A stretch of 64,000 nucleotides of DNA from Alphaproteobacteria bacterium (GTDB lineage: Bacteria > Pseudomonadota > Alphaproteobacteria > SP197). Where the stretch lies: positions 1,882,832 through 1,946,831 of the forward strand of contig OZ243917.1 in assembly GCA_965213815.1 (NCBI GenBank), read 5' to 3'. The position numbers and the translations under genes were made by a program. Shown here piece after piece: positions 1 through 64,000 of this stretch. Position 1 is the stretch's first letter, and every line of letters starts with the position of its first letter. Below the pieces are notes generated by a model. It saw only the letters and a program-made list of their open reading frames with translations. It did no database searches and was not told where the DNA came from.

Positions 1-1602
1 ATCCAGGCGGCGCTGAAGGTGGCTGTCGACATGGTCGGGGAAGGGCTGATCGCGCGTCCAGAAGCGCTGATGAGAATAGACCCACACGATCTCGACCGTC
101 TGCTGCACCCGGTCCCTGATCCATGTGCTCCGCGCCATGTGATCGCCCGTGGCCTGCCCGGTTCGCCGGGCGCGGCCTCAGGCATGGCGGTCTTCCACGC
201 CGACGACGCCCAGGTGCTCGGTGCCGAGGGCCGGGCCGTCATCCTGGTCCGTCCCGAGACCAGTCCGGAGGATATCCATGGCATGCACGCCGCCCGCGGC
301 ATCCTGACCCGCCATGGCGGCCAGACCTCCCATGCGGCTCTGGTGGCCCGGGGCATGGGGCGTCCGTGCGTGACCGGTGCCGGCGGCATTCGGGTCGATC
401 CCCGGCAGGATCTTCTGGTGGCCGGAGACGTGACGGTCAGGAAGGGAGACATCATCACCATCGACGGGTCTACCGGGGAGGTGATTGCCGGCGAGATACC
501 GACCCGGCAGCCGAAGCAGTCCGGGGAGTTCGACACCTTCATGGCGTGGGCCGATGAGGCGAGAACCCTGGGTGTCAGGGCCAATGCCGAGACGCCGGTC
601 GATGCGGCGAGAGCGCGGGAGTTCGGCGCCGACGGCATTGGTCTGTGCCGGACAGAGCACATGTTCTTCGAAGACGGCCGCATCAGCGCCATGCGCGAGA
701 TGATCATGGCCGAGGACGTCGATGGCCGGCGCCGTCCTCTCGAACGAATCCTGCCCATGCAACGCGCCGACCTTGTCGCGCTGTTCCGCACGATGGCGGG
801 CCTGCCCGTGACCGTGCGTCTTCTCGACCCGCCACTGCACGAATTCCTGCCGACCGGTGTGCGCGAACTCGAGGAACTGGCGCGCCGCACCGGGACCGAT
901 GTCGAACATGTGCGGCTGCGCGCCGCTTCGCTGAGGGAACTCAACCCCATGCTCGGACATCGCGGGTGCCGGCTCGGCATCTCCCATCCGGAGATCTACG
1001 ACATGCAGGCGCGCGCCATTCTCGAGGCGGCTCTGGAGGCCGGGCGAGCGGAGGGTGAACCGGTACACCTTGAAATCATGGTGCCGCTTGTGGCCACAGG
1101 ACGCGAACTCGCCATCGTCCGCGAGGCGATAGACGCCGTGGCGGAGGCCGTTGCGGCCGAGACCGGCGAGCGCCCGCACTATCAGGTGGGAACCATGATC
1201 GAGCTGCCCCGCGCCGCCCTTCAGGCGGGAGACATTGCCCGCTCGGCCGACTTCTTCAGTTTCGGAACCAATGACCTGACGCAGACCGTGTTCGGTATCA
1301 GCCGCGATGACTCGGGCCGATTCATCCAACGCTATCTGGAAGAGCGAATTCTCGCCGAAGATCCCTTTGTCACCCTCGATATCGAAGGTGTCGGGGAGTT
1401 TGTGGCGCTCGCCTGCACCAGGGGACGGCGCACAAGAAGCGATCTGGGGCTGGGTATCTGCGGCGAGCATGGCGGCGATCCCGCCTCCATCGCCTTTTGT
1501 CACAGGACGGGCCTTGACTACGTGTCATGCTCCCCCTATCGGATTCCCATTGCCCGCCTGGCCGCAGCCCAGGCGGCCATACGGGAGCGGGGCTCATCAT
1601 GA
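1..1602 (+). CDS. ppdK: pyruvate, phosphate dikinase, C-terminal ~530 aa (5' end outside window)
   Basis: Frame runs in from the window start. PEP-utilising phosphohistidine motif GGQTSHAALVARGMGRPCVTG and a C-terminal PEP-binding TIM-barrel region (…FFSFGTNDLTQ…), typical of PPDK. Confidence 0.9.
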   Translation: MQAALKVAVDMVGEGLIARPEALMRIDPHDLDRLLHPVPDPCAPRHVIARGLPGSPGAASGMAVFHADDAQVLGAEGRAVILVRPETSPEDIHGMHAARGILTRHGGQTSHAALVARGMGRPCVTGAGGIRVDPRQDLLVAGDVTVRKGDIITIDGSTGEVIAGEIPTRQPKQSGEFDTFMAWADEARTLGVRANAETPVDAARAREFGADGIGLCRTEHMFFEDGRISAMREMIMAEDVDGRRRPLERILPMQRADLVALFRTMAGLPVTVRLLDPPLHEFLPTGVRELEELARRTGTDVEHVRLRAASLRELNPMLGHRGCRLGISHPEIYDMQARAILEAALEAGRAEGEPVHLEIMVPLVATGRELAIVREAIDAVAEAVAAETGERPHYQVGTMIELPRAALQAGDIARSADFFSFGTNDLTQTVFGISRDDSGRFIQRYLEERILAEDPFVTLDIEGVGEFVALACTRGRRTRSDLGLGICGEHGGDPASIAFCHRTGLDYVSCSPYRIPIARLAAAQAAIRERGSS

Positions 1603-2300
1603 AGTACCGGGCATTGTCCTTCGATTGCTACGGCACGCTCATCGACTGGGAGCGCGGAATCGGGCAGTGGCTGGGCGCCTGGGGGCACAGGAACGCACTC
1701 GGCATGCGGGAAGAGGAACTGGTCTGCCGCCTGTTCGATGCGCAGATCGTCGAACAGCAGCACACGACGTTCCTTTCCTATCGCAGTGTTCTTTCCCGGT
1801 CCTTCGCACGGCTTTCCGACTCCTGCGGCATTCCCCCAGACGAAGGGGAGTGCGCCCGTTTTGCGGAGAGTGTCGGCGACTGGCCGGCTTTCGATGATTC
1901 GGCACGTTCCCTCGAGGAACTGGCGCGCCAGGGCCGGATCCTGTGCGTGATCTCCAACGTCGACCGGGATCTCTTTGCCGGCAGCGCAGCACGACTCAAG
2001 CGGGAGTTCGATATCCTCGTGACCGCCGAGGACGTCAAGAGTTACAAGCCCGGTCCGCGTCACTTCGAGGCTCTCGTTGCCAGGCTCGCCGAGCGGGGAC
2101 TTGGAGCCAACGACCTGCTTCACGTCGCACACAGCCGGTTCCATGACATTCAAGCGGCAAACGCCCGCGGCTGGACGAGCTGCCGGGTGATCCGCGACGG
2201 TGGGTGGGCGCCGCCGGGAGTTGAGGGCATCGAGGGAACCTTTTCGGTCCCCCACATGGCGGATGTCGTCAAACTCCTCCGGCGCATCGATCCGGCCTGA
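1599..2300 (+). CDS. HAD-superfamily hydrolase (haloacid dehalogenase type II-like)
   Basis: ATG overlaps the ppdK stop (ATGA). N-terminal MKYRALSFDCYGTLIDWE (DxYGTL nucleophile motif) and a C-terminal K-x-P / ...D motif region. Confidence 0.8.
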   Translation: MKYRALSFDCYGTLIDWERGIGQWLGAWGHRNALGMREEELVCRLFDAQIVEQQHTTFLSYRSVLSRSFARLSDSCGIPPDEGECARFAESVGDWPAFDDSARSLEELARQGRILCVISNVDRDLFAGSAARLKREFDILVTAEDVKSYKPGPRHFEALVARLAERGLGANDLLHVAHSRFHDIQAANARGWTSCRVIRDGGWAPPGVEGIEGTFSVPHMADVVKLLRRIDPA

Positions 2301-2341
2301 CCGGCCCTCCGCAGCTGGTCCGGCATGCCTCCTCGAATGCG

Positions 2342-3250
2342 TCAGTCGGCGCCAGCGGAGTCCGCCGGAAACCACCCCGGCCGTTCGGCGACGAGGGCGG
2401 TCGCGCCGGCGCGGATCTCCCTCTTGCCGGCTTCCTCGAGCCGGTCCGTGCGGATGAGTGCGATGCCGGTGGCGTCCCGACTGCTTCTCATCTCGCCGAT
2501 CTCGGTCTTTCCCGCCGTGATCAGCGTACCCGGGTCCGGCAGGCACCCGCCTTCGCTCGAAACGACCCGGTAGAGGCGCCGTCTCACGGTACCACGGTAC
2601 CTGGTGCGCGCCGTCAGTTCCTGCCCGACATAGCAGCCCTTGTTGAAGTCAACGGCATTGAGATGATCGAAGTTGCTCTCAAGGGCAAAGGACTTGCCAA
2701 CGAGGATGTCCAGGGTGGCCTCACCGACCGAAAGCGCCAGGCGGTGCGAATCGTACGCGTCGGCCGGCATGTCGGCGATGTCGGCATAGACGGGACTGTC
2801 TGCGGGATGGATGATGCGGACACCGAGCGCCGCCAGTCTGGGATCGATCATGATGATGGCGCGTTCGGCCAGACGGGCATTTCCGGAGCGGGAGACGAGG
2901 CGGGCGATCCGGGCTGCCTCGTCGCCGATGAGGGCGTTGACGCGCCAGTCTTCGCTGACGTCGCGAATGCGCACCTTCGCGCGCAGCCGGTAGAAGTCGA
3001 GGCGCTCGTGAAGAGCGTCAAGACGGTCCCGTCTGGTGTCGAGGAGAAGGCCGCCTTCGCCATCTTCGGCAATGATGAAATCGAAGAGAAACTTCCCCTG
3101 GGGTGTCAGCAGGGCGGCATAGATGGCGCACCCCCGGTCCACCTGGTCGATGTCGTTGGTGATGATGCCCTGGAGGAACGGGCGCGCTTCCGGACCGTCG
3201 ATGGCAAGAATGCCGCGCCCCTCAAGGGCGATACGCACTGTGTCCGTCAT
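2342..3250 (-). CDS. ygfZ: YgfZ/CAF17-family folate-binding Fe-S cluster repair protein
   Basis: Signature KGCYVGQE motif and an aminomethyltransferase-like fold. GGAGG Shine-Dalgarno 7 nt before the ATG at 3250 (MTDTVRIALEG…). Confidence 0.8.
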   Translation of the reverse strand: MTDTVRIALEGRGILAIDGPEARPFLQGIITNDIDQVDRGCAIYAALLTPQGKFLFDFIIAEDGEGGLLLDTRRDRLDALHERLDFYRLRAKVRIRDVSEDWRVNALIGDEAARIARLVSRSGNARLAERAIIMIDPRLAALGVRIIHPADSPVYADIADMPADAYDSHRLALSVGEATLDILVGKSFALESNFDHLNAVDFNKGCYVGQELTARTRYRGTVRRRLYRVVSSEGGCLPDPGTLITAGKTEIGEMRSSRDATGIALIRTDRLEEAGKREIRAGATALVAERPGWFPADSAGAD

Positions 3251-3399
3251 CCCCGTATCCTCCGGATCCTGAATTGGGGCAAGGATGGCGATGACGACGC
3301 CCTGCGGCAAGTCCCCCGGAGACCGCGCGCCGGATTGCAGGGGTTGCCTGAACCGACCGGGAGCGGTTCACTGTCTGGCTCACGCCCCCCTGGTGGACG

Positions 3400-4443
3400 A
3401 TGAAGATCCTCTTTCTCGACGATTCCTTTGCCTTCGACGGCTACTCGCCGCGTAACGATCCCATGGGCGGTGCGCAGAAGGGCCTGGTCTTTCTCGCCGA
3501 GGCCCTGGCCCGGCGTCACCACGAGGTCACTGTGATGAACCGCTGTGATGGCGCCCGTACCATCCGCGGTGTTTTCTGGCGCAACATCGGCGAAACAGAG
3601 GCACCCGACGCCGATCTGGTCGTGGCGCTGAGGCAGGCGCGGCTTCTGGAGAAGGTTCCCTCCGGCCGGTGCCGTATGCTCTGGGTGGCCGACCAGCTCG
3701 ACGATGACGGCGTGGCGGCGCTCGCATCGAAGACCGAAACCTGCCGGATCGACCGTCTCGTTTTCATGGGCGAGCACCATGTGTCGTCATGGAGCGCCGA
3801 TCAAGGTCTGGTTGCGGTCATGCGTCCGGGCATTGCTCCGGCCTACCTTGTGGGCGAGCCCCCTCAGGGGTACTGGCCGCCCAGGGCGGTGACCACCATG
3901 CATCCGCGCGGCGGCCTCGCCTGGCTCCTTGACCTGTGGGTCGACAAGATCCATCCCATGATTGACGAGGCGGAGCTTCATGTCTTTTCCGGATTGCTCG
4001 CCAGGGCCGCCTCGGGCAAGACGGTGGAGGGCGATCTCACATCGCTGTGGCGCCGCATTGAGGGTCTCGCCGGCTCCGGCGTGGTGGTCCGGCGGCCGCT
4101 TGCGGATGCCGATATGGCCCGGGAGTTCCGCCATGCCCGTGTCCATCTTCATCCCGGCTCGTTGCGTGAGGCCTACGTGGCGACGCTTGCCGAGTCCCAG
4201 GCAACCGGTTGTCCGGGTGTGGCGTTCAGGGCCGGAGCGGCCGTGGAGCGTATCAAGGACAGCAGGACGGGGTTCCTGGTGCCCGATGACGCCGCCTTTG
4301 CCAATTGCGCCATCCTCTGCCTCAAGGAGGAACTCGTCTATCGCGGCCGTTCGAAAGACGCCGCCGATCTGCAGCGGGACAGGTCCTGGGACGACGCGGC
4401 GGGCGAACTCGAAACGCTTCACGACGCCGTGGTGAGCCAGTGA
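3400..4443 (+). CDS. GT1/GT4-family glycosyltransferase (probable LPS core)
   Basis: 347 aa. Typical GT-B C-terminal domain (…GCPGVAFRAGAAVERIKDSRTGFLVPDD…). Overlaps the next heptosyltransferase gene (GTGA). Confidence 0.8.
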   Translation: MKILFLDDSFAFDGYSPRNDPMGGAQKGLVFLAEALARRHHEVTVMNRCDGARTIRGVFWRNIGETEAPDADLVVALRQARLLEKVPSGRCRMLWVADQLDDDGVAALASKTETCRIDRLVFMGEHHVSSWSADQGLVAVMRPGIAPAYLVGEPPQGYWPPRAVTTMHPRGGLAWLLDLWVDKIHPMIDEAELHVFSGLLARAASGKTVEGDLTSLWRRIEGLAGSGVVVRRPLADADMAREFRHARVHLHPGSLREAYVATLAESQATGCPGVAFRAGAAVERIKDSRTGFLVPDDAAFANCAILCLKEELVYRGRSKDAADLQRDRSWDDAAGELETLHDAVVSQ

Positions 4444-5327
4444 AATTGCTCTTCATCACGTCGACCCGGCTGGGTGATGCGGTTCTTTCGACGGGACTGC
4501 TCGATCATCTGGTGGCTGCTGACGGGGTCGAGACGACCGTCGTGTGCGGGCCGGTGGCTGCGGAACTCTTCGCATGCCTGCCCGGCCTGGAGCGGGTGAT
4601 CGTTCTCGACAAGGAGCCGCGCAAGGGGCACTGGTTCGGCCTGTGGCGGCAGACAGTGGGCACCTGGTGGGATCTCGTGGTCGACCTCAGAGCGTCGGCG
4701 GTGCCCTTCATTCTCCTGCGGAACATGCGACGCACCAAGTTCAGGGGCGGAGACGGTCATCGCGTCGAGAGCCTGGCGCGCTGGTATGGCGTCGAACCAG
4801 TGCCGCCGCCAAGGGTATGGACCAACGGGGTTCACCGCAGCCATGCCGCTCGACTTGTGCCCCCGGGAGGCCCGGTGCTCGGACTCGCTCCGACCGCCAG
4901 CGGTCGCGGGAAGATCTGGCCCTGGAAGAACTACGTCGCGCTGGCACGACGGCTGACGTCCGCCGATGGCGCGCTGGCGGGCGGGCGCGTCGTCATCATG
5001 GGAGGACCAGCCGAACATGAACTCACCGGACCCGTCGTCGAGGCGCTGCCGTGTGAGACCACCTCGGATCTGACCGGCAGTGAACATCTCCTCACCCTCG
5101 CCGAAGTGATGCGGCGATGCACCGTCGTGATCGCCAACGACAGCGGACTGATGCATCTCGCGGCCGCCAGCGGAGCACCGACGGTCGGCCTCTTCGGCCC
5201 GAGTCCGGTAGAAACCTATGCTCCCTGGGGCCAACACGCGGCGGTGGTCACAAGCGCAACCGGGTCCATGAACGACATCACCGTCGATGCCGTGGAACAC
5301 ACTGTCGGCGAACTTCTCGACCGCTGA
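4440..5327 (+). CDS. GT9-family ADP-heptose:LPS heptosyltransferase
   Basis: GTG start overlapping the upstream stop. Motifs …LGLAPTASGRGKIWP… and DSGLMHLAAASGAPTVGLFGPS are characteristic of RfaC/RfaF-like GT9. Confidence 0.8.
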   Translation: MKLLFITSTRLGDAVLSTGLLDHLVAADGVETTVVCGPVAAELFACLPGLERVIVLDKEPRKGHWFGLWRQTVGTWWDLVVDLRASAVPFILLRNMRRTKFRGGDGHRVESLARWYGVEPVPPPRVWTNGVHRSHAARLVPPGGPVLGLAPTASGRGKIWPWKNYVALARRLTSADGALAGGRVVIMGGPAEHELTGPVVEALPCETTSDLTGSEHLLTLAEVMRRCTVVIANDSGLMHLAAASGAPTVGLFGPSPVETYAPWGQHAAVVTSATGSMNDITVDAVEHTVGELLDR

Positions 5328-5638
5328 TCCACCGTTCAAGGCATGTTGGCCACCTCCGCATTCCGGTTCGAGCCGGGCATTCAGGATATTCTCTCGTTTC
5401 GGGCATGGCAGGCGCTCGATCTGACGGTCTCACCGGGCTGCTTCGTCTACCCCGTACCGCGGGTGAAGGACCGCTTCCCGACCTTCGTTGCGATGTTCGG
5501 GGCGAATGCGTCAGGCAAGACGAACGTCATGCGGTCCTCGCAGGCGTCGCCGGCGAAGACACGACCGTCGATGTCACAGTTCCGCGGAGAGGGTCAGGAT
5601 GAGGAGCCGACCGAGTTCGAAATGGAAACGATGTTCGT

Positions 5639-6388
5639 TCATGTTGTCAGGGGCAGGGTCTGGCCCTGCCGGGCGAGGGCGGCGCCGGGGGCGAGACGCT
5701 GCAGCGCCTCTTCGCGTATGGCGAGGTCGTCATCCGAAAGACCCGGGGGGTGATCTGTGATCACCAGTCGCCTGGCGGGTGAGTTGCGCGCGATGAGGTC
5801 CATGCTGTCGCCGGCGCCGCCGGCGATCAGCAGGCCGGCACCGCGGGCGAAGTCGCTGATCACGTCCGCGTCGTCATGGCAGGTCATGCCCGCCGCCCAG
5901 GCGAGCGACCAGTCATCGCCGTCGAAACGGTACGCCGTTCCAGGCATCGTCCCGCCGAGGGCCATGGTGGTGACCGTGAGACCTGGAGCGAGCACAACGG
6001 GTGTGCCCGCCTCAAGGTCATGGAACGTGACGGTGGCGTTGAAGATATCGGGGGAGACAGGGAACACGGGATCGGACATCAGCCGCCGGAGTTCCGATCT
6101 GACGACCCCACCGGCGCTGTAGAGCGTGAAGCGGTTGTCGGCCGAAAAGGCCGGGGCGAAGAACGGGATTCCGATGGTGCGAACGACGGTGGGCCGGCTG
6201 AAGAAGACATGCCCCTCCAGGGGGCCCTTGCCGAGCAGCGACAGTCCGCAATCGCGCATGCCGGAGCCGGCATCGAGAATCAGCAGCGTGTCGCCCGCGG
6301 CGACAGCGATACACGTCGAGTGACCGCCGAATGTCCGGGTCGCCGGCCCGTCCTGGGGAGCGGAGCGGACGCCGTGGAAGGTCACCAC
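5639..6388 (-). CDS. MBL-fold metallo-hydrolase (start uncertain)
   Basis: …VTFHGVRS…GGHSTCIAVAAGDTLLILDAGSG… beta-lactamase-fold N-terminus. The ORF's 5' extension overlaps the UGSC gene, so a GTG near 6388 is the likely start. Confidence 0.5.
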   Translation of the reverse strand: MVTFHGVRSAPQDGPATRTFGGHSTCIAVAAGDTLLILDAGSGMRDCGLSLLGKGPLEGHVFFSRPTVVRTIGIPFFAPAFSADNRFTLYSAGGVVRSELRRLMSDPVFPVSPDIFNATVTFHDLEAGTPVVLAPGLTVTTMALGGTMPGTAYRFDGDDWSLAWAAGMTCHDDADVISDFARGAGLLIAGGAGDSMDLIARNSPARRLVITDHPPGLSDDDLAIREEALQRLAPGAALARQGQTLPLTT

Positions 6389-6410
6389 CGGCCCGCTGGC
6401 CGGCTGCCGG

Positions 6411-6929
6411 TCAGGTTCGGGTGAGGGCGCCAACGACGGCGTCGACGATGTCTTCGGCGCGGCCACGCAGTTCAGCCTCGTTCAGGGGCTGAACCGGATG
6501 ACGGACATACACCACGGCCGGGTCAAAGCCATGAAGGCCGCTCCACGACGCGACCCCGCTTGCGAATTCCTCGGATACCAGCGCCACTGCCGGCGTTTCC
6601 ATGCGATCGATGTCCAGCATGTCCTGCAGACTGCACGACGTACAGGAACCTCAATCGGCAAGACCTTCAACCACGGCATCGCACTCGGCGGTGACCCGGT
6701 CGATCACCTCCGGGGGCGCCGGCTTGGTGAATGTCGGCTTGGCGTAGCGACCGGTGCGGATACCGCGCTCGCCAAGCAGCCTTTCAAGGTGATCGAGAAC
6801 GACATCGCCTTGGCGTTTGCCGATGTCGAGCAGACCGACGGTGAGACCCTCGAGGGACCGGTGTCCGGCCACACGCTGGCGCCCCGATGTGGCCCGCGCC
6901 ACGGTGGGATCAAGAAGAATCGTGGTCAA
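6411..6929 (-). CDS. UGSC-family selenoprotein; the in-frame TGA at 6651-6653 is read as selenocysteine
   Basis: Two ORFs (6651..6980 and 6411..6620) lie in the same frame, separated only by a TGA. The codons after it give G-S-C-T-S-C-S, forming the U-G-S-C motif. A TTG start at 6929 overlaps the upstream gene's TGA (TTGA). An AAGGGAGGTG Shine-Dalgarno sits 5 nt upstream. Confidence 0.7.
6590..6650 (-). ncRNA. candidate bacterial SECIS element immediately 3' of the Sec-UGA
   Basis: The mRNA after the UGA reads GGUUCCUGUACGUCGUGCAGUCUGCAGGACAUGCUGGACAUCGAUCGCAUGG. It contains short inverted repeats (CCUG…CAGG; CAUGC…GCAUG) that could form the required hairpin. No folding was done. Confidence 0.3.
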
Positions 6930-8272
6930 GGCTCCACCTCCCTTGTGACGGGTTGGCTCCCCCTGGGGCCGCTTCCCCATCCCTGGATGATAGTGGAAAA
7001 GAGTCCGGCATGGCTACCGGCGCGTGTGACGAGAAGATCGCCGGGCTCCAGCATGGGCGTGGCATCATGAAGGGCGGCTTCGACTCGCGCCCGGTTCCAG
7101 CCTGATTCCCGGAAGATGCGCCAGAACTCGCCGGCGATGACCAGCAGAGCCCCGTTGCCACCCGGGCACATCGCCTCGAGTGATCGTGCCAGGCTGGCCA
7201 CGAGATCCTCCGCCGTACGCGCTCTGTCGTCGTCCATGATCGTGGTGCCACAGAACCCGAAGACGGTGACAGCCGACTGTCCCTCGCCCCGTCCCCTTGA
7301 GGCGGCCAGGGACTGCCAGAGCGGGTCACTCTCGTCCTCGGCAAAACACAGGCCGTGCTTGCCGGGGTGGCCCAGGGTCGAGCGATCGACGCCCCCCGGC
7401 CGGGCGCCGCCTGCATTCATGGCGATGAGGACAAGCGCGCGTGCAATGGTGGCGTTGGCCCGGGTCCCGTGGCCGAGGGCGTTGGTTCCGCTGTTGAGAC
7501 CGATCCGCCGGGCGATGGGTCCGTTGACGATGACGGCGACACCCGCCCCCATGGTGGTCGACAACAGACCCTGCCAGGCGAAGTCGGGATCGAGCGCCGC
7601 GTCCAGCGCGGCCAGCACCACGGGAAAATACGCGGGACGGCACCCTGCCATGACCGCGTTGATGGCGGCTTTCTCCACCGTCAGTTCCGCCCCCGCCGGA
7701 GGAATCGAGCCCAGGACATGATTGTGCGCCAGGGTGCATTCGCGCAGCATGGCGAGGACGCGCCCCGGCGTCGGCGGCACCACGGGAAGGCCATCGGACC
7801 ATCCGCGGACGTCCATGATCTCGAAGGAATCTTCGGGAAACCGCACGGTGAGGGTCGCGGCATCGAGACCGGTTTCGCCGTGGCGCGCCCTGAGTTCCTC
7901 TGCCCAGCCCGCTTCCTCGCTCAGGGACCCGCATCCCGGTCGTTCGTCCGGCAGACCGGGGCCAAGGTCGTCAAGGCCGGCAAGAGAGCACCACTCCTGC
8001 CTCGACCAGCCGATAGTCCGCGCCGTCTCCACGCCGTCGGTGAAGCGCACCAGCGTTGGCACGATGGAGACGGCGAGGCGATAAGAGACCTCAAGGTCGC
8101 GGTCATCGCGAACCTGCAGGCGTTCGGGAAAGTCGGGGTTGTCCTGCGAGTAGATGGCGGCCATGACGCCGCGTGCCTCGAGTTCCGCGGCCACCGGCGC
8201 AATCAGCCGGCAAGTCGGGCAGTCCTCGCGAAGAACCAGGACAAGGCCGTCTTCGGGAATATCACTCGACAT
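6926..8272 (-). CDS. thioredoxin-fold (CPTC) domain fused to a ~330-aa uncharacterised C-terminal domain
   Basis: 448 aa. N-terminal …VLREDCPTCRLIAPV… is a thioredoxin-like CxxC. The rest has no motif I recognise. The stop overlaps the TTG start of the UGSC selenoprotein gene. Confidence 0.6.
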   Translation of the reverse strand: MSSDIPEDGLVLVLREDCPTCRLIAPVAAELEARGVMAAIYSQDNPDFPERLQVRDDRDLEVSYRLAVSIVPTLVRFTDGVETARTIGWSRQEWCSLAGLDDLGPGLPDERPGCGSLSEEAGWAEELRARHGETGLDAATLTVRFPEDSFEIMDVRGWSDGLPVVPPTPGRVLAMLRECTLAHNHVLGSIPPAGAELTVEKAAINAVMAGCRPAYFPVVLAALDAALDPDFAWQGLLSTTMGAGVAVIVNGPIARRIGLNSGTNALGHGTRANATIARALVLIAMNAGGARPGGVDRSTLGHPGKHGLCFAEDESDPLWQSLAASRGRGEGQSAVTVFGFCGTTIMDDDRARTAEDLVASLARSLEAMCPGGNGALLVIAGEFWRIFRESGWNRARVEAALHDATPMLEPGDLLVTRAGSHAGLFSTIIQGWGSGPRGSQPVTREVEP

Positions 8273-8328
8273 GGCGTTTCCAGTCCGTGCTACGCTTCAG
8301 GCTATGCGTATTGATGAGGGAAGAGGGC

Positions 8329-8679
8329 ATGAGCGAAATCCAGCGTTTGCAACCGGGTGAACTCTACAGCGGGGCCGTCATCCATGGCGACACGGTCTGG
8401 CTCTCCGGCAAGGTGGCTTCCGATTCCACGGGCGATGTCCGCCAGCAGACCCGGGATATCCTGGACGAGATCGACTCCACGCTCGAGGCATGCGGCACGT
8501 CACGATCACGGCTTCTCTCGGTGCAGATCTGGCTTGCCGACATCGCCGACTGGGCAGCCATGAACGAGGTCTACACCGCCTGGGTCGATCCCGGCAACAA
8601 ACCGTGCCGCGCCACGGTCGAGGCGGCCCTCGCACATCCCGACCTGCTGGTGGAAATCATGTGCGTGGCGGCCCGATAG
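8329..8679 (+). CDS. ridA: RidA/YjgF-family reactive-intermediate deaminase
   Basis: MSEIQRL… and …ARATVEAALAHPDLLVEIMCVA C-terminus typical of RidA. Internal ATG with GAGGG Shine-Dalgarno. Confidence 0.85.
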   Translation: MSEIQRLQPGELYSGAVIHGDTVWLSGKVASDSTGDVRQQTRDILDEIDSTLEACGTSRSRLLSVQIWLADIADWAAMNEVYTAWVDPGNKPCRATVEAALAHPDLLVEIMCVAAR

Positions 8680-8680
8680 A

Positions 8681-9418
8681 TCAGCGGCACGCCGTCGCTC
8701 CCCCGTCGATGGAGAGAAGCGCTCCGGTCATGAACTTCTGATCGGGATCGGCGAGGAAGCAGATGGCGTCGGCAATCTCGTCCGGCGAGGCGATGGTCTT
8801 CATCGGCGAGAACTCGGCAATGCCGCGCAGGGTTTCCGCATCATCGCCGGCGCCGAGCATATCGGTCATGACCGCTCCCGGACACACCGCATTGACCCTG
8901 ATGGCGGGCGCAAGATCGTGGGCGAGGGCCCGCGTCATGTTCACGACCGCCCCCTTGGAGGTGCAGTAGAGAGCACTTTCGTGATTGCCTGAGAGGCCGG
9001 ATTCCGATGCCGTCATGACGATGGTCCCGTTGTTGCGGCGCAAGGCCGGGATCGCCGCCTGGCTGCAGAAGAAGCAGCCCTTGACGTTGATGTCCATCAG
9101 CCAGGAGAAGGTGTCGTCACTCACCTCCTCGACAGGCCCCCCGACATAGACTCCGGCGTTGTTGACGAGAACATCGAGACCGCCCAGCCCGTTGATTGCC
9201 GCATTGACAACCTCGTGGCAGGCGCCGCCGCTGCCGAGGTCGCCGGGCGCAGCGACCAGGCCCTCACCGCCGAGGCCGGCGATGGCGGCTGCGACATCGT
9301 CGGCCCTGCGACCGTTGATGGCAACGCGGGCACCCCGTGTCAGGAAGGCTCGCGCCGTGGCGAGGCCGATACCCCTTGTCGAACCGGTGACGAGGACGCG
9401 TTTTCCTTTGAAAGTCAT
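8681..9418 (-). CDS. SDR-family oxidoreductase
   Basis: N-terminal Rossmann motif VLVTGSTRGIG, an NNAG motif and a Y-x3-K catalytic region (YCTSKGAV). Confidence 0.85.
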   Translation of the reverse strand: MTFKGKRVLVTGSTRGIGLATARAFLTRGARVAINGRRADDVAAAIAGLGGEGLVAAPGDLGSGGACHEVVNAAINGLGGLDVLVNNAGVYVGGPVEEVSDDTFSWLMDINVKGCFFCSQAAIPALRRNNGTIVMTASESGLSGNHESALYCTSKGAVVNMTRALAHDLAPAIRVNAVCPGAVMTDMLGAGDDAETLRGIAEFSPMKTIASPDEIADAICFLADPDQKFMTGALLSIDGGATACR

Positions 9419-9981
9419 GTCTGTGCCTCCAGCTGTTGCCGCCAGGCGTCAAGTTCGTGGACGTACCATGCGGCGTTCTTGCGGATACCGTCGATCTCAT
9501 CCGCATGGAGGTCGCGCAGCTTTTTTGCCGGAACGCCGCCCCACAGTTCCCCGCTCGGCACCACCTTGCCGGGCGCCACCAGGGCACCGGCAGCGACCTG
9601 GCTCTCCCGTTCGAGCCGGGCTCCGTCGAGCACGATGGCGCCGGAACCCACCAGGGTGTCGTCTTCCAGGGTACAGGCGTGCAGATGGACCATGTGACCG
9701 ATCGTCACGCCGCGGCCGATGATGGTCGGAATCTCGACGGAAACATGGACGACGCACCCGTCCTGGATGTTGGTGCCGGCGCCGATGCGCACAGGCCCGT
9801 CGTCGCCGCGGATCACGGCATTGAACCAGGCACTGGCACCCGCTTCCATCATCACATCACCGATGATGGCCGCTCCGGGAAGAACGAGGCCTCTCTTGTC
9901 GATGGTCGGCCACACGCCTTGCCAGGGCATCACGTGCGCCCGGGGGAAGACGCACGAGCGGTAGCGATCCGCCATCGTCAT
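9415..9981 (-). CDS. gamma-class carbonic anhydrase / hexapeptide-repeat (YrdA/PaaY) protein
   Basis: Left-handed beta-helix hexapeptide repeats (…IGAGTNIQDGCVVH…IGRGVTIGHMVHLH…). Stop overlaps the SDR start. Confidence 0.85.
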   Translation of the reverse strand: MTMADRYRSCVFPRAHVMPWQGVWPTIDKRGLVLPGAAIIGDVMMEAGASAWFNAVIRGDDGPVRIGAGTNIQDGCVVHVSVEIPTIIGRGVTIGHMVHLHACTLEDDTLVGSGAIVLDGARLERESQVAAGALVAPGKVVPSGELWGGVPAKKLRDLHADEIDGIRKNAAWYVHELDAWRQQLEAQT

Positions 9982-10015
9982 GGAGCGTTGCCGGTCATGC
10001 GGCCTGAGTGAGGCA

Positions 10016-10090
10016 TGGTGGGCGCGGCTGGGTTCGAACCAGCGACCCCTGCCGTGTGAAGACAGTGCTCTTCCGCTGAGCTACGCGCCC
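10016..10090 (-). tRNA. tRNA-Val (anticodon CAC)
   Basis: Reverse complement reads GGGCGCGUAGCUCAGCGGAAGAGCACUGUCUUCACACGGCAGGGGUCGCUGGUUCGAACCCAGCCGCGCCCACCA. It has a 7-bp acceptor stem, a D-arm, a CUGUC/GGCAG anticodon stem with loop UUCACAC, a GGUUCGAAUCC-type T-loop and an encoded CCA. Confidence 0.9.
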
Positions 10091-10173
10091 TCGTGGGTGA
10101 AGGGTGATACGGCGCAGCCGAATGAACTGTCAAGGTTGCCCGCCAAAGCCAGGAGAGAACCCCGGCGCGAGGC

Positions 10174-11040
10174 CTACATCAAGTCCGCGACAGTGGCGAC
10201 AATGCGCCGGTCGTCACGAACGATGTCGGCGCCGCCGGGTCGCGGAACGACGGTGTAGCAGGAATCGACGGCGTGGAGCACGCCCGTCAGACACAGCATG
10301 CCATCCTCATCAATCCTGTAGGTGCCGGTTTCCTCCGTCGCCAGGGAAGCCGCCGTCTCTCCCCGGCGGACCGTGACGGTGTCGCCATCGGCGTCAAACG
10401 AGGCGCTGTAGAAGGGCTCGCCGAAATGGAACCGCAGTTCACCGGAAAGCGTACGCCCCGGAATGATCGCCTGCAGAACGGCCTGTGACAGTGTCGGGTG
10501 CCCCTTGGGAACCTGGAAGGCCTCCATCGCCATGTAGCGATTGACAATCTCGTTTCGGTGGTTGGTCTGGTACCAGAGGTCGCCGTCCTGCCAGACGCCG
10601 AAACAGTCGCTGTCCTGTCCCCGGGTCAGACAGAGCGTGTCCTCGACAATGTCCCATCCACCCGACCAGGTCTGGCCGGTGTCGTTGCGTCCGGAAAATC
10701 CGCCGTCATCGGCAAAGGCCTCGTCGTACCAGTGGAAAAGCTGGGTATCCTCGTTGTAGGCATAACCGAAGCGCCAGGTGCCGTTGTGGGCGGCCAGCAG
10801 GTTGTCCCCGGTGACGGCCACCGCACGTTCGGGCAGGTCCTCGAGATTGTTGTCACCAAAGAGTTCCAGGGAAATGGGCCGTGCCACCAGCATGACGATG
10901 GTGCCTCCGATTCCCACTGCCGGGATAAGGAGAGCGCCAAAGATGTGCCATCTCCCCTGCATGGCACCGCGGATCGACAGCACAAGACAGGCGATGGCGC
11001 ATATTCCGAAAGTGATGAGTACGAGTATTCCTATCCACAT
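10174..11040 (-). CDS. hypothetical membrane-anchored protein
   Basis: 288 aa. Two N-terminal hydrophobic helices (MWIGILVLITFGICAIACLVL…; …FGALLIPAVGIGGTIVMLV) followed by an Asp/Gly/Trp-rich soluble domain. No recognised family. Confidence 0.45.
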   Translation of the reverse strand: MWIGILVLITFGICAIACLVLSIRGAMQGRWHIFGALLIPAVGIGGTIVMLVARPISLELFGDNNLEDLPERAVAVTGDNLLAAHNGTWRFGYAYNEDTQLFHWYDEAFADDGGFSGRNDTGQTWSGGWDIVEDTLCLTRGQDSDCFGVWQDGDLWYQTNHRNEIVNRYMAMEAFQVPKGHPTLSQAVLQAIIPGRTLSGELRFHFGEPFYSASFDADGDTVTVRRGETAASLATEETGTYRIDEDGMLCLTGVLHAVDSCYTVVPRPGGADIVRDDRRIVATVADLM

Positions 11041-11141
11041 GCCGGCGCCGCCCGTTTGCAGGGTTGTCTGGTGCGATCATGCTGTTTTCGAACCCGCATG
11101 GCAATGCGCCAGCTTGAAGATGCTCCCCGGATCATCAAGAA

Positions 11142-13148
11142 TCAGTGTGCCAGGGTGACTTCCACGCCGTGGACGCAGGTACTCTCGCCCATGTCCGACT
11201 TGCGGGGAATGTGCAGGCTGTTGATGTTGGTTCCGTCGGGCCCGGGCCAGCGGCTCTTGTCGGTGAGGAGAACGCCCGGCGGCACGTTGTCCGAGACGAC
11301 GGCGACGAGGCGGAGTGAACCGGCTTCGTTGGAGAGAGTCACTTCGTCACCGGTGCTGACATCCCGTGACCGGGCATCATCCGGGTGGAGCGTGACCGTC
11401 GGCTTGCCGAGAAGTTCACCGATGCGCGGGTCGTTGCCGTGGGAGGAGTTCAGCAGCCAGCGTCCGGCTGGGCTCAACAGGCGCAAGCGGCCGTCCTCCG
11501 GCGGCGGATCGGCCACGGCCTCGGGCACCCGCGGATGACCGTCGGCTTCGGCGCTGGCGCTGGCGATCTCGATCTTGCCTGACGGAGTCGCAAACCTGCC
11601 TTTGGGCCACAGCACCAGTGGTTCATCGCTGGCTGCGGCCCAGCCGCGGGTCTTCAGTTCGTCCCAGGACACTCCGGTCCCTTCGAGTACCTCGTCGATC
11701 AGTTCGCCGTCGGTGCGATGAAGGTCGGCGTCCTCCAGACCCATGGCCCGGGCGAGGCGGCGGAAAATCTCCTGGTTGGGCAGACTCTCGCCCATCGGTT
11801 CGGCGCACCGGACCTGGGCGGAGAGGAGGAGGTGGAAATAGCCTGCGTTCACGTCGTCGAACTCGAGGAAGGCGGCGGCCGGCAGCACAATGTCGGCGTA
11901 ACGGGATGTGTCCGTTTTGAAGCAGTCGACGACCACAGTGAACAGATCCTCGCGCGTCAGCGCCCTGGTGAGCACCTGTTGTGCCGGATTGGAGGCAAGG
12001 GGATTGCAGTTCCAGACCATGTAGGCACGAAAACGATCCGAGGTGTCGAGTGCGGCCGGAACGTCCATCTGGCTGATGGAAGGGCCGGTCGGGGAGGCTG
12101 ATGGCAGGGCAGGCGTGGCACCCTTGCGGGCCATGATGTCAAGCGTGCTGTTGAGATAGAAGATCCCGGCGCCGGGTCTGGAGATGTTGCCGGTCAGCGC
12201 AGGAAGCATGGTGCAGGCGCGGAAGATGTTGCCGCCACGGAACTGGCGCTGGAGTCCCTGGCCGAGCCACAGGAGGGACGGTCCTGTCGCATAGAGACGG
12301 CCGACTTCCTCGATGAGACGGACAGGAACACCGGTCACACGGGATGTCGATTCGGGATCGGCCGCGGCGATGGCCTCCTCGACCTCGTGATAGCCCTCGA
12401 CGTGGCTGGCGATCCAGGCATCATCGAGCAGGCCGTCGCGGCGGGCGATGTGACACAGGCCGAAGGCCAGCACCGCGTCGCTGCCGGGGTTGACCTGCAG
12501 ATGGATGTCGGCCTGAGAGGCCGTGAGGTGACGCACCGGGTCGATGACGACCACCTTCGCCGGGCTCTCCTTGAGCCAGTGCTTGTGGGCATGGGGCGCA
12601 CTGTGAGCCGGATTGGCGCCCCAGACGACGATACAGGCGCTGTCCCTGGCCGTCGCCGGATCGAATCCGGTGACGCTGGACCCCAGGACATAGCGAAGGG
12701 CCTGATGGCCGGCGTTGTTGCAGATGGAATCGGGTATGGCCTCGGTGGCGCCGATGCGGTTGAAGAACCGTTCCGGAAAGGCATTGGCAAGAGCCGAACA
12801 GGTGCCGGTGTAGTGTGTGTGGAGGATGGATGCACCGCCGCTTTCGGCGATGATGGCGTCAAGGCGTGCGGCGATGGCGCCAAGCGCCTCCTCCCAGCTC
12901 ACACGTTCGAAGAGGCCCGAGCCCTTCGGGCCGCTCCGGCGCAGGGGATGGAGAAGACGGGAGGCGCGGTCGAGCCAGACACCGTTGTAGGCAATGGCGC
13001 ACTTGCCACACAGGCCTCCCCGGCTCACCGGATGATCGGGATCGCCCAGAACCCGCGTGATCCTGCCGTGGCGCCTGACCACGGCGATGCCACATCCGTC
13101 ATAGCAGTCGCGGGGACAGCTGGTCCGGATGATCTCGCGCTCGGTCAT
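11142..13148 (-). CDS. molybdopterin (Mo-bisPGD) oxidoreductase, cytoplasmic, with N-terminal 4Fe-4S
   Basis: 668 aa. N-terminal CPRDCYDGCG…GGLCGKC Fe-S motif and MopB catalytic and C-terminal MGD-binding domains. No Tat signal. Substrate unknown. Confidence 0.8.
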   Translation of the reverse strand: MTEREIIRTSCPRDCYDGCGIAVVRRHGRITRVLGDPDHPVSRGGLCGKCAIAYNGVWLDRASRLLHPLRRSGPKGSGLFERVSWEEALGAIAARLDAIIAESGGASILHTHYTGTCSALANAFPERFFNRIGATEAIPDSICNNAGHQALRYVLGSSVTGFDPATARDSACIVVWGANPAHSAPHAHKHWLKESPAKVVVIDPVRHLTASQADIHLQVNPGSDAVLAFGLCHIARRDGLLDDAWIASHVEGYHEVEEAIAAADPESTSRVTGVPVRLIEEVGRLYATGPSLLWLGQGLQRQFRGGNIFRACTMLPALTGNISRPGAGIFYLNSTLDIMARKGATPALPSASPTGPSISQMDVPAALDTSDRFRAYMVWNCNPLASNPAQQVLTRALTREDLFTVVVDCFKTDTSRYADIVLPAAAFLEFDDVNAGYFHLLLSAQVRCAEPMGESLPNQEIFRRLARAMGLEDADLHRTDGELIDEVLEGTGVSWDELKTRGWAAASDEPLVLWPKGRFATPSGKIEIASASAEADGHPRVPEAVADPPPEDGRLRLLSPAGRWLLNSSHGNDPRIGELLGKPTVTLHPDDARSRDVSTGDEVTLSNEAGSLRLVAVVSDNVPPGVLLTDKSRWPGPDGTNINSLHIPRKSDMGESTCVHGVEVTLAH

Positions 13149-13303
13149 GAGCCTCCCTTCACATGATCGGCCTCCATATTCGTCCCTTGCCGCGAACGTG
13201 GCAAGGTCTCGCCCCCGGCTGGTGCAGGCATGGCGCGGATCATGTCTTGACGATGACCGTGTGTAGGGTATCCACTGACGGCGGATGATGGAGGCAAGGA
13301 GCC

Positions 13304-14149
13304 TTGACCCGGAATTCCATCGAGGTGAGTCCGCTTGGACCGGTACTCGGCGCCGAGATTCACGGACTCGACCTGTCCGCAGGCATTGATACCGCCGTCT
13401 GCGACGTGATTCACCAGGCCCTGCTCGACCACCTGGTCGTGTTCCTCCCGGACCAGCGAATCGGCCCGGCCGAACATCTCGCCCTTGCCCGCCACTTTGG
13501 TGAAGTTGAACCTCCTCATCCCGTGTTCGGCAATGTGGCGGGCCTGCCCGAGGTGACGGTCATCGAACAGCATGGCGATGGCAGCCTCTACAACGATGTC
13601 TGGCATACCGACGTCACCTTTCGCGCATGTCCCGCCAAGGCCTCGATCCTGCATTGCCAGACGATGCCCCGGGAAGGTGGTGGCGACACGCTGTGGTCGA
13701 GTCTCTACGCCCCCTACGAGGCGCTGTCGCCCGCGGTGCGCGACATGATCGAGGGCCTGACAGCGATCCACGATTACTACCAGGCCTTCGGACCCTCGGT
13801 TCTGGCCGGCGAGGGCGGGGTCCGGCAACTCGCCCGGGATATCGTCGCGTTGCCGCCCGTGGAGCATCCGGTGGTGCGCACGCACCCGGAAACCGGAAGG
13901 AAGGGCCTGTTCGTCAACCGTACCTTCACCAGGGAGATCAAGGGACTGAGCGGAGTCGAGAGCGACCATATCCTGCGCATGCTGTGCGAGTTTGCGGAGC
14001 ACCCCAACTACCAGGTGCGGCGCTCCTGGAAGCCCCGTGATCTGGCGATCTGGGACAACCGGTGCACCATGCATCTGGCCGCGTCCGACTTTTCGGGACA
14101 TCGCAAGATGCATCGTGTCACGGTCATCGGCGACCGTCCGTTTCACTAG
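13304..14149 (+). CDS. TauD/TfdA-family Fe(II)/2-oxoglutarate dioxygenase
   Basis: 281 aa. …DVWHTDVTF… (HxD iron ligands) and a C-terminal …WDNRCTMH… region typical of taurine dioxygenase-like enzymes. Confidence 0.85.
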   Translation: MTRNSIEVSPLGPVLGAEIHGLDLSAGIDTAVCDVIHQALLDHLVVFLPDQRIGPAEHLALARHFGEVEPPHPVFGNVAGLPEVTVIEQHGDGSLYNDVWHTDVTFRACPAKASILHCQTMPREGGGDTLWSSLYAPYEALSPAVRDMIEGLTAIHDYYQAFGPSVLAGEGGVRQLARDIVALPPVEHPVVRTHPETGRKGLFVNRTFTREIKGLSGVESDHILRMLCEFAEHPNYQVRRSWKPRDLAIWDNRCTMHLAASDFSGHRKMHRVTVIGDRPFH

Positions 14150-14172
14150 GCTGTGGCAACCGGCAGACATCG

Positions 14173-15816
14173 GTGGTCGACGATTTCGATTTTGTCATCG
14201 TGGGTGGGGGATCGGCCGGGTCTGTCCTTGCTGCGCGTTTGAGCGAGGAGAGGTCGTGCCGCGTCCTTCTCCTCGAGGCCGGCGGTGCGAACCGGGACTT
14301 TCGTGTCGCCATGCCGGCGGCCAACGTGTTTGCCGTCGGCAACCCGCGCTTCGACTGGTGTTACCTGACCGAACCCCAGCCGCATCTCGCCGGTCGCCGG
14401 ATCCACTGGCCCCGGGGGCGCGGGCTCGGCGGGTCGAGTGCCATCAACGGCATGATCTACATAAGGGGCAACGCCGCCGACTACGATCGCTGGAGACAGC
14501 TCGGTCTCGAGGGCTGGGCCTGGGCCGATGTGCTGCCCTACTTCCGCAAGGCCGAAAGCAGACAGGGTGGCGGTGATCACTGGCGCGGCGATTCGGGTCC
14601 GTTGCTGACCGGACCGGCCGGGCGCCCGCTGCCGATCGATCACGCCTTCATCGAGGCCTGTCTGCAGTCGGGACTGCCCGCCAATCCGGACTTCAACGGA
14701 GCACGGCAGGTCGGCGCCGGTCTGCTTGATGTGACCGTGCGCGACGGCCGGCGCTCCAGCATCTCGCGATGTTATCTCGGCGCTGCCGGATCACGGCCCA
14801 ACCTCGAGGTCCGCACCGGGAGCCTTGTCACCTCCCTGGTGATCGAGAATGAGCGAGCCAGAGGTGTGCGCTACCGGCGGCGTTCCGCCATGGAGGAGGT
14901 TCATGCCTCCCGCGAGGTCATCGTCTGTCAGGGCGCCATCGGTTCGCCGCAGCTCCTGATGCTGTCGGGCATTGGTCCGGCAGACCACCTGCGCCGGCTC
15001 GGAATCGAGGTGAAGGCGGCGATAAGGGGAGTGGGGGAGAACCTGCAGGACCATCTCAACATTCCGGTCCGGTTCCACTGTCGCCGGCCGCGCGAGACCC
15101 AGGCCCGCTGGGCCCGCCCGCTGATGGCTCTCATGCTCGGCGCCTCGTGGTTTGCCAGCGGCGGGCGGGCAGGACCGGGGGCCCATCCCTTCTGGTCGGC
15201 CGGGGCCTTTTCAGGGGGCGGCGTCGAGGCGCCGGACTTTCCCCGGTTCCAGGTCTTCTTCACGCCCATGATCATCGCCGAGGGGCGACGTCACGGGAAA
15301 AAGACCGCCGTCGACGGTTTCCAGTTCGATGTGAACCAGATGCACCCGCTTTCGCGTGGACACATCAGGCTGAACAGTGCCGAGCCCGGGGATCACCCCG
15401 TCATCGAACCGAACTATCTTGCCGAAGAGCAGGACCGTCAGGACCTCGTGGACGCCGTCAGGTGGGCGCGCGACATCGCGCACCAGCCGGCATTGGCGGC
15501 CTTCCGGGGAGCCGAGATGGATCCCGGAGACCACGTCTCGAGCGATGATGACATTCTCCGGGCGGTCGCCCGCGGCGCGCTGTCGGGATATCATGCGTCG
15601 GGAACCTGCAGGATGGGGGCTGCCGGCGACCCGCTGGCGGTGGTTGACGAACAGCTGAAGGTGCGGGGCGTCGATGGCCTCAGGGTGGTTGATGCCTCGG
15701 TGATGCCGATGATCGTGACGGGAAACACCAATGCGCCGACAGTCATGATTGCCGAAAAGGCAGCGGACATGATACGGGGGCACACACCCCTGGCGCGCCG
15801 CGAGGCTGTCGCATGA
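14173..15816 (+). CDS. GMC-family oxidoreductase (choline dehydrogenase-like)
   Basis: FAD motif DFVIVGGGSAGSVLAARLSEE plus GMC signatures (…GGSSAINGMIY… and C-terminal …HASGTCRMG…). GTG start inferred 24 nt after the tauD stop. Confidence 0.8.
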   Translation: MVDDFDFVIVGGGSAGSVLAARLSEERSCRVLLLEAGGANRDFRVAMPAANVFAVGNPRFDWCYLTEPQPHLAGRRIHWPRGRGLGGSSAINGMIYIRGNAADYDRWRQLGLEGWAWADVLPYFRKAESRQGGGDHWRGDSGPLLTGPAGRPLPIDHAFIEACLQSGLPANPDFNGARQVGAGLLDVTVRDGRRSSISRCYLGAAGSRPNLEVRTGSLVTSLVIENERARGVRYRRRSAMEEVHASREVIVCQGAIGSPQLLMLSGIGPADHLRRLGIEVKAAIRGVGENLQDHLNIPVRFHCRRPRETQARWARPLMALMLGASWFASGGRAGPGAHPFWSAGAFSGGGVEAPDFPRFQVFFTPMIIAEGRRHGKKTAVDGFQFDVNQMHPLSRGHIRLNSAEPGDHPVIEPNYLAEEQDRQDLVDAVRWARDIAHQPALAAFRGAEMDPGDHVSSDDDILRAVARGALSGYHASGTCRMGAAGDPLAVVDEQLKVRGVDGLRVVDASVMPMIVTGNTNAPTVMIAEKAADMIRGHTPLARREAVA

Positions 15817-16646
15817 CGGCGGGCCTGCCCTATCTGCTGAAGCCGGATCCCGATGATTCGCGTCTGACGCGTTCGGTTTCCGGGATCGACCAGGACGGCA
15901 ACCGGATCGACCGGGCTGTGACCGTGGAGACCCCCCTGACGCTGTTTCTCAATGACCAGGAGATCGTCACCATGATGACGATCGGGGATTTTCCGGAGTA
16001 CCTGGCGGTGGGCTACCTGCTGAACCAGGGTATGCTGGAGGGAATCGGAGAAGTCACCGGAGTCGATCATGACGAGGAGATCGCCACACTGGTCGTGCGC
16101 ACCCGCCGGCAGACCGACTTCGAGGAGAAGCTCCGCAAGCGCACACTGACATCGGGATGTGCACAAGGCACGGTCTTCGGTGATCTCATGGACGAGATCG
16201 AGACCGTCGATCTGGACCCGAATGCCGTTGTTCACACCACCTGGCTCCAAGTGCTCGCGAAGACGATCACGGCGACTCCGAGTCTCTATCTCAAGGCCGG
16301 CGCCATTCACGGGTGTGTACTCTGTGAGGACGACCGTCCGCTGGTCTACATGGAGGATGTCGGCCGACACAACGCCGTTGACAAGATTGCCGGCTACATG
16401 GCGATCGAGAACATTCCCGCCGCCGGCAAGCTGTTTTACACAACCGGCCGACTGACCAGTGAAATGGTGATCAAGACGGCACGGATGAACATTCCCGTCC
16501 TGGTCTCCCGTTCGGGATTCACGGCCTGGGGGGTTGAACTCGCCCGCCAGGTCGACATGACACTCATCGGCCGCCTGCGCGGCAGTCGGTTCATGGTGGC
16601 CGCCGGCGCACATCGCGTGCGCTGGGATGAGCCGCGCGAGGCATGA
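15813..16646 (+). CDS. fdhD: formate dehydrogenase accessory sulfurtransferase
   Basis: 277 aa with a conserved CAQGT…GRHNAVDK core. Overlaps the GMC stop (ATGA). Confidence 0.85.
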   Translation: MTAGLPYLLKPDPDDSRLTRSVSGIDQDGNRIDRAVTVETPLTLFLNDQEIVTMMTIGDFPEYLAVGYLLNQGMLEGIGEVTGVDHDEEIATLVVRTRRQTDFEEKLRKRTLTSGCAQGTVFGDLMDEIETVDLDPNAVVHTTWLQVLAKTITATPSLYLKAGAIHGCVLCEDDRPLVYMEDVGRHNAVDKIAGYMAIENIPAAGKLFYTTGRLTSEMVIKTARMNIPVLVSRSGFTAWGVELARQVDMTLIGRLRGSRFMVAAGAHRVRWDEPREA

Positions 16647-17305
16647 CGGACGTGACGGCGCGGCGCAAGGATGTGGCCGGGACGGTGCTCGCCGGCGGGC
16701 TGGCGCGGCGCATGGGTGGCCGCGACAAGGGTATGCTGGACCTCGGCGGCCGCAGCCTTCTCGATCACGTGATCGCCTGTCTGCGCCCGCAGGTGCGCAT
16801 GGTGGCGCTCAACGTCAATGACGATGCCTTGCGATTCGATCCATCCGTGTTCTCTCTGGCGCCCGACATGCTGCCGGGACGACCCGGGCCCCTTGCCGGA
16901 GTGCTGGCCGGACTCGACTGGACCTTTGCCAATGTGCCGGGCCTGCACTGGGTCGTCACCGTGCCCACGGACACGCCGTTCCTTCCTGTCGACCTGGTCG
17001 AAAGACTGTTTGAGGCGGTAGCGGCGTCAGGAGCCGACATGGCATGCGCTTCCTCCGCTGGCAGGCGCCATCCGGTCGTCGGCCTGTGGCCGGTCCATCT
17101 GAGAAACGAGCTGCGCCAGGCTCTCATCTCCGAGGGCGTGCGCAAGATCGATGCCTGGACCAGCCGCTACCGGGTGGCCGAGGCGTCGTTCATTGATGAC
17201 CCGGTGGACCCTTTCTTCAACGTCAACAGCCCGGATGATCTCGCCATGGCGAGAGTCCTCCTGACGCGCTCTGAGTGTCGGGAGCCCGGGGCGGCATCGC
17301 CATGA
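16643..17305 (+). CDS. mobA: molybdenum cofactor guanylyltransferase
   Basis: N-terminal …VLAGGLARRMGGRDKGML… nucleotide-binding motif of MobA. Overlaps the fdhD stop. Confidence 0.8.
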   Translation: MTDVTARRKDVAGTVLAGGLARRMGGRDKGMLDLGGRSLLDHVIACLRPQVRMVALNVNDDALRFDPSVFSLAPDMLPGRPGPLAGVLAGLDWTFANVPGLHWVVTVPTDTPFLPVDLVERLFEAVAASGADMACASSAGRRHPVVGLWPVHLRNELRQALISEGVRKIDAWTSRYRVAEASFIDDPVDPFFNVNSPDDLAMARVLLTRSECREPGAASP

Positions 17306-17408
17306 CGGCACAGGTTCCACGCCTGGACCGGCGCGTTACGTGACCGGGGTTGGCAAGTCGGGGCGTTTTTGGCACACAGCGAACCATGGTCAAGGGGAGT
17401 GTCGCGCC

Positions 17409-19093
<1,685 letters not shown>

Positions 19094-19097
<4 letters not shown>

Positions 19098-19966
19098 CGG
19101 CAGGGCCGCCCTGCGGCGCCGGGCAGGTGCTTGCCGTCCTCATCGATACCATCAACCAGTCGTTCTTCCATTCGCGCATGCTGAGGGCCTGGGGCCACTC
19201 GAAAGCCATGGCGTCCAATGATCACTGGATGCTGCAGATGCGCCAGGCGTCATCTCTGGTCGAAGTCATGGCCGCCTGCGGCATCCGCCCCGATGACAAG
19301 CCGGCAGCAGACCTTGTCGTGGGTTGCGATGCCGGCGCGGTCCTTGCCGCCGATGCCGCCCAGGCGGACCGTTGCGCCAGGACCGCCGGGGATGCGGCCG
19401 TGGCCTTGCCCGGGAGCGCCATGCGGTCAGTGATGAACGAGATTGCGGCCAGTGAAGAGGCGCACGCCGCACAACTGCGGGCGTGGCGCGAGGAGCCGCC
19501 GGAAGACTCGCGCCATGCCAAGCACCTGATGCCGAAACCGGGCGCCCGGCCCGTGGCGCTGAAGGCGCTCAACCGGGCCGTTCGTCCGCTCGTCGCCGCT
19601 GTCAGCCAGATCTTCCTCCACAGTCTCGTCTTCGGCTGTGCCGGCAGGAAGGAGGACGCGGAACGCGAACTCACTGCCGCTCTCGAGGCCATGGCCCGGG
19701 CCGAGGCGCTCCTCGAGCGCCTTCTCGATCTTGACGGTCTGCCGGACCACCGCCGTCATGGCCGCATCGTCATGGGAAGTGGACCCCACGCCGCCGAGCG
19801 GACAGCCCGCGATATCCATGACCTCATCATCAGCGAACTCGAAGCCGGTCTGGCGACGCTCGATGCCATCGCCGACCCCCTGACCCATACGCTCATCGAC
19901 GGCATCTTGAGGGCCGAACGCGCCGCCCGGTGCGATGTGGCGCAGCGTCTCGATAAGGCACCGTGA
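19094..19966 (+). CDS. hypothetical protein, possibly a ferritin-like four-helix-bundle domain
   Basis: Ala/Glu-rich helical sequence with paired E…H-containing helices. GTG start overlaps the glnS stop. Family assignment is weak. Confidence 0.35.
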
Positions 19967-20248
19967 CACGGTCAACCGGCCACGCTCTGAGTTGAAGGAA
20001 CGTCCCGCCTGACCGATTGAAGGCCGTTCCCGGCGCCGGTCTCTCTTGTCTGCAACGCCGACGCAGCAGACCGGAAACGGTCTTGCGGCAAGCCATGTTC
20101 AGGTTGCGGGGGCGCTCCAGACTCCGGCCACGCGAGTCATGGGATCATGTCAGCGAACAGGTTGGAAACAGAGTTGTTGGCACCATGAGGGTCGATCCTG
20201 AAAGTGCAGCACAACCGGTCGAAAGGGGGTTCGCAAGCACTGGCGGCG

Positions 20249-22330
20249 CTACGCCGTGACCGGTTCAATGACATGGCGTTCGCGGCGAAACGGCACGTCG
20301 CCCGGATCGATGTCTGTCCCGAGGTCGCGGGCATAGCGATGCCCTTCGTAGACAGCGGTCGCGATGATGCCCGGCGCCTGGCAGTCACCCACCCTCTTCA
20401 GGGTGCGGATACCGGTATCGGGCGTGGCATCACGTGCGTGCGCCACATCGTGGTAGAGGCTGTCTTCCGGCAGGCGCGCTGTCACCATGACGACGCCGTC
20501 GGCCGGCAGCGTCAGTTCGCGACGCCGCAAGCTGTCATGAAGCCGCACCTCGCCGGTCTCCACCGCGAGAAGCGTCGTGTTGGCATGGAGGTCCACGCCA
20601 GCCTCATGAAGACGTTCCTGGTTGGCCGCGTGTTCCAGCGTGTGGGTGAGCCAGGTGGCGACGGTCGCCATCGGCGTCACCAGGCTCACGTTGTAGCCTT
20701 CCGTGCTCAGCAGTTCTCCCAGCACGCTGGCCATGTAGTAGTGGTCGTCATCGAAGAGCAGCACCCTTTCTCCTGGAGGCCGGCGTCCCGCCAGGATGTC
20801 GTCGGGCGTGAGGACATGAGCCGCATCGCTCCCGGGCACGGGTGAGGAGAGGTGGCGGCCACAGCCATCGCGCCGCCATGAGGCGCCGGTGGCGATCGCC
20901 ACGTGATCGGCGCCCAGTTCGAGAATCTGGTCTGCGTCGAGGCGGCTCGAGCGATAGATGTCGACATGGGACATGCGCTGAATCTGGCTCATTCGATAGT
21001 CGCGCACACGGGCCCAGGCTGCGAGCCCGGGAAGCCGGCTCTCGCGGGTGACGCGTCCGCCGAGTTCTTCGCCCGCTTCGGCCAGTGTGACCCGGAATCC
21101 CCGCAGACCGGCCGCACGCGCGGCCTCGAGTCCGGCGGGTCCGGCGCCGACGACGAGCAGGTGGGCGTCCGTTTCAGCCGGGGGCAGGGTTTCGGGATGC
21201 CAGGACTTGCGCCATTCCTCGCCGAAGGTCGGATTCTGGGTACACCGAGCCGGCGCCGTCATCTGGGTCCAGCCGATGCAGACGTTGCAGCCGATGCACT
21301 CGCGAATGTCGTCAAGCCGGCCTTCCTCGACCTTCCTCGGCAGAAACGGATCGGCAATCGACGGCCGTGCGGCGCCGATCAGATCGACGATACCGCGTCG
21401 GATTGCCGAGACCATGGCGTCGGGGGACGTGTAGCGTCCGACGGTGGAGACCGGCTTGGTGGTCACCTGTTTCACGAAGGCGACATAATCCTCCTGATAA
21501 CCTTCCGGCGCGAACCGCGACGTCTTCGAATCATTCGTCCAGTCGCTGACGTTGACGTCCCACAGGTCGGGAAGCTCGGCCATCATCTCGACCGCCTCGC
21601 GTCCCTCGGCGTGCCATTCAAGACCGTCCGGTCCCATCATCTCGTCAACGGCAAAGCGCACCACCACTGCGGTGGTATCGCCGACCGCCTCGCGTGTTTC
21701 CTCGAGCAGTTCACGGAACAGACGCAGTCTGTTCTCGAGGCTGCCGCCGTACTCGTCGGTGCGCTGGTTGTGACGCCGTGCCAGAAAGTGACTCGGCACG
21801 GTGCCGTCGTGCCCGGCATAGACGATGACAATGTCGAAGCCGATGTCGCGCGCCCGTATGGCTGCCTGCCTGTGGGCGCGGCGATACTCGCGGATGTCCG
21901 TAAGGTCCATGGCCCGCGCCTGGATCGGTGCAAGGCTCCAGTTCGCCGGCCGGTGCATCGGGCCGATCGGGATTTCCCGGCTGTAGAGATTCGGTGTGTC
22001 GTGGCCATTGTGGACGAGTTCGATCCCGGCAAGACTTCCGTACCGGTGCACCTCCTCGACCATGCGGCCCAGATAGACTTCATCGCCGGTATCCCACATG
22101 TTCGTTTCGGCGTAGGGCGAGGCGTCACCGTTGGCCAGAAAGTCGCACTGTTCCGTGCAGACGATTCCCCAACCGCCTTCGGCCTTCGCGCCCCGCATGC
22201 CGATCATGGCGTTGGGATAGACCCGGCCCATGCCGTTGCAGTGCGGTACCTGGTAGAATCTGTTGGGTGCGGTGACCGGGCCGATCGCGAGGGGTTCGAA
22301 CAGGATGTCGTAACGGGGATCACGGGTCAC
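20249..22330 (-). CDS. NADH:flavin (OYE-like) oxidoreductase fused to an FAD/NAD-binding domain (DgcA / trimethylamine-dehydrogenase family)
   Basis: 693 aa. Old-yellow-enzyme TIM barrel N-terminus, a CIGCNVCIGW 4Fe-4S motif and a C-terminal …LLVVGAGPAGLEAARAA… dinucleotide-binding domain. Confidence 0.8.
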   Translation of the reverse strand: MTRDPRYDILFEPLAIGPVTAPNRFYQVPHCNGMGRVYPNAMIGMRGAKAEGGWGIVCTEQCDFLANGDASPYAETNMWDTGDEVYLGRMVEEVHRYGSLAGIELVHNGHDTPNLYSREIPIGPMHRPANWSLAPIQARAMDLTDIREYRRAHRQAAIRARDIGFDIVIVYAGHDGTVPSHFLARRHNQRTDEYGGSLENRLRLFRELLEETREAVGDTTAVVVRFAVDEMMGPDGLEWHAEGREAVEMMAELPDLWDVNVSDWTNDSKTSRFAPEGYQEDYVAFVKQVTTKPVSTVGRYTSPDAMVSAIRRGIVDLIGAARPSIADPFLPRKVEEGRLDDIRECIGCNVCIGWTQMTAPARCTQNPTFGEEWRKSWHPETLPPAETDAHLLVVGAGPAGLEAARAAGLRGFRVTLAEAGEELGGRVTRESRLPGLAAWARVRDYRMSQIQRMSHVDIYRSSRLDADQILELGADHVAIATGASWRRDGCGRHLSSPVPGSDAAHVLTPDDILAGRRPPGERVLLFDDDHYYMASVLGELLSTEGYNVSLVTPMATVATWLTHTLEHAANQERLHEAGVDLHANTTLLAVETGEVRLHDSLRRRELTLPADGVVMVTARLPEDSLYHDVAHARDATPDTGIRTLKRVGDCQAPGIIATAVYEGHRYARDLGTDIDPGDVPFRRERHVIEPVTA

Positions 22331-22376
22331 AGGTCATCCTCCCGTCCTGTCTTGAAAGGGGCGTGTCGGCATCGTC

Positions 22377-23174
22377 TCAGGCGTCCTTGTGCGGCCTTTG
22401 TCCGCGCAGGTGGTGAGGGCAGTGCTCACCGGTTGCCAGGACCGCCACCATGGCCTTCCAGGTCTCAACCTGGTGGCCGACGAACTCACCGCCATATCTT
22501 TGTTCAAGGTCGCCGCGTTCCGCGCCCGTCAGAAAGTCGAGTTCACTGCGGCTCACGGCCCTGTACCACGCATTGCGGTTGGTCAGATTCACGTTCACGA
22601 ATCCTGCGCCCAAGAGGGCTGCCTCGTAGCGGTCCGGAGAGGCCATGGAAAAGTCGAGCCCCTCCAGTTCGATGTAACGCGCCATCCCGGGGCTCGGCGT
22701 GTCATCATGGGAGATCAGCCAGTCCGAGGCAGCGAACCAGCCGCCGGGTTCCAGGACGCGGAACACCTCGCGGGCGAGGAAGTCCTTGTCCGCGACATGG
22801 ATGATGGCGTCCTTGGAAAAGACGACATCAAAGCTCCGGTCTGCAAACTCGAGCGGGCCTGGCGCCACCTGCTGAATAGTCACCCGGTCGGCGGCGCCCG
22901 CATCACGCGCACGCTCACGCGCCGCAGTGCAGGCCGGCGCCTCGACGTCGATTCCGGTGACATGGCCCGCGCCGTGATCGAGCGCCAGCGAGAGCGTTAT
23001 GCCACCCGATCCGCACCCGATGTCGAGAATGCGGGCGCCGCCAAGGTCGAGACCCTCGAGGATGCGGGCAACCTCGTCGGGCCCTCCGGGTGAGAGATAA
23101 CCGCTTCCCCACACCTCCTCGAGAAAGGTGATGTAACTGTCGTCGTAGAGTTCCTCGTCCACGCTCTCCTCCAT
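22377..23174 (-). CDS. class I SAM-dependent methyltransferase, phosphoethanolamine-N-methyltransferase-like
   Basis: …[10 protein letters not shown]…[12 protein letters not shown]…[13 protein letters not shown]… is collinear with the PMT methyltransferase domain. Paralog of the gene at 62834..63628. Confidence 0.75.
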
Positions 23175-23360
23175 CAACGTCCCGCACCCGTGCCCGGGTT
23201 CCGGGGATGGCGGCGTCAACCTCCGCCCCGGCTCCGGTCGACAGACCGGACCATCATCAGCCCCGCGCCCCCACCAGGCAAGGATCCGCAGGGCCTCTGC
23301 GGATTGTCGCCTCGATCCGCATCCGTGATAATCGACGGCAGGGATGGGCTCGGAGAAGAA

Positions 23361-24539
23361 ATGCAAAGGCACCGCGACACAACGGCCGCCACTCTCGAGA
23401 TCATGTCCGCCATGGCGGCAGATGGCAACGCCGGATGGGTGACGCTACCGGCGGATGCGTACTGCAATCCGGACATCCATGCCCTCGAGATCGAGAAGAT
23501 TTTCCGTGCGGAATGGATCGCTGTCGGCCGGACCGACGAGGTCGGCGAACCGGGCAGCTACCTCGCCCGCGAGATCATCGGGACGCCGGTCGTCATGGTG
23601 CGCGATCATGACGGGCATCTCAGGGTCTTCGCGAACATCTGTCGTCACCGCTGGATGAGGGTTCTTGAGGGCAGGGGGCGCAAGGCCGTCATCACTTGCC
23701 CCTACCATGCCTGGGTCTACGGTCTCGACGGGTGTCTGCGCCGGGCGCCGGGCATGGAGTGCCATCCGGAGTTCGATACCGCGGCCACCCGTCTGGAAGA
23801 ACTCTCCTTCGAGGTCTGGCACGGATTCGTGTACGTCAATCTCGATGGTCGCGCCGACCCTCTGGCACCGCGCCTGAAGGGCCTTGAGGAGACGCTCCAC
23901 GCTTACGATCTCGACAACTGGATCACCGCGCGCACCCTGGAGCTTGGGGAGGTTCCGTGGGGCTGGAAGGTGATGCAGGACAACGGCGAGTGCTACCACC
24001 ACGAAGGGCTGCACCCCGAGACCTTCCAGGCCGTCTTTCCCGGCGAGAGAACCGGCACGACCTGCGGCGACGACTGGATAATGCAGTGGAGTCCGGCCCG
24101 GGAAGAGAGTCTGGAAACTTTCGCCGACGGGACCAGGGTCATGCCCGGGTGCTTCTTTGAACCACTCGATGGTCTCGACGCATTCCACCGCGTCCATTTC
24201 CTCCTGATCTACGTGCTGCCGAACTTCTTCATCTATCTGCAGCCCGACTGCGGGCTCCTGATCCGCTTCCTTCCCGTCGATATCGGACGTTCCCACATGG
24301 AGGTCGATCTTCTGGTGCCGGAAAGCGCCCGCCGCCTGGCGGACTTCGACGCACGGCTCGATCGCTTCGAAACATTCTTCCGGCGCTTCAACGACGAGGA
24401 TGTTCCCGTCAACACGGCGATCCAGAAGGCCCTCGAAAGTGGCCGGGCCACCCGTGCGCCGCTGTCGCGTCACGAACAGCACAACCGCCACGTCGCCTGG
24501 TGGGTGTCCAGCCGCCTCACAAGCCCTTCCGCGCCCTGA
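23361..24539 (+). CDS. Rieske [2Fe-2S] non-haem iron oxygenase alpha subunit (GbcA / carnitine-oxygenase-like)
   Basis: Rieske motif CRHRW…CPYHAW and a mononuclear-iron catalytic domain (…[10 protein letters not shown]…). GGAGAAGAA Shine-Dalgarno before the ATG. No reductase partner is adjacent. Confidence 0.8.
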
Positions 24540-24750
24540 TATCGCTTCATTCAGTTCGTGTCGACGCCACGTCAGTGTTGCTGGAGAAGGCAAGGGAAGG
24601 AAACGGCGACCAGTGGTTCAACGAGGGAGCAGAGATCAACAGAACAGGTCCGTTGCCACCTTTCACGACCCCTTCAGCCTTGCCCCTGTCGATGCGTTGC
24701 CGACACTCCCTGATCGTGCGCTGTGCAGCCGTAGGGCCGGGGCGCAGGAA

Positions 24751-25744
24751 TCAATCGACGGGTTCGGCAAGCAGATTGATGATGAGACGGATCATGAGAT
24801 CCTTGCCGTGGGGCGCGCTTTGGGCGATCAGGAGGGTCAGTGCGGTCAGGGCCTGTGGGTTGAGACGATGCACGACCCCTTCCTGCTTGAGGTAGAGCAG
24901 GAATAGCAGTGCACCGATACGCTTGTTGCCGTCGGTGAAGGGATGGTCCTTGACGATGAAGTAGAGCAGGTGCGCCGCCCGTTCCTCGCGGGTAGCCGAA
25001 CATGGTCTGCTCGATGTTGCCGAGAATGCCCTGCAGCATGTCACCCCGCGGATTGCCGAAGAGCGGAGATGCCTCGCCTCTCGCCTCGAGATCACGTTTG
25101 AATGAGGCGATCGCGCCAGTCGAACCGGCATGGTCGAGCGCGCTTTCGAATGGTCTGGTTCCGGCCGGCGTGGTCAGCCGGTCTTCGTCGTACTCAAGCA
25201 GAAGACGCCATGTGTCGACGTAGCCTGCGATGAGTTCGAGAACGGACTCTCCGGTATCGTCCACCAGCGTCCGGTTCCGCAATGTCCGGGTGAGCAGGTC
25301 GAGAGTCTGCCGGGCTTCGTGCAAGCCGCGCTCGGCAAGACGGCGTTCGTTCGCGGTGAAGCCGCGTTCCAGATGGTCCCGCAGCGTGCGGGTAGCCCAC
25401 TGACGGAAGCCCACGCCCCGCCTGGAATTGACCCGGTAGCCGATGGAAATGATGACGTCCAGGTTGTAGTGCTTCAGATTGCGCCGTACCCGGCGCCTGC
25501 CTTCGGTCTGAACTACCGAGAAATCCTCGGCAGTTGCCCTTTCCTCCAGTTCGCTGAGGGAATAGACGTTCCTGAGATGGCGGCCCACGTTGTCAATGGA
25601 CGTATCGAAGACCCTGGCCATCTGTCGTTGGGTCAACCAGACGGTCTCCTTGTCGATGCGCACGTCCACGCGCGTCTCACCGTCCGGCGTCTCGTAAACG
25701 ATCACCTCGCCAGTGGGGCAAGGCGGGAGTGTCTTCTCGCTCAT
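24751..25744 (-). pseudogene. RhuM/Fic-family protein, disrupted by a frameshift near 24985-24995
   Basis: The N-terminal RhuM-like region (MSEKTLPPCP…GNIEQTMFGYP) is in one frame. The Fic catalytic region (…EERAAHLLYFIVKDHPFTDGNKRIGALLF, motif HPFx[DE]GNKR) continues in a frame shifted by one nucleotide. AAGGA Shine-Dalgarno before the ATG at 25744. Region has lower GC. Confidence 0.6.
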
Positions 25745-26036
25745 CTCACCATCCTTCGAGCCATGGGCGGAAAGACCGATCCCAACCGACCGGACGGTCG
25801 AGTGCGGCGTTCCTGATCCGATCATTGTCTTGCTCTGGCGCAAGCTCCAATTGGGTTGACATAAACAAGGGGTAAGTAGGCAGCAAACCTGCGGCGCCGC
25901 CAACATGCAGTCTCGACTGCTTTCTCCACGCAACACTCAGCGCCCCACGTGTGCCGTCGTGAACGGTCACCGGATCAGCGAGTCCGGGGATCCGGAGTGC
26001 CCGGCATCGTTGTCTGATCCGGGAAGGCGGCGGGTG

Positions 26037-27740
26037 TCAGGGATGGATGGTCACGGCGACGTGAGAGGCGTGGTTGGTGTCGTGGAAGACCGTCTGTGTG
26101 GCGATGATGGGGGTCGCACCCTGGCCGAAGGGTTCGCCGGTGTTGAGATTGCGGTCATAGCGGTTGAAGTTGCTGGACGAGACCTCGACGGCGAGACGGT
26201 GCCCGGGGGCGAGTGCATAGCTGGTTGACCACAGGTCGATGTCGAGCTCCTGGATCTCTCCCGGCTCCATCAGCTCCTCCCTTTCGATCCCGTTGCGGAA
26301 ACGGCAGCGCAGGATGCCGTCCTGAATGAGGTTGGCGCTGCCATCCTCCGCCACATCGGCGAGCGCCACGGTGACATCCGTATCCACCGCACTGCTGGAG
26401 AAGAAGAGGTGGGCCGAGATGGGGCCGGTCAGTTCCAGCCCGTCGGCAAACGGTTCCGACATGTAGATCAGAACATCCGGTCGTTCCTGGACCTTGCGCC
26501 GGTCACCCATCTCGCCTGCCAGGGACCAGCAGTCGTAAGCCAGTGTCTCGGCCACCGGATCGGCAGGGTCATAGCGATAGCTCTTCGCCGGTTCGTCACC
26601 GGGGGGATCGGGAGCAAGGAAGAGGGCGCCGGCAGACCTCAGGTAGAATCGCTGTTCCCGGCACTCCGGCGGTGGCCAGGCCCCGGCATCACGCCAGATG
26701 TCGCGCCCCATCACAAAGTAGCGAATGGCGCCGTTCTCACCGAACCCGTTCTCCGCGCCCTTCAGGTAGCGGTCGAAGAAGGTGGCGAAGGTGTCCCACT
26801 TCGCTTCGGCGGTGTTCGAGTTGACGGGCAGCAAGCCGACCCGGTGGCAGCGGTCGGCCGTGCCCTCGTGATCCCAGGGGCCGATGAAGAGATGCTGGTT
26901 GCGTGCCTCCATGGTGCGCCAGTCGGCGATGGTGGGGCCGAGGTAGTTGTCGTACCAGCCACCCCAGTGCAGCACCGGAATGCGAATGGTCTCGTAGCCG
27001 GCCAGCAGGCTGTGCTGCTCCCAGAACCGGGAGGGAAGGGGGTTGGCGATGAGCTCGTCGAAGTAGCGTGACGGGGCGCCCGCGGCATGGGCCATGTCGG
27101 CGAGCGGAAGATGCCAGTAGTCCAGCCGCGAGAGATCCTGGTAGGTCTGGTCCGTCATCGAGATCGCCCAGGTTCCCACCGTGTTCAGCTGCAGGCAGCC
27201 GTAGCGCATGGTGGCGCGATAGCGATCAAGGGAGATGTCGCCGGGCGCGATGCACTGCAGGGCCGGATGGCCGCTCACGGCTCCGGCATAGCTGGTGAAG
27301 CCGAAATAGCTCTCGCCCCACATGCCGACCCGGCGGTCGGACCAGTCCTCGCCCGTGATCCAGGCGATCGTGTCGTAGCCGTCGGGAACCTCGTTGTCGG
27401 CGAGATTGGGTTCGAAGTACCCCCCGGATCCCCATTTTCCCCGGACGTCCTGGACCACCGCGGCGTAGCCCTGCCGCACCCAGTGACGGGCGATGGCGGG
27501 CATGAAGCAGTAGGGCTCCGTCTTGCCGTAGGGCATGCGCGTCAGGATGGCGGGGAAGGGGCCGTCACCGGCGGGCAGATAGACGTCCGTTGCCAGTTCG
27601 ATACCGTCTCGCATGGGCACCATGATGTCGCTGATCACCGGACCTTCGCCGGCCCGTTCGGGCAGGGCGGAGGGGATGGTGTGATAGGCCGGTGTCTCGT
27701 GTTTGTCCTTCCACGCCTGAAGTCCGTCCGACACGTTCAT
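26037..27740 (-). CDS. CocE/NonD-family hydrolase (S15 X-Pro dipeptidyl-peptidase-like)
   Basis: …GMWGESYFGFTSY… nucleophile elbow (GxSYxG) and a C-terminal beta-sandwich domain. Paralog at 44670..46697. Confidence 0.8.
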   Translation of the reverse strand: MNVSDGLQAWKDKHETPAYHTIPSALPERAGEGPVISDIMVPMRDGIELATDVYLPAGDGPFPAILTRMPYGKTEPYCFMPAIARHWVRQGYAAVVQDVRGKWGSGGYFEPNLADNEVPDGYDTIAWITGEDWSDRRVGMWGESYFGFTSYAGAVSGHPALQCIAPGDISLDRYRATMRYGCLQLNTVGTWAISMTDQTYQDLSRLDYWHLPLADMAHAAGAPSRYFDELIANPLPSRFWEQHSLLAGYETIRIPVLHWGGWYDNYLGPTIADWRTMEARNQHLFIGPWDHEGTADRCHRVGLLPVNSNTAEAKWDTFATFFDRYLKGAENGFGENGAIRYFVMGRDIWRDAGAWPPPECREQRFYLRSAGALFLAPDPPGDEPAKSYRYDPADPVAETLAYDCWSLAGEMGDRRKVQERPDVLIYMSEPFADGLELTGPISAHLFFSSSAVDTDVTVALADVAEDGSANLIQDGILRCRFRNGIEREELMEPGEIQELDIDLWSTSYALAPGHRLAVEVSSSNFNRYDRNLNTGEPFGQGATPIIATQTVFHDTNHASHVAVTIHP

Positions 27741-27865
27741 GACACACGCCCTTTCCTGTCCACCACGGCGCCCCATGGTATCACGGTTGAAGCCGGTGCG
27801 CGCTTGACGCCCGGATGGTGGTGCGGCAGGGATAGTGCATCACGACAAGGGGAAGCCGTGCCGCC

Positions 27866-28174
27866 ATGTACAAGGTAGACCCGCGGCGCATGGATCTCGT
27901 GGCGGAGTTCATGCGGCAGCCGGGAGGACCCTACAGCCCGGAACTCACTCTGCTGGTCAACCGCCTTCGCCTGCTGCCCATGGCCGAGCGTGTCATCGTG
28001 GTGAAGGCCGGGGCGGGAGCCGGATGGCGTCTGGCGCGGATGCCGGCGCGCGGTGAGCCGGTTGCCTTCACCGACGCAACCGTGTTCGAAGACCATGATG
28101 ATGCCTGCCGCGAGGTCTTTCGCCGGCGCTGGTGCCATGTGACGGGCATCGATCCGGGACGGGGCGACCCATGA
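27866..28174 (+). CDS. putative N,N-dimethylformamidase small-subunit-like protein
   Basis: 102-aa ORF. Its stop overlaps (ATGA) the start of the large-subunit-like gene. Assignment rests on context only. Confidence 0.4.
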   Translation: MYKVDPRRMDLVAEFMRQPGGPYSPELTLLVNRLRLLPMAERVIVVKAGAGAGWRLARMPARGEPVAFTDATVFEDHDDACREVFRRRWCHVTGIDPGRGDP

Positions 28175-30378
28175 AGACGATCGTGGGCTATGCCAACCGG
28201 TGGAGCGCCATGCCGGGCGACACCATCGAATTCAAGGTCAGCACCTATGGTGCAGACACCTACAGGGCCGATCTCGTGCGCATCATTTGCGGCGACGACG
28301 ATCCCGATCGCGGCCTCTATCACGAGGAGGAAGTCGACGCCCCCTTCAACGGCGCCCATGAGGGCCGCACCCAGGAGATGGCGGCAGGCTCATGTGTCAT
28401 CGTGCCGCAGGCGGCTCCCGTCGAACGCCTCACGAGTTTCACGGCCCAGGCCTGGATCTACCCGACGCTGCCGGGAGGGCACGAACAGGGCATCATCACC
28501 CACTGGGACGGCGCGGAGTCTCGCGGGTTTGCCCTCGTCATCACGGCCGACGGCGTGCTTGCCCTGAGGACCGGTGACGGCGCCTTCCATGAATGTCGTC
28601 TCGAATCCAGGCTCGCGCCCCGGCGCTGGCACCTTGTCGCCGGCACCTTCGATGCGGCGACGGGCACCCTTGGCCTCGGTCTGCATCGTCTGGCGAGCGA
28701 GGTCGAGGCCGGGCAGAACGCGCACGCAAGCAGTGAGGGTGGCTTCCGGCCCGCCTGCGGTGCGCTTGTCATCGCCGCCGGAGAGGCAGGCAGGAGCGGC
28801 CACTTCAACGGCAAGATCGATCGGCCGATCCTCACCGGACGTGCCCTTGATTCGCGGGAAGTCGAAACCCTCGCATGGTCCGGTTCTCCCCATGAACGTG
28901 AGCCGTCTGTCGTTGCCGCCTGGGATTTCTCACACGATATAGGGTGCGCCCGGGTCACGGATGCCGGGTACCACCGCCTTCACGGCTCGACGGTCAATCT
29001 GCCGTCACGCGGGGTCAAGGGATTCAACTGGTCTGGCAGGGAACAGAACTGGCGCCATGCACCCTCGGAGTACGGGGCAATCCACTTTCATGAAGACGAT
29101 CACTATGATGCCGGGTGGGAGACGGACTTCACCTTCACCGTGCCGGACACCCTGGCGAGCGGGGTCTATGCTGCCCGGTTGAGGGCCGGCGACGACGAGT
29201 GGCATGTGACGTTCTTCGTGCGGCCGCCTTCGGGAACCGCGACGGCCAGACTCGCCTTCCTCGCATCGACAGCGACCTACATGGCCTACAGCAACTATCG
29301 CTGGCACATGAGCGAGCCCTTTGCGGAGGTGGCCGAGACCTTCTGGACGACGCTGACGGCGAATGACGTCTTCCTGCAGGAACACGACGAGTTCGGCCTG
29401 TCGACCTACGACACCCATGTCGACGGTTCCGGTGTGCGCTACGCCTCGAGGTTGCGTCCGGTCCTCAACATGGCGCCGCGCACGCCCCTGTGGAGCTTCA
29501 ATCCCGACACCCACATCCTGGCCTGGCTTGAGCATTGCGGGTTCGCCTTCGATGTCGTCACCGACGAGGACCTGCACCGGGAAGGAGCGGGTCTCCTGCA
29601 GCCCTACCGGGCGGTGGTCACGGGAACCCATCCCGAGTACTACACGACACCGATGTGGGACGGCATGCGCGGCTATCTGTCACACGGCGGGCGCCTCGCC
29701 TATCTCGGGGGCAACGGATTTATCTGGCGCTGCGCCTTTTCGGACGCCTGGCCAGGCGCCCTGGAGCTGCGCCGAGCCGAGGACGGCATCCGTTATCGCG
29801 ACGAGGAACCCGGCGAATACTACCTGGAGTTTACCGGCGAGTATGGCGGACTGTGGCGGCGTCTTGGCATGGCGCCGCAGGCGCTCGTCGGTGTCGGGAC
29901 CGTGGCGGTTGGCTTCGATCGCTCGGGATTCTACCGGCGCACCCCGGAAAGCCTCGATCCGCGGGCGGCCTTCATCTTCGAGGGTATCGGCCAGGATGAG
30001 TTGATCGGCACCTTCGGCATCCAGGGCGGAGGCGCCAGCGGTTCGGAGATCGACGCCACCGATCCCCTGCTGGGCACGCCCCGCCATGCCCTTGTGGTGG
30101 CCCGCTCGGAGGGTCATTCCGCCGACACCTGGCTGGTGCCCGACGAGACCGGCTTCCATCACAGCGCCATGAACGGAGTCCAGAACCCCGAAATCCGCGC
30201 CGACATGACGTTCTTCGAGACGCCCGCAGGCGGCGCCGTCTTTTCCACCGGATCCATCGCCTGGGGCGCCAGCCTGCCGCATGCCGACTGGCGGAACAAC
30301 GTGGCGACGCTGACCGGCAACGTGCTGAAGCGCTTCCTTGACCCGGAGCCCTTTGCCATGCCTGCCGGCACGCCGTGA
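28171..30378 (+). CDS. N,N-dimethylformamidase large (beta) subunit-family protein
   Basis: 736 aa with the architecture of the DMFase beta-subunit family: N-terminal lectin/glucanase-like domain and C-terminal amidotransferase-like domain. Recognised by overall sequence character, not a single motif. Confidence 0.65.
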   Translation: MKTIVGYANRWSAMPGDTIEFKVSTYGADTYRADLVRIICGDDDPDRGLYHEEEVDAPFNGAHEGRTQEMAAGSCVIVPQAAPVERLTSFTAQAWIYPTLPGGHEQGIITHWDGAESRGFALVITADGVLALRTGDGAFHECRLESRLAPRRWHLVAGTFDAATGTLGLGLHRLASEVEAGQNAHASSEGGFRPACGALVIAAGEAGRSGHFNGKIDRPILTGRALDSREVETLAWSGSPHEREPSVVAAWDFSHDIGCARVTDAGYHRLHGSTVNLPSRGVKGFNWSGREQNWRHAPSEYGAIHFHEDDHYDAGWETDFTFTVPDTLASGVYAARLRAGDDEWHVTFFVRPPSGTATARLAFLASTATYMAYSNYRWHMSEPFAEVAETFWTTLTANDVFLQEHDEFGLSTYDTHVDGSGVRYASRLRPVLNMAPRTPLWSFNPDTHILAWLEHCGFAFDVVTDEDLHREGAGLLQPYRAVVTGTHPEYYTTPMWDGMRGYLSHGGRLAYLGGNGFIWRCAFSDAWPGALELRRAEDGIRYRDEEPGEYYLEFTGEYGGLWRRLGMAPQALVGVGTVAVGFDRSGFYRRTPESLDPRAAFIFEGIGQDELIGTFGIQGGGASGSEIDATDPLLGTPRHALVVARSEGHSADTWLVPDETGFHHSAMNGVQNPEIRADMTFFETPAGGAVFSTGSIAWGASLPHADWRNNVATLTGNVLKRFLDPEPFAMPAGTP

Positions 30379-30741
30379 TCAGGCGGCGATCATGTAGAAC
30401 TTGCGCAGGGTGCTGGTGATTTCCCAGGTGCAGGCGGCGCCCTTGGGAATGAAGAAGGTGTCGCCCGCGGTATAGGTCTCGGCCTTGCCGGTCTCGTCGG
30501 TGACCGTGACGGACCCGTCGAGGACGGTCATCATCTCGTTGACCGGGTAGGCATCGATCTCTTCACGGCACGGCGCACACAGCCACACTCCGGTAAGGAT
30601 ACTGCCGTCCTCGGCGGTCCAGGCGTGGGAAATGAGTTCGGTCGTGTCCCCGGAGGTGAACGCTTCCCGGGCAATGAGGTCGGACGTCACCATACCTTCG
30701 GCATGGCCATCGTGGTTGAGGCGCACAGGCCTGTCGGTCAT
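30379..30741 (-). CDS. cupin-domain protein (cupin_3/DUF861-like)
   Basis: Small beta-barrel protein. …TGVWLCAPCREEIDAYPVNEMMTVLDG…FFIPKGAACTWEI… is a cupin fold pattern. Start codon uncertain. Confidence 0.5.
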   Translation of the reverse strand: MTDRPVRLNHDGHAEGMVTSDLIAREAFTSGDTTELISHAWTAEDGSILTGVWLCAPCREEIDAYPVNEMMTVLDGSVTVTDETGKAETYTAGDTFFIPKGAACTWEITSTLRKFYMIAA

Positions 30742-30800
30742 GGGATGATCTCCGTTGCGGCTGAAGGCAACAGTCATGATGGGCGGGAGTGGCGGGCGAC

Positions 30801-31442
30801 TCAAGTCCGGTCACGAAGGCGGAGAAACACCCAGACGACATAGAGGCTGTGCGGGTCTCCGGCGAAGGCCTCGAGGGGACCTGCGGTGTCGATGCGGCGG
30901 ACGAGGCCTGCGGTCTCCAGGTCCTGCGCCTCCTCCTCATATCCGCCCTCGTCGATGCCCTCGAGACGAACGGAGAGCACAAGATGCCCACCGTCGCGTG
31001 TGAGGCGGACCATCTCCCGGAAACCATGTGCCGGAGCGTGGGTGATGCCGAAGGCGCCGGCTGAGGCAACGGCGGCAAAGTGGCCGTCGGGAAGATCGAT
31101 CGGCTGTCCGAGTTCACCGGTCACCATGCTGCTGTAGACACCGCGACGGGAAGCACGCTCGAGCATGCCCGGCGACATGTCGAGGGCAACGAGGTCGCGG
31201 TATCCGCCCACCGACAGCCGTTCCCCGAGAATGCCGGTGCCGGCCCCGGCATCGAGGATGGCTCCGGCGCCGGTGGGGACATGACGCGCCACGAGGTCCG
31301 TGATGACCCCGGGCAGCCGGTAGTCACGGCGTGCGACGTCGCCGTCATAGTCGTCGGACCAGATGTCGTAGGACTGGCGCAGTTCCCGTGAATCGCGCGG
31401 TTCGTAGATCCTCCTCATCAGTTCTTCGTAAGACAGCGCCAT
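30801..31442 (-). CDS. class I SAM-dependent methyltransferase
   Basis: AILDAGAGTGILGERL (motif I) … DLPDGHFAAVASAGAF (motif II/III). AAGGAAAGGGG Shine-Dalgarno before the ATG at 31442. Confidence 0.7.
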   Translation of the reverse strand: MALSYEELMRRIYEPRDSRELRQSYDIWSDDYDGDVARRDYRLPGVITDLVARHVPTGAGAILDAGAGTGILGERLSVGGYRDLVALDMSPGMLERASRRGVYSSMVTGELGQPIDLPDGHFAAVASAGAFGITHAPAHGFREMVRLTRDGGHLVLSVRLEGIDEGGYEEEAQDLETAGLVRRIDTAGPLEAFAGDPHSLYVVWVFLRLRDRT

Positions 31443-31527
31443 GGCCCCTTTTCCTTCGGGTCGGTTGGTCAAGTGCCGGGCAATTCTGTATCCTTGTCAG
31501 CAGAAAACCTAATCGGAAGGAGACGAC

Positions 31528-32673
31528 ATGACCGGAATCATGCCCGTTGACGAGTTCAGGGATGCACTCTCCAGCAAGGCGCTTACGAGAAGGGATGTCG
31601 CGAGAACCCTGGGCGCGGTTGGCGTGGCCACGGCCACCATGCCGTTCGTACGGCAGCCCGTGATGGCCCAGGATGACGAATGGCTCTACCTCTTCACGTG
31701 GAACGGCTACGAACTGCCGGAGCTTCATCCGGCGTTTACCGAGAAGTACGGGCGCGAGCCCGACTCGTCCTTCTACGCCGACAATGACGAGGCACTGGAG
31801 AAAATCCGTGCCGGCTTCGAGGCCGATATCGTGTGTCCCAGCGGAAGCACCGTCATCCGCTGGATTCACGCCGGCTTGGTGGAGCCCATCGACACCAGCC
31901 GCCTGAGCCACTGGCCCGATATCTTCGATCAGTTACGCAATATCCGCGGTACGTCCGATGACGCGGGCAACCAGTACTACGCACCGTGGTCCTGGGGCAA
32001 TTCCTCCATCGTGTTCCGCAGTGATCTGGCGCCCGAGTACTCCGGCAAGGAGAACCACACCTGGAAGATTCTCTGGGATCCCAAGTATGCCAACCGGGTG
32101 GCGATGCGCGACAACTGGGCGGGAACCACCATTCCCGCCGGCCTCATTGCCGGAGTCGCGGATCCCTTCGCGATGACGGATGAGGAAATCGTGGAGGTCC
32201 GCAAGCTGCTTCAGGAACAGCGCGAGCTCAACCGCTTCTACTGGGCGAGCGAGGTGGATGCCCAGTCGGCCCTGGCGACCGGCGAGATCGTGGCCATGTA
32301 TGCCTGGAACTCGGCCTACGCGACGTTGAAGTCGGAAGGGGTCGAGGTCGAGTACATGGTGCCCAGGGAAGGGCTGCTGACCTGGGTCGACGGCCACGTG
32401 CTTCTGAAGAGCTACATCGGCACCGAGGAGCAGCGCTACGACTATCTCGATGCCACCCTGGCTCCCGAAGTCGGCGTCTTCATGATCGAGGAGTACGCGT
32501 ACGGCGCCGCCAATGTGAAGTCCTACGACATGGCCTCGCCGGCCATCATCGAGACTCTCGGCCTTGAGGATCCCGGGTCCATCTTGTCGGGGAGCCTGTG
32601 GTTCCAGACGGTACCGCCCGACATCCAGCGCAAGCTCGTCAATCTGCATGACGAGGTGCTTGCCGGCATGTAG
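31528..32673 (+). CDS. ABC transporter periplasmic binding protein, PotD/PotF (polyamine/amine) family, Tat signal
   Basis: Twin-arginine signal …LTRRDVARTLGAVGVATATMP… followed by a PotD-like fold (…WNGYELPELH…). Confidence 0.8.
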   Translation: MTGIMPVDEFRDALSSKALTRRDVARTLGAVGVATATMPFVRQPVMAQDDEWLYLFTWNGYELPELHPAFTEKYGREPDSSFYADNDEALEKIRAGFEADIVCPSGSTVIRWIHAGLVEPIDTSRLSHWPDIFDQLRNIRGTSDDAGNQYYAPWSWGNSSIVFRSDLAPEYSGKENHTWKILWDPKYANRVAMRDNWAGTTIPAGLIAGVADPFAMTDEEIVEVRKLLQEQRELNRFYWASEVDAQSALATGEIVAMYAWNSAYATLKSEGVEVEYMVPREGLLTWVDGHVLLKSYIGTEEQRYDYLDATLAPEVGVFMIEEYAYGAANVKSYDMASPAIIETLGLEDPGSILSGSLWFQTVPPDIQRKLVNLHDEVLAGM

Positions 32674-32723
32674 TTTCTGAAGGGGTCGGTATCATTCCGG
32701 CCCCTTCGTTGCCGGGGCGCGCC

Positions 32724-33569
32724 ATGGCATGTGAACTTGCCCTTCTGGCTGGTGATGCCGGGGTGGGCGACATTATCCGGGCGGTCGACCGCGACGGGGC
32801 CGCCATCGTCACCGATTTCGTCGATGCCGACTGGCTCGACCGCTTCAACCGAGCCATCGACCCTGCGGTCGCGAATGCGCGGCGGGTGCCCTTCGACAAT
32901 ACCGCCATCGATTCCTTCCTCGGTGACCACACGGTGCGCCTGCACGGTCTGCTGGCGAAGGCGCCGTCCTTTGTCGACCTGATGATCGAGCCGCGCCTTC
33001 TCGCCATGATGGATCACTGGCTGCTTCCCCGCTGTTCGAGTTATCTCTTCAGCGCCGGTGAGCTCATCGAGATCAGGGGAGGAGAGACGGCCCAGCGGTT
33101 TCATGTCGACGACGGGTCGTGGCCGGTCTGGCCGCGCCGGGGAGCAGGTCTTCTGCAGGTGAACGTCATGGTGGCGGCCACGGACTTCACGTGCCGCAAC
33201 GGTGCGACACTCGTGGCCCCGGGCAGCCACAGGTGGGAGAGCGGGAGGTTGCCCGGCGAGGACGAAATTGCGCACGCCGTGATGCCCCGGGGCAGCATCG
33301 CCATCATCAGGGGCGATTGCCTGCATGCCGGAGGCACCAACACGGACGGCACCCGCCGCCGTGCCCTGTCGCTGTCCTGGTGCCTTGGGTGGCTGCGAAC
33401 CGTCGAAAACACCTGGCTCACCCTTCCCCTCGACGTGGTGAGCCGACTGCCTCCGAGAGCGCGGGAACTGCTGGGCTACGAGATCTACGACGGGTCGGCC
33501 GACGAGGTACGAAGCGGATTTCTCGGCTACTACGAGATGGGCAGTCCCCGGACGCTGTTCGACGACTGA
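32724..33569 (+). CDS. PhyH-family Fe(II)/2-oxoglutarate dioxygenase
   Basis: …AQRFHVDDG… (HxD) and …APGSHRW…RGD… typical of phytanoyl-CoA dioxygenase-like enzymes. Its 3' end is duplicated at ~35322..35475. Confidence 0.75.
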   Translation: MACELALLAGDAGVGDIIRAVDRDGAAIVTDFVDADWLDRFNRAIDPAVANARRVPFDNTAIDSFLGDHTVRLHGLLAKAPSFVDLMIEPRLLAMMDHWLLPRCSSYLFSAGELIEIRGGETAQRFHVDDGSWPVWPRRGAGLLQVNVMVAATDFTCRNGATLVAPGSHRWESGRLPGEDEIAHAVMPRGSIAIIRGDCLHAGGTNTDGTRRRALSLSWCLGWLRTVENTWLTLPLDVVSRLPPRARELLGYEIYDGSADEVRSGFLGYYEMGSPRTLFDD

Positions 33570-33580
33570 ACGTCGAGGTG
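33376..33580. repeat. copy A of an imperfect direct repeat: 3' end of phyH, stop codon and ~12 bp downstream (intact)
   Basis: …ACACCTGGCTCACCCTTCCCCTCGACGTGGTGAGCCGACTGCC…CTGTTCGACGACTGAACGTCGAGG. It aligns with 35322..35480 at ~80% identity with one ~35-bp gap. Confidence 0.75.
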
Positions 33581-34043
33581 GAACTCGGATACGGTGTGAG
33601 CAACAGAGGAACTGCTTGTCCGGGACCAACGATCAGGACGATCCTGGAGAACCGGGTAGGGTATCGGGTTGGTCATCTTGTTGATGACATGCCGGGCGGT
33701 CGTCTTGGCCAGGACGATGGACTTGCAGGAGCCCGTCGCCATCCTTGCCCAAAGCCGCTCGAACGTACCGCCGTTGGACGGGATATCGACAACACCAAAC
33801 CACACGTTCGGCAGCCTCTGTCTGAAAGAAGAAGCGTCGTGTCCCGAACTCCCCAGGGTGTTCCAGCAGACGCTTCGTGACCCGCGACACGCTTGCCGAC
33901 CCGCCAGGATCGTCGTCAGTCCTGGAGTGCGGCGAGACGATGATCTGCCCGGCGGGCTTCGGCCGTCCGCAGGATCAAGAAGCCGCGTCCTCCTGTCGTA
34001 GTGCCACTCCCATGGCGAGCAGACGATCAACTGGTCGACGGGG

Positions 34044-34388
34044 TCACGACCTCGCCCCTTGCGGGACCAGATGCTCAAGTTGTGGGATGAGAAGGGGAAT
34101 GTCCTGATCCACTGTGTTCCATACGATATCCATGTCGATGTCATCGTAACCGTGGATCATGCGATTGCGCATTCCCCTGACTTGCGCCCATGGAATCTCG
34201 GGATGCCTTTCGCAGAATGTCGGCGACAACCGTCCGGTTGCCTCGCCCATGACTTCGATGCGGCGAATTACGGAATCCTGCAACTGCGGATTTGCAAGAA
34301 ACCCGCAACGCGAAACGCCCTCAATGTAGGACAGAATTGCACGAGCCGATCCGAGTATGTCGAGAAGGAGTGCGGAATCACGGTCCAT
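34044..34388 (-). CDS. hepT: HepT-family toxin (DUF86, nucleotidyltransferase-substrate-binding / RNase)
   Basis: Conserved Rx4HxY motif (RNRMIHGY). Overlaps the MNT gene. Confidence 0.8.
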   Translation of the reverse strand: MDRDSALLLDILGSARAILSYIEGVSRCGFLANPQLQDSVIRRIEVMGEATGRLSPTFCERHPEIPWAQVRGMRNRMIHGYDDIDMDIVWNTVDQDIPLLIPQLEHLVPQGARS

Positions 34389-34695
34389 AGACGAGTTCCG
34401 CCGATTGCAGGATTGCTTTGCGTCGCAGGTAGTTGGGGCTCATCTCGACACTGCGCCAACTGACAAGATCGACATCCCGCCCGAAGATGTCCTTCAGCTC
34501 CTCCTCCATCCGATCCATGTCGAACAGCGTATGGCGCGCCGCTTCGTCGAACCCGGCCAGAATGTCGATGTCGCTATTGGGGCCAAAGTCATCCCGAAGC
34601 ACCGAGCCGAACAGGGCCAGCTTCACGATGCCCCAGCGTTCACAGAATAGGGTGAGCTTGTCGGTCGGTATGGCAATGTGCGCGGTCACGACCAA
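34378..34695 (-). CDS. mnt: MNT-family nucleotidyltransferase antitoxin
   Basis: …LFGSVLRDDFGPNSDIDIL… minimal nucleotidyltransferase motif (GSx9-13DxD). Immediately upstream of, and overlapping, hepT. Confidence 0.8.
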   Translation of the reverse strand: MVVTAHIAIPTDKLTLFCERWGIVKLALFGSVLRDDFGPNSDIDILAGFDEAARHTLFDMDRMEEELKDIFGRDVDLVSWRSVEMSPNYLRRKAILQSAELVYGP

Positions 34696-35102
34696 AGGGC
34701 CCGATTGGCGCTTGCGTCAAGTCCTGAGGTTCTCGATTCTCGGAATGGCTTGATTTGCCGGCGCTTCTCGTCGCCCGGTCTGGCATGGATGTCGCCTGTC
34801 ATGAATGCGCGAACACGCTTCGGCCCGTACTCTTCGATGAGAAACCCGAGTCCGGAGATGGTGGCTCGCCGTAAGCGGCGCCGGGGACTTTCCCTGGAGA
34901 GGGTGCCCGGCGCCGGCAGGGCAACAGTAGATACGACATCCAGGTGGTTCCCAGACTTCTCGATGACTGTGCTGCCCTGGTTCGGCGGCTCGTGCAGAAC
35001 CACTGGCCCGAGTTCCAGTCTCTCCAGACACGCTGTGACCGCTTTCCTCGTCGCTTCGTCATGACCGTGCACGGCGAAGACCTTGTTGCCCCAACGCGAC
35101 AT
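34686..35102 (-). CDS. COG4271 TIR-like nucleotide-binding protein (Cap12/Pycsar-effector-like domain); start uncertain, possibly a remnant
   Basis: …NKVFAVHGHDEATRKAVTACLERLELGPVVLHEPPNQGSTVIEKSGNHLDVV… matches the KVFIVHGHDEE…LG.EPIILHEQPN.GRTIIEKFE consensus. The in-frame 5' extension runs into the degenerate phyH repeat. Confidence 0.5.
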   Translation of the reverse strand: MSRWGNKVFAVHGHDEATRKAVTACLERLELGPVVLHEPPNQGSTVIEKSGNHLDVVSTVALPAPGTLSRESPRRRLRRATISGLGFLIEEYGPKRVRAFMTGDIHARPGDEKRRQIKPFRESRTSGLDASANRALWS

Positions 35103-35321
35103 GGCAGGGTCATCGTCGCAGGTATCGGGATTTCGTTCCGCTTCCTGCCAACCCTCTTCGAATTCCTCGATCCAAGAATGAAGCAACGCGATTGCCCTGT
35201 CCACGCTGGTTCCCGCACCTTGACGATAGCCAACGATCAAATTGTGATCAACGGGAGAGAACGCTCGGCACCCAATGCCCTGCGCCTTGATTCCGCCGGT
35301 CCTGGTGCTGTTGGATGACTG

Positions 35322-35480
35322 TGCCCGGTCCAGGGACACCTGCCTCACCCTTCCCTGCGACGTGGTGGGCAGATTGCCCCGGAGAGCGTGGCAACTGCTG
35401 GGCGACGAGATCTGCGACGGATCAACTGCGAGATGGGGAGCCCCCGAGTCCTGTTCGAAGACTGAACTTCGGGGCGGGCT
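35322..35480. repeat. copy B (degenerate) of the phyH 3'-end repeat
   Basis: CCTCACCCTTCCCTGCGACGTGGTGGGCAGATTGCCCCGGAGAGCGTGGCAACTGCTGGGCGACGAGATCTGCGACGG…CTGTTCGAAGACTGAACTTCGGGG. Translates to LTLPCDVVGRLPRRAWQLLGDEICDGS versus LTLPLDVVSRLPPRARELLGYEIYDGS in copy A. Confidence 0.75.
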
Positions 35481-36283
35481 CACGGCGGCGTGGCGAAGGT
35501 CGCCCGGATGACCTCGGTTTCGCACGGGACCGCGAGGAGGCCGTCCTCACCGACGAAGGGGGCGAGCGCCCGGTCGATGGTCGCCAGGATGACGCTCCGG
35601 TCATGGTGGACCTCGGCGGCGCGAACGTGGGAGGTCGAACGGACGTAGCCGAGCCACTCGTTCCTGGTGCGCCTCCAGATCCACGGGAAGCGCCGGGTGC
35701 GGACAGTCCGGACGCACGCGAGGGTGGCCAGATCGTCGGCGCCGATGTGATCGCGGTAGGTGCGCCGGTAACCCGGAGAGATGTTCTCGAGAGCCGTTTC
35801 GTAGGCTTGCGAGATGGCGGAATCCCTGATCCTGTTATTGTTGAGGATGGCGAGGGAGCCGCCCGGGCGGAGAATGCGGCCGCACTCGGCATGGAAGAGG
35901 TCGCGGTCGAGCCAGTGAGCCGCCTGTGCGACAGTGACGAGATCGAACGTGCCGGGTGCCAGCGGCAGCCTCTCTGCCCTGCCGCCGAGCCAGTGGATGT
36001 CGCCGGTTGTTTCTGCGGCGGTCTCGAGCATGTCGCGGGCCGGTTCGATACCGATGACGAGGGAGTCGGGAAAGCGTGACCGCAACTGGCGCGTCAGGAT
36101 TCCGGTGCCGCTGGCAACGTCGGCGATACGCCGGGGATGGTGCGCCAGCCAGTCGATCGCCTCCGGTGGATAGCAGGGACGGAAGCGGTCGTAATCCGAC
36201 GCCAGGCCTTCGAAGATGGTACCGGGGTCGGCCCAGCGGGACGACCAGGGGTGTCCTGTGGCCGGGCGTTCAGCGGACCCCAT
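35480..36283 (-). CDS. class I SAM-dependent methyltransferase (Tam/type-11-like)
   Basis: …IADVASGTGILTRQL… (motif I) and …FDLVTVAQAAHWLD… Start 13 nt downstream of the fdsA stop, same strand, so it is the distal gene of the fds operon. Confidence 0.7.
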   Translation of the reverse strand: MGSAERPATGHPWSSRWADPGTIFEGLASDYDRFRPCYPPEAIDWLAHHPRRIADVASGTGILTRQLRSRFPDSLVIGIEPARDMLETAAETTGDIHWLGGRAERLPLAPGTFDLVTVAQAAHWLDRDLFHAECGRILRPGGSLAILNNNRIRDSAISQAYETALENISPGYRRTYRDHIGADDLATLACVRTVRTRRFPWIWRRTRNEWLGYVRSTSHVRAAEVHHDRSVILATIDRALAPFVGEDGLLAVPCETEVIRATFATPP

Positions 36284-39035
36284 GCCGGGCGTGCTCCACA
36301 CGGACGGCGCAGAACTTGAACTCCGGGATCTTGCCGACGGGATCGAGAGCCGGATTGGTGAGCAGGTTGGCTGCGGCTTCCACGTAGCAGAACGGCACGA
36401 ACACCATGCCGGGCTGGAGTCCCGAATCGAGGCGCACCCTGGCCTCGATGGCGCCGCGCCGTGTCTGGATGCGCACGTCGTCACCGGGCGTCAGATGAAG
36501 GCGGGCCATGTCGCCAGGCGCCATCATGGCCACCGCCTCGGGCTCGAGGCTGTCGAGCACGGTGGCGCGCCTGGTCATGGCGCCGGTATGCCAGTGCTCG
36601 AGCTGGCGTCCCGTCGTCAGGATCATCGGGAAGTTCTCGTCGGGCGTCTCGTCGGGCGGGATGATGGCCGCCGGGACCATCAGACCGCGGCCGCTTGGCG
36701 TCGGGAAGGCGTCCGCGAAGACGATCTCCTGGCCGGGATCATCCTCCGACTCGCATGGATAGATCACCGCATCCTCGGAACTGACCCGCTGCCAGGAGAT
36801 ACCGGCGATGGAGGGCATGGTCAGTCGCATCTCCTCATAGACCTCACTGATATCGCCGTAACGCCAGTCGAGTCCGAGGCCCCGGGCGATCGCCTGGATG
36901 ATGGCCCAGTCCTGACGCGCCTCCCCGGGCACAGGAACCGCCTTGCGGCCGCGCTGGACCTGGCGGTTGGTGTTGGTGACCGTGCCGTCCTTTTCGGGCC
37001 AGGCACTGGCCGGCAGGACGACGTGGGCGTGCATCGCGGTCTCGGTGAGAAAGAGATCCTGAACCACGAGATGATCGAGCCTTGCCAGGGCGGCGCGGGC
37101 GTGGTGGACATCGGGATCCGACATCGCCGGATTCTCGCCCATGATGTACATGCCCTTCATGGTTCCGTCGTGGACGGCATCCATGATCTCCACCACGGTC
37201 AGGCCCGGATCGGCGCTGAGTTCCGTCTCCCAGAGGGCGCTGAAGCGCTGCCGCACGTCCCCGTCGGCCACCGGCGCATAGTCGGGATAACTCATCGGGA
37301 TCAGTCCGGCATCGGAGGCGCCCTGCACGTTGTTCTGTCCACGCAGGGGGTGGAGCCCGGTGCCCTCGCGCCCGGTTTGGCCGGTCATGAGAGCAAGGGA
37401 GATCAGGCAGCGGGCGTTGTCCGTGCCGTGGACATGCTGGCTGATGCCCATGCCCCAGAAGATCATGGCGCGTTCGGCGCCGGCATAGGCGCGTGCCACC
37501 GCCCGCAGTGTTGGCGCATCGACGCCGGTGACCGGCTCCATCGATTCCGGGGAGTACGCCGCGAGGTGGTCCTTCAACTCCTCGAAACCCTGGGTCATCG
37601 TCTCGATGTAGACGGGATCGTGAAGCCCCTCCTCGACAATGACATGCATGATGGCGTTCAGCACCGCGACGTCGGCCCCGGGCCGGAACTGGACCATGTG
37701 GGTGGCGTGCTGACGCAGGGTCTGGCCGCGCGGATCCATGACCACGAGGCGGGCGCCGCGCTTGACGGCATTCTTGAAGAACGTGGCGGCAACAGGATGA
37801 TTTTCTGTCGGGTTTGCGCCGATGACGACAATGCAGTCCGCCTTCAGCGCTTCGGTGAAGGGAGCGGTTACCGCGCCCGAGCCGATGGTCTGCAGCAATG
37901 CCGCCACGGAACTTGCATGGCAGAGCCTGGTGCAGTGATCGACGTTGTTGCTGCCGAAGCCGGTCCGCACCAGCTTCTGGAAGAGGTAGGCTTCCTCGTT
38001 GGAACCCTTGGCGGAACCGAAACCCGCCAGGGCGCGGCCGCCGTGGCGGTCACGGATGGCGGCCAGACCTGAGGTGGCCACCTCAAGGGCCTCGTCCCAG
38101 TCCGCTTCGCGAAAGTGCGAGAAGGGATTGGCCGGATCGACCCACTCGTCGGCGCCCCGGGGCGCATCCTCGCGCCGGATGAGCGGGCGTTTGAGACGCT
38201 GGGGATCATGGATGTAGTCGAAACCGAAGCGTCCCTTGACACACAGCCGGCCGTGATTGGCGGGGCCCTCCTTGCCCTTCACGGCGATGATTCGCTCGTT
38301 CTCCACCTGGTAGGTAATCTGGCAGCCCACGCCGCAGTAGGGACAGACGCTGTCCACCTTCGTGGCAGGCACCGGCCGGCCGATGCCGGCGGCATCGACA
38401 AGGGACTTCTCCATCAGCGCGCCGGTGGGACATGACTGGACGCATTCCCCGCAGGCAACACAGGTCGATTCACCCATGGGATCGTCGAAGTCGAAGACGA
38501 TCTTCGAGTTGGGACCGCGCCCGGCCATGGCAATGACGTCATTGACCTGGATGTCCCGGCAGGCCCGCTGGCAGCGGTTGCAGTGGATGCAGGCGTCAAG
38601 ATTGACGGCCATCGCCGGATGGGAAAGGTCGGGAGCCGGCTGTGACGCCCGACGCGGAAAGCGGGAGTCGTCCAGATCTATCTCGCGAGCCCATCGCCAG
38701 AGCTCCGATGTGGTGGTGTGGGCGCGTGGTTCCTCGGGCTGGTCGGCAACGAGAAGTTCAAGCACGGTGCGGCGTGATGCCTCGGCACGGCCGCTGGCGC
38801 TGTGGACGACCATGTCCGGCGTCGGCTGGCGGATGCACGAGGCGGCAAGAGTGCGTTCGCCCTCGATTTCGACCATGCACAGCCGGCAGTTGCCGTCGGC
38901 GGCATAGTCCTGCATCTCGGTATGACACAGGTGCGGAATATGCGTTCCCGTGCGCCGCGCCACCTGCCAGATCGATTCGCCGGCATGGGCTGTGACGGTT
39001 GTTCCGTCCAGCGAGAAGGTGATGGTGTCGCTCAC
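36270..39035 (-). CDS. fdsA: NAD-dependent formate dehydrogenase alpha subunit (Cys-type, not a selenoprotein)
   Basis: N-terminal 2Fe-2S ferredoxin (…CRLCMVEIEG…), NuoG-like 4Fe-4S clusters and a Mo-bisPGD catalytic domain. No in-frame TGA. GTG start overlaps the fdsB stop (GTGA). Confidence 0.85.
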   Translation of the reverse strand: MSDTITFSLDGTTVTAHAGESIWQVARRTGTHIPHLCHTEMQDYAADGNCRLCMVEIEGERTLAASCIRQPTPDMVVHSASGRAEASRRTVLELLVADQPEEPRAHTTTSELWRWAREIDLDDSRFPRRASQPAPDLSHPAMAVNLDACIHCNRCQRACRDIQVNDVIAMAGRGPNSKIVFDFDDPMGESTCVACGECVQSCPTGALMEKSLVDAAGIGRPVPATKVDSVCPYCGVGCQITYQVENERIIAVKGKEGPANHGRLCVKGRFGFDYIHDPQRLKRPLIRREDAPRGADEWVDPANPFSHFREADWDEALEVATSGLAAIRDRHGGRALAGFGSAKGSNEEAYLFQKLVRTGFGSNNVDHCTRLCHASSVAALLQTIGSGAVTAPFTEALKADCIVVIGANPTENHPVAATFFKNAVKRGARLVVMDPRGQTLRQHATHMVQFRPGADVAVLNAIMHVIVEEGLHDPVYIETMTQGFEELKDHLAAYSPESMEPVTGVDAPTLRAVARAYAGAERAMIFWGMGISQHVHGTDNARCLISLALMTGQTGREGTGLHPLRGQNNVQGASDAGLIPMSYPDYAPVADGDVRQRFSALWETELSADPGLTVVEIMDAVHDGTMKGMYIMGENPAMSDPDVHHARAALARLDHLVVQDLFLTETAMHAHVVLPASAWPEKDGTVTNTNRQVQRGRKAVPVPGEARQDWAIIQAIARGLGLDWRYGDISEVYEEMRLTMPSIAGISWQRVSSEDAVIYPCESEDDPGQEIVFADAFPTPSGRGLMVPAAIIPPDETPDENFPMILTTGRQLEHWHTGAMTRRATVLDSLEPEAVAMMAPGDMARLHLTPGDDVRIQTRRGAIEARVRLDSGLQPGMVFVPFCYVEAAANLLTNPALDPVGKIPEFKFCAVRVEHARHGVR

Positions 39036-40726
39036 GCCACATCCTCCGGGAAGTACTTGAGGACAGTCAGTATCGGGTTGGGTGCGGCCTGACCCAGGCC
39101 GCAGATCGAGGCGTCGGCCATGACCTGGCAGAGGTCTTCGAGGAGTGGCGCATTCCAGGAACCGCCCTCCATCAGGGCCACTGCCTTCTCGCAGCCGACC
39201 CGGCACGGCGTGCACTGGCCGCAGCTTTCGTCCTCGAAGAACTTCAGGAGGCTGACGGCCACATCCGACATGTTGTCCTGGTCGGACAGCACCACGACGG
39301 CTGCCGAGCCGATGAAACCGCCGTGGGGCTGGATGGTATCGAAGTCGAGAGGCACGTCGCCAAGCGAGGCGGGAAGGATCCCGCCCGAGGCCCCGCCGGG
39401 AAGCCAGCCCCTGAACCGGTGGCCGTCCGCCATGCCACCACAGAACTCGGCGATCAGTTCGTTGACGGTGATGCCCGCCGGCGCCAGCTTGACGCCGGGG
39501 TCCCTGACCCGCCCGGAGACGGAAAAACTGCGCAGGCCGCTGCGTCCGTGACGGCCGTGACCGGCGAACCAGTCGGCGCCCTTCGACAGGATTCCCGGGA
39601 CCCAGTAGAGGGTCTCGACGTTGTGAACAAGCGTCGGTCTTTCGAAGATACCGACCTTGGCGACGAAGGGCGGACGGTGACGCGGCAGCCCGCGTTTGCC
39701 CTCGATGGATTCGATCATCGCCGATTCTTCGCCGCAGATATAGGCGCCGGCACCGCGACGCAGGTGGATCCGCGCCGCCCCCTCCAGACCGGCATCGGCG
39801 AGGCGCGCCAGTTCACGGGTCAGCGCCAGGCGGATCCCCGGATACTCGTCGCGCAGGTAGAAGTAGACGTCGCTGGCCTCGACCACCCAGGCAGCGATCA
39901 GAGTCCCCTCGATGATTCGGTGAGGCTCTGTCTCGAGATAGTGGCGATCCTTGAAGGTGCCGACCTCGCCTTCGTCGGCATTCACGGCCATCAGCCGTGG
40001 TCCGGCTTCCATGCGCACGAAACGCCACTTTCGTCCCGCCGGGAAGCCGGCGCCTCCCAGACCGCGAAGCGACGCCGACTCCATGGTGGCCATGAGGTCT
40101 TCGGGTGTGTGCCTGCCCGCAAGGACTTCCCGAAGCATCGTATAGCCGCCCTCGGCAAGGTAGGCGTCGAGATCCTGACAGTCCGGTACCCTCGCCTCGA
40201 GATCCCCTGTCTCGATCGCAGCCCTGACACGGGCGACGCTGGCGTGATCGATGTCGTTCAGGCCCGCCTTGACCGCGGGAGCGGCGGCGCACCGTCCCAT
40301 GCAGGGTGCCCGCACCACCCTGACGTCGGACCCGAGCGTGCCGGAAAGGACGTGACAGAGGTGGTCGGCGCCGGCCATGGCGCACGACAGGCTCTCGCAC
40401 ACGCGCACGGTGATGGGCGGGGGCGGAGCCTCGCCCTCCCTGATGACATCGAAGTGGTGATAGAACGTCGCCACCTCGAAGGCTTCTGCCATGGGGATCG
40501 CGAGGGCGTCGGCAAGGGCTTTCAGGTGACTGTGGGAAATGTGGCGGTAGCGGTCCTGGATGAGATGGAGGTACTCGATCAGGAGTTCGCGCCTCGGCGG
40601 CGCATCACCAAGAAGCGCAGCGACCTCGGACGCCGCTTGCGGCTCCGCCTGGCGCCCTCTTGCGGTGGCGCGCGATCGTCTCTTCCTCGCCCCCGGCGAC
40701 CGGAAAGTGGTACCGCTTCGATCCAT
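39032..40726 (-). CDS. fdsB: NAD-dependent formate dehydrogenase beta subunit (NuoF-like, with an N-terminal NuoE-like thioredoxin-fold domain)
   Basis: …GAGAYICGEESAMIESIEGKRG… FMN/NADH motifs, a C-terminal …CGQCTPCRVGCEK… 4Fe-4S, and an N-terminal CESLSC…C…MGRC 2Fe-2S. Start chosen at MDRSG (40726) because the longer ORF would overlap the ABC ATPase gene. Confidence 0.8.
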   Translation of the reverse strand: MDRSGTTFRSPGARKRRSRATARGRQAEPQAASEVAALLGDAPPRRELLIEYLHLIQDRYRHISHSHLKALADALAIPMAEAFEVATFYHHFDVIREGEAPPPPITVRVCESLSCAMAGADHLCHVLSGTLGSDVRVVRAPCMGRCAAAPAVKAGLNDIDHASVARVRAAIETGDLEARVPDCQDLDAYLAEGGYTMLREVLAGRHTPEDLMATMESASLRGLGGAGFPAGRKWRFVRMEAGPRLMAVNADEGEVGTFKDRHYLETEPHRIIEGTLIAAWVVEASDVYFYLRDEYPGIRLALTRELARLADAGLEGAARIHLRRGAGAYICGEESAMIESIEGKRGLPRHRPPFVAKVGIFERPTLVHNVETLYWVPGILSKGADWFAGHGRHGRSGLRSFSVSGRVRDPGVKLAPAGITVNELIAEFCGGMADGHRFRGWLPGGASGGILPASLGDVPLDFDTIQPHGGFIGSAAVVVLSDQDNMSDVAVSLLKFFEDESCGQCTPCRVGCEKAVALMEGGSWNAPLLEDLCQVMADASICGLGQAAPNPILTVLKYFPEDVA

Positions 40727-40787
40727 CGTCAAACCCGTTCGCGTTCCCTGAAATGGGGGGCGACCATGCCGGATGACACGCCGGGTG

Positions 40788-41801
40788 TCACCCCCCGGCG
40801 CCGGATGTACCAGCGTCGGCCGGATTCGGAAAGGGGAAGTGACAGCTTGCCATGCGTCCGGGCGCCACCTTTCGCAGCACCGGAGCCTCCGCACGACACC
40901 TGTCCCGGGCGAAGGGGCACCGGGTGTGGAATTCGCAGCCCCGGGGGCGATTCATCAGGGATGGGATCTCCCCTTCGAGTTCCAGCTTGTCGCGGCGCTT
41001 GTCGGGATCGGGTTCCGGCACCGCAGCCAGCAGTCCCAGGGTGTAGGGGTGGGCCGGGCTGGTGAAGATTCCGTCGGTGTCGCCGGTCTCGACAAACCGC
41101 CCCAGATACATGATGGCAAGTCGGTCGCTGACGTGACGCACCACCGGGAGGTTGTGGGTGATGATGAGATAGGAAAGGCCGAGCTCGCGCTGGAGCCGGT
41201 TCATGAGATTGAGAATCTCTCCCTGGACGGAGACGTCGAGTCCGGCCGTCGGCTCGTCGGCGATGATCAGGCGCGGCTCCAGGGCCAGCGCCCGCGCCAC
41301 TCCGACGCGGCGCGCCTGACCTCCCGACAGCTGGTGGGGGTAGGCGCCCAGGAACCCCTCGTGGAGGCCCACGAGATCGAGCAGCCTCCTTGCGTCGCGG
41401 TCGCTCTGGCGCCCCGGAATGCGGTGGATGTGAAAGGGTTCGGTGATGAGATTGCGGACGGTCTTGCGGGGTGAAAGGCTGGCCACAGGGTCCTGGAACA
41501 TCATCGCCACATGGCGCCTGATGACCCTCAGGCGGGCGTCGTCAAGGCCGCGCAGCTCGGTTCCATTGAAGGTGATGCTGCCTTCCGCCATCCCCACGAG
41601 ACCGATGATGGCGCGTCCCAGGGTGGTCTTTCCGGAACCCGATTCACCGACCAGTCCGAAGGTCTCCCCCTCGTTCAGGGAGAATGAGACCTGCATCACC
41701 GCATCGATGTGGGGATCGCTCAGTCCCCGAATGAGCGCCTTGACGGGACCGGCTGTGCGGAAGCGGACACGCAGTCCCTCGACGTTGAGCAGTTCAGGCA
41801 T
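40788..41801 (-). CDS. ABC transporter ATP-binding protein (DppF/OppF-type)
   Basis: Walker A GESGSGKTT, signature LSGGQARRVGVARAL, Walker B IIADEPT, and a C-terminal oligopeptide-type extension. Confidence 0.8.
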   Translation of the reverse strand: MPELLNVEGLRVRFRTAGPVKALIRGLSDPHIDAVMQVSFSLNEGETFGLVGESGSGKTTLGRAIIGLVGMAEGSITFNGTELRGLDDARLRVIRRHVAMMFQDPVASLSPRKTVRNLITEPFHIHRIPGRQSDRDARRLLDLVGLHEGFLGAYPHQLSGGQARRVGVARALALEPRLIIADEPTAGLDVSVQGEILNLMNRLQRELGLSYLIITHNLPVVRHVSDRLAIMYLGRFVETGDTDGIFTSPAHPYTLGLLAAVPEPDPDKRRDKLELEGEIPSLMNRPRGCEFHTRCPFARDRCRAEAPVLRKVAPGRMASCHFPFPNPADAGTSGAGG

Positions 41802-42777
41802 CACGCACCCGGAAGCAGCGGGCCTGATGCACGGCGTTGACGTCATAGGCGGCCGGGGCGGAATCGCTGCAGGGTGCATAGCGCTCCGGGCAACGCGGCG
41901 CGAAGATGCAGCCCCGTGGCAGGTCGATCAGATCCGGTACGCTGCCCGAAATGGTCGGCAGGTCGCGGCGTGTTTCCTCGATGCGCGCCGGATCACAGTT
42001 GAGCAGCATGCGCGTGTAGGGATGCTGCGCCCTGTGAAACAGGTCGTGGACATCGCCCTGCTCGACCACTTCTCCGGCATACATGACCACCACCTCGTCA
42101 CACAGTTCGGCAATCAGGCCGAGATTGTGCGAGACGAACAGCATCGAACAGCCGAAGCGGGCGGCGAGGTCCTTCATGAGATGAATGATCTGCGCCTCGA
42201 GAGTGACATCGAGGGCGGTCGTCGGTTCGTCGGCGATGAGCAGGCCCGGATTCATCATCAGCGCCATGGCGATGCAGATACGCTGGCGCATGCCGCCGGA
42301 GAACTGGTGCGGATAATCGGCAAGACGACGTGCCGGATCGGGGATACCGACCTGTCCCAGCATCTCGGTGGCAAGGCGGCGCTTGTCGGCCATGGTCATG
42401 TCGAGCCGATAGAGGATATCGGTCATCTGGGTGCCGATGGAGATCACCGGATTGAGCGCCGTCATGGGATCCTGGAACACCATGGAGATTTCCTGGCCGC
42501 GAATGCTGCGCAGTTCCGCCCGGCTCATGGCGAGAACGTCACGTCCCTTGAAGACCACGGAGGAGGACTTCGCGACCACCGCATTGGCCGCAAGCAGGCG
42601 CAGTACGCTGTTGATCAGCGTCGACTTGCCACAACCCGACTCGCCGACGATGCCGACGACCCTGTTGTCGGGCACCGTCAGGTCGACATGGCGCAGGGCA
42701 CGTACCGTGCCGCGGCCCGTGAGAAAGTCGACCGAGAGATCGCGCACCTCCAGCACCGTGTTGTCGCCGTTTCTCAT
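41794..42777 (-). CDS. ABC transporter ATP-binding protein (DppD/OppD-type)
   Basis: Walker [10 protein letters not shown], signature [15 protein letters not shown], Walker B LIADEPT. ATG overlaps the permease stop (ATGA). Confidence 0.8.
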
Positions 42778-43655
42778 CGGTCCTTCTTGAGCTTGGGGTC
42801 GAGGACGTCGCGCAGCGCCTCGCCGAGGAAGGTGAACCCCAGGGTGGTGATGATGAGCGGAATTCCGCCGGCGATGACGAGCCACGGCGTGTTGCGGATG
42901 AATCCGTAGCCATCGTTGAGAATCGAACCCCAGGACGGCGTCGGCGGCTTGACGCCCAGACCGAGGAAGGACAGCCCGGCCTCGATGGTGATGACCACCG
43001 GGATGTCCATGCTGGCGAGAATGAGCAAGGGCTGCACGATATTGGGTACGAGGTGGGAAAACATGATGCGCGGCACCCCGGCGCCGAGCGCCCGCTCGGC
43101 CATAATGAACTCCGTGCTCTTGGTCGCCATGGTCGATGCCCTGGCAATGCGGGCATAACCTGGAGTCGTGGTGACAATGACGACGAAAATGATGGTTTCC
43201 AGGCTCGGACCCACCACCGTGATGACGGCCAGTGCGAACATGATGACGGGAAAGGCGCGCACCGAATCGAAGAACCACATCAGGAGGTTGTCGAGCCACG
43301 ACGGGCCGTAGCCGGCAAGCATGCCGAGCACCAGTCCAAGCAGCAGCGACGAACCGACGGAGACCAGCGCCACATAGAGGGCAATCTGGCCACCGTGGAG
43401 AATGCGGCTGAAGGTATCGCGCCCCAGGTTGTCGGTCCCCAGAAGATGGTCCCAGGACGGTCCGGCGAGCCGCGACTTGACGTCGAGCGCCTTGTAGTCG
43501 TGGGGCGCAATGAGGTCTGCGCCGATCGCCGAGAAAATGATGAGAAGCACCAGAACCAGGCCAAAACAGCCCAGGGGATCGCGCAGAAGTTGCCGGAGCC
43601 AGGCGAACCGGGGTTCCCGGCGGATCTCGAGGTCGCTGGGGGTGGTGTCGGTCAT
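42774..43655 (-). CDS. ABC transporter permease (DppC/OppC-type)
   Basis: Six predicted TM segments and the binding-protein-dependent transport EAA-like loop region. Confidence 0.85.
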   Translation of the reverse strand: MTDTTPSDLEIRREPRFAWLRQLLRDPLGCFGLVLVLLIIFSAIGADLIAPHDYKALDVKSRLAGPSWDHLLGTDNLGRDTFSRILHGGQIALYVALVSVGSSLLLGLVLGMLAGYGPSWLDNLLMWFFDSVRAFPVIMFALAVITVVGPSLETIIFVVIVTTTPGYARIARASTMATKSTEFIMAERALGAGVPRIMFSHLVPNIVQPLLILASMDIPVVITIEAGLSFLGLGVKPPTPSWGSILNDGYGFIRNTPWLVIAGGIPLIITTLGFTFLGEALRDVLDPKLKKDR

Positions 43656-44600
43656 CTAGAGACCCTGGCGGATTCGCGGATCGAGCCAGGCGGCGATGAG
43701 ATCCGAGATCAGGGTCGAAAGGGCGAAGAGCATGGTCGTGACGAGGACGCCACCCATGACGATGGGGTAGTTCCGCGTGTTGACCGCATCCACCACCATC
43801 TTGCCGATTCCCGGCCGCGCGAAGATGATTTCCGCGAAGACCGCCCCCGAGATAAGGCTGCCCACACCGACGCCGAGAAGGGCAACGGTGGGCAGGATGG
43901 CGAGCTTGAGGGCATAGACATAGGTGATGCGCCGGTTGGAAAGACCGTAGGCACGCGCCATCCTGATGTGATTCTCGCCCATGACCTCCAGCATCGAGGT
44001 GCGCACGAAGCGCGACAGATAGCCGACCCAGCCAAGTCCGACGGCCAGTCCCGGCAGCACCAGGTGGACAAGCTGATCCCTGATGTCACCGGCGTCACCG
44101 GCACCAATTGCAGGAAACAACTTCAGTTCGACGGCAAACAACAGGAGCGCATAGAGGCCGACGATGAACGAGGGGATGGCGATGCAGCCCACCGACAGCA
44201 CCCCGGTCAGCTTGTCAAGGAGGCTGTTGCGATGGACCGCCGAGTAGCATCCCATCGGAATGCCCAGCAGGATGGACCAGCCCAGTCCGGTCAGGGCAAG
44301 GGCGATGGTATGGGGCAGCTGTTCAACGATCATGGTGCTCACCGGGCGCCGTGACCACACATCGACGCCGAGATCCCCGGTGACGACGTTGCCAAGAAAC
44401 CTGAAGTACTGCACGAAGAATGGCTGATCCATGCCCATGAGCGCGCGGAACTCGGCGCGCATTTCCGGGGTGGCCCGGGGGCCCAGGGCGATACCGGCGG
44501 GATCCCCGGGGACCAGGTGAATCGCCGACAGCAGCATCAGCATCGCCAGGCAGACGATGAGGACGGCAAGCCCGAGGCGCTTCAGGGTGTAGAGCAGCAT
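43656..44600 (-). CDS. ABC transporter permease (DppB/OppB-type)
   Basis: MLLYTLKRLGLAVLIV… N-terminus and the EAA motif region (…ARAYGLSNRRITYVYALKLA…). Confidence 0.85.
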   Translation of the reverse strand: MLLYTLKRLGLAVLIVCLAMLMLLSAIHLVPGDPAGIALGPRATPEMRAEFRALMGMDQPFFVQYFRFLGNVVTGDLGVDVWSRRPVSTMIVEQLPHTIALALTGLGWSILLGIPMGCYSAVHRNSLLDKLTGVLSVGCIAIPSFIVGLYALLLFAVELKLFPAIGAGDAGDIRDQLVHLVLPGLAVGLGWVGYLSRFVRTSMLEVMGENHIRMARAYGLSNRRITYVYALKLAILPTVALLGVGVGSLISGAVFAEIIFARPGIGKMVVDAVNTRNYPIVMGGVLVTTMLFALSTLISDLIAAWLDPRIRQGL

Positions 44601-44669
44601 GGTCTGCTATCGGGCTATGGATCGGTCGGCAAGTCAACCACGCAGTTGTTTGCCTCGCGGGCCCGATGC

Positions 44670-46697
44670 TCAGTTGAGATCACGGGGAATGGTCTCGTTC
44701 CAGCTTCGCGCCCACACCCTGCGGCCCCCCTCGAAGGCTTCGCAATCGGCCTCGAACACCCAGTCGTCCCGGGTGCACGCAAGGCTCGAGCGCGTCGTCG
44801 TGGAGACATCAAAACCGGTGGAGTCGCGTCTCTGCCGCCACGTCCAGGTGATGGTGATGCGGGCGGATGCGGGATCGTCCTGCGTGATGTCGAAATGCTG
44901 TTCACAGCGGGCGCCGAAAGTCCAGTCCGTGGCCGGATCGCGGACGAGGCCGCCATCGCGCAAGACCGAGGAACGCACCTCTCCGGTCATGTCCCGCGTC
45001 GTCCAGCGCCGGTCGCTTGCCGGTTCGATGACCTCCGTCTTCCACGGCGGCGCACTCTCGGGGGGAGGGAACGCCGGCAGCGACGCATCCTCGGCGCGCC
45101 GTGGCCGCCGCGGCAGATGAAGGACGCCGCGGTGCAGCGTCAGCGAGACCCGTTCGGGCGAGGGCCACAGCAGGGGCCACATGGCGTTGGAGAGCGCCAG
45201 GCGGATGCGATGGCCCGCAGCAAACCCCTGCGCGATGTCGTTCAGCTGCACGCGCACCCGGTAGATGGTTCCGGGTTCGAGGGGTTCGGGGCATTCATGG
45301 CTGTCGCGATGGGTGAGGTTGAGCACGCCATAGGTCACCCGCGTCGATGCGCCGTCTGGGGCGACACTGCACAGCCGGGCCGCGACAAGGGCGCAAGGCC
45401 GGTCGGCAGAGACATCGAGTTCGACAACAGGAGCGCCGAGGATCTCGAGAGGATCGTCGAGAGGGTCGGTTTCGAAGAGGATCGAACAGCCATCCTCCGC
45501 CCGCTGATCGCCTGGCGCGTCGTGGTCGAGTCCGTACTGGCACCATTCACCCTGGTCCTGGCCCATGGTGAGCGGCGTACGGATGATGACGGGCGATGTC
45601 GGTTCTCCACCGCTTTCCAGCCGGCCGGCGGCGGAACATTCCAGCGCCACATCCTTCATGGCCGGGGAGGGCCAGCAGGGTTCGGCCACCCAGCGTCCCT
45701 CGCGGTGACCGCTCCAGGTGGCGGGGACATGGCTGTCCTGCATCCACACGCGGTACATGGGTTCGTCCATGATGGCGTTGTCGACGCCCTTGAGCCAGCG
45801 GTCCCACCAGCGCAGGGTCTCCTGGAGAAACCCGATGCGCGGCCCGGGATTGGCGAAGTGCGGGTACTTGTGCGCCCATGGCCCGATCAGGCCCTTCCTC
45901 GGGCATGTCAGGCCCGCCAGCATGCGCGGAACGGCATTCGAGTAGCCGTCGGCCCAGCCGCCGACGGCGTAGACGGCGGCTTCGATGTCGGCGTGGTTCT
46001 CGATCACGGAGCCGTGCTTCCACAGGGCGTCTCGGCGCTGGTGATGCAGCCACTTGATGAGCCATGGGTCGTTTGCTTCGAGCCGGGCCAGCCACAGTTC
46101 GCGCCAATTGTCGACCAGGGCCGGATCGGGCGGTCGCGTGTTCATGCCGAACATGGTGGAGGCCCAGGACATCGAGTCGTTGGTCATGACTCCACCCATG
46201 TAGTGGATGTCGTCGCTGTAGCGGTCATCCGTCGAGGCAATGGTGACGATGGCCTTGAGCTCCGTCGGTCGCCGGGCGGCGATCTGCAGGCCATTGAACC
46301 CGCCCCAGGAGATTCCGATCATGCCGCAGGCGCCGGTGCACCAGTCCTGTGAGGCGATCCAGGCAAGGATTTCCAGCGCGTCGTCCTGTTCCTGCTTCAG
46401 GTACTCATCATCGAGGATGCCCTGCGATTCGCCCGAACCCCGGATGTCCACCCTCACACAGGCATAGCCATGCCCGGCATACCAGGGATGGGTCAGTTCG
46501 TCGCGGTCGCGGGTGCCATCACGCTTGCGGTAGGGGAGGTATTCGAGGATGGCCGGGACCGGTGTATCGCGGGCGTCCTGCGGTAACCAGATGCGCGCCG
46601 CCAGGCGGGTACCGTCCGCGAGTTCGATCCATGTGTTCTCGATGACCTCGATCTGGTGGGGAAAGTCCGTCACCACCGTGATGTCGTCAGCCGCCAT
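44670..46697 (-). CDS. CocE/NonD-family hydrolase (S15 peptidase-like), paralog of 26037..27740
   Basis: …GMIGISWGGF… nucleophile elbow and a C-terminal beta-sandwich. First gene of the minus-strand run ending in fdsBA and the methyltransferase. Confidence 0.8.
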   Translation of the reverse strand: MAADDITVVTDFPHQIEVIENTWIELADGTRLAARIWLPQDARDTPVPAILEYLPYRKRDGTRDRDELTHPWYAGHGYACVRVDIRGSGESQGILDDEYLKQEQDDALEILAWIASQDWCTGACGMIGISWGGFNGLQIAARRPTELKAIVTIASTDDRYSDDIHYMGGVMTNDSMSWASTMFGMNTRPPDPALVDNWRELWLARLEANDPWLIKWLHHQRRDALWKHGSVIENHADIEAAVYAVGGWADGYSNAVPRMLAGLTCPRKGLIGPWAHKYPHFANPGPRIGFLQETLRWWDRWLKGVDNAIMDEPMYRVWMQDSHVPATWSGHREGRWVAEPCWPSPAMKDVALECSAAGRLESGGEPTSPVIIRTPLTMGQDQGEWCQYGLDHDAPGDQRAEDGCSILFETDPLDDPLEILGAPVVELDVSADRPCALVAARLCSVAPDGASTRVTYGVLNLTHRDSHECPEPLEPGTIYRVRVQLNDIAQGFAAGHRIRLALSNAMWPLLWPSPERVSLTLHRGVLHLPRRPRRAEDASLPAFPPPESAPPWKTEVIEPASDRRWTTRDMTGEVRSSVLRDGGLVRDPATDWTFGARCEQHFDITQDDPASARITITWTWRQRRDSTGFDVSTTTRSSLACTRDDWVFEADCEAFEGGRRVWARSWNETIPRDLN

Positions 46698-46876
46698 GTC
46701 GTTGCTCCTCGTCAGGCTACCCTCGGGTGATCATGCCGTCCTGCCGCCTTGCGTCAATGTCCGGTTCATGGCTGCGGCAGGCATTTCCAGGATGTGCAGG
46801 TTGCCGGGAGCGTCGCCATCGACGCGATTCGCGATTCGATGCCAGAGGGCCCCTGGTGTGCCGTGGAAAGGCGCGT

Positions 46877-47152
46877 TTACCGACCGATGGTCCGCTTCTC
46901 CTTCCTCCTGGCCTCGGCCAGAGCCCCACTGGAGGCCACGAAGGTCTTCACCCTTTCCTGGAAGCGGCGGTACTCGTCGACCAGGGCCTGGGTCTCCTCG
47001 ACCTCGTTGCGACGCACACGTGTCGAGCGCATCTTGCCGTCCACATAACGAACGAGAATGGTCCCCGAATGCCGCGCCGCATCATCTTTGGCACAACGGC
47101 AATGGGGTTTGCCGCAACGGCTCAAGGTCTCCTGCAGCGAACCCGGTTGCAT
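46877..47152 (-). CDS. DUF6788-family small protein (N-terminus may be truncated)
   Basis: …GSLQETLSRCGKPHCRCAKDDAARHSGTILVRYVDGKMRSTRV… has the conserved CGKP-x-CRCA core of that family. An in-frame upstream sequence (DIDRLIEARDRAQADLATIGD) fits the family but has no canonical start codon. Confidence 0.5.
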   Translation of the reverse strand: MQPGSLQETLSRCGKPHCRCAKDDAARHSGTILVRYVDGKMRSTRVRRNEVEETQALVDEYRRFQERVKTFVASSGALAEARRKEKRTIGR

Positions 47153-47625
47153 ATCGCCGATGGTGGCCAGGTCGGCCTGGGCCCGGTCACGAGCCTCGAT
47201 GAGCCTGTCGATGTCTGACGTGGCAGATGTTCAGTTCCGTGAGTGTGGGACATGGTGGCTTCCCCGCCATCTCGTACATCGCACTTAATCCAGACTGCCC
47301 CGCACATATCCGGCACCTCCAACACAAGGTGTTCCTGGTAGTCATCCACCAGTTGATAGAGCCGTGTCTTTGTCGCGGACTCCGGCCTTCCAGTCCCCCC
47401 AGGAGAACCCTGAATTGAGATTCGCATTCCTCCGACGGGCATTCGCGGTCGAAGTAACACTCATCGTCATGGGAAATCGATGCCGGGACGTTGGCAGTCC
47501 CGTCGAGGTTCCTCGAACACGGCGTTTCCTTCTCTCCAGAGCGAAGACTGCGTCCCGGTTTCTCCCGGGCCTACCGGTCCACGCGGACTCAGTCCCGACG
47601 CATGTCCACAGCCGCTACAGTGAGG

Positions 47626-48321
47626 TCAGAACTGGCGGTCATCACCGATTTCGCGTTTCTCGTAGACCGTTTCAACTTCTCGGCCGTTCCATACGTAGCA
47701 GAGGTGCCGCTCCTGGCGGGCGTTGGAGAGAAGGGGCGGTCGGAACACGGCGACACACTCGCCCCTTGTCCGGCGGACGCTGTCGTAGACAATCCCGTTC
47801 GACCCGGCCTCGCGTAGCGTTCTCGCCAAGTGCTGGCCCGCTGCGTAGTTGTCGATGTGGTAGACGAGCGGCTGAGCGGTCATCTGCCCGCGCAGGTCAT
47901 GCATATCCCCGTCGAGGTCGACCAGGTAGACCCGCATGTCGAGATCCATGCGCGCCTGAGCCGTAGCGCTCAGGAACTGCTCGCGATGGTGTTTGGTTTC
48001 GGAAATGGCCGTGTGCAGGTCGTTCGCCGCATAGAAGACGCCGTAAGTGCCATCCGAGAACCGGCTGCCGTTCGGGTTCAGATGGGTGAAGGCTGCCATG
48101 ATGACGGTCGTCCCGGGCCCACTGATGCGATCCTCCGGCGGCACGAGACCAATATTGCCGGCCTCGTCACGAAGCCTGGGATTCGTGAGCGCGTCCAACT
48201 CGAAGATCGCCTCGAGGTCGTCCGGATCGGTCACCCGCTCGAAGAGCTGAATCGGCGGAAACCGGCTGGGGATGATTCGCCAGCACGGCTTCCACTCGAT
48301 GTGAGCGACTGGCAACGTCAT
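47626..48321 (-). CDS. RES-domain toxin (NAD+-degrading toxin of RES-Xre toxin-antitoxin systems)
   Basis: …GSRFSDGTYGVFYAANDLHTAISETKHH… (R…E…S catalytic triad context). ATG overlaps the stop of the upstream Xre-like antitoxin. Confidence 0.75.
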   Translation of the reverse strand: MTLPVAHIEWKPCWRIIPSRFPPIQLFERVTDPDDLEAIFELDALTNPRLRDEAGNIGLVPPEDRISGPGTTVIMAAFTHLNPNGSRFSDGTYGVFYAANDLHTAISETKHHREQFLSATAQARMDLDMRVYLVDLDGDMHDLRGQMTAQPLVYHIDNYAAGQHLARTLREAGSNGIVYDSVRRTRGECVAVFRPPLLSNARQERHLCYVWNGREVETVYEKREIGDDRQF

Positions 48322-48728
48322 GCCCAGCCGCCCCGCTGTGCATCGAGGTATTGCCGTACGACGAAGAGGTCCGCCACCTGGCCGGACAGCATCCGGTCCA
48401 GAGCCGACCGACCAGCGAACAGCGATGCCGCGTTCGGACGCCTCACCCATTCATCGGCAGCCTGGTCGTTGGGCAGCAGGATCTGAAGGGCCTTGTAGAC
48501 GCCCAGGATGTAGGAAATACGCTCCAGCGTGTCCTTTGGCAGTACGGCGTTGGGGGCCTTCTTCCACTTGAAGAAGGTTGATCGAGCTGTCAGCCCAAGC
48601 AAGGTCATCTGTTCTTCGACCGAAAGGCCCCAGAGATCCGCGATGCGAAAGAAGGTGCGCAACGCCGGGCCAGAGAGGCTCTTCCGGTCAAACGTCTGAC
48701 GTGCTTGTTCAGCCATGACCGACTCCAT
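48318..48728 (-). CDS. Xre-like/ParS (DUF2384) antitoxin partner of the RES toxin
   Basis: …LGLTARSTFFKWKK…DTLERISYILGVYKAL… matches the C-terminal domain that neutralises RES toxins. Positioned immediately upstream of the RES gene. Confidence 0.75.
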   Translation of the reverse strand: MESVMAEQARQTFDRKSLSGPALRTFFRIADLWGLSVEEQMTLLGLTARSTFFKWKKAPNAVLPKDTLERISYILGVYKALQILLPNDQAADEWVRRPNAASLFAGRSALDRMLSGQVADLFVVRQYLDAQRGGWA

Positions 48729-49160
48729 ATGTATCTCCGATCAGAAATATAGTCCATGCATGGACTATCCACAAGCCGGGATGAACCGAGACCATGGCCT
48801 CCTCGCCGGACGGAGGCGGTGGATCGACGAGGGCGTTGCTCCGCGTGGGCGCCTGAGGCCGACTTGCCTTGGTCCGCCGGTCGGCCCACGTGTTCCGAAG
48901 CATCGGCCAACGGATTGTCACCGATGCTTCCTGTGTTGCGTGCGGCGACAGTGTGGATGGAAGCCGAAGCGAGATGGGCGTCGTGGACATTCGTCCCGAC
49001 CCGCGCACAAACCCCACATTCATGTGCCGCCGACATCGGTTGCGTCACGGATGGTTCCGCTCATCATCGGCACACGACCCCGTTCATGGCCGGGCACGAA
49101 GGCGCAAGGCACCCCTGCTGGCGTGGGGGTTTCGCTTTGGTCGCTCCTCGCGTGCCGCGA

Positions 49161-50111
49161 TCAGGGGGCCCTTCCCGAACATCGCTCTGCGATTCCAGCC
49201 GACTCTCCGTCGGCACGAATCGCCCTGTGGCCGGCCGGGTTCAACGGCCGAGCCAGGGTGAGAACCACCCGTGCGATCGCCAGTATGGCGGCTTCGAGGA
49301 GACACGCCGTGGCGGCTGCTCCCGCTGTCGGCTCGACAGCGGCCTCATCGAGATAGAGTCGCCGGTCAATCTCGATCTGGATGGCGTGAATGCCGTAATC
49401 GGGCCGTCCGTAGCGCCTGGTGATGTGGCCTCCCGGATAGGGATTGTTGCGCCGGACCATCGCTCCCCTTGCCTGCAGGGCCTCGGTTGCGGCTCGTGAC
49501 ACCGCCGGGGCGCACGATGTGCCGAACCGGTCACCGAGCACGATGTCGACGGGAGTGCGGCCGCAGACCGGGTGGGCCGTCGGCATGGAGTGACAATCAA
49601 TCAGACAGACGACGCCGAACAGCCGACGGGTTTCGTCGATCAGGTTCTCGAGTGCGGCGTGATAGGGGGTGTAGCAGCTGGCGATACGCCGCTCGGCCTC
49701 GGCCGCCGGCAGCCTCGAGCGGTAGATCTCCACGCCACCGGCGACGACCCTGGGGATGATTCCCAGGCCCGCCCTGACGCGAGGGCTGTCGTGGCCCGGC
49801 GTGGCACTGAGACTTCCTTCGAACATGGTGCAGTCGAGTTCGCCGGGCTCTCGGTTGACATCGATCCAGGCGCGGGGAAAGAGCGCCGCGATCGTCGGCG
49901 CGCCCAGTGCCGGGACACCGGCGATGAGACGATCGACGAAGGCGTCCTCGGAGCGCCGGATCGCATGACTGTCAAGCCGGGTCATTCCGAGGAAGGAGGC
50001 ATCGTAGTGTCGCCCGCTGTGTGGCGACGAGACCAGGACCGGCAGGGTCCGGCGGTCCGGGTGGATGACCTCGAGGACCTGCAACCCGCCATTATCGTTT
50101 GCGCGTGTCAC
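49161..50111 (-). CDS. N-formylglutamate amidohydrolase family protein
   Basis: …LVSSPHSGRHY…DVNRE… and …CLIDCHSM… are the metal-binding motifs of the FGase/HutG family. Confidence 0.75.
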   Translation of the reverse strand: MTRANDNGGLQVLEVIHPDRRTLPVLVSSPHSGRHYDASFLGMTRLDSHAIRRSEDAFVDRLIAGVPALGAPTIAALFPRAWIDVNREPGELDCTMFEGSLSATPGHDSPRVRAGLGIIPRVVAGGVEIYRSRLPAAEAERRIASCYTPYHAALENLIDETRRLFGVVCLIDCHSMPTAHPVCGRTPVDIVLGDRFGTSCAPAVSRAATEALQARGAMVRRNNPYPGGHITRRYGRPDYGIHAIQIEIDRRLYLDEAAVEPTAGAAATACLLEAAILAIARVVLTLARPLNPAGHRAIRADGESAGIAERCSGRAP

Positions 50112-50210
50112 GGGACCGGTTTAGATTAGCGACATGTCGATGTCACGCATCGAGTGGACGATGATTGCGCCGGGTTGTCCGAACAGCCTGGGCAAGAGGA
50201 CATAGGCGCG

Positions 50211-50570
50211 ATGGCACACATTCTCCTGGTGGCGCAGGACGATGTGCTTCGCGGATATCTTGCCAAGCGGCTGTCGAGACAGGGACATGTGGTCTCGCCG
50301 ATGGCGAACGGGCGCGAAGCGATTGCATGGCTTGTGCCGGGAGCCTTCAGAATTCTCATCACCGAAGCGAGGATGCATGACATCGATGGACCGGAACTGG
50401 CCAGACGCGCGGTGGCGACCGTCCCGGGTCTGCGTATCCTCTTCCTGGACGGGTTCGGTGTCCTGGCGCTGCGCCAGGGAGCCCTGCCGGCCCTCGATGA
50501 GGCAAGCCTGCTGCCGCGTTTCCATCTCAACAGCATCATCGGCGAGATCGACAATCTTCTCGCCGCCTGA
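50211..50570 (+). CDS. single-domain response regulator (CheY-like receiver)
   Basis: MAHILLVAQDDVLRGYLAKRL…ITEARMHDIDG… gives the acidic pocket, phospho-acceptor Asp and …LFLDGFG… pattern of receiver domains. Confidence 0.6.
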   Translation: MAHILLVAQDDVLRGYLAKRLSRQGHVVSPMANGREAIAWLVPGAFRILITEARMHDIDGPELARRAVATVPGLRILFLDGFGVLALRQGALPALDEASLLPRFHLNSIIGEIDNLLAA

Positions 50571-50582
50571 CGGCCTCCGGCC

Positions 50583-51755
50583 ATGACCCGCGAACAGGAC
50601 TTCTCGACCATCGAGGAGGCGATCGCCGGGATTGCCGCGGGCCGGCCCATCGTCGTCGTTGACGACGAGCACCGGGAGAACGAGGGCGATCTCGTCATGG
50701 CGGCAGAGAAGGCGACGCCGGAACTGGTCGCCTTCTTTGTGCGTCACACGGCCGGCGTGATCTGCGTTCCCATGGAAGGCGAACGTCTCGATGAGCTCGA
50801 GTTGCCCCAGATGGTGCAGCACAACACCGAACAGCACCGCACGGCCTTCACGGTTTCCGTGGACTACCGTTTCGGCACGACCACTGGCATTTCGGCAGAG
50901 GACCGGGCGCGCACCATCCGGGCGCTGGCCGGTGACGGCGGCAACCGACGCGTCGATGCCGCGAGCTTTGCCCGGCCCGGGCACATCTTTCCCCTGAGGG
51001 CGCGCGAGGGCGGCGTGCTGACCCGCGCCGGTCACACCGAGGCCGCCGTCGACCTGGCGCGGCTCGCCGGGTGTGCTCCGGCAGGAATGATCTGCGAGAT
51101 CGTCAAGGAAGAGGGCGCCCTCATGCGTCTGCCGGACCTGCTGGCCTTCGCCCGCGAGAACGATCTGGCCCTCATCTCCATAGCCGATCTCATCGCCTAC
51201 CGGCGGCGCACCGAACGCCTCGTCACACTCATCGACCGGGCGCCCTTCGAGACCAGGCACGGTCCCTTCGAGGTCTTTGTCTACCGCTCGCAGATCGACC
51301 ACACCGAGCATCTCGCCTTGGTCAGGGGCGACATCCGTTCCGCTGCCGGCGTTCTTGTCAGGGTCCATGCGGCCAGCGCCGTCGACGACGTCTTCGGCTC
51401 GGTGAGGGGAGCGGGCCGCAGTCTCGTGGACATCGCCCTGGAACGCCTGGCGGCAGAACCGGCTGCGGTGTTCCTCTACCTGCGCGGGCAGGAGGGCTGG
51501 GGTCTTGGATTCGGACGCCGGAGGATCTACGGAGAAGCGGATGGCGACCGTAACGACGTCCTGCACGGCCTTGACTGGCGCCAGTACGGGACCGGCGCCC
51601 AGATCCTCCACGATCTCGGCCTGCGCACCATGCGTATCCTGACCAACAATCCGGCCCCCTACAGGGCCATCGAGGGCTACGGTCTCACCATCCTGGGCAA
51701 GGAACCCTTCGTCGAGGCGGCGACCGGTTCCGGGTCTCTCCCGGCCAACGCCTGA
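50583..51755 (+). CDS. ribBX: RibBX: 3,4-dihydroxy-2-butanone-4-phosphate synthase fused to a GTP-cyclohydrolase-II-like domain that lacks the zinc ligands
   Basis: RibB motifs are intact (RENEGDL, TGISAEDRA, PGHIFPL, RAGHTEA). In the C-terminal RibA-like domain, the three zinc-binding Cys (HSEC…CDCG in RibA) are replaced (HAAS…RGAGRS). Confidence 0.8.
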   Translation: MTREQDFSTIEEAIAGIAAGRPIVVVDDEHRENEGDLVMAAEKATPELVAFFVRHTAGVICVPMEGERLDELELPQMVQHNTEQHRTAFTVSVDYRFGTTTGISAEDRARTIRALAGDGGNRRVDAASFARPGHIFPLRAREGGVLTRAGHTEAAVDLARLAGCAPAGMICEIVKEEGALMRLPDLLAFARENDLALISIADLIAYRRRTERLVTLIDRAPFETRHGPFEVFVYRSQIDHTEHLALVRGDIRSAAGVLVRVHAASAVDDVFGSVRGAGRSLVDIALERLAAEPAAVFLYLRGQEGWGLGFGRRRIYGEADGDRNDVLHGLDWRQYGTGAQILHDLGLRTMRILTNNPAPYRAIEGYGLTILGKEPFVEAATGSGSLPANA

Positions 51756-51763
51756 TCACAGCC

Positions 51764-52852
51764 ATGGCGTTCACGGTGCGACGCGCGGTGCGGGAGATGG
51801 CGCCATACGTCTCCGGCGAGAATGCCGGTGACATGATCCAGCTGGGATTCAATGAATCGGCCTTCCCTCCCAGTCCTCGAGCCATCGATGCGGCGCACCG
51901 GGGGCTGGACGGGATCCGCACCTACAGCGACGATAACGCGACAGCCCTCAGGCGCGCCCTTGCGGACCATCACGGCCTCGACGAGGACCTCGTTATCTGT
52001 GGCGCCGGCTCGATGGACATCATGCGCGACCTTGCGGCCTGCTGCCTGGAGCCCGGGTGCGACCTCGTCACCGGGCGCCTGAGCTACGCCTTCCCCGCCA
52101 CCCTCGCGCGGGCCGCCGGAGCGAAGGTTGTCTTCGCCGAGGACGCATCCTTCACCCACGATGTCGACGCCTTCATCGATGCCGTCAGCGATACGACCGC
52201 CATCGTCTACATGGCCAATCCCAACAATCCCACGGGCACGTCGCTGGCTGCGGATGCCGTCAGGCGTCTCGCCGACGCCCTTCCCGACCACGTGCTCCTC
52301 ATGATCGATGCCGCCTATGCGGACTATGCGAGCGGGGAGCGGGCAAGACCGGAACGCCTCGTGGAGGAGGGGTACAATGCCGCCGTTCTTCACACCTTCT
52401 CCAAGGTCCACGCCCTGGCGGGCATGCGAACCGGGTGGGCCTATGCAGCCCGCGAGCTTGTCGATGCGGTGGCGAAGGTGCGCCTCCCGAGCCTTCTTCC
52501 GGCCCCGGCCATGGCGGCTGCCATGGCGTCGCTTGCCGACACCGCCTGGACGCGCCACGTCGTTGGCGAGACCCGGGCTCTCAAGGAGCGCTGCGGTACA
52601 CACCTTCGGCAGCTCGGCTTCGATGTCGGCCACAGCGACGGCAACTTTCTCCTCGCCGGCCTGCCGCAAGCCTGGCCCATGGATGCGGAAAGGCTCTACC
52701 AGCTCCTGAAGGCCCGTGGCATTCTCCTGAGACGCCTTGCCAGCTTCGGTCTCGACCGGCACATCAGGATCACCATTGGTCCGCCGGACGCCATGGCGGC
52801 ACTTGATCGTGCCCTGACGGATCTCCTTTGTGCGGACAGGAAGGATTTGTGA
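51764..52852 (+). CDS. class I/II pyridoxal-phosphate aminotransferase (HisC/histidinol-phosphate aminotransferase family)
   Basis: …IVYMANPNNPTG… and …TFSKVHALAGMRTGWA… (pyridoxal-phosphate lysine in SKxxALAGxRxG), typical of the HisC family. Confidence 0.8.
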   Translation: MAFTVRRAVREMAPYVSGENAGDMIQLGFNESAFPPSPRAIDAAHRGLDGIRTYSDDNATALRRALADHHGLDEDLVICGAGSMDIMRDLAACCLEPGCDLVTGRLSYAFPATLARAAGAKVVFAEDASFTHDVDAFIDAVSDTTAIVYMANPNNPTGTSLAADAVRRLADALPDHVLLMIDAAYADYASGERARPERLVEEGYNAAVLHTFSKVHALAGMRTGWAYAARELVDAVAKVRLPSLLPAPAMAAAMASLADTAWTRHVVGETRALKERCGTHLRQLGFDVGHSDGNFLLAGLPQAWPMDAERLYQLLKARGILLRRLASFGLDRHIRITIGPPDAMAALDRALTDLLCADRKDL

Positions 52853-52854
52853 TC

Positions 52855-53793
52855 ATGAAGAAATCTCCCGGCGACAAGGTCATCATCACCTGTGCCGTGA
52901 CCGGATCGATCCACACGCCGACGATGAGTCCGTGGTTGCCGGTAACACCGCAGGAAATCGCCGATGCGTCGATCGGCGCCTGGGAAGCCGGCGCCTCCAT
53001 CATCCACCTTCATGCCCGCAATCCGGACGGCAGTCCGACTCCCGACCCCGACGTCTTCATGAAATTCCTGCCGCGCATCAAGCAGTCGACCGACGCCGTC
53101 ATCAACATCTCCACTGGCGGTGGCCACGGCATGTCTCTTGACGAGCGCCTGGCAGGAGCGCTGAGAGCGAGTCCGGAGATGACATCGCTCAACATGGGAT
53201 CCATGAACTTCGGTCTCTACCCGGCACTCGACAAGATCTCCAGCTTCCGGCATGACTGGGAGAGGCGCCACTTGGAGAACTCAAGGGATTTCATTTTCCG
53301 AAACACCTTCAAGGATATAGAAAACATCCTCGAAGTTCTTGGTGAAGGACACGGTGTGCGCTTCGAATTCGAGTGCTACGATATCGGCCACCTCTACACC
53401 CTGGCCCATTTTCTCGACCGCGGCCTCGTGAGGCCGCCGCTCTTCGTGCAGTCGATCTTCGGCATCCTGGGCGGTATCGGCGCCGATGAGGAGAACCTCA
53501 TGCATGCCCGGCGCATCGCCGACAAGCTCTTCGGAGACGAGTACCGGTGGTCGGTGCTGGCGGCGGGCCGCCATCAGATGAACTTTGTCACCATGGCTGC
53601 CATGCTCGGCGGAAATGTCCGGGTGGGTCTGGAAGACAGCCTCTACATCGCGAAGGGCGCTCTCGCGAAGTCGAATGCCGAACAGGTCGCCAAGATCCGA
53701 CGCATCATCGAGGATCTTTCCCTCGAGGTCGCCACTCCCGCCGAGGCACGCGCCATGCTCGGCCTCAAGGGCGGTGACATGGTGGCATTCTGA
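52855..53793 (+). CDS. 3-keto-5-aminohexanoate cleavage enzyme family (BKACE/DUF849) protein
   Basis: …VIITCAVTGSIHTP… and …IHLHARNPDG… N-terminal motifs of the Kce TIM-barrel family. AGGAAGGA Shine-Dalgarno before the ATG. Confidence 0.8.
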   Translation: MKKSPGDKVIITCAVTGSIHTPTMSPWLPVTPQEIADASIGAWEAGASIIHLHARNPDGSPTPDPDVFMKFLPRIKQSTDAVINISTGGGHGMSLDERLAGALRASPEMTSLNMGSMNFGLYPALDKISSFRHDWERRHLENSRDFIFRNTFKDIENILEVLGEGHGVRFEFECYDIGHLYTLAHFLDRGLVRPPLFVQSIFGILGGIGADEENLMHARRIADKLFGDEYRWSVLAAGRHQMNFVTMAAMLGGNVRVGLEDSLYIAKGALAKSNAEQVAKIRRIIEDLSLEVATPAEARAMLGLKGGDMVAF

Positions 53794-53797
53794 GGGC

Positions 53798-53831
53798 GCA
53801 GGTCGAACGCCGGAGAACTCCTGCGACCTGC
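53798..53831 (+). terminator. possible stem-loop after kce (no U-tract)
   Basis: GCAGGTCG-N18-CGACCTGC perfect 8-bp inverted repeat 5 nt after the stop. No T-run follows, so this is a weak terminator candidate. Confidence 0.2.
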
Positions 53832-54314
53832 ACATCCGCAACGGTGCGCGGTCTCACAAAGGCCGGGTCCACGTGTTCGCGGGACCCTCCACCCCCCAGC
53901 CCCTCCTTTCCCGCAGGAACATCTGAGCGTCAGCAGAGATGGCGGAAACGTCCGCCGTGCGGGCACCGCTGGAGGCACTCTTCATCATGGAGCATGTCTG
54001 GGATACAGCATCCCGCAATCGGTCGTGACATGGCAGGCAGGGGGAAGTGGCGGGTCCGGCGTTCCCGCGATGTCGCATCACCGCGTCTGGATGGCCAACC
54101 GTGTCGACGCCTGGCCGCGAGGGACCCAAGATCCGCAAACCGGTCGCTTGCCATCCACTGACGGTTTCGCTCGGTCCCCTGTCATCACCGGAGTCCGGGT
54201 CTCACCGGACATGCGGGAGGGGCGCTGTGATGTGATCGGCCGGGGAGAAGGCGCCATGGCGCGTCCCCAGCTTGCGGCACCGGAGTATGGGCCGATTGCA
54301 GTCAAGGCCGTCGA

Positions 54315-55202
54315 TCACCGGGCCCGCCGGTTGGTCCGGGGGTCGAGTGATTCGCGTAATCCGTCGCCGAGGTAGTTGACGGACAGCACCGTGAGAGAAA
54401 TCGCAAGCCCCGGCCACAGGACGCGTCCGGGGTACTGCTGCAGATAGTCGGTGGCGTCGAAGAGCAGGCGGCCCCACGTCGCGAAATCCGACGGGAAGCC
54501 CAGACCCAGAAAGGAGAGGGCCGATTCCGTGATGATTGCGTTGGCGATGCCCAGTGTTGCGGAGACCGCCAGGGGGGACAGCACATTTGGCAGGATATGA
54601 CGGCGGATGATGCGTTGCGGCGGCGTGCCGACGGATCGTGCCGCGATGACAAAGTCGCGTTCGCGCAGTGTGAGCACTTCTGCCCTGACGACGCGTGCGG
54701 TCTGCATCCAGCTCGTGATGCCGATCACGGCGACCACCATCATGAAGATGCCGGTCTCCTGTCCCACAAGGCTGCGCAACGTGTCGCGGAACAGGAGAAT
54801 GATGACCAGCACAAGGGGAAGGAGGGGCAGCGCCAGGAAGAGATCCGTGATGCGCATCAACACCCCGTCGAGCCAGCGCACGAACCCGGCGAGGACGCCG
54901 ATCAGTCCGCCGATGGCCAGGGAGAGCAGCATGGCCGCCACACCGACCGCCAGGGAGGCCCTGCCGCCCGTCATCATGCGTGCGAGCATGTCTCTCCCGA
55001 GCTGGTCCGTGCCCAGGGGGTGGGCGAGGCTCATCGCGGCATTGCGGTCGCGGATGTCGACGAGCTGCGGGTCGATGGTCCAGACCAGCGGGCCGAAAAC
55101 GACAACGATGAGGATGAAAAGGAAGACTCCGCCGCCCAGCATTACGTTCTTCTGACCGGTCAGCCGGACCAGGGTTTGCGGACGGCGGGCCACGTCAGTC
55201 AT
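54315..55202 (-). CDS. ABC transporter permease (DppC-type)
   Basis: TM topology and conserved loop region (…FVIAARSVGTPPQRIIRRHILPN…). Confidence 0.85.
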   Translation of the reverse strand: MTDVARRPQTLVRLTGQKNVMLGGGVFLFILIVVVFGPLVWTIDPQLVDIRDRNAAMSLAHPLGTDQLGRDMLARMMTGGRASLAVGVAAMLLSLAIGGLIGVLAGFVRWLDGVLMRITDLFLALPLLPLVLVIILLFRDTLRSLVGQETGIFMMVVAVIGITSWMQTARVVRAEVLTLRERDFVIAARSVGTPPQRIIRRHILPNVLSPLAVSATLGIANAIITESALSFLGLGFPSDFATWGRLLFDATDYLQQYPGRVLWPGLAISLTVLSVNYLGDGLRESLDPRTNRRAR

Positions 55203-56202
55203 AGCGGATTCTGGGATCGAGAAGGCCGAGCACGAGATCGGCGGCCAGATTGAAGAGGACGATCAGCACGGCAAAGATGAAGGTCAGGGTCTGCACCATG
55301 GGAAGATCGTTGGCCTGGATTGCGGAGATGAGGAGGTGCCCGAGCCCGTTCACCTTGAAGACCTGCTCCGTGATGATCGCGCCGCCGAAAACTCCCGGAA
55401 CGCCGAGAGCAATGACCGTCACCACGGGCCCCAGGGAGTTGCGCAGGACGTGCACGAGGATGACCCGTCCCTCGGGCATCCCCTTGGCTCGTGCCGTGCG
55501 CACGTAGTCCAGATGGAGCTGGTCCAGTGCCGATGCGCGCATGAAGCGGCTTATCTGGGCGGCGTTGTAGAGGGCGAGGACGGAGACCGGCAGCGCCATC
55601 TGGCGGACCTGCTGGAGGAAGCTCTCCAGGTTCGTCACGTGGTGCGTGGTGTCATAGATCGAGGGGAACCAGCCCAGATGCACCGAAAAGATCACGATCA
55701 GGAGGACACCGCTGAAGAAGGTCGGCACCGAAAATCCGACCATCGAGACGAATGTTCCGATCTGGTCGAACCAGCCATTGGCGCGCCATGCCGAGACGAT
55801 CCCGACCGGAACGGCGATGAGGATGCCGACGACATAGGAGAGACCGACCACCCACAGGGTCTGTGGCAGGCGTTCGACGACGGTATCGACGACGGGTGAG
55901 CGCGATTGCCACGATATCACCCGGGGACGCTCGCCGGAGACATCGAACCCTGTGAGGTTCGACAGCAGGTGCAGCGGTTCGTTGATGAAGAACTGGTGGA
56001 GCCAGAGCCCGTAGCGGATGTGAATCGGCTCGCCGAGACCCAGCGACAGGCGGATCATCTCCCTGACGTCTGCAGGAATTGTCAGCGGAAGGCTTGCCGT
56101 GGGATCGCCGGGCGCGAGGTCGAGGAGCAGAAAGAGAATGAGACTGATGGCCAGCAGTGTGGGTACGGCGAAGGCGAGCCTGCGGATGGAGTACTGGAGC
56201 AT
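55195..56202 (-). CDS. ABC transporter permease (DppB-type)
   Basis: MLQYSIRRLAFAVPTLLAISLILF… N-terminus and EAA region (…ARAKGMPEGRVILVHVLRN…). Confidence 0.85.
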   Translation of the reverse strand: MLQYSIRRLAFAVPTLLAISLILFLLLDLAPGDPTASLPLTIPADVREMIRLSLGLGEPIHIRYGLWLHQFFINEPLHLLSNLTGFDVSGERPRVISWQSRSPVVDTVVERLPQTLWVVGLSYVVGILIAVPVGIVSAWRANGWFDQIGTFVSMVGFSVPTFFSGVLLIVIFSVHLGWFPSIYDTTHHVTNLESFLQQVRQMALPVSVLALYNAAQISRFMRASALDQLHLDYVRTARAKGMPEGRVILVHVLRNSLGPVVTVIALGVPGVFGGAIITEQVFKVNGLGHLLISAIQANDLPMVQTLTFIFAVLIVLFNLAADLVLGLLDPRIRYD

Positions 56203-56214
56203 CCCGGCGTTCCG

Positions 56215-57912
56215 TCACCGGATGCGGTGCCAGTCGGCAATGTTCCAGAGTTCGCTGTCCCAGGTGTTGAGCCGGACACCGCCCAGCGACAGGGCGTGAG
56301 CGGACACCCGTCCGCGATGGACGAGCGGGATCAGCACATGGTCCTGCATGAGCATGTCATTCATCGTTCTGGCGAGGCGGACCCGTTCCTCGAGATCGCC
56401 TGTCTGTGCCATCTCGTCCAACAGGACATCATAGTCGGCGTCACAGTAGCGCGGAATGTTCTGGCCCTGCCACTGGGTGTCCGGCCGCGGCTCGTAGCCG
56501 CAACGCCAGCTGGCGAGATAGGTTTCCGGGTCCGTTCCGTCGAAGCCGTTGGCATACATCTGGATGTCGGCGTGGAACTTCAGGTAGGTGTCCGGGTTTC
56601 CGGGATCGCCGCCGAAGAACACCGATGCATCGATGTTCCGCAATTCCGTTTCGACTCCGATCAGCGACCACCAGTGCTTGATGACCGCCTGAAAGTCCTG
56701 GCGTACCGCATTGGTCGAGGTCTGGTAGACGAGCGACAGGCGCACTCCGTCTCTTTCGCGGATGCCGTCCGCTCCCGGTAACCATCTCGCCTCGTCGAGC
56801 AGGCGGTTCGCACCTGCGACATCCTGCATGCGACATCCGTCATTGGCGGTGGAGGTGTAAAGGGCCGGCGCCGGGATGATGTTACAGGTGACGCGCCCGG
56901 CCGGCCCGTAGCCGATGTCGACGAGGGTCGTGCGGTCGATCGCCATGGATAGTGCCTGGCGCACCGCATGATCGGAGAGAAACGGGTGAGGGTGCGCCCG
57001 CGTCGAGCGGGCCTCATCGAGATCGGCCGACGGGTTGGTGAGATTGACGATGAGACGCTCGACAAGGGTTCCAAAGCCCGAGACCACGACACCCCGGCCG
57101 GCGTCCTGCATGCCTGCGAGGACGTCGGGTGCGAGCTGCAGGTTCCAGGCGTAGTCGAATTCCCCGGTTTCGAGGACGGCGCGGCCCGCTGATGCCGCGT
57201 CGCCACCGCCCTTCAGCGTGACGGTGGCAAACGCCGGTTTCGAGGGATCGCGGAAACGGGGGTTGGCTTCCAGAGTGACCACATCGTTGGAACGGAATTG
57301 GGTGACGCGAAAGGGTCCAGTGCCGATCGGGTTGAAATTGGCGTCGGTGCATTCCGGGGCCCGCGCGCCCGTGCAGGCGGCAAACTGCGCCTTCTGGATG
57401 ATCGGTGAGCCGGCGCCGACAAAGGGCCCGTAAGGGTAGGGTTTGGCGACACCGAAGGTGACCCTGACGGTGTGGTCGTCCAACGCGGTGACATCGACGA
57501 CATCATCGAACTGCGTCAGCCCGGAGCAGCCTCCGGCGGGATCGAGGCAGTAGTCCGCCGTGAACACGACATCGGCGGACGTCACGGGGCTGCCATCGGA
57601 CCAGACGAGCCCATCCCTGAGCTTCCAGGTGATGGTGGTCAGATCGCCGGACACCCCTCCGTTGGCGACAGTCGGCACGCTTTCGGCCAACCAGGCCACG
57701 AGATTGCCGTTCTCGTCATGGCGGGCCAGCGGTTCGAGAATCATCGAGGCCGCTTCCAGATCCTTGGTGCCGGCGGAGAGGTAGGGATTGAGAATCGACG
57801 GCGCCTGCCAGTAGAGGATTCCGACATGATCGTCGCGCCCTCTCTCGGCTTTCGCCGTGACGCAGGCAAGAAGGACGCAGGTTGCAAGGAGGGCGGGGAT
57901 GGTTCTCTTCAT
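56215..57912 (-). CDS. ABC transporter substrate-binding protein, family 5 (peptide/nickel/opine)
   Basis: Signal peptide MKRTIPALLATCVLLACVTAKA plus a large family-5 solute-binding-protein fold. Confidence 0.85.
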   Translation of the reverse strand: MKRTIPALLATCVLLACVTAKAERGRDDHVGILYWQAPSILNPYLSAGTKDLEAASMILEPLARHDENGNLVAWLAESVPTVANGGVSGDLTTITWKLRDGLVWSDGSPVTSADVVFTADYCLDPAGGCSGLTQFDDVVDVTALDDHTVRVTFGVAKPYPYGPFVGAGSPIIQKAQFAACTGARAPECTDANFNPIGTGPFRVTQFRSNDVVTLEANPRFRDPSKPAFATVTLKGGGDAASAGRAVLETGEFDYAWNLQLAPDVLAGMQDAGRGVVVSGFGTLVERLIVNLTNPSADLDEARSTRAHPHPFLSDHAVRQALSMAIDRTTLVDIGYGPAGRVTCNIIPAPALYTSTANDGCRMQDVAGANRLLDEARWLPGADGIRERDGVRLSLVYQTSTNAVRQDFQAVIKHWWSLIGVETELRNIDASVFFGGDPGNPDTYLKFHADIQMYANGFDGTDPETYLASWRCGYEPRPDTQWQGQNIPRYCDADYDVLLDEMAQTGDLEERVRLARTMNDMLMQDHVLIPLVHRGRVSAHALSLGGVRLNTWDSELWNIADWHRIR

Positions 57913-58973
57913 GGCGTTCGAGGCTCCGGGGCAGGGGGGTGGAGATGACAGGCGACGCGATGCCCTGTTGCGATGGCGCTGAGAGGCGGTGGTGTGTGGC
58001 CACAGATGGCACTGGCCACCGGACAGCGGCTGCGGAACACGCAGCCCTCAAGGGGCTGGCTGGGCGACGGGCTTTCGCCCTCGAGTACGATACGCTGGCG
58101 GCGTGCCGTGCCAGGCATGGGCGGTGCGGCCGACATCAGGGCCCTGGTGTAGGGATGCGCCGGGTTTGCGAAGAGGAGGTCGGCCGGTGCCAATTCCACG
58201 ATCCTCCCGAGATACATGACGGCAACATCGTCGGCCATGTGGCGGACCATGCGAAGATCGTGGCTGATGAAGAGGTAGGCGAGAGCATGGTCGTCCTGGA
58301 GGTCCTTCAGGAGGTTCACGATCTGCGCCTGAACAGAGAAGTCGAGGCTGGCGATTGGTTCGTCACAGACGATCAACCGAGGCTTCAGCGCCAGTGCCCG
58401 TGCTATGGCCACCCGCTGGCACTGGCCTCCCGACAACTCATGGGGAAAACGGTCTGCCCAGTCCCGGGGCAGGCTCACGGCGTCCATCAGCTGATCGACA
58501 GCGCGGGACCGTTCGGGGCGCGTCAGCCGGGCGTTCTCGTCAAGTGGTTCGGCAATGATGTCGGCGAGACGCATGCGCGGATTGAGGCATGAGAGCGGAT
58601 CCTGAAAGATCATCTGCATCAGGGGTCTCATGTGTCCCAGTTCGCTTCGGCCCGCCGTGGCGATGTCGATGCCGTTCAAGGTGACCGTGCCGGAGGTGAT
58701 GTCCACGAGGCGCAGTAGTGCGCGTCCGGTGGTTGTCTTTCCGGACCCCGACTCGCCGACAAGTCCCAGAGTCCGGCCGTGGTGAATGGAGAACGAGACG
58801 CCGTCAACCGCCCGCACATGACCTGTGGTGCGCCGCAGGATGCCCGAGGCTACGGGAAAGTGGACCTTGAGGTCCTCCACGACGAGGAGTTCAGGCGCCA
58901 CGGTGCCGGCCGGCAAGGAAACACGCTGCCTGGCGATGGCCAGGAAGGTGTACGGGCGGGGGGCTCTCTTCAT
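57909..58973 (-). CDS. ABC transporter ATP-binding protein (DppF-type); start uncertain
   Basis: Walker A GESGSGKTT, signature LSGGQCQRVAIARAL, Walker B IVCDEPI. The ATG at 58973 gives an 80-nt overlap with the upstream ATPase. A GTG near 58904 is an alternative start. Confidence 0.7.
   Translation of the reverse strand: MKRAPRPYTFLAIARQRVSLPAGTVAPELLVVEDLKVHFPVASGILRRTTGHVRAVDGVSFSIHHGRTLGLVGESGSGKTTTGRALLRLVDITSGTVTLNGIDIATAGRSELGHMRPLMQMIFQDPLSCLNPRMRLADIIAEPLDENARLTRPERSRAVDQLMDAVSLPRDWADRFPHELSGGQCQRVAIARALALKPRLIVCDEPIASLDFSVQAQIVNLLKDLQDDHALAYLFISHDLRMVRHMADDVAVMYLGRIVELAPADLLFANPAHPYTRALMSAAPPMPGTARRQRIVLEGESPSPSQPLEGCVFRSRCPVASAICGHTPPPLSAIATGHRVACHLHPPAPEPRTP

Positions 58974-64000: not shown

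Follow-up and report, generated by a model that had tools for sequence, protein, structure and literature searches.

A thioredoxin-fused protein and a UGSC-family selenoprotein encoded by overlapping genes: a putative coupled thiol/selenol redox system

A gene for a thioredoxin-fold fusion protein (Trx-X) and, directly downstream, a gene for a selenoprotein of the UGSC family were identified on the minus strand of the 64-kb stretch of DNA analysed here (the window). It is probable that the two make up one coupled operon, encoding an obligate two-subunit thiol/selenol redox system fed by thioredoxin. A more far-reaching reading is put forward only tentatively, namely that the large C-terminal domain of the fusion protein (domain X) represents a new enzyme fold which, together with UGSC and its dedicated thioredoxin, forms a new Sec-dependent reductase acting on a small-molecule substrate, common among aerobic bacteria of water and soil and occurring in a Cys form in haloarchaea. 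The features of the locus are as follows.

6926..8272, minus strand: Trx-X fusion gene, 448 aa, ATG at 8272-8270 and stop TGA at 6928-6926 (ORF list, translation)
7973..8260, minus strand: predicted thioredoxin-fold domain, residues 5-100, CPTC codons at 8221-8210, cis-Pro-type P72
7829..7972, minus strand: fusion-specific linker, residues 101-148, with invariant RPGCGS; C114 codon at 7933-7931
6929..7828, minus strand: domain X, residues 149-448, with motifs GW(S/T)DGLPVVPPT, AINAVMAGC, RANATI(A/G)RA and PGK..(L)CFAEDE
7642-7640 and 7348-7346, minus strand: codons of the domain X cysteines C211 (in AINAVMAGC) and C309 (in PGK..(L)CFAEDE)
6935..6944, minus strand: Shine-Dalgarno sequence AAGGGAGGTG in the last Trx-X codons (T-R-E-V), 5 nt before the TTG (sequence)
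6926..6929, minus strand: start/stop overlap TTGA, the UGSC TTG lying on the Trx-X TGA, a signature of translational coupling (sequence)
6411..6929, minus strand: UGSC-family selenoprotein gene, 172 aa, start TTG at 6929-6927 and stop TGA at 6413-6411 (PF24696, NF041046, translation)
6651..6653, minus strand: predicted Sec codon TGA (U93 of the motif U-G-S-C-T-S-C), the sole in-frame TGA (translation, aligned codons)
6608..6653, minus strand: predicted SECIS-type hairpin beginning at the UGA; its apical loop, 22-24 nt downstream, contains G-U (folding, covariation)

Gene junction and start of the UGSC gene

The initial annotation described a TTG start for the UGSC gene overlapping the TGA of the upstream gene, with a Shine-Dalgarno sequence inside the upstream coding region, and the sequence bears out each of these features, the spacer between AAGGGAGGTG and the TTG being GAGCC. 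Half of the species loci (38 of 76), spread over many phyla, share this type of overlap (NTGA). All but one of these overlapping loci (37/38) carry a Shine-Dalgarno core at positions -18 to -4, encoded by a T(K/R/Q)E(I/V) tail of the upstream protein; the tail itself is present in 31 of the 38 overlapping loci as against 4 of 31 loci in which the genes lie at least 10 nt apart. By their overlap and internal Shine-Dalgarno sequence, Trx-X and UGSC therefore appear to be a translationally coupled pair, and this organisation is conserved among relatives. As half of the loci do not have the overlap, coupling is likely to be frequent but not a requirement. It is proposed that ribosomes ending Trx-X would restart on the weak TTG with the help of the Shine-Dalgarno sequence, so that a Sec protein whose decoding is slow would be made in step with its partner. 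Scans for promoters and terminators gave nothing exceeding shuffle expectation, and an Rfam scan around the locus gave no match.

The position of the UGSC start was also compared with that in relatives. Close relatives read TTGA, TTGA and ATGA at this position, the start being at the same place in the relative with ATGA, whose Trx-X protein is 69% identical. Gene callers picked the start at the 4-nt overlap in two relatives, and the invariant D7-P8 motif of UGSC lies downstream of the TTG. Together with the frequency of NTGA overlaps, these comparisons support the TTG, or an ATG equivalent, at the 4-nt overlap as the UGSC start, in agreement with the initial annotation. An in-frame ATG at 6980, 51 nt upstream of the TTG, was considered as an alternative start and rejected, since the start at the overlap is conserved in relatives.

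It could be argued that the genes are unrelated neighbours or that the start is mis-called, the TTGA being an accident of a GC-rich genome. Overlaps of 4 nt are common among co-directional bacterial genes, TTG is a weak start codon, and the ATG at 6980 would offer another. Yet this ATG lies within the codons for an invariant G-W in the other frame, loci with separated genes show no N-terminal extension of the kind that it would produce, and the ATGA of the 69% identical relative occupies the very position of the TTGA. As the co-occurrence and the fusions described below moreover refute chance adjacency, this explanation is regarded as very improbable.

The selenoprotein and its fusion partner

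For profile scoring, Cys was substituted for Sec in the UGSC product. The protein matched Pfam family PF24696 (E 5e-39, 134.6 bits, cut-off 25), with profile positions 2-171 of 172 aligning to residues 5-170 as numbered from the TTG, and it matched the whole of NCBIfam model NF041046 with 118.8 bits, slightly below the equivalog cut-off of 125. By these profile matches, the downstream gene product is a full-length member of the UGSC family. The in-frame TGA lies in the context LAD-U-GSCTSC. The codon aligned to U93 is TGA in 74 of 76 species loci, with TGC in the remaining two, and in all 80 metagenome loci (154/156 for both sets together); D-U-G-S-C is invariant in UGSC. Public annotations cut the UGSC selenoprotein into two ORFs.

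The hairpin that begins at the UGA has a folding energy of -22.8 kcal/mol (z -2.1), and homologues fold into the same SECIS-type structure. Across its 19 pairs, 88% of cells can pair compared with 30-43% in slid controls, and compensatory changes occur at 4 pairs. The element at 6653-6608 thus has the predicted properties of a bacterial SECIS located directly downstream of the UGA, and the UGA at 6653-6651 would be recoded by this hairpin on its 3' side. Genes for selA, selB, selD and tRNA-Sec were not found within the 64-kb window; among 160 related loci, about 15 have selA or selB next to the pair. A GrdB-like UxxCxxC motif in UGSC was considered and dropped, as many UGSC proteins of the Cys type and some of the Sec type have Trp in place of C99; this reading is also weakened by the constraint that the SECIS stem places on codons 97-103. 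Searches of UGSC against PDB sequence profiles gave no credible match.

The initial annotation ascribed to the 448-aa upstream gene a thioredoxin-like N-terminus with a CxxC motif in the context REDCPTCRL, a description with which the ORF, profile alignment and predicted model agree. Homologues of Trx-X number more than 7,800 in a collection of 5.8 billion proteins (7,331 clusters at 50% identity, E <= 1e-3), and residue conservation was assessed in an alignment of 102 Trx-X sequences. Alignment to profiles of PDB thioredoxins (E 8e-5) places C18-P-T-C21 on CGPC and V71-P72-T73 on (I)PT; both the CxxC and the cis-proline motif are invariant among the 102 sequences. In the predicted model, the N-terminal domain adopts a thioredoxin fold. 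It has no Pfam match at E <= 0.01 (the cut-off of PF00085 is not reached) and scores 17.7 bits against TIGR01068, for which the cut-off is 96.8; it is a divergent thioredoxin-like domain and not a canonical TrxA. In public databases, Trx-X is labelled merely 'thioredoxin family protein' or 'hypothetical protein'.

The linker that follows has no counterpart in stand-alone X proteins and is modelled with low confidence, and its C114 is present in all 102 Trx-X sequences. C18, C21, C114 and C211 are invariant (100-102 of 102 sequences) and C309 is kept in 98 of 102. Domain X, about 300 residues long, contains about 50 near-invariant residues, and in the predicted structure C211 directly precedes a helix. 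The initial annotation had called the C-terminal domain unrecognised, and this held true: Pfam and NCBIfam models gave no match even at E 10 for X, for stand-alone X proteins or for any member of the alignment, and in PDB sequence profile searches with Trx-X only the thioredoxin part was matched. Fold comparison likewise revealed no recognisable catalytic fold, the Foldseek matches not being significant (TM 0.16-0.28), so that the label 'enzyme' for X is a guess.

Linkage of domain X and UGSC and their putative function

Conservation of the pair was examined from both sides. Among the 80 species loci found via Trx-X, 76 carry UGSC as the next gene downstream, in the same orientation, and two of the other four stop at a contig edge. 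When loci were found via UGSC, Trx-X or X lay upstream in 70 of the 71 informative metagenome loci (those with at least 150 nt upstream of UGSC). The linkage of X and UGSC is therefore near-obligate in both search directions and across many phyla, extends over hundreds of bacterial species, and is not due to chance. A conserved third gene was sought and rejected, the most frequent neighbour being restricted to particular lineages and present in 24 of 160 loci. UGSC-X fusion proteins were also found in many cluster representatives (e.g., P0191, P0249 and P0264), with Sec or Cys at the motif, and of 10 representatives about 415-450 aa long, 8 start with the post-Sec part of UGSC. X-UGSC fusions exist as well, so that the two are joined in both orders. 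In UGSC-like-X fusions of Vibrio and Sporomusa, next to which aconitase X genes are located, M-G-T-S replaces U/C-G-S-C, indicating that at least one branch works without the UGSC redox pair. In some lineages (L151, L152 and L158), a Sec UGSC is paired with an X that has no thioredoxin domain, so that the core function does not depend on the fused thioredoxin. X and UGSC together form the conserved core, to which thioredoxin is an add-on missing in some lineages.

Genes of the thioredoxin system recur around the unfused relatives. Thioredoxin-less X adjoins Cys-type UGSC, and in 5 of the 13 contexts with annotation this pair has thioredoxin reductase genes next to it. One Arthrobacter operon has the order trxB-trxA-X-UGSC, all unfused, with trxA overlapping X by 4 nt and a UGSC that bears a C-terminal NifU-like domain (PF01106, E 4e-6). 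Roseovarius has the order X-UGSC-trxB, Variovorax SRS16 carries trxB within its X/UGSC cluster, and TrxR-like flavoproteins adjoin the pairs of V. boronicumulans and Haloterrigena (TIGR01292, E 8e-47 and 1e-68). No trxB was found near Trx-fused pairs (0/160 loci), and neither trxA nor trxB was found in the 64-kb window. Other recurrent neighbours of the unfused relatives are TRAP, TTT and MFS transporters, CaiB/BaiF CoA-transferases and LysR regulators; these gene families are common in such genomes and hint only weakly at a small organic acid as substrate.

The suggestion made in the initial annotation, that CxxC and UxxC proteins form a dedicated redox relay serving the large domain, is supported at the sequence level by the fusions, the trxB-trxA-X-UGSC operon, the flanking TrxR-type genes and the invariant cysteines. 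Neither of the two outcomes that the initial annotation named as refuting it, a lack of co-occurrence in other genomes or a UGSC start elsewhere, was borne out. In the mechanism proposed, domain X (residues 149-448) would be the catalytic or substrate-binding part, with its invariant Cys211, while UGSC would contribute the selenocysteine/cysteine redox pair U93-x-x-C96. The fused thioredoxin (C18-P-T-C21) would re-reduce the oxidised centre, possibly with the linker Cys114 as a shuttle, and the electrons would come from the NADPH-thioredoxin reductase of the cell. We infer that X is an enzyme, that the subunits form a physical complex and that electrons pass in this direction and order.

Alternatively, the same proteins could serve as a general antioxidant system without a specific small-molecule substrate. 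UGSC would then be a selenoprotein that acts like a peroxidase or reduces protein disulfides, and Trx-X would simply be the reductase or scaffold dedicated to it. The hosts of Trx-X are indeed mostly aerobic aquatic and soil bacteria, the Trx-fused module turns up in varying surroundings and has no conserved metabolic neighbours, and surveys (PMC2398784, PMC13188914) group UGSC with selenoproteins that carry a redox motif and have no assigned function. However, an X domain of such length and conservation, linked or fused to UGSC, goes beyond the needs of a reductase, the unfused relatives are found in catabolic clusters with the transporters, CoA-transferases and LysR regulators named above, and the UGSC sequence shows no similarity to peroxiredoxin, GPx or thioredoxin models. 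This role is considered unlikely.

A metal site is a further alternative. Here, a metal ion or Fe-S cluster would sit between the two subunits, bound by Cys211 and Cys309 of X and by U93 and C96 of UGSC; thioredoxin would keep the ligands reduced or aid assembly, and X would be a hydro-lyase-type or other metal-dependent enzyme instead of one that exchanges disulfides. The spread of four conserved Cys/Sec positions over both proteins would fit such a site, as would the NifU-like domain of the Arthrobacter UGSC, the aconitase X genes beside the Vibrio and Sporomusa fusions and the presence of Fe-S class I fumarate hydratases among the weak fold matches of X (Foldseek E 3.5e-3, TM 0.26). None of these fold matches is significant, however; C309 is not kept throughout the wider X family (it is Val in P0249), and both UGSC cysteines are absent from the Vibrio and Sporomusa fusions. 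The occurrence of dedicated trxA and trxB genes is more easily reconciled with redox cycling, and selenocysteine is not known to serve as an Fe-S ligand. The metal site is accordingly judged quite unlikely, and the thioredoxin-fed redox system is retained as the preferred interpretation.

Comparison with known systems

The UGSC family was described by Zhang and Gladyshev (2007/2008), having first been noted in Hyphomonas neptunium, and surveys (PMC2398784, PMC13188914) treat it as a family that stands alone and has no assigned function. The gene in the window shares with it the D-U-G-S-C motif, the in-frame UGA and the predicted SECIS hairpin. A thioredoxin-like fold has been suggested for UGSC in the literature, whereas no thioredoxin-type model matches it by sequence here. 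To the published descriptions, the present analysis adds a near-obligate partner and an operon structure. Fusion selenoproteins termed 'UGSC/Unknown_1' were reported in 2008 from Global Ocean Sampling data (PMC2398784, Fig. S1A), and it is very likely that this 'Unknown_1' is domain X. Those are fused proteins, while in the window X and UGSC are encoded by separate, coupled genes with X first, the reverse of the fusion order; X of the window also has an N-terminal thioredoxin domain, of which that paper makes no mention. No description of a thioredoxin-fused X-UGSC operon was found in the literature. UGSC, an abundant selenoprotein that has been an orphan for about 20 years, hereby gains a defined and testable partner within a three-part system, in which the X-UGSC unit is tied to thioredoxin and thioredoxin reductase and X has neither a family model nor a structural relative. 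Cultured hosts exist, among them Paracoccus, Roseovarius, Arthrobacter, Variovorax and haloarchaea.

In the glycine/sarcosine/betaine and D-proline reductases (GrdA/GrdB/GrdE and PrdA/PrdB), the selenoprotein is of the UxxC type, acts together with a partner that binds the substrate, and is regenerated by TrxA/TrxB from the same gene cluster. The trxB-trxA-X-UGSC operon follows the same logic, and a co-encoded thioredoxin system appears to be present here too, as the fused thioredoxin in the window and as trxA, trxB or TrxR-like genes beside relatives. The likeness is a functional analogy only, and not one of membership: Grd and Prd Pfam models gave no match to UGSC and X members even at E <= 10. 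In contrast to Grd/Prd, X-UGSC has no pyruvoyl-forming subunit and no GrdC/D-like genes, and its hosts are mainly aerobes, whereas those of Grd/Prd are amino-acid-fermenting anaerobes.

Enzymes fused to a thioredoxin of their own are known from the Trx-MsrA-MsrB protein PilB of Neisseria and from the N-terminal domain of AhpF. Like these, Trx-X joins a CxxC domain to its presumed reduction target, and unfused versions occur beside separate trx genes. Unlike PilB and AhpF, its X domain belongs to no characterised family and is accompanied by a second, Sec-containing subunit.

Anatomy of the gene pair and its selenocysteine codon

The initial annotation described a 448-aa ORF whose stop overlaps, as TTGA, the TTG start of a UGSC frame, with a Shine-Dalgarno (SD) sequence 5 nt upstream, and all of these items were seen in the sequence.

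Features of the pair and flanking genes (window positions)
8272-6926, minus: Trx-X ORF, 448 aa (ORF list and translation)
6944-6935, minus: SD AAGGGAGGTG, then a 5-nt spacer before TTG (sequence)
6929-6927, minus: UGSC start TTG, three bases in common with the Trx-X stop TGA, giving TTGA (sequence)
6928-6926, minus: Trx-X stop TGA (sequence)
6929-6411, minus: UGSC frame, 172 aa, from TTG to its end (translation)
6653-6651, minus: sole in-frame TGA of the UGSC gene, context LAD-U-GSCTSC (translation)
5639-6466, minus: gene downstream of UGSC, 275 aa (longest ORF), overlapping or abutting the UGSC stop
8329-8679, plus: RidA-family gene, divergently upstream of Trx-X
8681-9418, minus: SDR gene
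9415-9981, minus: gamma-carbonic-anhydrase (gamma-CA)-like hexapeptide-repeat gene

Residues 5-100 of Trx-X form a divergent thioredoxin domain, falling below the curated thioredoxin cut-offs in Pfam and NCBIfam scans. A 30-homologue profile matches PDB thioredoxins (E 8e-5): C18-P-T-C21 falls at their active site, V-P72-T at their cis-proline motif. Across the domain, pLDDT exceeds 90 in the AlphaFold model. There follow a linker (residues 101-148; invariant RPGCGS, low model confidence) and domain X (residues 149-448), with motifs GW(S/T)DGLPVVPPT, AINAVMAGC, RANATIGRA and PGKY..CFAEDE. No Pfam or NCBIfam model matched domain X in the window protein, its stand-alone relatives or any of the 30 alignment members at E 10, and sequence profiles found no PDB relative. 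Over 102 full-length homologues spanning many phyla, four cysteines (C18, C21, C114, C211) are invariant (100-102/102), with C309 kept in 98; C211 directly precedes a predicted helix. The closest named relatives are from Alphaproteobacteria/Rhodospirillales MAGs (61-63% identity).

Written with Cys at the Sec codon, the 172-aa product matches the UGSC model Pfam PF24696 (E 5e-39, profile 2-171 aligned to residues 5-170) and scores 118.8 bits across the whole of NCBIfam NF041046, slightly below the equivalog cut-off of 125. The in-frame TGA is well supported as a Sec codon. The 46 nt from the UGA (6608-6653, minus strand) fold as a hairpin (-22.8 kcal/mol, z -2.1) that recurs in essentially all homologues. 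An explicit 19-pair structure was scored over 36 sequences against slid partners and shuffles: 88% of cells pair versus 30-43% with partners slid, compensatory changes occur at four pairs, and on four of five measures the observed value lay beyond every shuffle; for the remaining one (further pair types), 38 of 500 shuffles attained it. Codons T97-D103 (ACG TCG TGC AGT NTG CAY GAC) specify the upper SECIS stem, which helps account for the strong conservation of CTSCSVHD in Sec forms. The window has Gln (CAG) versus His (CAY) in most homologues, resulting in a G-G mismatch in this stem. No Rfam family matched at the locus. Gene calls in public data cut UGSC at the UGA into two ORFs (~92 and 63-80 aa, both matching PF24696), as at loci L169 (6422-6940), L170 (6380-6898) and L164 (4396-4965); for UGSC-X fusions with Sec, the called start is an internal Met beyond the UGA.

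No tRNA-Sec, selA or selB is found within the 64-kb window, so the decoding machinery would have to be encoded elsewhere in the genome. The sole tRNA of the window is tRNA-Val (CAC; 10016-10090, minus strand). About 15 of 160 loci have selA or selB adjoining the pair, and the Sec machinery of such genomes may serve UGSC as a principal client; loci with one or both genes directly beside the pair include L028, L044, L047, L050, L053, L056, L067 and L073, among others.

Linkage and predicted translational coupling across genomes

A scan for Trx-X, with one genome per species, gave at least 597 loci, among Alpha-, Beta-, Gamma- and Deltaproteobacteria, Actinomycetota, Chloroflexota, Acidobacteriota, Nitrospirales and others, and 80 were kept. 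A UGSC gene lies directly downstream on the same strand in 76 of the 80, with TGA as the U codon in 74 and TGC in two. Two of the other four stop at a contig edge, one of these showing the first 33 UGSC residues; in the remaining two, Trx-X is followed by a transposase-like gene in one and no UGSC was found in the other. At one of these two (L023, 5443-6800), a 142-aa ORF and an opposite-strand 310-aa ORF, transposase-like by eye, suggest that the selenoprotein gene was lost to insertion. In the other direction, a UGSC-led DNA-level metagenome scan gave 80 loci, all with TGA; Trx-X or X is directly upstream in 70, and in nine of the ten loci lacking this partner the sequence extends <140 nt upstream. 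Whichever gene the search starts from, the pairing is near-obligate, and the unit put forward in the initial annotation recurs in other genomes. Chance adjacency is excluded. There is no third conserved gene around the pair, the commonest neighbour (24/160 loci) being lineage-specific.

An NTGA overlap joins the Trx-X stop and the UGSC start in 38 of the 76 species loci. An SD core lies 4-18 nt upstream of the start in 37 of these, as AAGGAG or AGGGAG encoded by the Trx-X C-terminal T(K/R/Q)E(I/V), a tail present in 31/38 overlapping loci versus 4/31 loci with genes at least 10 nt apart (Fisher p 8e-9, which ignores relatedness); in separated loci the SD is located in the spacer. At the identical position, close relatives of the window read TTGA, TTGA and ATGA; in two relatives, independent gene calls place the start of the initial UGSC fragment at this 4-nt overlap. 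An in-frame ATG at 6980, within the other frame's invariant G-W codons, has no equivalent in loci with separated genes and was rejected as the start. The overlap, SD tail, relatives' junctions, gene calls and poor ATG therefore make the coupled TTG start, as initially annotated, well supported at the sequence level. Coupling is frequent within the family, not universal.

Concerning the flanking genes, the one at 5639-6466 has no Pfam match and is homologous to metallo-beta-lactamase-fold proteins, the HxHxDH metal motif being lost (FFSRPTVVRTIG instead). Homologues with an intact motif adjoin Trx-X in 22 of ~170 loci from several phyla, often divergently upstream. Three close relatives (L081, L169 and L170) also have the RidA, SDR and gamma-CA-like block beside the pair, and a gamma-CA-like gene occurs <4 kb from Trx-X in 14 loci, many from Acidimicrobiia.

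Fused and unfused forms of domain X

An exhaustive Trx-X profile search gave 7,331 clusters (50% identity, E <= 1e-3), 2,172 of them at E <= 1e-30. The best 150 of the 7,331 cluster representatives were classed with local profiles as X alone (82, fragments included), Trx-X (39), UGSC-X (14), X-UGSC (3), tandem X-X or X-X-X (11) and Trx-X-X-X (1, a 370-aa sequence with split domain hits). The Cys-motif UGSC-X fusions P0191, P0249 and P0264 are full-length ORFs. Eight of ten representatives of ~415-450 aa start with the post-Sec portion of UGSC; these are Sec-containing UGSC-X fusions shortened by gene callers. Tandem X-X proteins of ~715 aa occur in some bacteria (P0142, P0153).

A plasmid search with the stand-alone X protein P0156 gave 24 records; X is paired with UGSC in almost all of the 13 annotated contexts looked at.

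Gene order in plasmid contexts
Arthrobacter sp. ERGS1:01: trxB-trxA-X-UGSC; canonical TrxA (PF00085, E 2e-29), 4-nt overlap with X
Roseovarius: X-UGSC-trxB
Variovorax SRS16: trxB, TTT-family solute-binding protein (SBP) gene, SDR gene, X, UGSC
V. boronicumulans: TrxR-like flavoprotein (best NCBIfam TIGR01292, E 8e-47) beside a UGSC-X fusion
Haloterrigena: TrxR-like flavoprotein (best NCBIfam TIGR01292, E 1e-68) beside a UGSC-X pair
Halorientalis, Halalkalicoccus: X-UGSC-X
Paracoccus ferrooxidans: Sec UGSC split into two small annotated ORFs, followed by X; selB nearby

The Arthrobacter arrangement is the unfused form of the window's Trx-X fusion. A few metagenome loci likewise have Sec-UGSC beside X without thioredoxin. 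Since X occurs without a fused thioredoxin in plasmids and some Sec-UGSC loci, the conserved core is X plus UGSC, with thioredoxin provided as a fused domain, from an adjacent gene or, presumably, in trans; no trxB was found near the Trx-fused pair in 160 loci. In haloarchaeal plasmids (L161, 3361-6023; L176, 3279-5978), a Cys-type UGSC lies between two X paralogues.

Plasmids of Vibrio europaeus (L167, 4386-6071) and Sporomusa termitida (L168, 4311-6035) encode UGSC-like-X fusions with M-G-T-S, devoid of redox residues, replacing U/C-G-S-C, so that the family has at least one branch working without the UGSC redox pair. These fusions adjoin genes for aconitase X and DUF126 and a LysR regulator. 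Neighbours of the unfused relatives (TRAP, TTT and MFS transporters, CaiB/BaiF CoA-transferases, LysR regulators, DUF6282 and aconitase X) hint weakly at a small organic acid as substrate.

Proposed function and relation to known systems

The linkage, the fusions, the association with thioredoxin and thioredoxin reductase and the conserved cysteines bear out much of the dedicated redox relay involving the large domain that had been proposed from the sequence; complex formation, the electron path and catalysis we infer. It is fairly probable that X and UGSC constitute one functional unit of the following kind. U93/C96 of UGSC would be the redox centre, with the invariant Cys211 of X a part of its active site or relay. 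Electrons from NADPH-thioredoxin reductase would recycle this centre by way of thioredoxin, which the window protein carries as a fusion via the linker with invariant Cys114, and coupled translation would keep production of the selenoprotein, which is slowly decoded, in step with production of Trx-X. Less probably, four Cys/Sec residues (Cys211 and Cys309 of X, U93 and C96 of UGSC) may instead build a metal or Fe-S site, consistent with the NifU-like domain on the Arthrobacter UGSC and with weak fold matches of the X model to Fe-S hydratases. That domain (PF01106, E 4e-6) is C-terminal in a 271-aa Cys form (L165, 6042-6857). A general antioxidant role for the pair is a further, likewise less probable, alternative to the relay.

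UGSC is a known family, its function being given as unknown in the papers searched, up to 2026 (PMC2398784, PMC13188914). A 2008 paper on Global Ocean Sampling data described UGSC fused to an unnamed domain, and the UGSC-X fusions found here are very probably its 'UGSC/Unknown_1 fusion' (PMC2398784). Within the small UGSC literature searched, no earlier account was found of Trx-X as a partner, of near-obligate linkage in an operon, of the signature of coupling or of the thioredoxin reductase link. The glycine (Grd) and D-proline (Prd) reductase systems are thioredoxin-dependent Sec reductases, and Trx-X/UGSC would work alike; however, no homology to them was detected, and it is therefore placed outside this group. 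Trx-X/UGSC appears to be a selenoprotein redox system linked to thioredoxin; its main domain belongs to no characterised family and, on present evidence from sequences and models, is structurally orphan.

Follow-up and report, generated by a model that had tools for sequence, protein, structure and literature searches.

A 1.7-kb islet (33582 to ~35298) lies between a phyH-family dioxygenase gene and its neighbouring methyltransferase gene in the 64,000-nt stretch of DNA analysed here (the window), and comparison with related genomes supports its being an insertion. Its content is best explained as a fragment of a foreign five-gene Type III-like restriction-modification (R-M) operon with an embedded three-gene module. 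We consider it probable, at roughly 0.6, that the islet entered by a single homologous crossover in the conserved tail of phyH and was subsequently retained through toxin-antitoxin addiction. The islet is a well-resolved case, and one that is ordinary in kind. The features of the region are:

32709..33569, plus strand: phyH-family dioxygenase gene, intact (Pfam PF05721, 86.7 bits)
33374..33581, plus strand: repeat copy A, the functional phyH 3' end with its stop codon (33567-33569) and ~12 nt downstream
33542..33581, plus strand: tail of copy A, probably from a different phyH lineage, as judged by a change-point scan and by states shared with distant orthologues
33580..34039, minus strand: remnant of a Type III Res-like (ResIII helicase) gene, the first ~200 codons, degenerate and frameshifted
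34044..34388, minus strand: predicted HepT toxin gene (HEPN RNase), intact (Pfam PF01934, 85.7 bits)
34378..34689, minus strand: predicted MntA-type MNT antitoxin gene, intact (Pfam PF01909, 53.1 bits; PADLOC PDC-S09)
34686..35258, minus strand: TIR-like pseudogene (PF10137; PADLOC PDC-S35), identified as such by comparison with intact homologues of 210-271 aa
35259..35298, no strand assigned: junction zone between cassette and copy B, with TIR homology ending at ~35258
35299..35477, plus strand: repeat copy B, a pseudogene fragment and apparently the displaced ancestral phyH 3' end (stop codon 35463-35465)
35480..36283, minus strand: SAM-dependent methyltransferase gene (Pfam Methyltransf_11, Methyltransf_25), the ancestral convergent neighbour of phyH

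The preliminary description of this region had reported that the phyH 3' end occurs twice, in copies ~80% identical, and blastn bears this out. Positions 35299-35423 align with 33374-33496 at 80% identity over 125 columns (E 2.4e-27) and 35425-35477 with 33529-33581 at 79% identity over 53 (E 2.6e-10), with the stop codon and ~12 nt beyond it present in both copies. The coordinates first proposed were roughly right: copy B starts at 35299 and not at 35322, ~23 nt earlier, and the gap measures 31 nt instead of ~35. The gene calls likewise stand, with Pfam recovering PhyH, HepT-like, NTP_transf_2 (MNT) and a weak CAP12-PCTIR_TIR match (PF10137, 34.8 bits with a cut-off of 24.7). The phyH open reading frame itself encodes 286 aa from a TTG at 32709, orthologues suggesting the ATG at 32724 as the start, and its product is 87-91% identical to syntenic orthologues (L001-L003, L021).

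Evidence for insertion comes from three related genomes (L002, L003 and L021) in which the site is empty, phyH and the methyltransferase being direct neighbours; the existence of such a site had been proposed as a check. A single 197-nt stretch of L002 matches copies A and B both, and the flanks of the window are collinear with L002 and L003 over 26037 to 45461. The methyltransferase is syntenic with FDH in L001-L003, L010 and L021, and when metagenomes were scanned for both types of phyH tail, the only addition was one more empty site, that of L021. Searches with the islet by tblastx and blastn gave no meaningful match in the syntenic loci or in the rest of the window, which indicates that it is foreign to the lineage and without a second copy. 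A distant-mode DNA search against plasmids also gave no match, and there is no tRNA near the islet. The lower GC of the islet is real but modest: 0.594, with flanks at 0.643 and 0.664 and the whole window at 0.646.

The res remnant, HepT, MNT and the TIR-like remnant account for every part of the islet, and no integrase or recombinase, nor a remnant of either, was found in it. The ~470 bp in which no credible open reading frame had been seen, and in which a decayed integrase had been suspected, do lack an intact gene (33582-34043); they are not featureless, and what they hold is a frameshifted 5' fragment of a Res-like helicase gene in place of the supposed integrase. This fragment aligns in two frames with aa 6-170 and 173-202 of the 942-aa Res of L013 (tblastn, E 1e-22), and has 72-78% nucleotide identity (blastn) to the sequence downstream of HepT in L013 and L014. 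The intact Res homologue is matched by Pfam ResIII and PADLOC REase_III, and the Walker A motif KMATGSGKT has become RMATGSCKS in the remnant. Judged from its gene content, the islet has no R-M function: mod is absent from the window, and the ~200-codon, frameshifted 5' fragment of res is dead.

The TIR-like gene, which the preliminary description had placed with the Cap12-type domain, matches PF10137 and PDC-S35, and is on our alignments a neutrally decaying pseudogene and not a working gene. Its first ~8-22 codons, including the start, are gone; it is stop-free otherwise, and its motifs are damaged by in-frame deletions of 3 aa and 10 aa at TPDD and PxDYxG and by a change of FELG to SGLG. 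Differences are spread almost evenly over codon positions (54/55/48), compared with 83/54/131 in an intact-versus-intact control, and the PDC-S35 score is 85 bits, as against 231-309 bits for intact genes. Nucleotide divergence from L011 stands at 27%, compared with 13% for copy B. A protein search with the 138-aa TIR-like open reading frame found no relatives at E<=1e-3, because of this decay. Neither the islet nor the intact contexts inspected contain a CD-NTase or pyrimidine cyclase partner.

Within the islet, only MNT and HepT are, from their patterns of substitution, intact and under purifying selection. Compared with L011, HepT is 82-85% and MNT 90% identical, and the skew of their differences by codon position (8/11/22 for HepT, 7/3/21 for MNT) points to purifying selection. 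The overlapping antitoxin/toxin pair described earlier is confirmed by Pfam, by motifs and by the overlap of the two genes at 34378-34388, with the antitoxin gene upstream. Both products are small (103-114 aa), and their translations contain RX4HXY in HepT (R-NRMI-H-G-Y) and GSX10DXD in MntA (GS-VLRDDFGPNS-DID), the motifs being those defined in PMC7641770. The likely start of MNT is a GTG at 34689-34687 that overlaps the TIR-like stop as GTGA, and a TTG at 34695 is also readable. In type VII (Class I) HepT/MntA systems, the RNase toxicity of HepT is neutralised by MntA-catalysed AMPylation, and the window pair is a predicted member of this type.

The operon from which the islet appears to derive, mod-TIR-MNT-HepT-res, is present with its five genes abutting or overlapping in L013 and L022. 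It is frameshifted in L014 and variously truncated in L011/12, L015-18, L019/20, L023 and L024, all of which retain MNT-HepT. The islet extends from ~codon 8-22 of the TIR-like gene to ~codon 200 of res, and both its ends fall within truncated genes belonging to one operon. A test for larger versions of the island elsewhere had been suggested, and a defence partner (mod/res in L013 and L022) was found; a shared phyH target was not, the sites being unrelated. Among ten other cassette contexts, none (0/10) is associated with phyH or has a phyH-like att, and no other cassette instance has comparable flanking repeats, the cassettes of L016 and L019 having none. The candidacy of L015 as a second target-end duplication was rejected, since the duplicate there, 97-99% identical, takes in part of the cassette as well and so represents a later tandem duplication. 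The closest cassette relatives, L011 and L012, lie directly beside a TrwC relaxase.

The phyH junction has only two occupants, the window cassette and, in L001, a PhoX gene that has no homologue in the other loci or in the window. In L001 the crossover has the topology seen in the window and lies in the same phyH tail, and there is no recombinase. Compared with the empty site of L021, its left path runs at 96-100% identity and then at 80-88%, and its right path at 70-90% and then at 96-100%, with one switch of similarity, located within the phyH tail. Since L001 has this topology and no recombinase, a requirement for a recombinase is not supported.

These data bear on the view first taken of the islet, that it is a site-specific element. 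It would then be the remnant of an ICE/IME with the phyH 3' end in its attP, whose own integrase was later deleted together with most of the element. Such an origin would account for the classic architecture, in which incoming DNA restores a gene end and the original end is left at the far boundary, and the relaxase beside the L011 and L012 cassettes indicates that the cassette does travel on conjugative elements. However, the sole non-coding-looking stretch is the res remnant, which leaves nothing of an integrase, and at least two deletions are needed, each stopping at a repeat boundary. The direct repeats contain no identical att-like core of more than 12 nt, the longest identical run between copies A and B, although decay could have erased one. 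Furthermore, no other cassette sits at phyH or between comparable repeats, and in L001 the topology recurs around cargo that is a metabolic gene, with no recombinase. With neither a recombinase remnant nor a phyH target shared among the cassette relatives, the claim of a site-specific element is not sustained, and we regard this origin as unlikely.

Two further alternatives turn on the relationship between the repeat copies. By alignment with its orthologues, copy B is the original phyH end, displaced and decaying at the neutral rate. It lacks 31 nt that are present in copy A (33497-33528) and is frameshifted as a result. Its own changes lie at sites conserved in all orthologues and are distributed 9/4/4 by codon position. 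That a displaced original end lies at the far boundary, as first described, is upheld by its tail, which is of the close-orthologue type (30/31 nt), and by its adjoining the methyltransferase exactly as phyH does in the empty sites. The lineage-specific rate of copy B is 12.7%, that of 4-fold sites 12.5%, and this near-equality suggests that the insertion is old, of about the age of the lineage's split from L001-L003. In the left part of copy B the differences are decay-like and fit donor or host origin alike, and the junction zone contains a marginal collinear phyH-like match at 35261-35283 (blastn E 0.78).

Copy A has a different history over its last ~40 nt. An unbiased scan places a change-point at 33542, where window-specific differences rise from 6.0% to 25% (delta lnL 6.5), and the tail differs at 6/28 sites, compared with 50/802 in the phyH gene body (p=0.008). 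It encodes ...RTLFDD(stop), where the lineage otherwise has ...RVLFED(stop), and contains two synonymous changes and one triple-hit codon (GTC -> ACG). The states AGT and xCG in this tail are common to the distant orthologues L004-L008, whereas the tail of copy B has kept the close-orthologue sequence. The 12 nt that follow the stop codon are a diverged homologue of the local phyH-methyltransferase intergenic sequence. Although they amount to ~7 substitutions in 40 nt and a moderate likelihood gain, these differences support the last ~40 nt of copy A being incoming DNA of another phyH lineage. The earlier proposal that an incoming copy restored the gene end holds for this segment and fails for 33374-33541, whose background ~6% difference from close orthologues rules out a copy A that is foreign throughout. 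Genome and metagenome scans found no donor phyH with the ...RTLFDD(stop) tail.

A duplication in situ, in which template switching or break-induced replication copied ~200 nt of the phyH end and captured foreign DNA, the tail of copy A being changed later by mutation or gene conversion, seems to us improbable. It draws on the differences of copy B, which are pure decay at universally conserved sites, on the occurrence of tandem duplications around cassettes, as in L015, and on the moderate statistics for the foreign tail. It does not readily explain why the synonymous changes and the GTC -> ACG codon in that tail coincide with the states of other phyH lineages, or why the post-stop 12 nt are homologous to, but diverged from, the sequence found locally between the genes. 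In the right copy of L001, moreover, preservation is 96% across the phyH tail, which has no function there, and only 70-90% across the equally non-functional stretch beside it, a contrast in keeping with a crossover between diverged molecules but not with uniform decay. There is very little to recommend the import from a related species, by two-sided homologous recombination with its left crossover at ~33540, of a block in which islet and both repeats had already formed, since, although the post-stop homology of copy A implies a donor with shared synteny and the stronger decay of the TIR-like gene (27% from L011, with 13% for copy B) is compatible with decay before arrival, the methyltransferase and FDH show normal lineage-specific rates of 5-9%, the host-like tail of copy B demands a right crossover coincidentally equivalent in position to the left one, and the original insertion is merely moved into another genome.

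For the single crossover that we favour, we propose the following course. The cassette would have arrived linked to a phyH 3' end from a related, distinct lineage, and host homologous recombination would have integrated it by a single crossover within the final ~30-40 nt of phyH, which are highly conserved. A switch from recipient to donor inside the homology is seen at the window change-point, and the same pattern recurs between L001 and L021. The other junction lies at phyH nt 666 (window 35299), like the first placed only approximately, and may have formed by Campbell-type circle closure or by an illegitimate end-join, as in homology-facilitated illegitimate recombination. By either route the outcome would be an intact phyH with a foreign tail, and an original tail orphaned beside the methyltransferase. 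Since arrival, substitution patterns show neutral decay of the res remnant, the TIR-like gene and copy B, and purifying selection on MntA/HepT, and the segment is probably held in place by toxin-antitoxin addiction. The methyltransferase lies upstream of the cassette genes on the same strand, and transcription of the cassette is probably due to read-through from the FDH-methyltransferase operon, which has the same orientation; in a crude scan for promoters and terminators nothing resembling a promoter was seen, and the single terminator-like site is no more than chance would give.

If this is correct, a short piece of foreign DNA can become inserted at the 3' end of a housekeeping gene with no integrase at work and yet leave a textbook att-like signature, which would be a caution to programs for island detection that take duplicated gene ends as equivalent to site-specific elements. 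The Type III-like R-M operon has eroded repeatedly and independently to MntA/HepT, and this is direct comparative evidence that in a decaying defence locus the toxin-antitoxin pair survives longest. A broader reading, which we put forward tentatively and think doubtful as a whole, is that the TIR-like protein (PDC-S35), MntA and HepT form one R-M-wired module, fragments of which spread without a recombinase by means of a captured host gene end that acts as a portable homology arm; the conserved phyH tail would then represent a recurrent, RecA-dependent landing pad, used twice (in the window and in L001) for different cargo. Such a module would amount to an undescribed layered defence, in which a TIR-like effector is controlled by, or has as its backup, the HEPN protein and its AMPylating antitoxin, and the window would then capture the terminal decay state of that module. 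The intact five-gene operon of L013 and L022 is a candidate for experimental testing of defence.

Integrase-mediated islands of the tRNA/tmRNA type insert at the 3' end of a gene and rebuild that end. The islet resembles them in its direct repeats of a gene 3' end, its insert-supplied functional copy and its empty site, and differs in having no recombinase, identical core or same-site recurrence, and in ending inside broken genes. [quoted passage not shown] Both cases have a homology anchor in a conserved gene segment, a displaced 3' end downstream and no integrase; in the islet, however, the anchor is a metabolic gene, which was restored and not re-tipped with a toxin, and a single round is seen. 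HEPN/MNT genes are described as clustering with R-M operons in the portion of Anantharaman et al. 2013 (PMC3710099) on which we draw, with PrrC-PrrI as the paradigm, and L013 and L022 agree with it in having a Type III methylase on one side of MNT-HEPN and a Res helicase on the other, the genes abutting. They differ in their extra TIR-like (PDC-S35) partner, absent from that portion of the description, and the window differs again in lacking mod and in its dead res. Intact homologues of the TIR-like gene resemble Cap12/PycTIR-type effectors, matching PDC-S35 at the scores given above and PycTIR/TIR-effector models more weakly, whereas the window copy is a pseudogene, and the conserved partner in the contexts seen is MntA/HepT and not a cyclase. 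With the type VII HepT/MntA system, described as two genes without a TIR-like partner or R-M embedding, the window pair, known by sequence, shares adjacent PF01909 and PF01934 genes that overlap with the antitoxin first, and both the RX4HXY and GSX10DXD motifs. It differs in that the pair of this clade is ancestrally the distal part of a TIR-like three-gene unit inside an R-M operon.

The final ~200 nt of the phyH-family gene are present twice in the window, as an intact copy followed by a degenerate one, and blastn alignment bears out this part of the preliminary description. Two blocks align, 35299-35423 with 33374-33496 (80% identity, E 2.4e-27) and 35425-35477 with 33529-33581 (79% identity, E 2.6e-10), and the longest identical core shared by the copies is 12 nt. 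The coordinates first proposed lay near these values, except that copy B begins at 35299 and its gap measures 31 nt. The lower GC of the islet was likewise upheld (0.594, against 0.643 and 0.664 in the flanks), and Pfam confirmed the PhyH, HepT-like and MNT nucleotidyltransferase assignments, with a weak match to CAP12/Pycsar-TIR.

Features of the islet and its boundaries
33374-33581: copy A, intact phyH end, stop codon at 33567-33569
33580-34039: res', remnant of a Type III Res-like helicase gene
34686-35258, minus strand: TIR', remnant of a TIR-like gene
35299-35477: copy B, 31 nt missing, frameshifted, stop codon kept with ~12 nt of similar sequence after it

A search for phyH relatives yielded loci from alphaproteobacterial MAGs in synteny with the window. 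In the related genomes L002 and L003, as in the metagenome contig L021, no more than ~20 nt separate phyH from the convergent methyltransferase gene, beyond which lies FDH. Collinearity between the window and L002 is interrupted at 33571-35298 only, and a single 197-nt stretch of L002 (10666-10862) aligns to both window copies. This adjacency, together with the one stretch matching both copies, means that an empty site exists, and the suggested insertion was thus seen against its empty counterpart in L002, L003 and L021.

These loci differ in other respects. Ahead of the MT_up methyltransferase and after the upstream genes, L002 and L003 have ~0.45-0.9 kb without an alignment to the window (window 30754-30826 versus L002 7221-8104). 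A distant phyH paralogue (36-38% identity) lies on the minus strand, ~9 kb upstream of the phyH orthologue, in L001 (725-1462), L002 (84-812) and L003 (542-1270). In another syntenic locus, L010, phyH is nearly all deleted, with only about residues 191-245 detectable (7361-7648), while SBP, methyltransferase and FDH genes are still syntenic; phyH is therefore dispensable in at least one lineage.

At every difference between the copies within the last ~30 coding nt, it is copy B that matches all close orthologues (tail type …GSPRVLFED*) and copy A that deviates (…GSPRTLFDD*). An unbiased two-rate change-point scan over SBP-phyH placed a switch at 33542 (delta lnL 6.5), with window-specific differences of 6.0% before and 25% after; a post hoc Fisher test on the copy A tail gave p=0.008. 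Among the changes in this tail are synonymous ones and a triple-hit codon, and these coincide with states of the more distant orthologues L004-L008, the pattern expected of a tail that came from a different, functional phyH lineage. The changes particular to copy B fall at sites invariant across all orthologues, are spread 9/4/4 by codon position, and give a lineage-specific rate of 12.7%, equal to the 12.5% four-fold-site rate of neighbouring genes. Its orthologue-like tail and neutral-rate changes mark copy B, as first proposed, as the displaced ancestral phyH end, neutrally decayed for about the whole branch. The insertion is old. Outside the repeat, phyH (32709-33373) also shows four-fold-site lineage-specific change of 0.204, nearly twofold that of its neighbours (SBP 0.119, FDH 0.111); either relaxed constraint or past recombination between it and other phyH lineages could account for this excess.

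The preliminary description took the ORF-free stretch next to copy A for a possible decayed integrase. This is ruled out: the stretch matches residues 6-202 of the Res protein of L013 across two reading frames (E 1e-22), including a degraded Walker A motif, and nucleotide homology also supports its identity as res'. Nor did the TIR-like gene prove to be a working defence gene. Its homology runs from 35258 down to 34686 with the first codons missing, in-frame deletions of 3 aa and 10 aa affect the TPDD and PxDYxG motifs, and SGLG replaces the FELG of homologues. In PADLOC, intact TIR-like proteins fall into the candidate family PDC-S35 with scores of 231-309 bits, against only 85 bits for the window copy. 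Selection was assessed from nucleotide differences per codon position relative to L011, a locus carrying related genes.

Differences at codon positions 1/2/3
Window TIR-like gene versus L011: 54/55/48, neutral decay
Window MNT versus L011: 7/3/21, purifying selection
Window HepT versus L011: 8/11/22, purifying selection
Control, intact TIR of L011 versus L013: 83/54/131, purifying selection

MNT matches PDC-S09 (PADLOC) and carries the GSX10DXD motif, and HepT carries RX4HXY; these motifs define Class I type VII HepT/MntA systems (PMC7641770).

Relatives of HepT are numerous, and inspection of their gene contexts revealed a tight five-gene operon whose genes abut or overlap, in the order mod (a Type III methylase), TIR-like (264-271 aa), MNT, HepT and res, the last encoding a ResIII protein of ~940 aa (L013 4309-11170; L022 898-8158). 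The window cassette seems to have had its ancestral context in this operon. L014 has it too, but there mod, TIR and res are broken. TIR-MNT-HepT with a 73-codon res stub adjoins a TrwC relaxase in L011 and L012, the trio stands alone among metabolic genes in L019 and L020, and L015-L018, L023 and L024 are reduced to MNT-HepT, in some cases accompanied by a stub of the TIR tail. Given res', the decayed TIR' and the intact MNT and HepT, the islet is a fragment of the five-gene operon, truncated at both ends, with the toxin-antitoxin pair its sole predicted living part. L015 also contains a recent tandem duplication (7034-7743 and 8585-9143, 97-99% identical) covering the 3' part of Octopine_DH, the stub of the TIR tail and 44 nt from the start of MNT; as it includes part of the cassette, it is later than the cassette insertion. 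In L016-L018, which are related to L015, the Octopine_DH ORF ends at the coordinate of the TIR-like stop in other loci.

In the related genome L001, the phyH/methyltransferase junction has received a duplicative insertion of its own, independent of that in the window. The gene order there is phyH, methyltransferase 3' fragment, PhoX, phyH fragments and intact methyltransferase, and the inserted block of 3.4 kb (10855-14300) comprises the methyltransferase fragment, PhoX and the phyH fragments. The PhoX (alkaline phosphatase) gene is intact, and the block contains no recombinase. L001 was compared with L021, its empty-site relative.

Identity of L001 to L021
Left path: 96-100% until just past the phyH stop, then 80-88%
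Right path: 70-90%, rising to 96-100% over the last ~100 nt of phyH and beyond

There is one reciprocal similarity switch, located in the phyH tail, and a crossover between diverged molecules explains it. Had an in-situ duplicate decayed uniformly, the non-functional tail of the right copy would not have been spared.

The phyH tail also holds the longest nucleotide blocks conserved family-wide, which would make it the likeliest place for diverged-sequence recombination to resolve. With no recombinase or remnant of one in the islet or collinear flanks, the L001 parallel and this conserved tail, these comparisons favour entry through one homologous crossover located there. The second junction, at phyH nt 666, would mark either the point at which a circularised fragment closed (Campbell-type) or an end joined by homology-facilitated illegitimate recombination, the latter as proposed for orphaned 3' ends in Rhs/CDI/T6SS arrays (PMC5361080). 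The left part of copy B, which has decay-type changes only, is compatible with either version. The site-specific element originally envisaged is not supported: beyond the missing recombinase, no tRNA lies near the islet, the repeats share no identical core longer than 12 nt, and cassette relatives sit at unrelated sites.

The cassette genes all run in the same direction as the FDH-methyltransferase genes upstream of them. The islet showed no promoter-like site, and its only terminator-like site, inside HepT, is at chance level, which makes transcription by read-through plausible. MNT probably starts with GTG at 34689, which forms a GTGA overlap with the stop codon of TIR'. The TIR' frame has stayed free of stops despite neutral decay (P about 0.04 by simulation), and neither of its two indels shifts the frame, whereas res' and copy B are frameshifted. 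This post hoc, weak effect hints that selection for translational coupling kept the frame open. Retention of the segment through toxin-antitoxin addiction would fit the repeated erosion of the operon to MNT-HepT across contexts.

A second window-specific segment of ~1.5 kb (24545-26037), missing from L001-L003, carries a frameshifted RhuM-family/Fic-DOC gene with the HPFxxGNKR motif in a shifted frame. This is a further decayed toxin-type islet, and the region around it is otherwise collinear. No flanking repeats of at least 20 nt surround it.

Literature searches found no paper naming PDC-S35, and the mod-TIR-MNT-HepT-res operon appears undescribed so far. Linkage of HEPN/MNT with R-M operons is already known (PMC3710099), the displaced-end architecture has precedents, and the living part of the islet is itself ordinary, a HepT/MntA module of Class I, type VII. 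Modestly novel, besides the operon, are an integrase-free route that would give an att-like signature, twice, at one gene tail, and a dead upstream gene whose reading frame may be maintained.

What the first reader, a model, noticed from the sequence alone, without database searches (positions are those of the whole stretch)
34044..35102. HepT/MNT module adjacent to a stand-alone TIR-like nucleotide-binding gene
COG4271 TIR-like domains occur as effectors or sensors in cyclic-nucleotide-based defence (Pycsar/CBASS Cap12). Here the gene stands next to a HepT/MNT nucleotidyltransferase toxin-antitoxin pair, with no cyclase present. The long in-frame 5' extension (LIVGYRQGAGTSVDRAIALLHSWIEEFEEGWQEAERN…) may be a real N-terminal domain or read-through into the repeat. 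This is either a degraded defence locus or an undescribed minimal pairing.
Basis: inference. Interest (0 to 1): 0.55.

Follow-up and report, generated by a model that had tools for sequence, protein, structure and literature searches.

The report
Decayed TIR-like gene beside HepT/MntA
This is a 1.6-kb leftover of a mobile defence island: the HepT/MntA toxin-antitoxin pair is still intact, the TIR-like gene next to it is a dead, truncated copy, and the same three genes form an intact, conserved operon in other bacteria.

Summary
On the minus strand lie HepT (34044-34388), MntA (34378-34689/34695) and a PF10137 TIR-like ORF (34686 upward). No cyclase is nearby.

In this window the locus is degraded. 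Window 35251-33620 is colinear (78% nt) with an Alphaproteobacteria MAG island (L003) ordered Type III methylase, TIR-like, MntA, HepT, BPTD_3080 restriction enzyme.
- The methylase and the first ~60 TIR-like codons are gone.
- The restriction gene survives only as a frameshifted 5' stub.

The TIR-like gene evolves neutrally:
- dN/dS is 0.8-0.9, against about 0.2 for MntA and HepT.
- Differences fall evenly on codon positions (51/53/47).
- It keeps 34 of 82 family-conserved residues and lacks the ELG glutamate.
- Two in-frame deletions are present.

The 5' extension is real homology only up to about 35251. Beyond that it reads through junk and the reverse complement of a duplicated PhyH 3' end.

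MntA and HepT keep their catalytic motifs and are under purifying selection.

The pairing itself recurs. TIR-like, MntA and HepT form a tight operon, usually with 4-nt overlaps, in at least 14 further loci (HepT degraded or missing in six, MntA truncated in one type). All three genes have dN/dS of 0.13-0.20 in intact copies. The operon stands alone or sits inside Type III R-M operons. I found no description of it.

The parts
33409..33581 (+). Copy 1 of a ~170-bp direct repeat. It is the functional 3' end (and stop at 33567-33569) of the PhyH-family dioxygenase gene 32709-33569, and it marks the left edge of the inserted island.
   Evidence: the repeat finder D1/D3, pairwise alignment A5, PF05721 hit.
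33620..34043 (-). Frameshifted, truncated 5' remnant (about the first 170-185 codons) of a BPTD_3080-family Type III-like restriction endonuclease (res) gene. It is a pseudogene.
   Evidence: blastn colinearity with L003 7587-7969. tblastn of L003 res residues 6-170 onto window 34039-33665, E 3e-17, with a scrambled middle part. Homologous peptides lie in two different frames. L003 res scores 1100 bits on NF046055. The window ORF hits the same model only weakly.
34044..34388 (-). hepT: HEPN-family RNase toxin of a type VII toxin-antitoxin pair (114 aa). It appears intact.
   Evidence: PF01934 E 2.5e-24. R74-x4-H79-x-Y81 motif in the sequence and in alignment A3. 82-86% aa identity to L001/L003, dN/dS 0.20-0.21. 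Differences are biased to third codon positions, 8/10/23.
34378..34695 (-). mntA: minimal nucleotidyltransferase antitoxin. It is 105 aa from TTG 34695. The likely true start is GTG 34689, giving 103 aa and a GTGA overlap with the upstream stop. It appears intact.
   Evidence: PF01909 E 4e-14 and PF18765. PADLOC PDC-S09 E 5e-20. GSx10DxD motif in the sequence. 87-89% identity to L001/L003, dN/dS 0.15-0.19. Codon-position differences 10/3/19.
34686..35251 (-). Pseudogene of a PDC-S35 / PF10137 (Cap12/PycTIR-type) TIR-like protein. It retains helix 4 of the N-terminal helical domain, the linker and a degenerate TIR-like domain. It lacks the first ~60 codons and any homologous start codon.
   Evidence: PF10137 only 34.8 bits against 138.5 for the intact P0003. 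PDC-S35 84.8 bits covering profile 78-227/264 against 272-303 bits end to end for intact relatives. Colinear with L003 6177-6771. dN/dS 0.79-0.88, with 64 unique aa changes against 9 and 12 in L001 and L003. Differences 51/53/47 over codon positions. Keeps 34/82 conserved and 11/25 invariant columns. E196->G, TPDD lost, deletions of 3 and 10 codons.
35252..35335 (.). Junction sequence of unknown origin between the island fragment and the orphan repeat copy. It lies in frame with the TIR-like ORF but has no homology to the family.
   Evidence: Alignment A4 with L001 and L003: similarity starts only at about window 35251. blastn end points.
35336..35477 (+). Copy 2 of the direct repeat. It is an orphan, decayed copy of the PhyH 3' end (31-nt deletion, own TGA at 35463-35465) and marks the right edge of the island. 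Read in reverse, it supplies the first ~60 codons of the mechanical 279-aa ORF.
   Evidence: the repeat finder D1-D3, alignment A5, ORF list.

Best explanation
Window ~33620-35251 (minus strand) is a relic of a horizontally acquired defence island. The intact form of that island is Type III methylase (mod), TIR-like protein, MntA, HepT, BPTD_3080-family restriction enzyme (res). It sits at the 3' end of a PhyH dioxygenase gene, between two diverged copies of that gene's last ~170 bp.

Deletions removed mod, the first ~60 codons of the TIR-like gene and most of res.

The part that still works is the type VII toxin-antitoxin pair. From established knowledge of HepT/MntA systems, HepT is an Rx4H RNase, and MntA keeps it inactive by AMPylating the tyrosine of the Rx4HxY motif with ATP. 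I infer that a cell losing the pair would be poisoned by unmodified HepT. That would explain why this fragment survived while its neighbours decayed.

The TIR-like ORF upstream is a pseudogene drifting neutrally. Its frame stays open only because stop codons are rare at this G+C content. Its long 5' extension is partly a remnant of the ancestral N-terminal domain and partly read-through into junk and the reversed PhyH repeat.

Shown:
- gene identities
- colinearity with intact islands
- truncation of the TIR-like gene
- neutral evolution of the TIR-like gene against constrained evolution of MntA and HepT
- recurrence of the three-gene operon elsewhere

Inferred:
- activity of the TA pair
- the addiction-based persistence of the fragment
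- the history of insertion and deletion
For: (1) Colinearity.
- Window 35247-33620 aligns to L003 6177-7969 at 78% nt.
- It also aligns to L001 8029-9443.
- L003 carries mod (PADLOC MTase_III, 487 bits), TIR-like, MNT, HepT and res (NF046055, 1100 bits).

(2) The res remnant.
- It is frameshifted and covers only residues 6-170.
- No mod remnant exists anywhere in the window.

(3) Relaxed selection on the TIR-like gene only.
- Against L003, dN/dS is 0.88 (TIR), 0.19 (MNT) and 0.21 (HepT).
- Against L001 it is 0.79, 0.15 and 0.20.
- Intact trios L083-L085 give 0.20, 0.18 and 0.13.
- Unique amino-acid changes in window/L001/L003 are 64/9/12 (TIR), 5/4/6 (MNT) and 16/3/2 (HepT).
- Differences by codon position are 51/53/47 for TIR (p 0.83 against uniform), 10/3/19 for MNT and 8/10/23 for HepT.

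(4) Loss of family signatures.
- The window copy keeps 34/82 columns that are >=90% conserved and 11/25 invariant columns. The poorest of 103 real members keeps 67.
- Glu196 of the (F/L)ELG motif is Gly here. That Glu aligns with the FEFG Glu of Cap12.
- The TPDD and PSDYDG motifs are hit by in-frame deletions.
- Pfam scores 34.8 bits against 138.5 for an intact relative.

(5) The open frame needs no selection. A neutral simulation gives P(no stop) of 0.07-0.24.

(6) Foreign origin.
- G+C is 0.56-0.62 inside the fragment and 0.63-0.69 outside.
- The flanking direct repeat is the PhyH 3' end.

(7) MntA and HepT keep the GSx10DxD and Rx4HxY motifs (sequence; A3).
Against: - The TIR-like frame has no stop codon in 279 codons and keeps the GTGA overlap with mntA. 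A residual role, for example as a translated leader coupled to antitoxin translation, is not excluded. The simulated P of 0.07-0.24 is low-ish but not significant.
- Pairwise dN/dS near 0.9 is higher than a simple model predicts (one neutral branch plus one constrained branch). NG86 is crude at this G+C and divergence.
- Expression of mntA-hepT was not shown. No sigma-70-like promoter was found, which says little for a high-G+C organism.
- NCBIfam equivalog models for HepT and MntA score 40 bits, below their 60-bit cut-offs. Assignment to the experimentally studied subfamily therefore rests on Pfam domains and motifs.
- The insertion/deletion history is a reconstruction. No empty site or intact island from a close relative of this genome was available.
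Confidence: 0.85

Rival explanations
1. The window carries a working three-gene (or 'minimal') defence module. A short, N-terminally trimmed TIR-like protein, starting at TTG ~35233 or ATG 35102, acts together with HepT/MntA.
For: - The frame is open.
- The GTGA overlap with mntA is retained.
- L001 carries a similarly 5'-trimmed copy (P0002, 210 aa) whose TIR domain is still well conserved.
- The trio is a real conserved operon elsewhere.
Against: - dN/dS is 0.8-0.9 and substitutions are spread evenly over codon positions.
- 48 of 82 conserved positions are lost, including the ELG Glu and the TPDD motif. There is also a 10-codon deletion in the PSDYDG region.
- The Pfam score is a quarter of that of an intact relative.
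- Three of the four N-domain helices are missing.
Confidence: 0.05
2. The adjacency of the TIR-like gene and HepT/MntA is only defence-island clutter. They are two autonomous modules that happen to travel together, with no functional link even in intact relatives.
For: - Each part commonly stands alone. 0 of the 80 closest metagenomic HepT relatives have a TIR-like neighbour.
- Only 4 of the 80 best genome loci of the TIR-like family carry MNT, and 0 of 79 viral loci do.
- Each part decays independently. The TIR-like gene is dead here. HepT is degraded or lost in L002, L005, L016, L086, L171 and L172.
- L044 has mod, TIR-like and res without the TA pair.
Against: - 9 of 9 sampled close TIR-like relatives have MNT immediately downstream, in the same order and strand, nearly always with a 4-nt overlap.
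- The linkage persists while MNT diverges to about 42% identity.
- The linkage involves at least three MNT-HepT lineages that are interleaved with stand-alone pairs.
- All three genes are equally constrained in intact trios.
Confidence: 0.45
3. The locus is a remnant of a cyclic-nucleotide signalling system (CBASS or Pycsar) that has lost its cyclase.
For: - The TIR-like domain belongs to PF10137.
- Its nearest solved structures and sequence relatives are Cap12 (TIR-STING) and PycTIR.
Against: - No cyclase lies in the window flanks.
- No cyclase appears in any of the gene tables of the trio loci.
- The intact ancestor-like island L003 has mod and res at the flanks, not a cyclase.
- The N-terminal domain is a ~90-residue helical domain with no match to STING, SAVED or cNMP-binding families.
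- NCBIfam Cap12 models score 38 bits against a cut-off of 450.
Confidence: 0.02

Closest known systems
Type VII toxin-antitoxin system HepT/MntA (HEPN-MNT; e.g. Shewanella oneidensis SO_3166/SO_3165)
   Same: - The MNT gene lies upstream of and overlaps a DUF86/HepT gene.
- GSx10DxD is present in MNT and Rx4HxY in HepT.
- Both proteins are small (103-105 and 114 aa).
- Both are under purifying selection.
- The MNT-upstream dyad and the predicted nucleotidylation of the conserved Tyr are described in PMC3710099.
   Different: - The scores fall below the NCBIfam equivalog cut-offs (40 against 60 bits).
- In this clade the pair is preceded by a TIR-like gene in the same operon. This is not part of the described two-gene system.
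- Toxicity and AMPylation were not tested.
PADLOC phage-defence candidate PDC-S35 (single-gene candidate from 'guilt-by-embedding', bioRxiv 10.1101/2024.01.29.577857), a helical N-domain plus a PF10137 TIR-like domain
   Same: - Intact trio proteins match model PDLC05005 end to end at 272-303 bits.
- Like the PDCs, they are found embedded in R-M operons.
   Different: - The window copy matches only profile positions 78-227 of 264, at 84.8 bits, and is a pseudogene.
- PDC-S35 is listed as a stand-alone gene. Here a sub-clade is fixed upstream of MntA-HepT, whose MNT matches another separate candidate, PDC-S09.
- No experimental test of PDC-S35 was found.
Cap12 (TIR-STING, CBASS) and PycTIR (Pycsar) NADase effectors
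   Same: - The TIR-like fold is the same. Foldseek's top hits are SfSTING 7un8 (E 1.8e-5) and TIR-STING 9lmq.
- The profile matches Cap12 and PycTIR chains across the R-x-NV-x-FE-x-G ... PSD motif.
   Different: - There is no STING or cNMP-binding sensor domain.
- There is no cyclase partner.
- NCBIfam Cap12 scores 38 bits against a cut-off of 450.
- The window copy lacks the motif's Glu.
HEPN-family RNases embedded in restriction-modification operons (e.g. PrrC in Type I R-M), the 'multi-pronged defence' theme of PMC3710099
   Same: An RNase toxin module is nested between the modification and restriction genes of an R-M system in L003, L083/L084 and L172. The window's ancestor was probably built the same way.
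   Different: - Here the nested unit is a complete MNT-HepT TA pair plus a TIR-like gene.
- The host system is a Type III-like BPTD_3080 system rather than Type I.
- No evidence exists that the R-M proteins control the toxin.

Membership tests
Type VII TA, HepT toxin | HepT/DUF86 HEPN domain above the Pfam gathering score | tested here: met
   PF01934, 85.7 bits against a cut-off of 23.5, covering profile 1-119/120.
Type VII TA, HepT toxin | Catalytic Rx4H motif followed by the AMPylated Tyr (Rx4HxY) | tested here: met
   R74-NRMI-H79-G-Y81 in the window protein. G72, R74 and Y81 are invariant in alignment A3.
Type VII TA, HepT toxin | NCBIfam equivalog NF047751 at or above its cut-off | tested here: not met
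   40.2 bits against a cut-off of 60, and only a 31-residue stretch matched. The protein is a HepT-family member by Pfam and motif, but not by this narrow equivalog model.
Type VII TA, MntA antitoxin | Pol-beta-type minimal nucleotidyltransferase domain with GSx9-10DxD | tested here: met
   PF01909, 53.1 bits (cut-off 21), and PF18765, 40.9 bits. G30-S31-x10-D42-I-D44 is visible in the sequence.
Type VII TA, MntA antitoxin | Antitoxin gene immediately upstream of the toxin gene, overlapping it, on the same strand | tested here: met
   mntA 34378-34695 and hepT 34044-34388, both on the minus strand, overlap by 11 nt.
Type VII TA (whole system) | HepT toxicity neutralised by MntA-dependent AMPylation | not testable with these tools
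   This needs expression and mass spectrometry. The only indirect support is dN/dS of about 0.2 for both genes.
PDC-S35 / PF10137 TIR-like protein | Full-length match: N-terminal helical domain plus TIR-like domain | tested here: not met
   The window ORF covers PDC-S35 profile positions 78-227 of 264. Intact relatives cover 4-262. Helices 1-3 of the N-domain are absent.
PDC-S35 / PF10137 TIR-like protein | Conserved (F/L)ELG glutamate. It is the presumed catalytic Glu of TIR NADases; that assignment comes from my own knowledge of TIR enzymes and was not verified here. | tested here: not met
   E196 is 99% conserved in 103 homologues and is Gly in the window. It aligns with the FEFG Glu of Cap12 chains.
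PDC-S35 / PF10137 TIR-like protein | Purifying selection, as in functional members | tested here: not met
   dN/dS is 0.79-0.88 against 0.15-0.20 in intact trios. Codon-position differences are 51/53/47.
CBASS / Pycsar | A CD-NTase or pyrimidine cyclase gene in the operon | tested here: not met
   None among the ORFs from 28 to 39 kb of the window, and none in the gene tables of the trio loci.
CBASS / Pycsar | A cyclic-nucleotide sensor domain (STING, SAVED or cNMP-binding) fused to the TIR effector | tested here: not met
   The N-domain of intact relatives is a ~90-residue, four-helix domain. It has no Pfam hit and no credible relative in the PDB sequence search (weak, unrelated hits only).
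Type III-like R-M (BPTD_3080 family) | Complete res and mod genes | tested here: not met
   Only res residues ~6-170 remain, and they are frameshifted. No mod-like sequence exists anywhere in the 64-kb window.

The most novel reading that the evidence does not exclude
In intact relatives, TIR-like, MntA and HepT form a genuine three-component defence system, not two neighbours. The PDC-S35-type TIR-like protein, with its uncharacterised helical N-domain, would sense infection. By consuming NAD+ or nucleotides, or by acting directly on MntA or HepT, it would release the AMPylation-silenced HepT RNase. The unit acts as a second line nested inside Type III R-M operons. The window would then hold a decayed example in which only the TA core persists.
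Probability: 0.25. Interest if true: 0.6.

Novelty: new variant of a known kind. Interest (0 to 1): 0.35.

Why it matters
For this genome the result is mundane. It is an annotation correction: the 'nucleotide-binding protein' ORF is a pseudogene, next to a res pseudogene, and one intact type VII TA pair marks a dead defence island. It is also a clean example of a toxin-antitoxin pair outliving the defence genes it arrived with.

Beyond this genome, the survey turned up a conserved operon that I could not find described. A sub-clade of the untested PDC-S35 TIR-like candidates is fixed upstream of MntA-HepT and is often nested in Type III R-M systems. If the three genes depend on each other, this would link TIR-type NAD+/nucleotide chemistry to the ATP-dependent AMPylation switch of type VII TA systems. 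It would also give a testable third component for HepT/MntA.

Tried and rejected
1. Is the N-terminal helical domain of the TIR-like family HEPN-like, which could bind MntA? No.
- hhalign against the HepT alignment gave probability 0.1%.
- No meaningful Pfam family was found.
- No credible PDB sequence relative was found.

2. Is the TIR-like frame kept open by selection, for example through translational coupling to mntA? This is not needed. A neutral simulation gives P(no stop) of 0.07-0.24.

3. Do the window and L001 share one ancestral deletion? No.
- The window does not share L001's upstream junction sequence.
- L001 groups with the intact L003, not with the window.
- The two truncations are therefore independent, although their end points lie about 20-25 nt apart.

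4. Is the trio phage-borne? Among 79 IMG/VR loci with TIR-like relatives, none has MNT or HepT nearby.

5. The promoter/terminator scan of 33400-35700 was uninformative: 0 promoter-like sites and 1 terminator-like site, both at chance level.

6. The exact-sequence look-up of the window's called protein P0001 gave no contig record. The cluster look-up gave no names or accessions. The source organism was therefore not identified.

7. Literature searches found no description of a TIR-like/MNT/HepT operon.
- Terms tried: 'PDC-S35', 'COG4271', 'HepT+MntA+TIR', 'SfSTING+E84A' and 'HEPN+MNT+TIR domain+operon'.
- The TIR-discovery preprint 10.64898/2025.12.03.692087 does not mention HEPN or MNT partners.
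- The library is limited to open-access papers and bioRxiv, so absence is not proof.
Full report
**1. What is at the coordinates**

Three overlapping genes lie on the minus strand.
- A HepT/DUF86 HEPN protein, 34044-34388, 114 aa. PF01934, E 2.5e-24.
- A minimal nucleotidyltransferase, 34378-34695. PF01909, E 4e-14.
- An ORF listed mechanically as 34686-35525 (279 aa). Residues 148-247 match PF10137, 'CAP12/Pycsar effector protein, TIR domain', at only 34.8 bits.

HepT carries R74-x4-H79-x-Y81, and MNT carries G30-S31-x10-D42-x-D44.

The TIR-like stop (TGA, 34688-34686) overlaps a GTG at 34689-34687. This corresponds to the start used by the closest MNT homologues (103 aa), giving a GTGA junction. 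MNT and HepT overlap by 11 nt.

The surrounding genes are metabolic. They are a dimethylformamidase-like protein, a cupin, two methyltransferases, a solute-binding protein, a PhyH dioxygenase and a formate-dehydrogenase-like molybdoenzyme. There is no cyclase.

**2. The repeat and the island**

The last ~170 bp of the PhyH gene (33409-33581) recur at 35336-35477. The second copy is 79-85% identical, has a 31-nt deletion and carries its own TGA.

The ~1.75 kb between the two copies has lower G+C (0.56-0.62) than the flanks (0.63-0.69). The first ~60 codons of the mechanical 279-aa ORF are the reverse complement of this orphan repeat copy.

**3. The fragment is a piece of a larger island**

A search with the TIR-like translation found two relatives, P0002 and P0003. 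Both are followed by MNT and HepT.

A genome scan then found L003, an Alphaproteobacteria MAG. There, window 35247-33620 aligns colinearly to positions 6177-7969 at 78% nt. L003 reads as follows:
- Type III methylase, 3431-6001 (PADLOC MTase_III, 487 bits)
- TIR-like, 5998-6771
- MNT
- HepT
- BPTD_3080-family restriction endonuclease, 7416-10232 (NF046055, 1100 bits against a cut-off of 800)

Compared with L003, the window lacks mod and the first ~60 codons of the TIR-like gene. Of res it retains only residues ~6-170, with frameshifts. No mod-like sequence exists anywhere in the window.

A second relative, L001, is the same island with independent deletions of mod plus the TIR-like 5' end and of most of res.

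**4. The TIR-like gene here is a pseudogene**

Pairwise Nei-Gojobori dN/dS values:

| Comparison | TIR-like | MNT | HepT |
|---|---|---|---|
| Window vs L003 | 0.88 | 0.19 | 0.21 |
| Window vs L001 | 0.79 | 0.15 | 0.20 |
| Intact trios, L083-L085 | 0.20 | 0.18 | 0.13 |

Other evidence points the same way.
- Lineage-unique amino-acid changes (window/L001/L003) are 64/9/12 for TIR-like, 5/4/6 for MNT and 16/3/2 for HepT.
- Nucleotide differences fall evenly on codon positions in the TIR-like gene (51/53/47, p 0.83). They are third-position-biased in MNT (10/3/19) and HepT (8/10/23).
- Against an alignment of 103 homologues, the window copy keeps 34 of 82 columns that are >=90% conserved and 11 of 25 invariant ones. 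The poorest real member keeps 67.
- Lost residues include T171, D173, D174, G176, A189, N192 and E196. E196 is the Glu of the (F/L)ELG motif and aligns with the FEFG Glu of Cap12.
- In-frame deletions of 3 and 10 codons hit the TPDD and PSDYDG regions.
- An intact relative scores 138.5 bits on PF10137 and 272 bits end to end on PADLOC PDC-S35. The window scores 34.8 and 84.8 bits, the latter over profile 78-227/264.
- The open frame is not evidence of function. Simulated neutral change to the observed divergence leaves no stop in 7-24% of trials.

35102-35251 ('...LIVGYRQGAGTSVDRAIALLHSWIEEFEEGWQEAERN...') is a true remnant of helix 4 of the N-terminal domain plus the linker. Everything upstream of about 35251 is read-through.

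**5. MntA-HepT look alive**

Both proteins keep their motifs. They are 82-89% identical to their L001 and L003 counterparts, and their dN/dS is about 0.2.

From established knowledge of type VII TA systems, MntA AMPylates the Tyr of Rx4HxY and so silences the HepT RNase. This was predicted in PMC3710099. The experimental demonstration is from my own knowledge of the Shewanella and Aphanizomenon systems and was not re-read here.

I infer that post-segregational killing explains why this 0.65-kb core survived. The mechanism itself was not tested.

**6. Is the pairing recurrent?**

Yes, in a specific clade.

A profile search found more than 6,000 family members. I sampled nine of the closest ones for genomic context: P0002, P0003, P0006, P0012, P0016, P0039, P0042, P0084 and P0104.
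- All nine have MNT immediately downstream, nearly always with a 4-nt overlap.
- HepT follows in all but the P0016 loci. It is full-length in most, but truncated in L171 and fragmented in L172.
- Its catalytic His is lost in L002.
- In the P0016 loci (L086-L088), MNT is cut to 76 aa and HepT is absent.

Among the 80 best species-representative genome loci, four carry MNT: L003, L004, L005 and L016. These include Alphaproteobacteria and Gemmatimonadota. No other partner recurs apart from one ~106-aa upstream ORF family.

The converse does not hold.
- None of the 80 closest metagenomic HepT relatives has a TIR-like neighbour, although all with enough upstream sequence to judge (77 of 80) have MNT.
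- None of 79 viral-contig TIR-like loci has MNT or HepT nearby.

The trio's MNT-HepT pairs fall into at least three lineages that are interleaved with stand-alone pairs on a neighbour-joining tree. Their TIR-like partners remain 55-78% identical to each other. The linkage has therefore either been formed more than once or has been lost very often.

The trio occurs in two contexts.
- Alone among housekeeping genes: L085, L089, L170, L171.
- Nested between mod and res: L003, L083, L084, L172.

L044 has mod, TIR-like and res without the TA pair.

**7. What the intact TIR-like protein looks like**

AlphaFold2 with 103 sequences gives mean pLDDT 81.5. The model has three parts:
- a four-helix N-domain, residues 6-91
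- a disordered linker, residues 96-110
- a TIR-like domain, residues 114-258

Foldseek places the TIR-like domain closest to the TIR of SfSTING (7un8, E 1.8e-5) and TIR-STING (9lmq). The profile also hits Cap12 and PycTIR chains.

The N-domain has no detectable relative, and it is not HEPN-like.

**8. Comparison with the known, and novelty**

- HepT/MntA here is an ordinary member of a known TA type.
- The TIR-like family equals PADLOC's PDC-S35, and the MNT hits PDC-S09.
- PADLOC's PDC candidates are untested and were proposed because such genes sit embedded in defence operons (bioRxiv 10.1101/2024.01.29.577857). I could not find PDC-S35 or PDC-S09 named in that preprint's text or supplements.
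- HEPN toxins nested in R-M operons are a described theme (PMC3710099).
- A conserved TIR-like/MntA/HepT operon was not found in the searchable literature. I rate it a new variant of known kinds, and the window holds only a decayed copy.

**9. Mechanism of the intact trio (inference)**

The evidence fits best with two self-sufficient modules that are repeatedly kept together: a sensor-plus-NADase-type TIR-like effector and a type VII TA. Two roles for the TA are plausible.
- It stabilises the cassette.
- It serves as a back-up abortive-infection arm of the host R-M system.

Independent decay of either part argues against strict interdependence (this window; L002, L005, L016, L086, L171, L172). 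The fixed order, the 4-nt overlaps and equal constraint across roughly 40-60% divergence argue for more than chance adjacency.

I give about 0.25 to true functional coupling, in which TIR-like activity or sensing releases HepT.

**10. Verdict**

- The locus is a degraded relic with a live TA core.
- The pairing is real elsewhere and apparently undescribed.
- Interest is modest for this window and moderate for the operon family.

Noticed in passing
window 33409-33581 and 35336-35477: The 3' end of the PhyH-family dioxygenase gene is duplicated as a direct repeat (79-85% identity; copy 2 has a 31-nt deletion). The repeat brackets the foreign fragment. This looks like the attL/attR-type scar of an element that integrated into the gene's 3' end and supplied a replacement end. 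No integrase is left in the interval.
   Followed up: partly
L001 8006-8009 and window ~35251 (both relative to L003 6153-6177): Two independent deletions, one in L001 and one in the window, removed mod plus the 5' end of the TIR-like gene. Their end points lie only ~20-25 nt apart. One possibility is that a promoter or other element needed for antitoxin expression sits just downstream, so larger deletions would be lethal. This is speculative.
   Followed up: partly
L002 9051-9410: The HepT of this otherwise intact trio has lost the His of Rx4H (GLRDGLSLAY). Its dN/dS against L083 is 0.62. Here the toxin decays while the TIR-like gene and MNT stay constrained.
   Followed up: partly
L005 7395-7813 and L016 7029-7447 (minus strand): In these Gemmatimonadota loci MNT follows the TIR-like gene but HepT is missing. 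A small PIN/VapC-like ORF ('MVVLDTSALVFW...') and a preceding ~76-aa ORF lie on the opposite strand instead. In L016 the TIR-like gene itself is split by a frameshift (5471-6061 and 5974-6435).
   Followed up: no
L026 354-2295 and L036 3453-6474: Two Candidatus Poribacteria loci carry three tandem TIR-like paralogues in a row. In L026 they lie next to a mod-like methylase of the same family as L003's.
   Followed up: no
L042, L046, L049, L057, L059, L063, L068 (ORF ending at the TIR-like start, e.g. L057 5225-5545): A ~106-aa ORF family sits directly upstream of, and abuts, the TIR-like gene in seven genome loci that lack MNT-HepT. It is either an alternative partner or a split-off N-terminal domain of another PF10137 sub-family.
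   Followed up: no
L044 3454-9534: A Longimicrobiales MAG has mod, TIR-like and res of the same BPTD_3080-type system (72% nt to L003) without MNT-HepT. The TIR-like gene can therefore be nested in this R-M type on its own.
   Followed up: partly
L083 7434-7709 and 7812-10658; L083 3424-6001: In this trio-bearing R-M operon both res (91 aa plus 948 aa) and mod (498 aa plus 374 aa) are called as two ORFs each. The cause may be frameshifts or phase variation typical of Type III systems.
   Followed up: no
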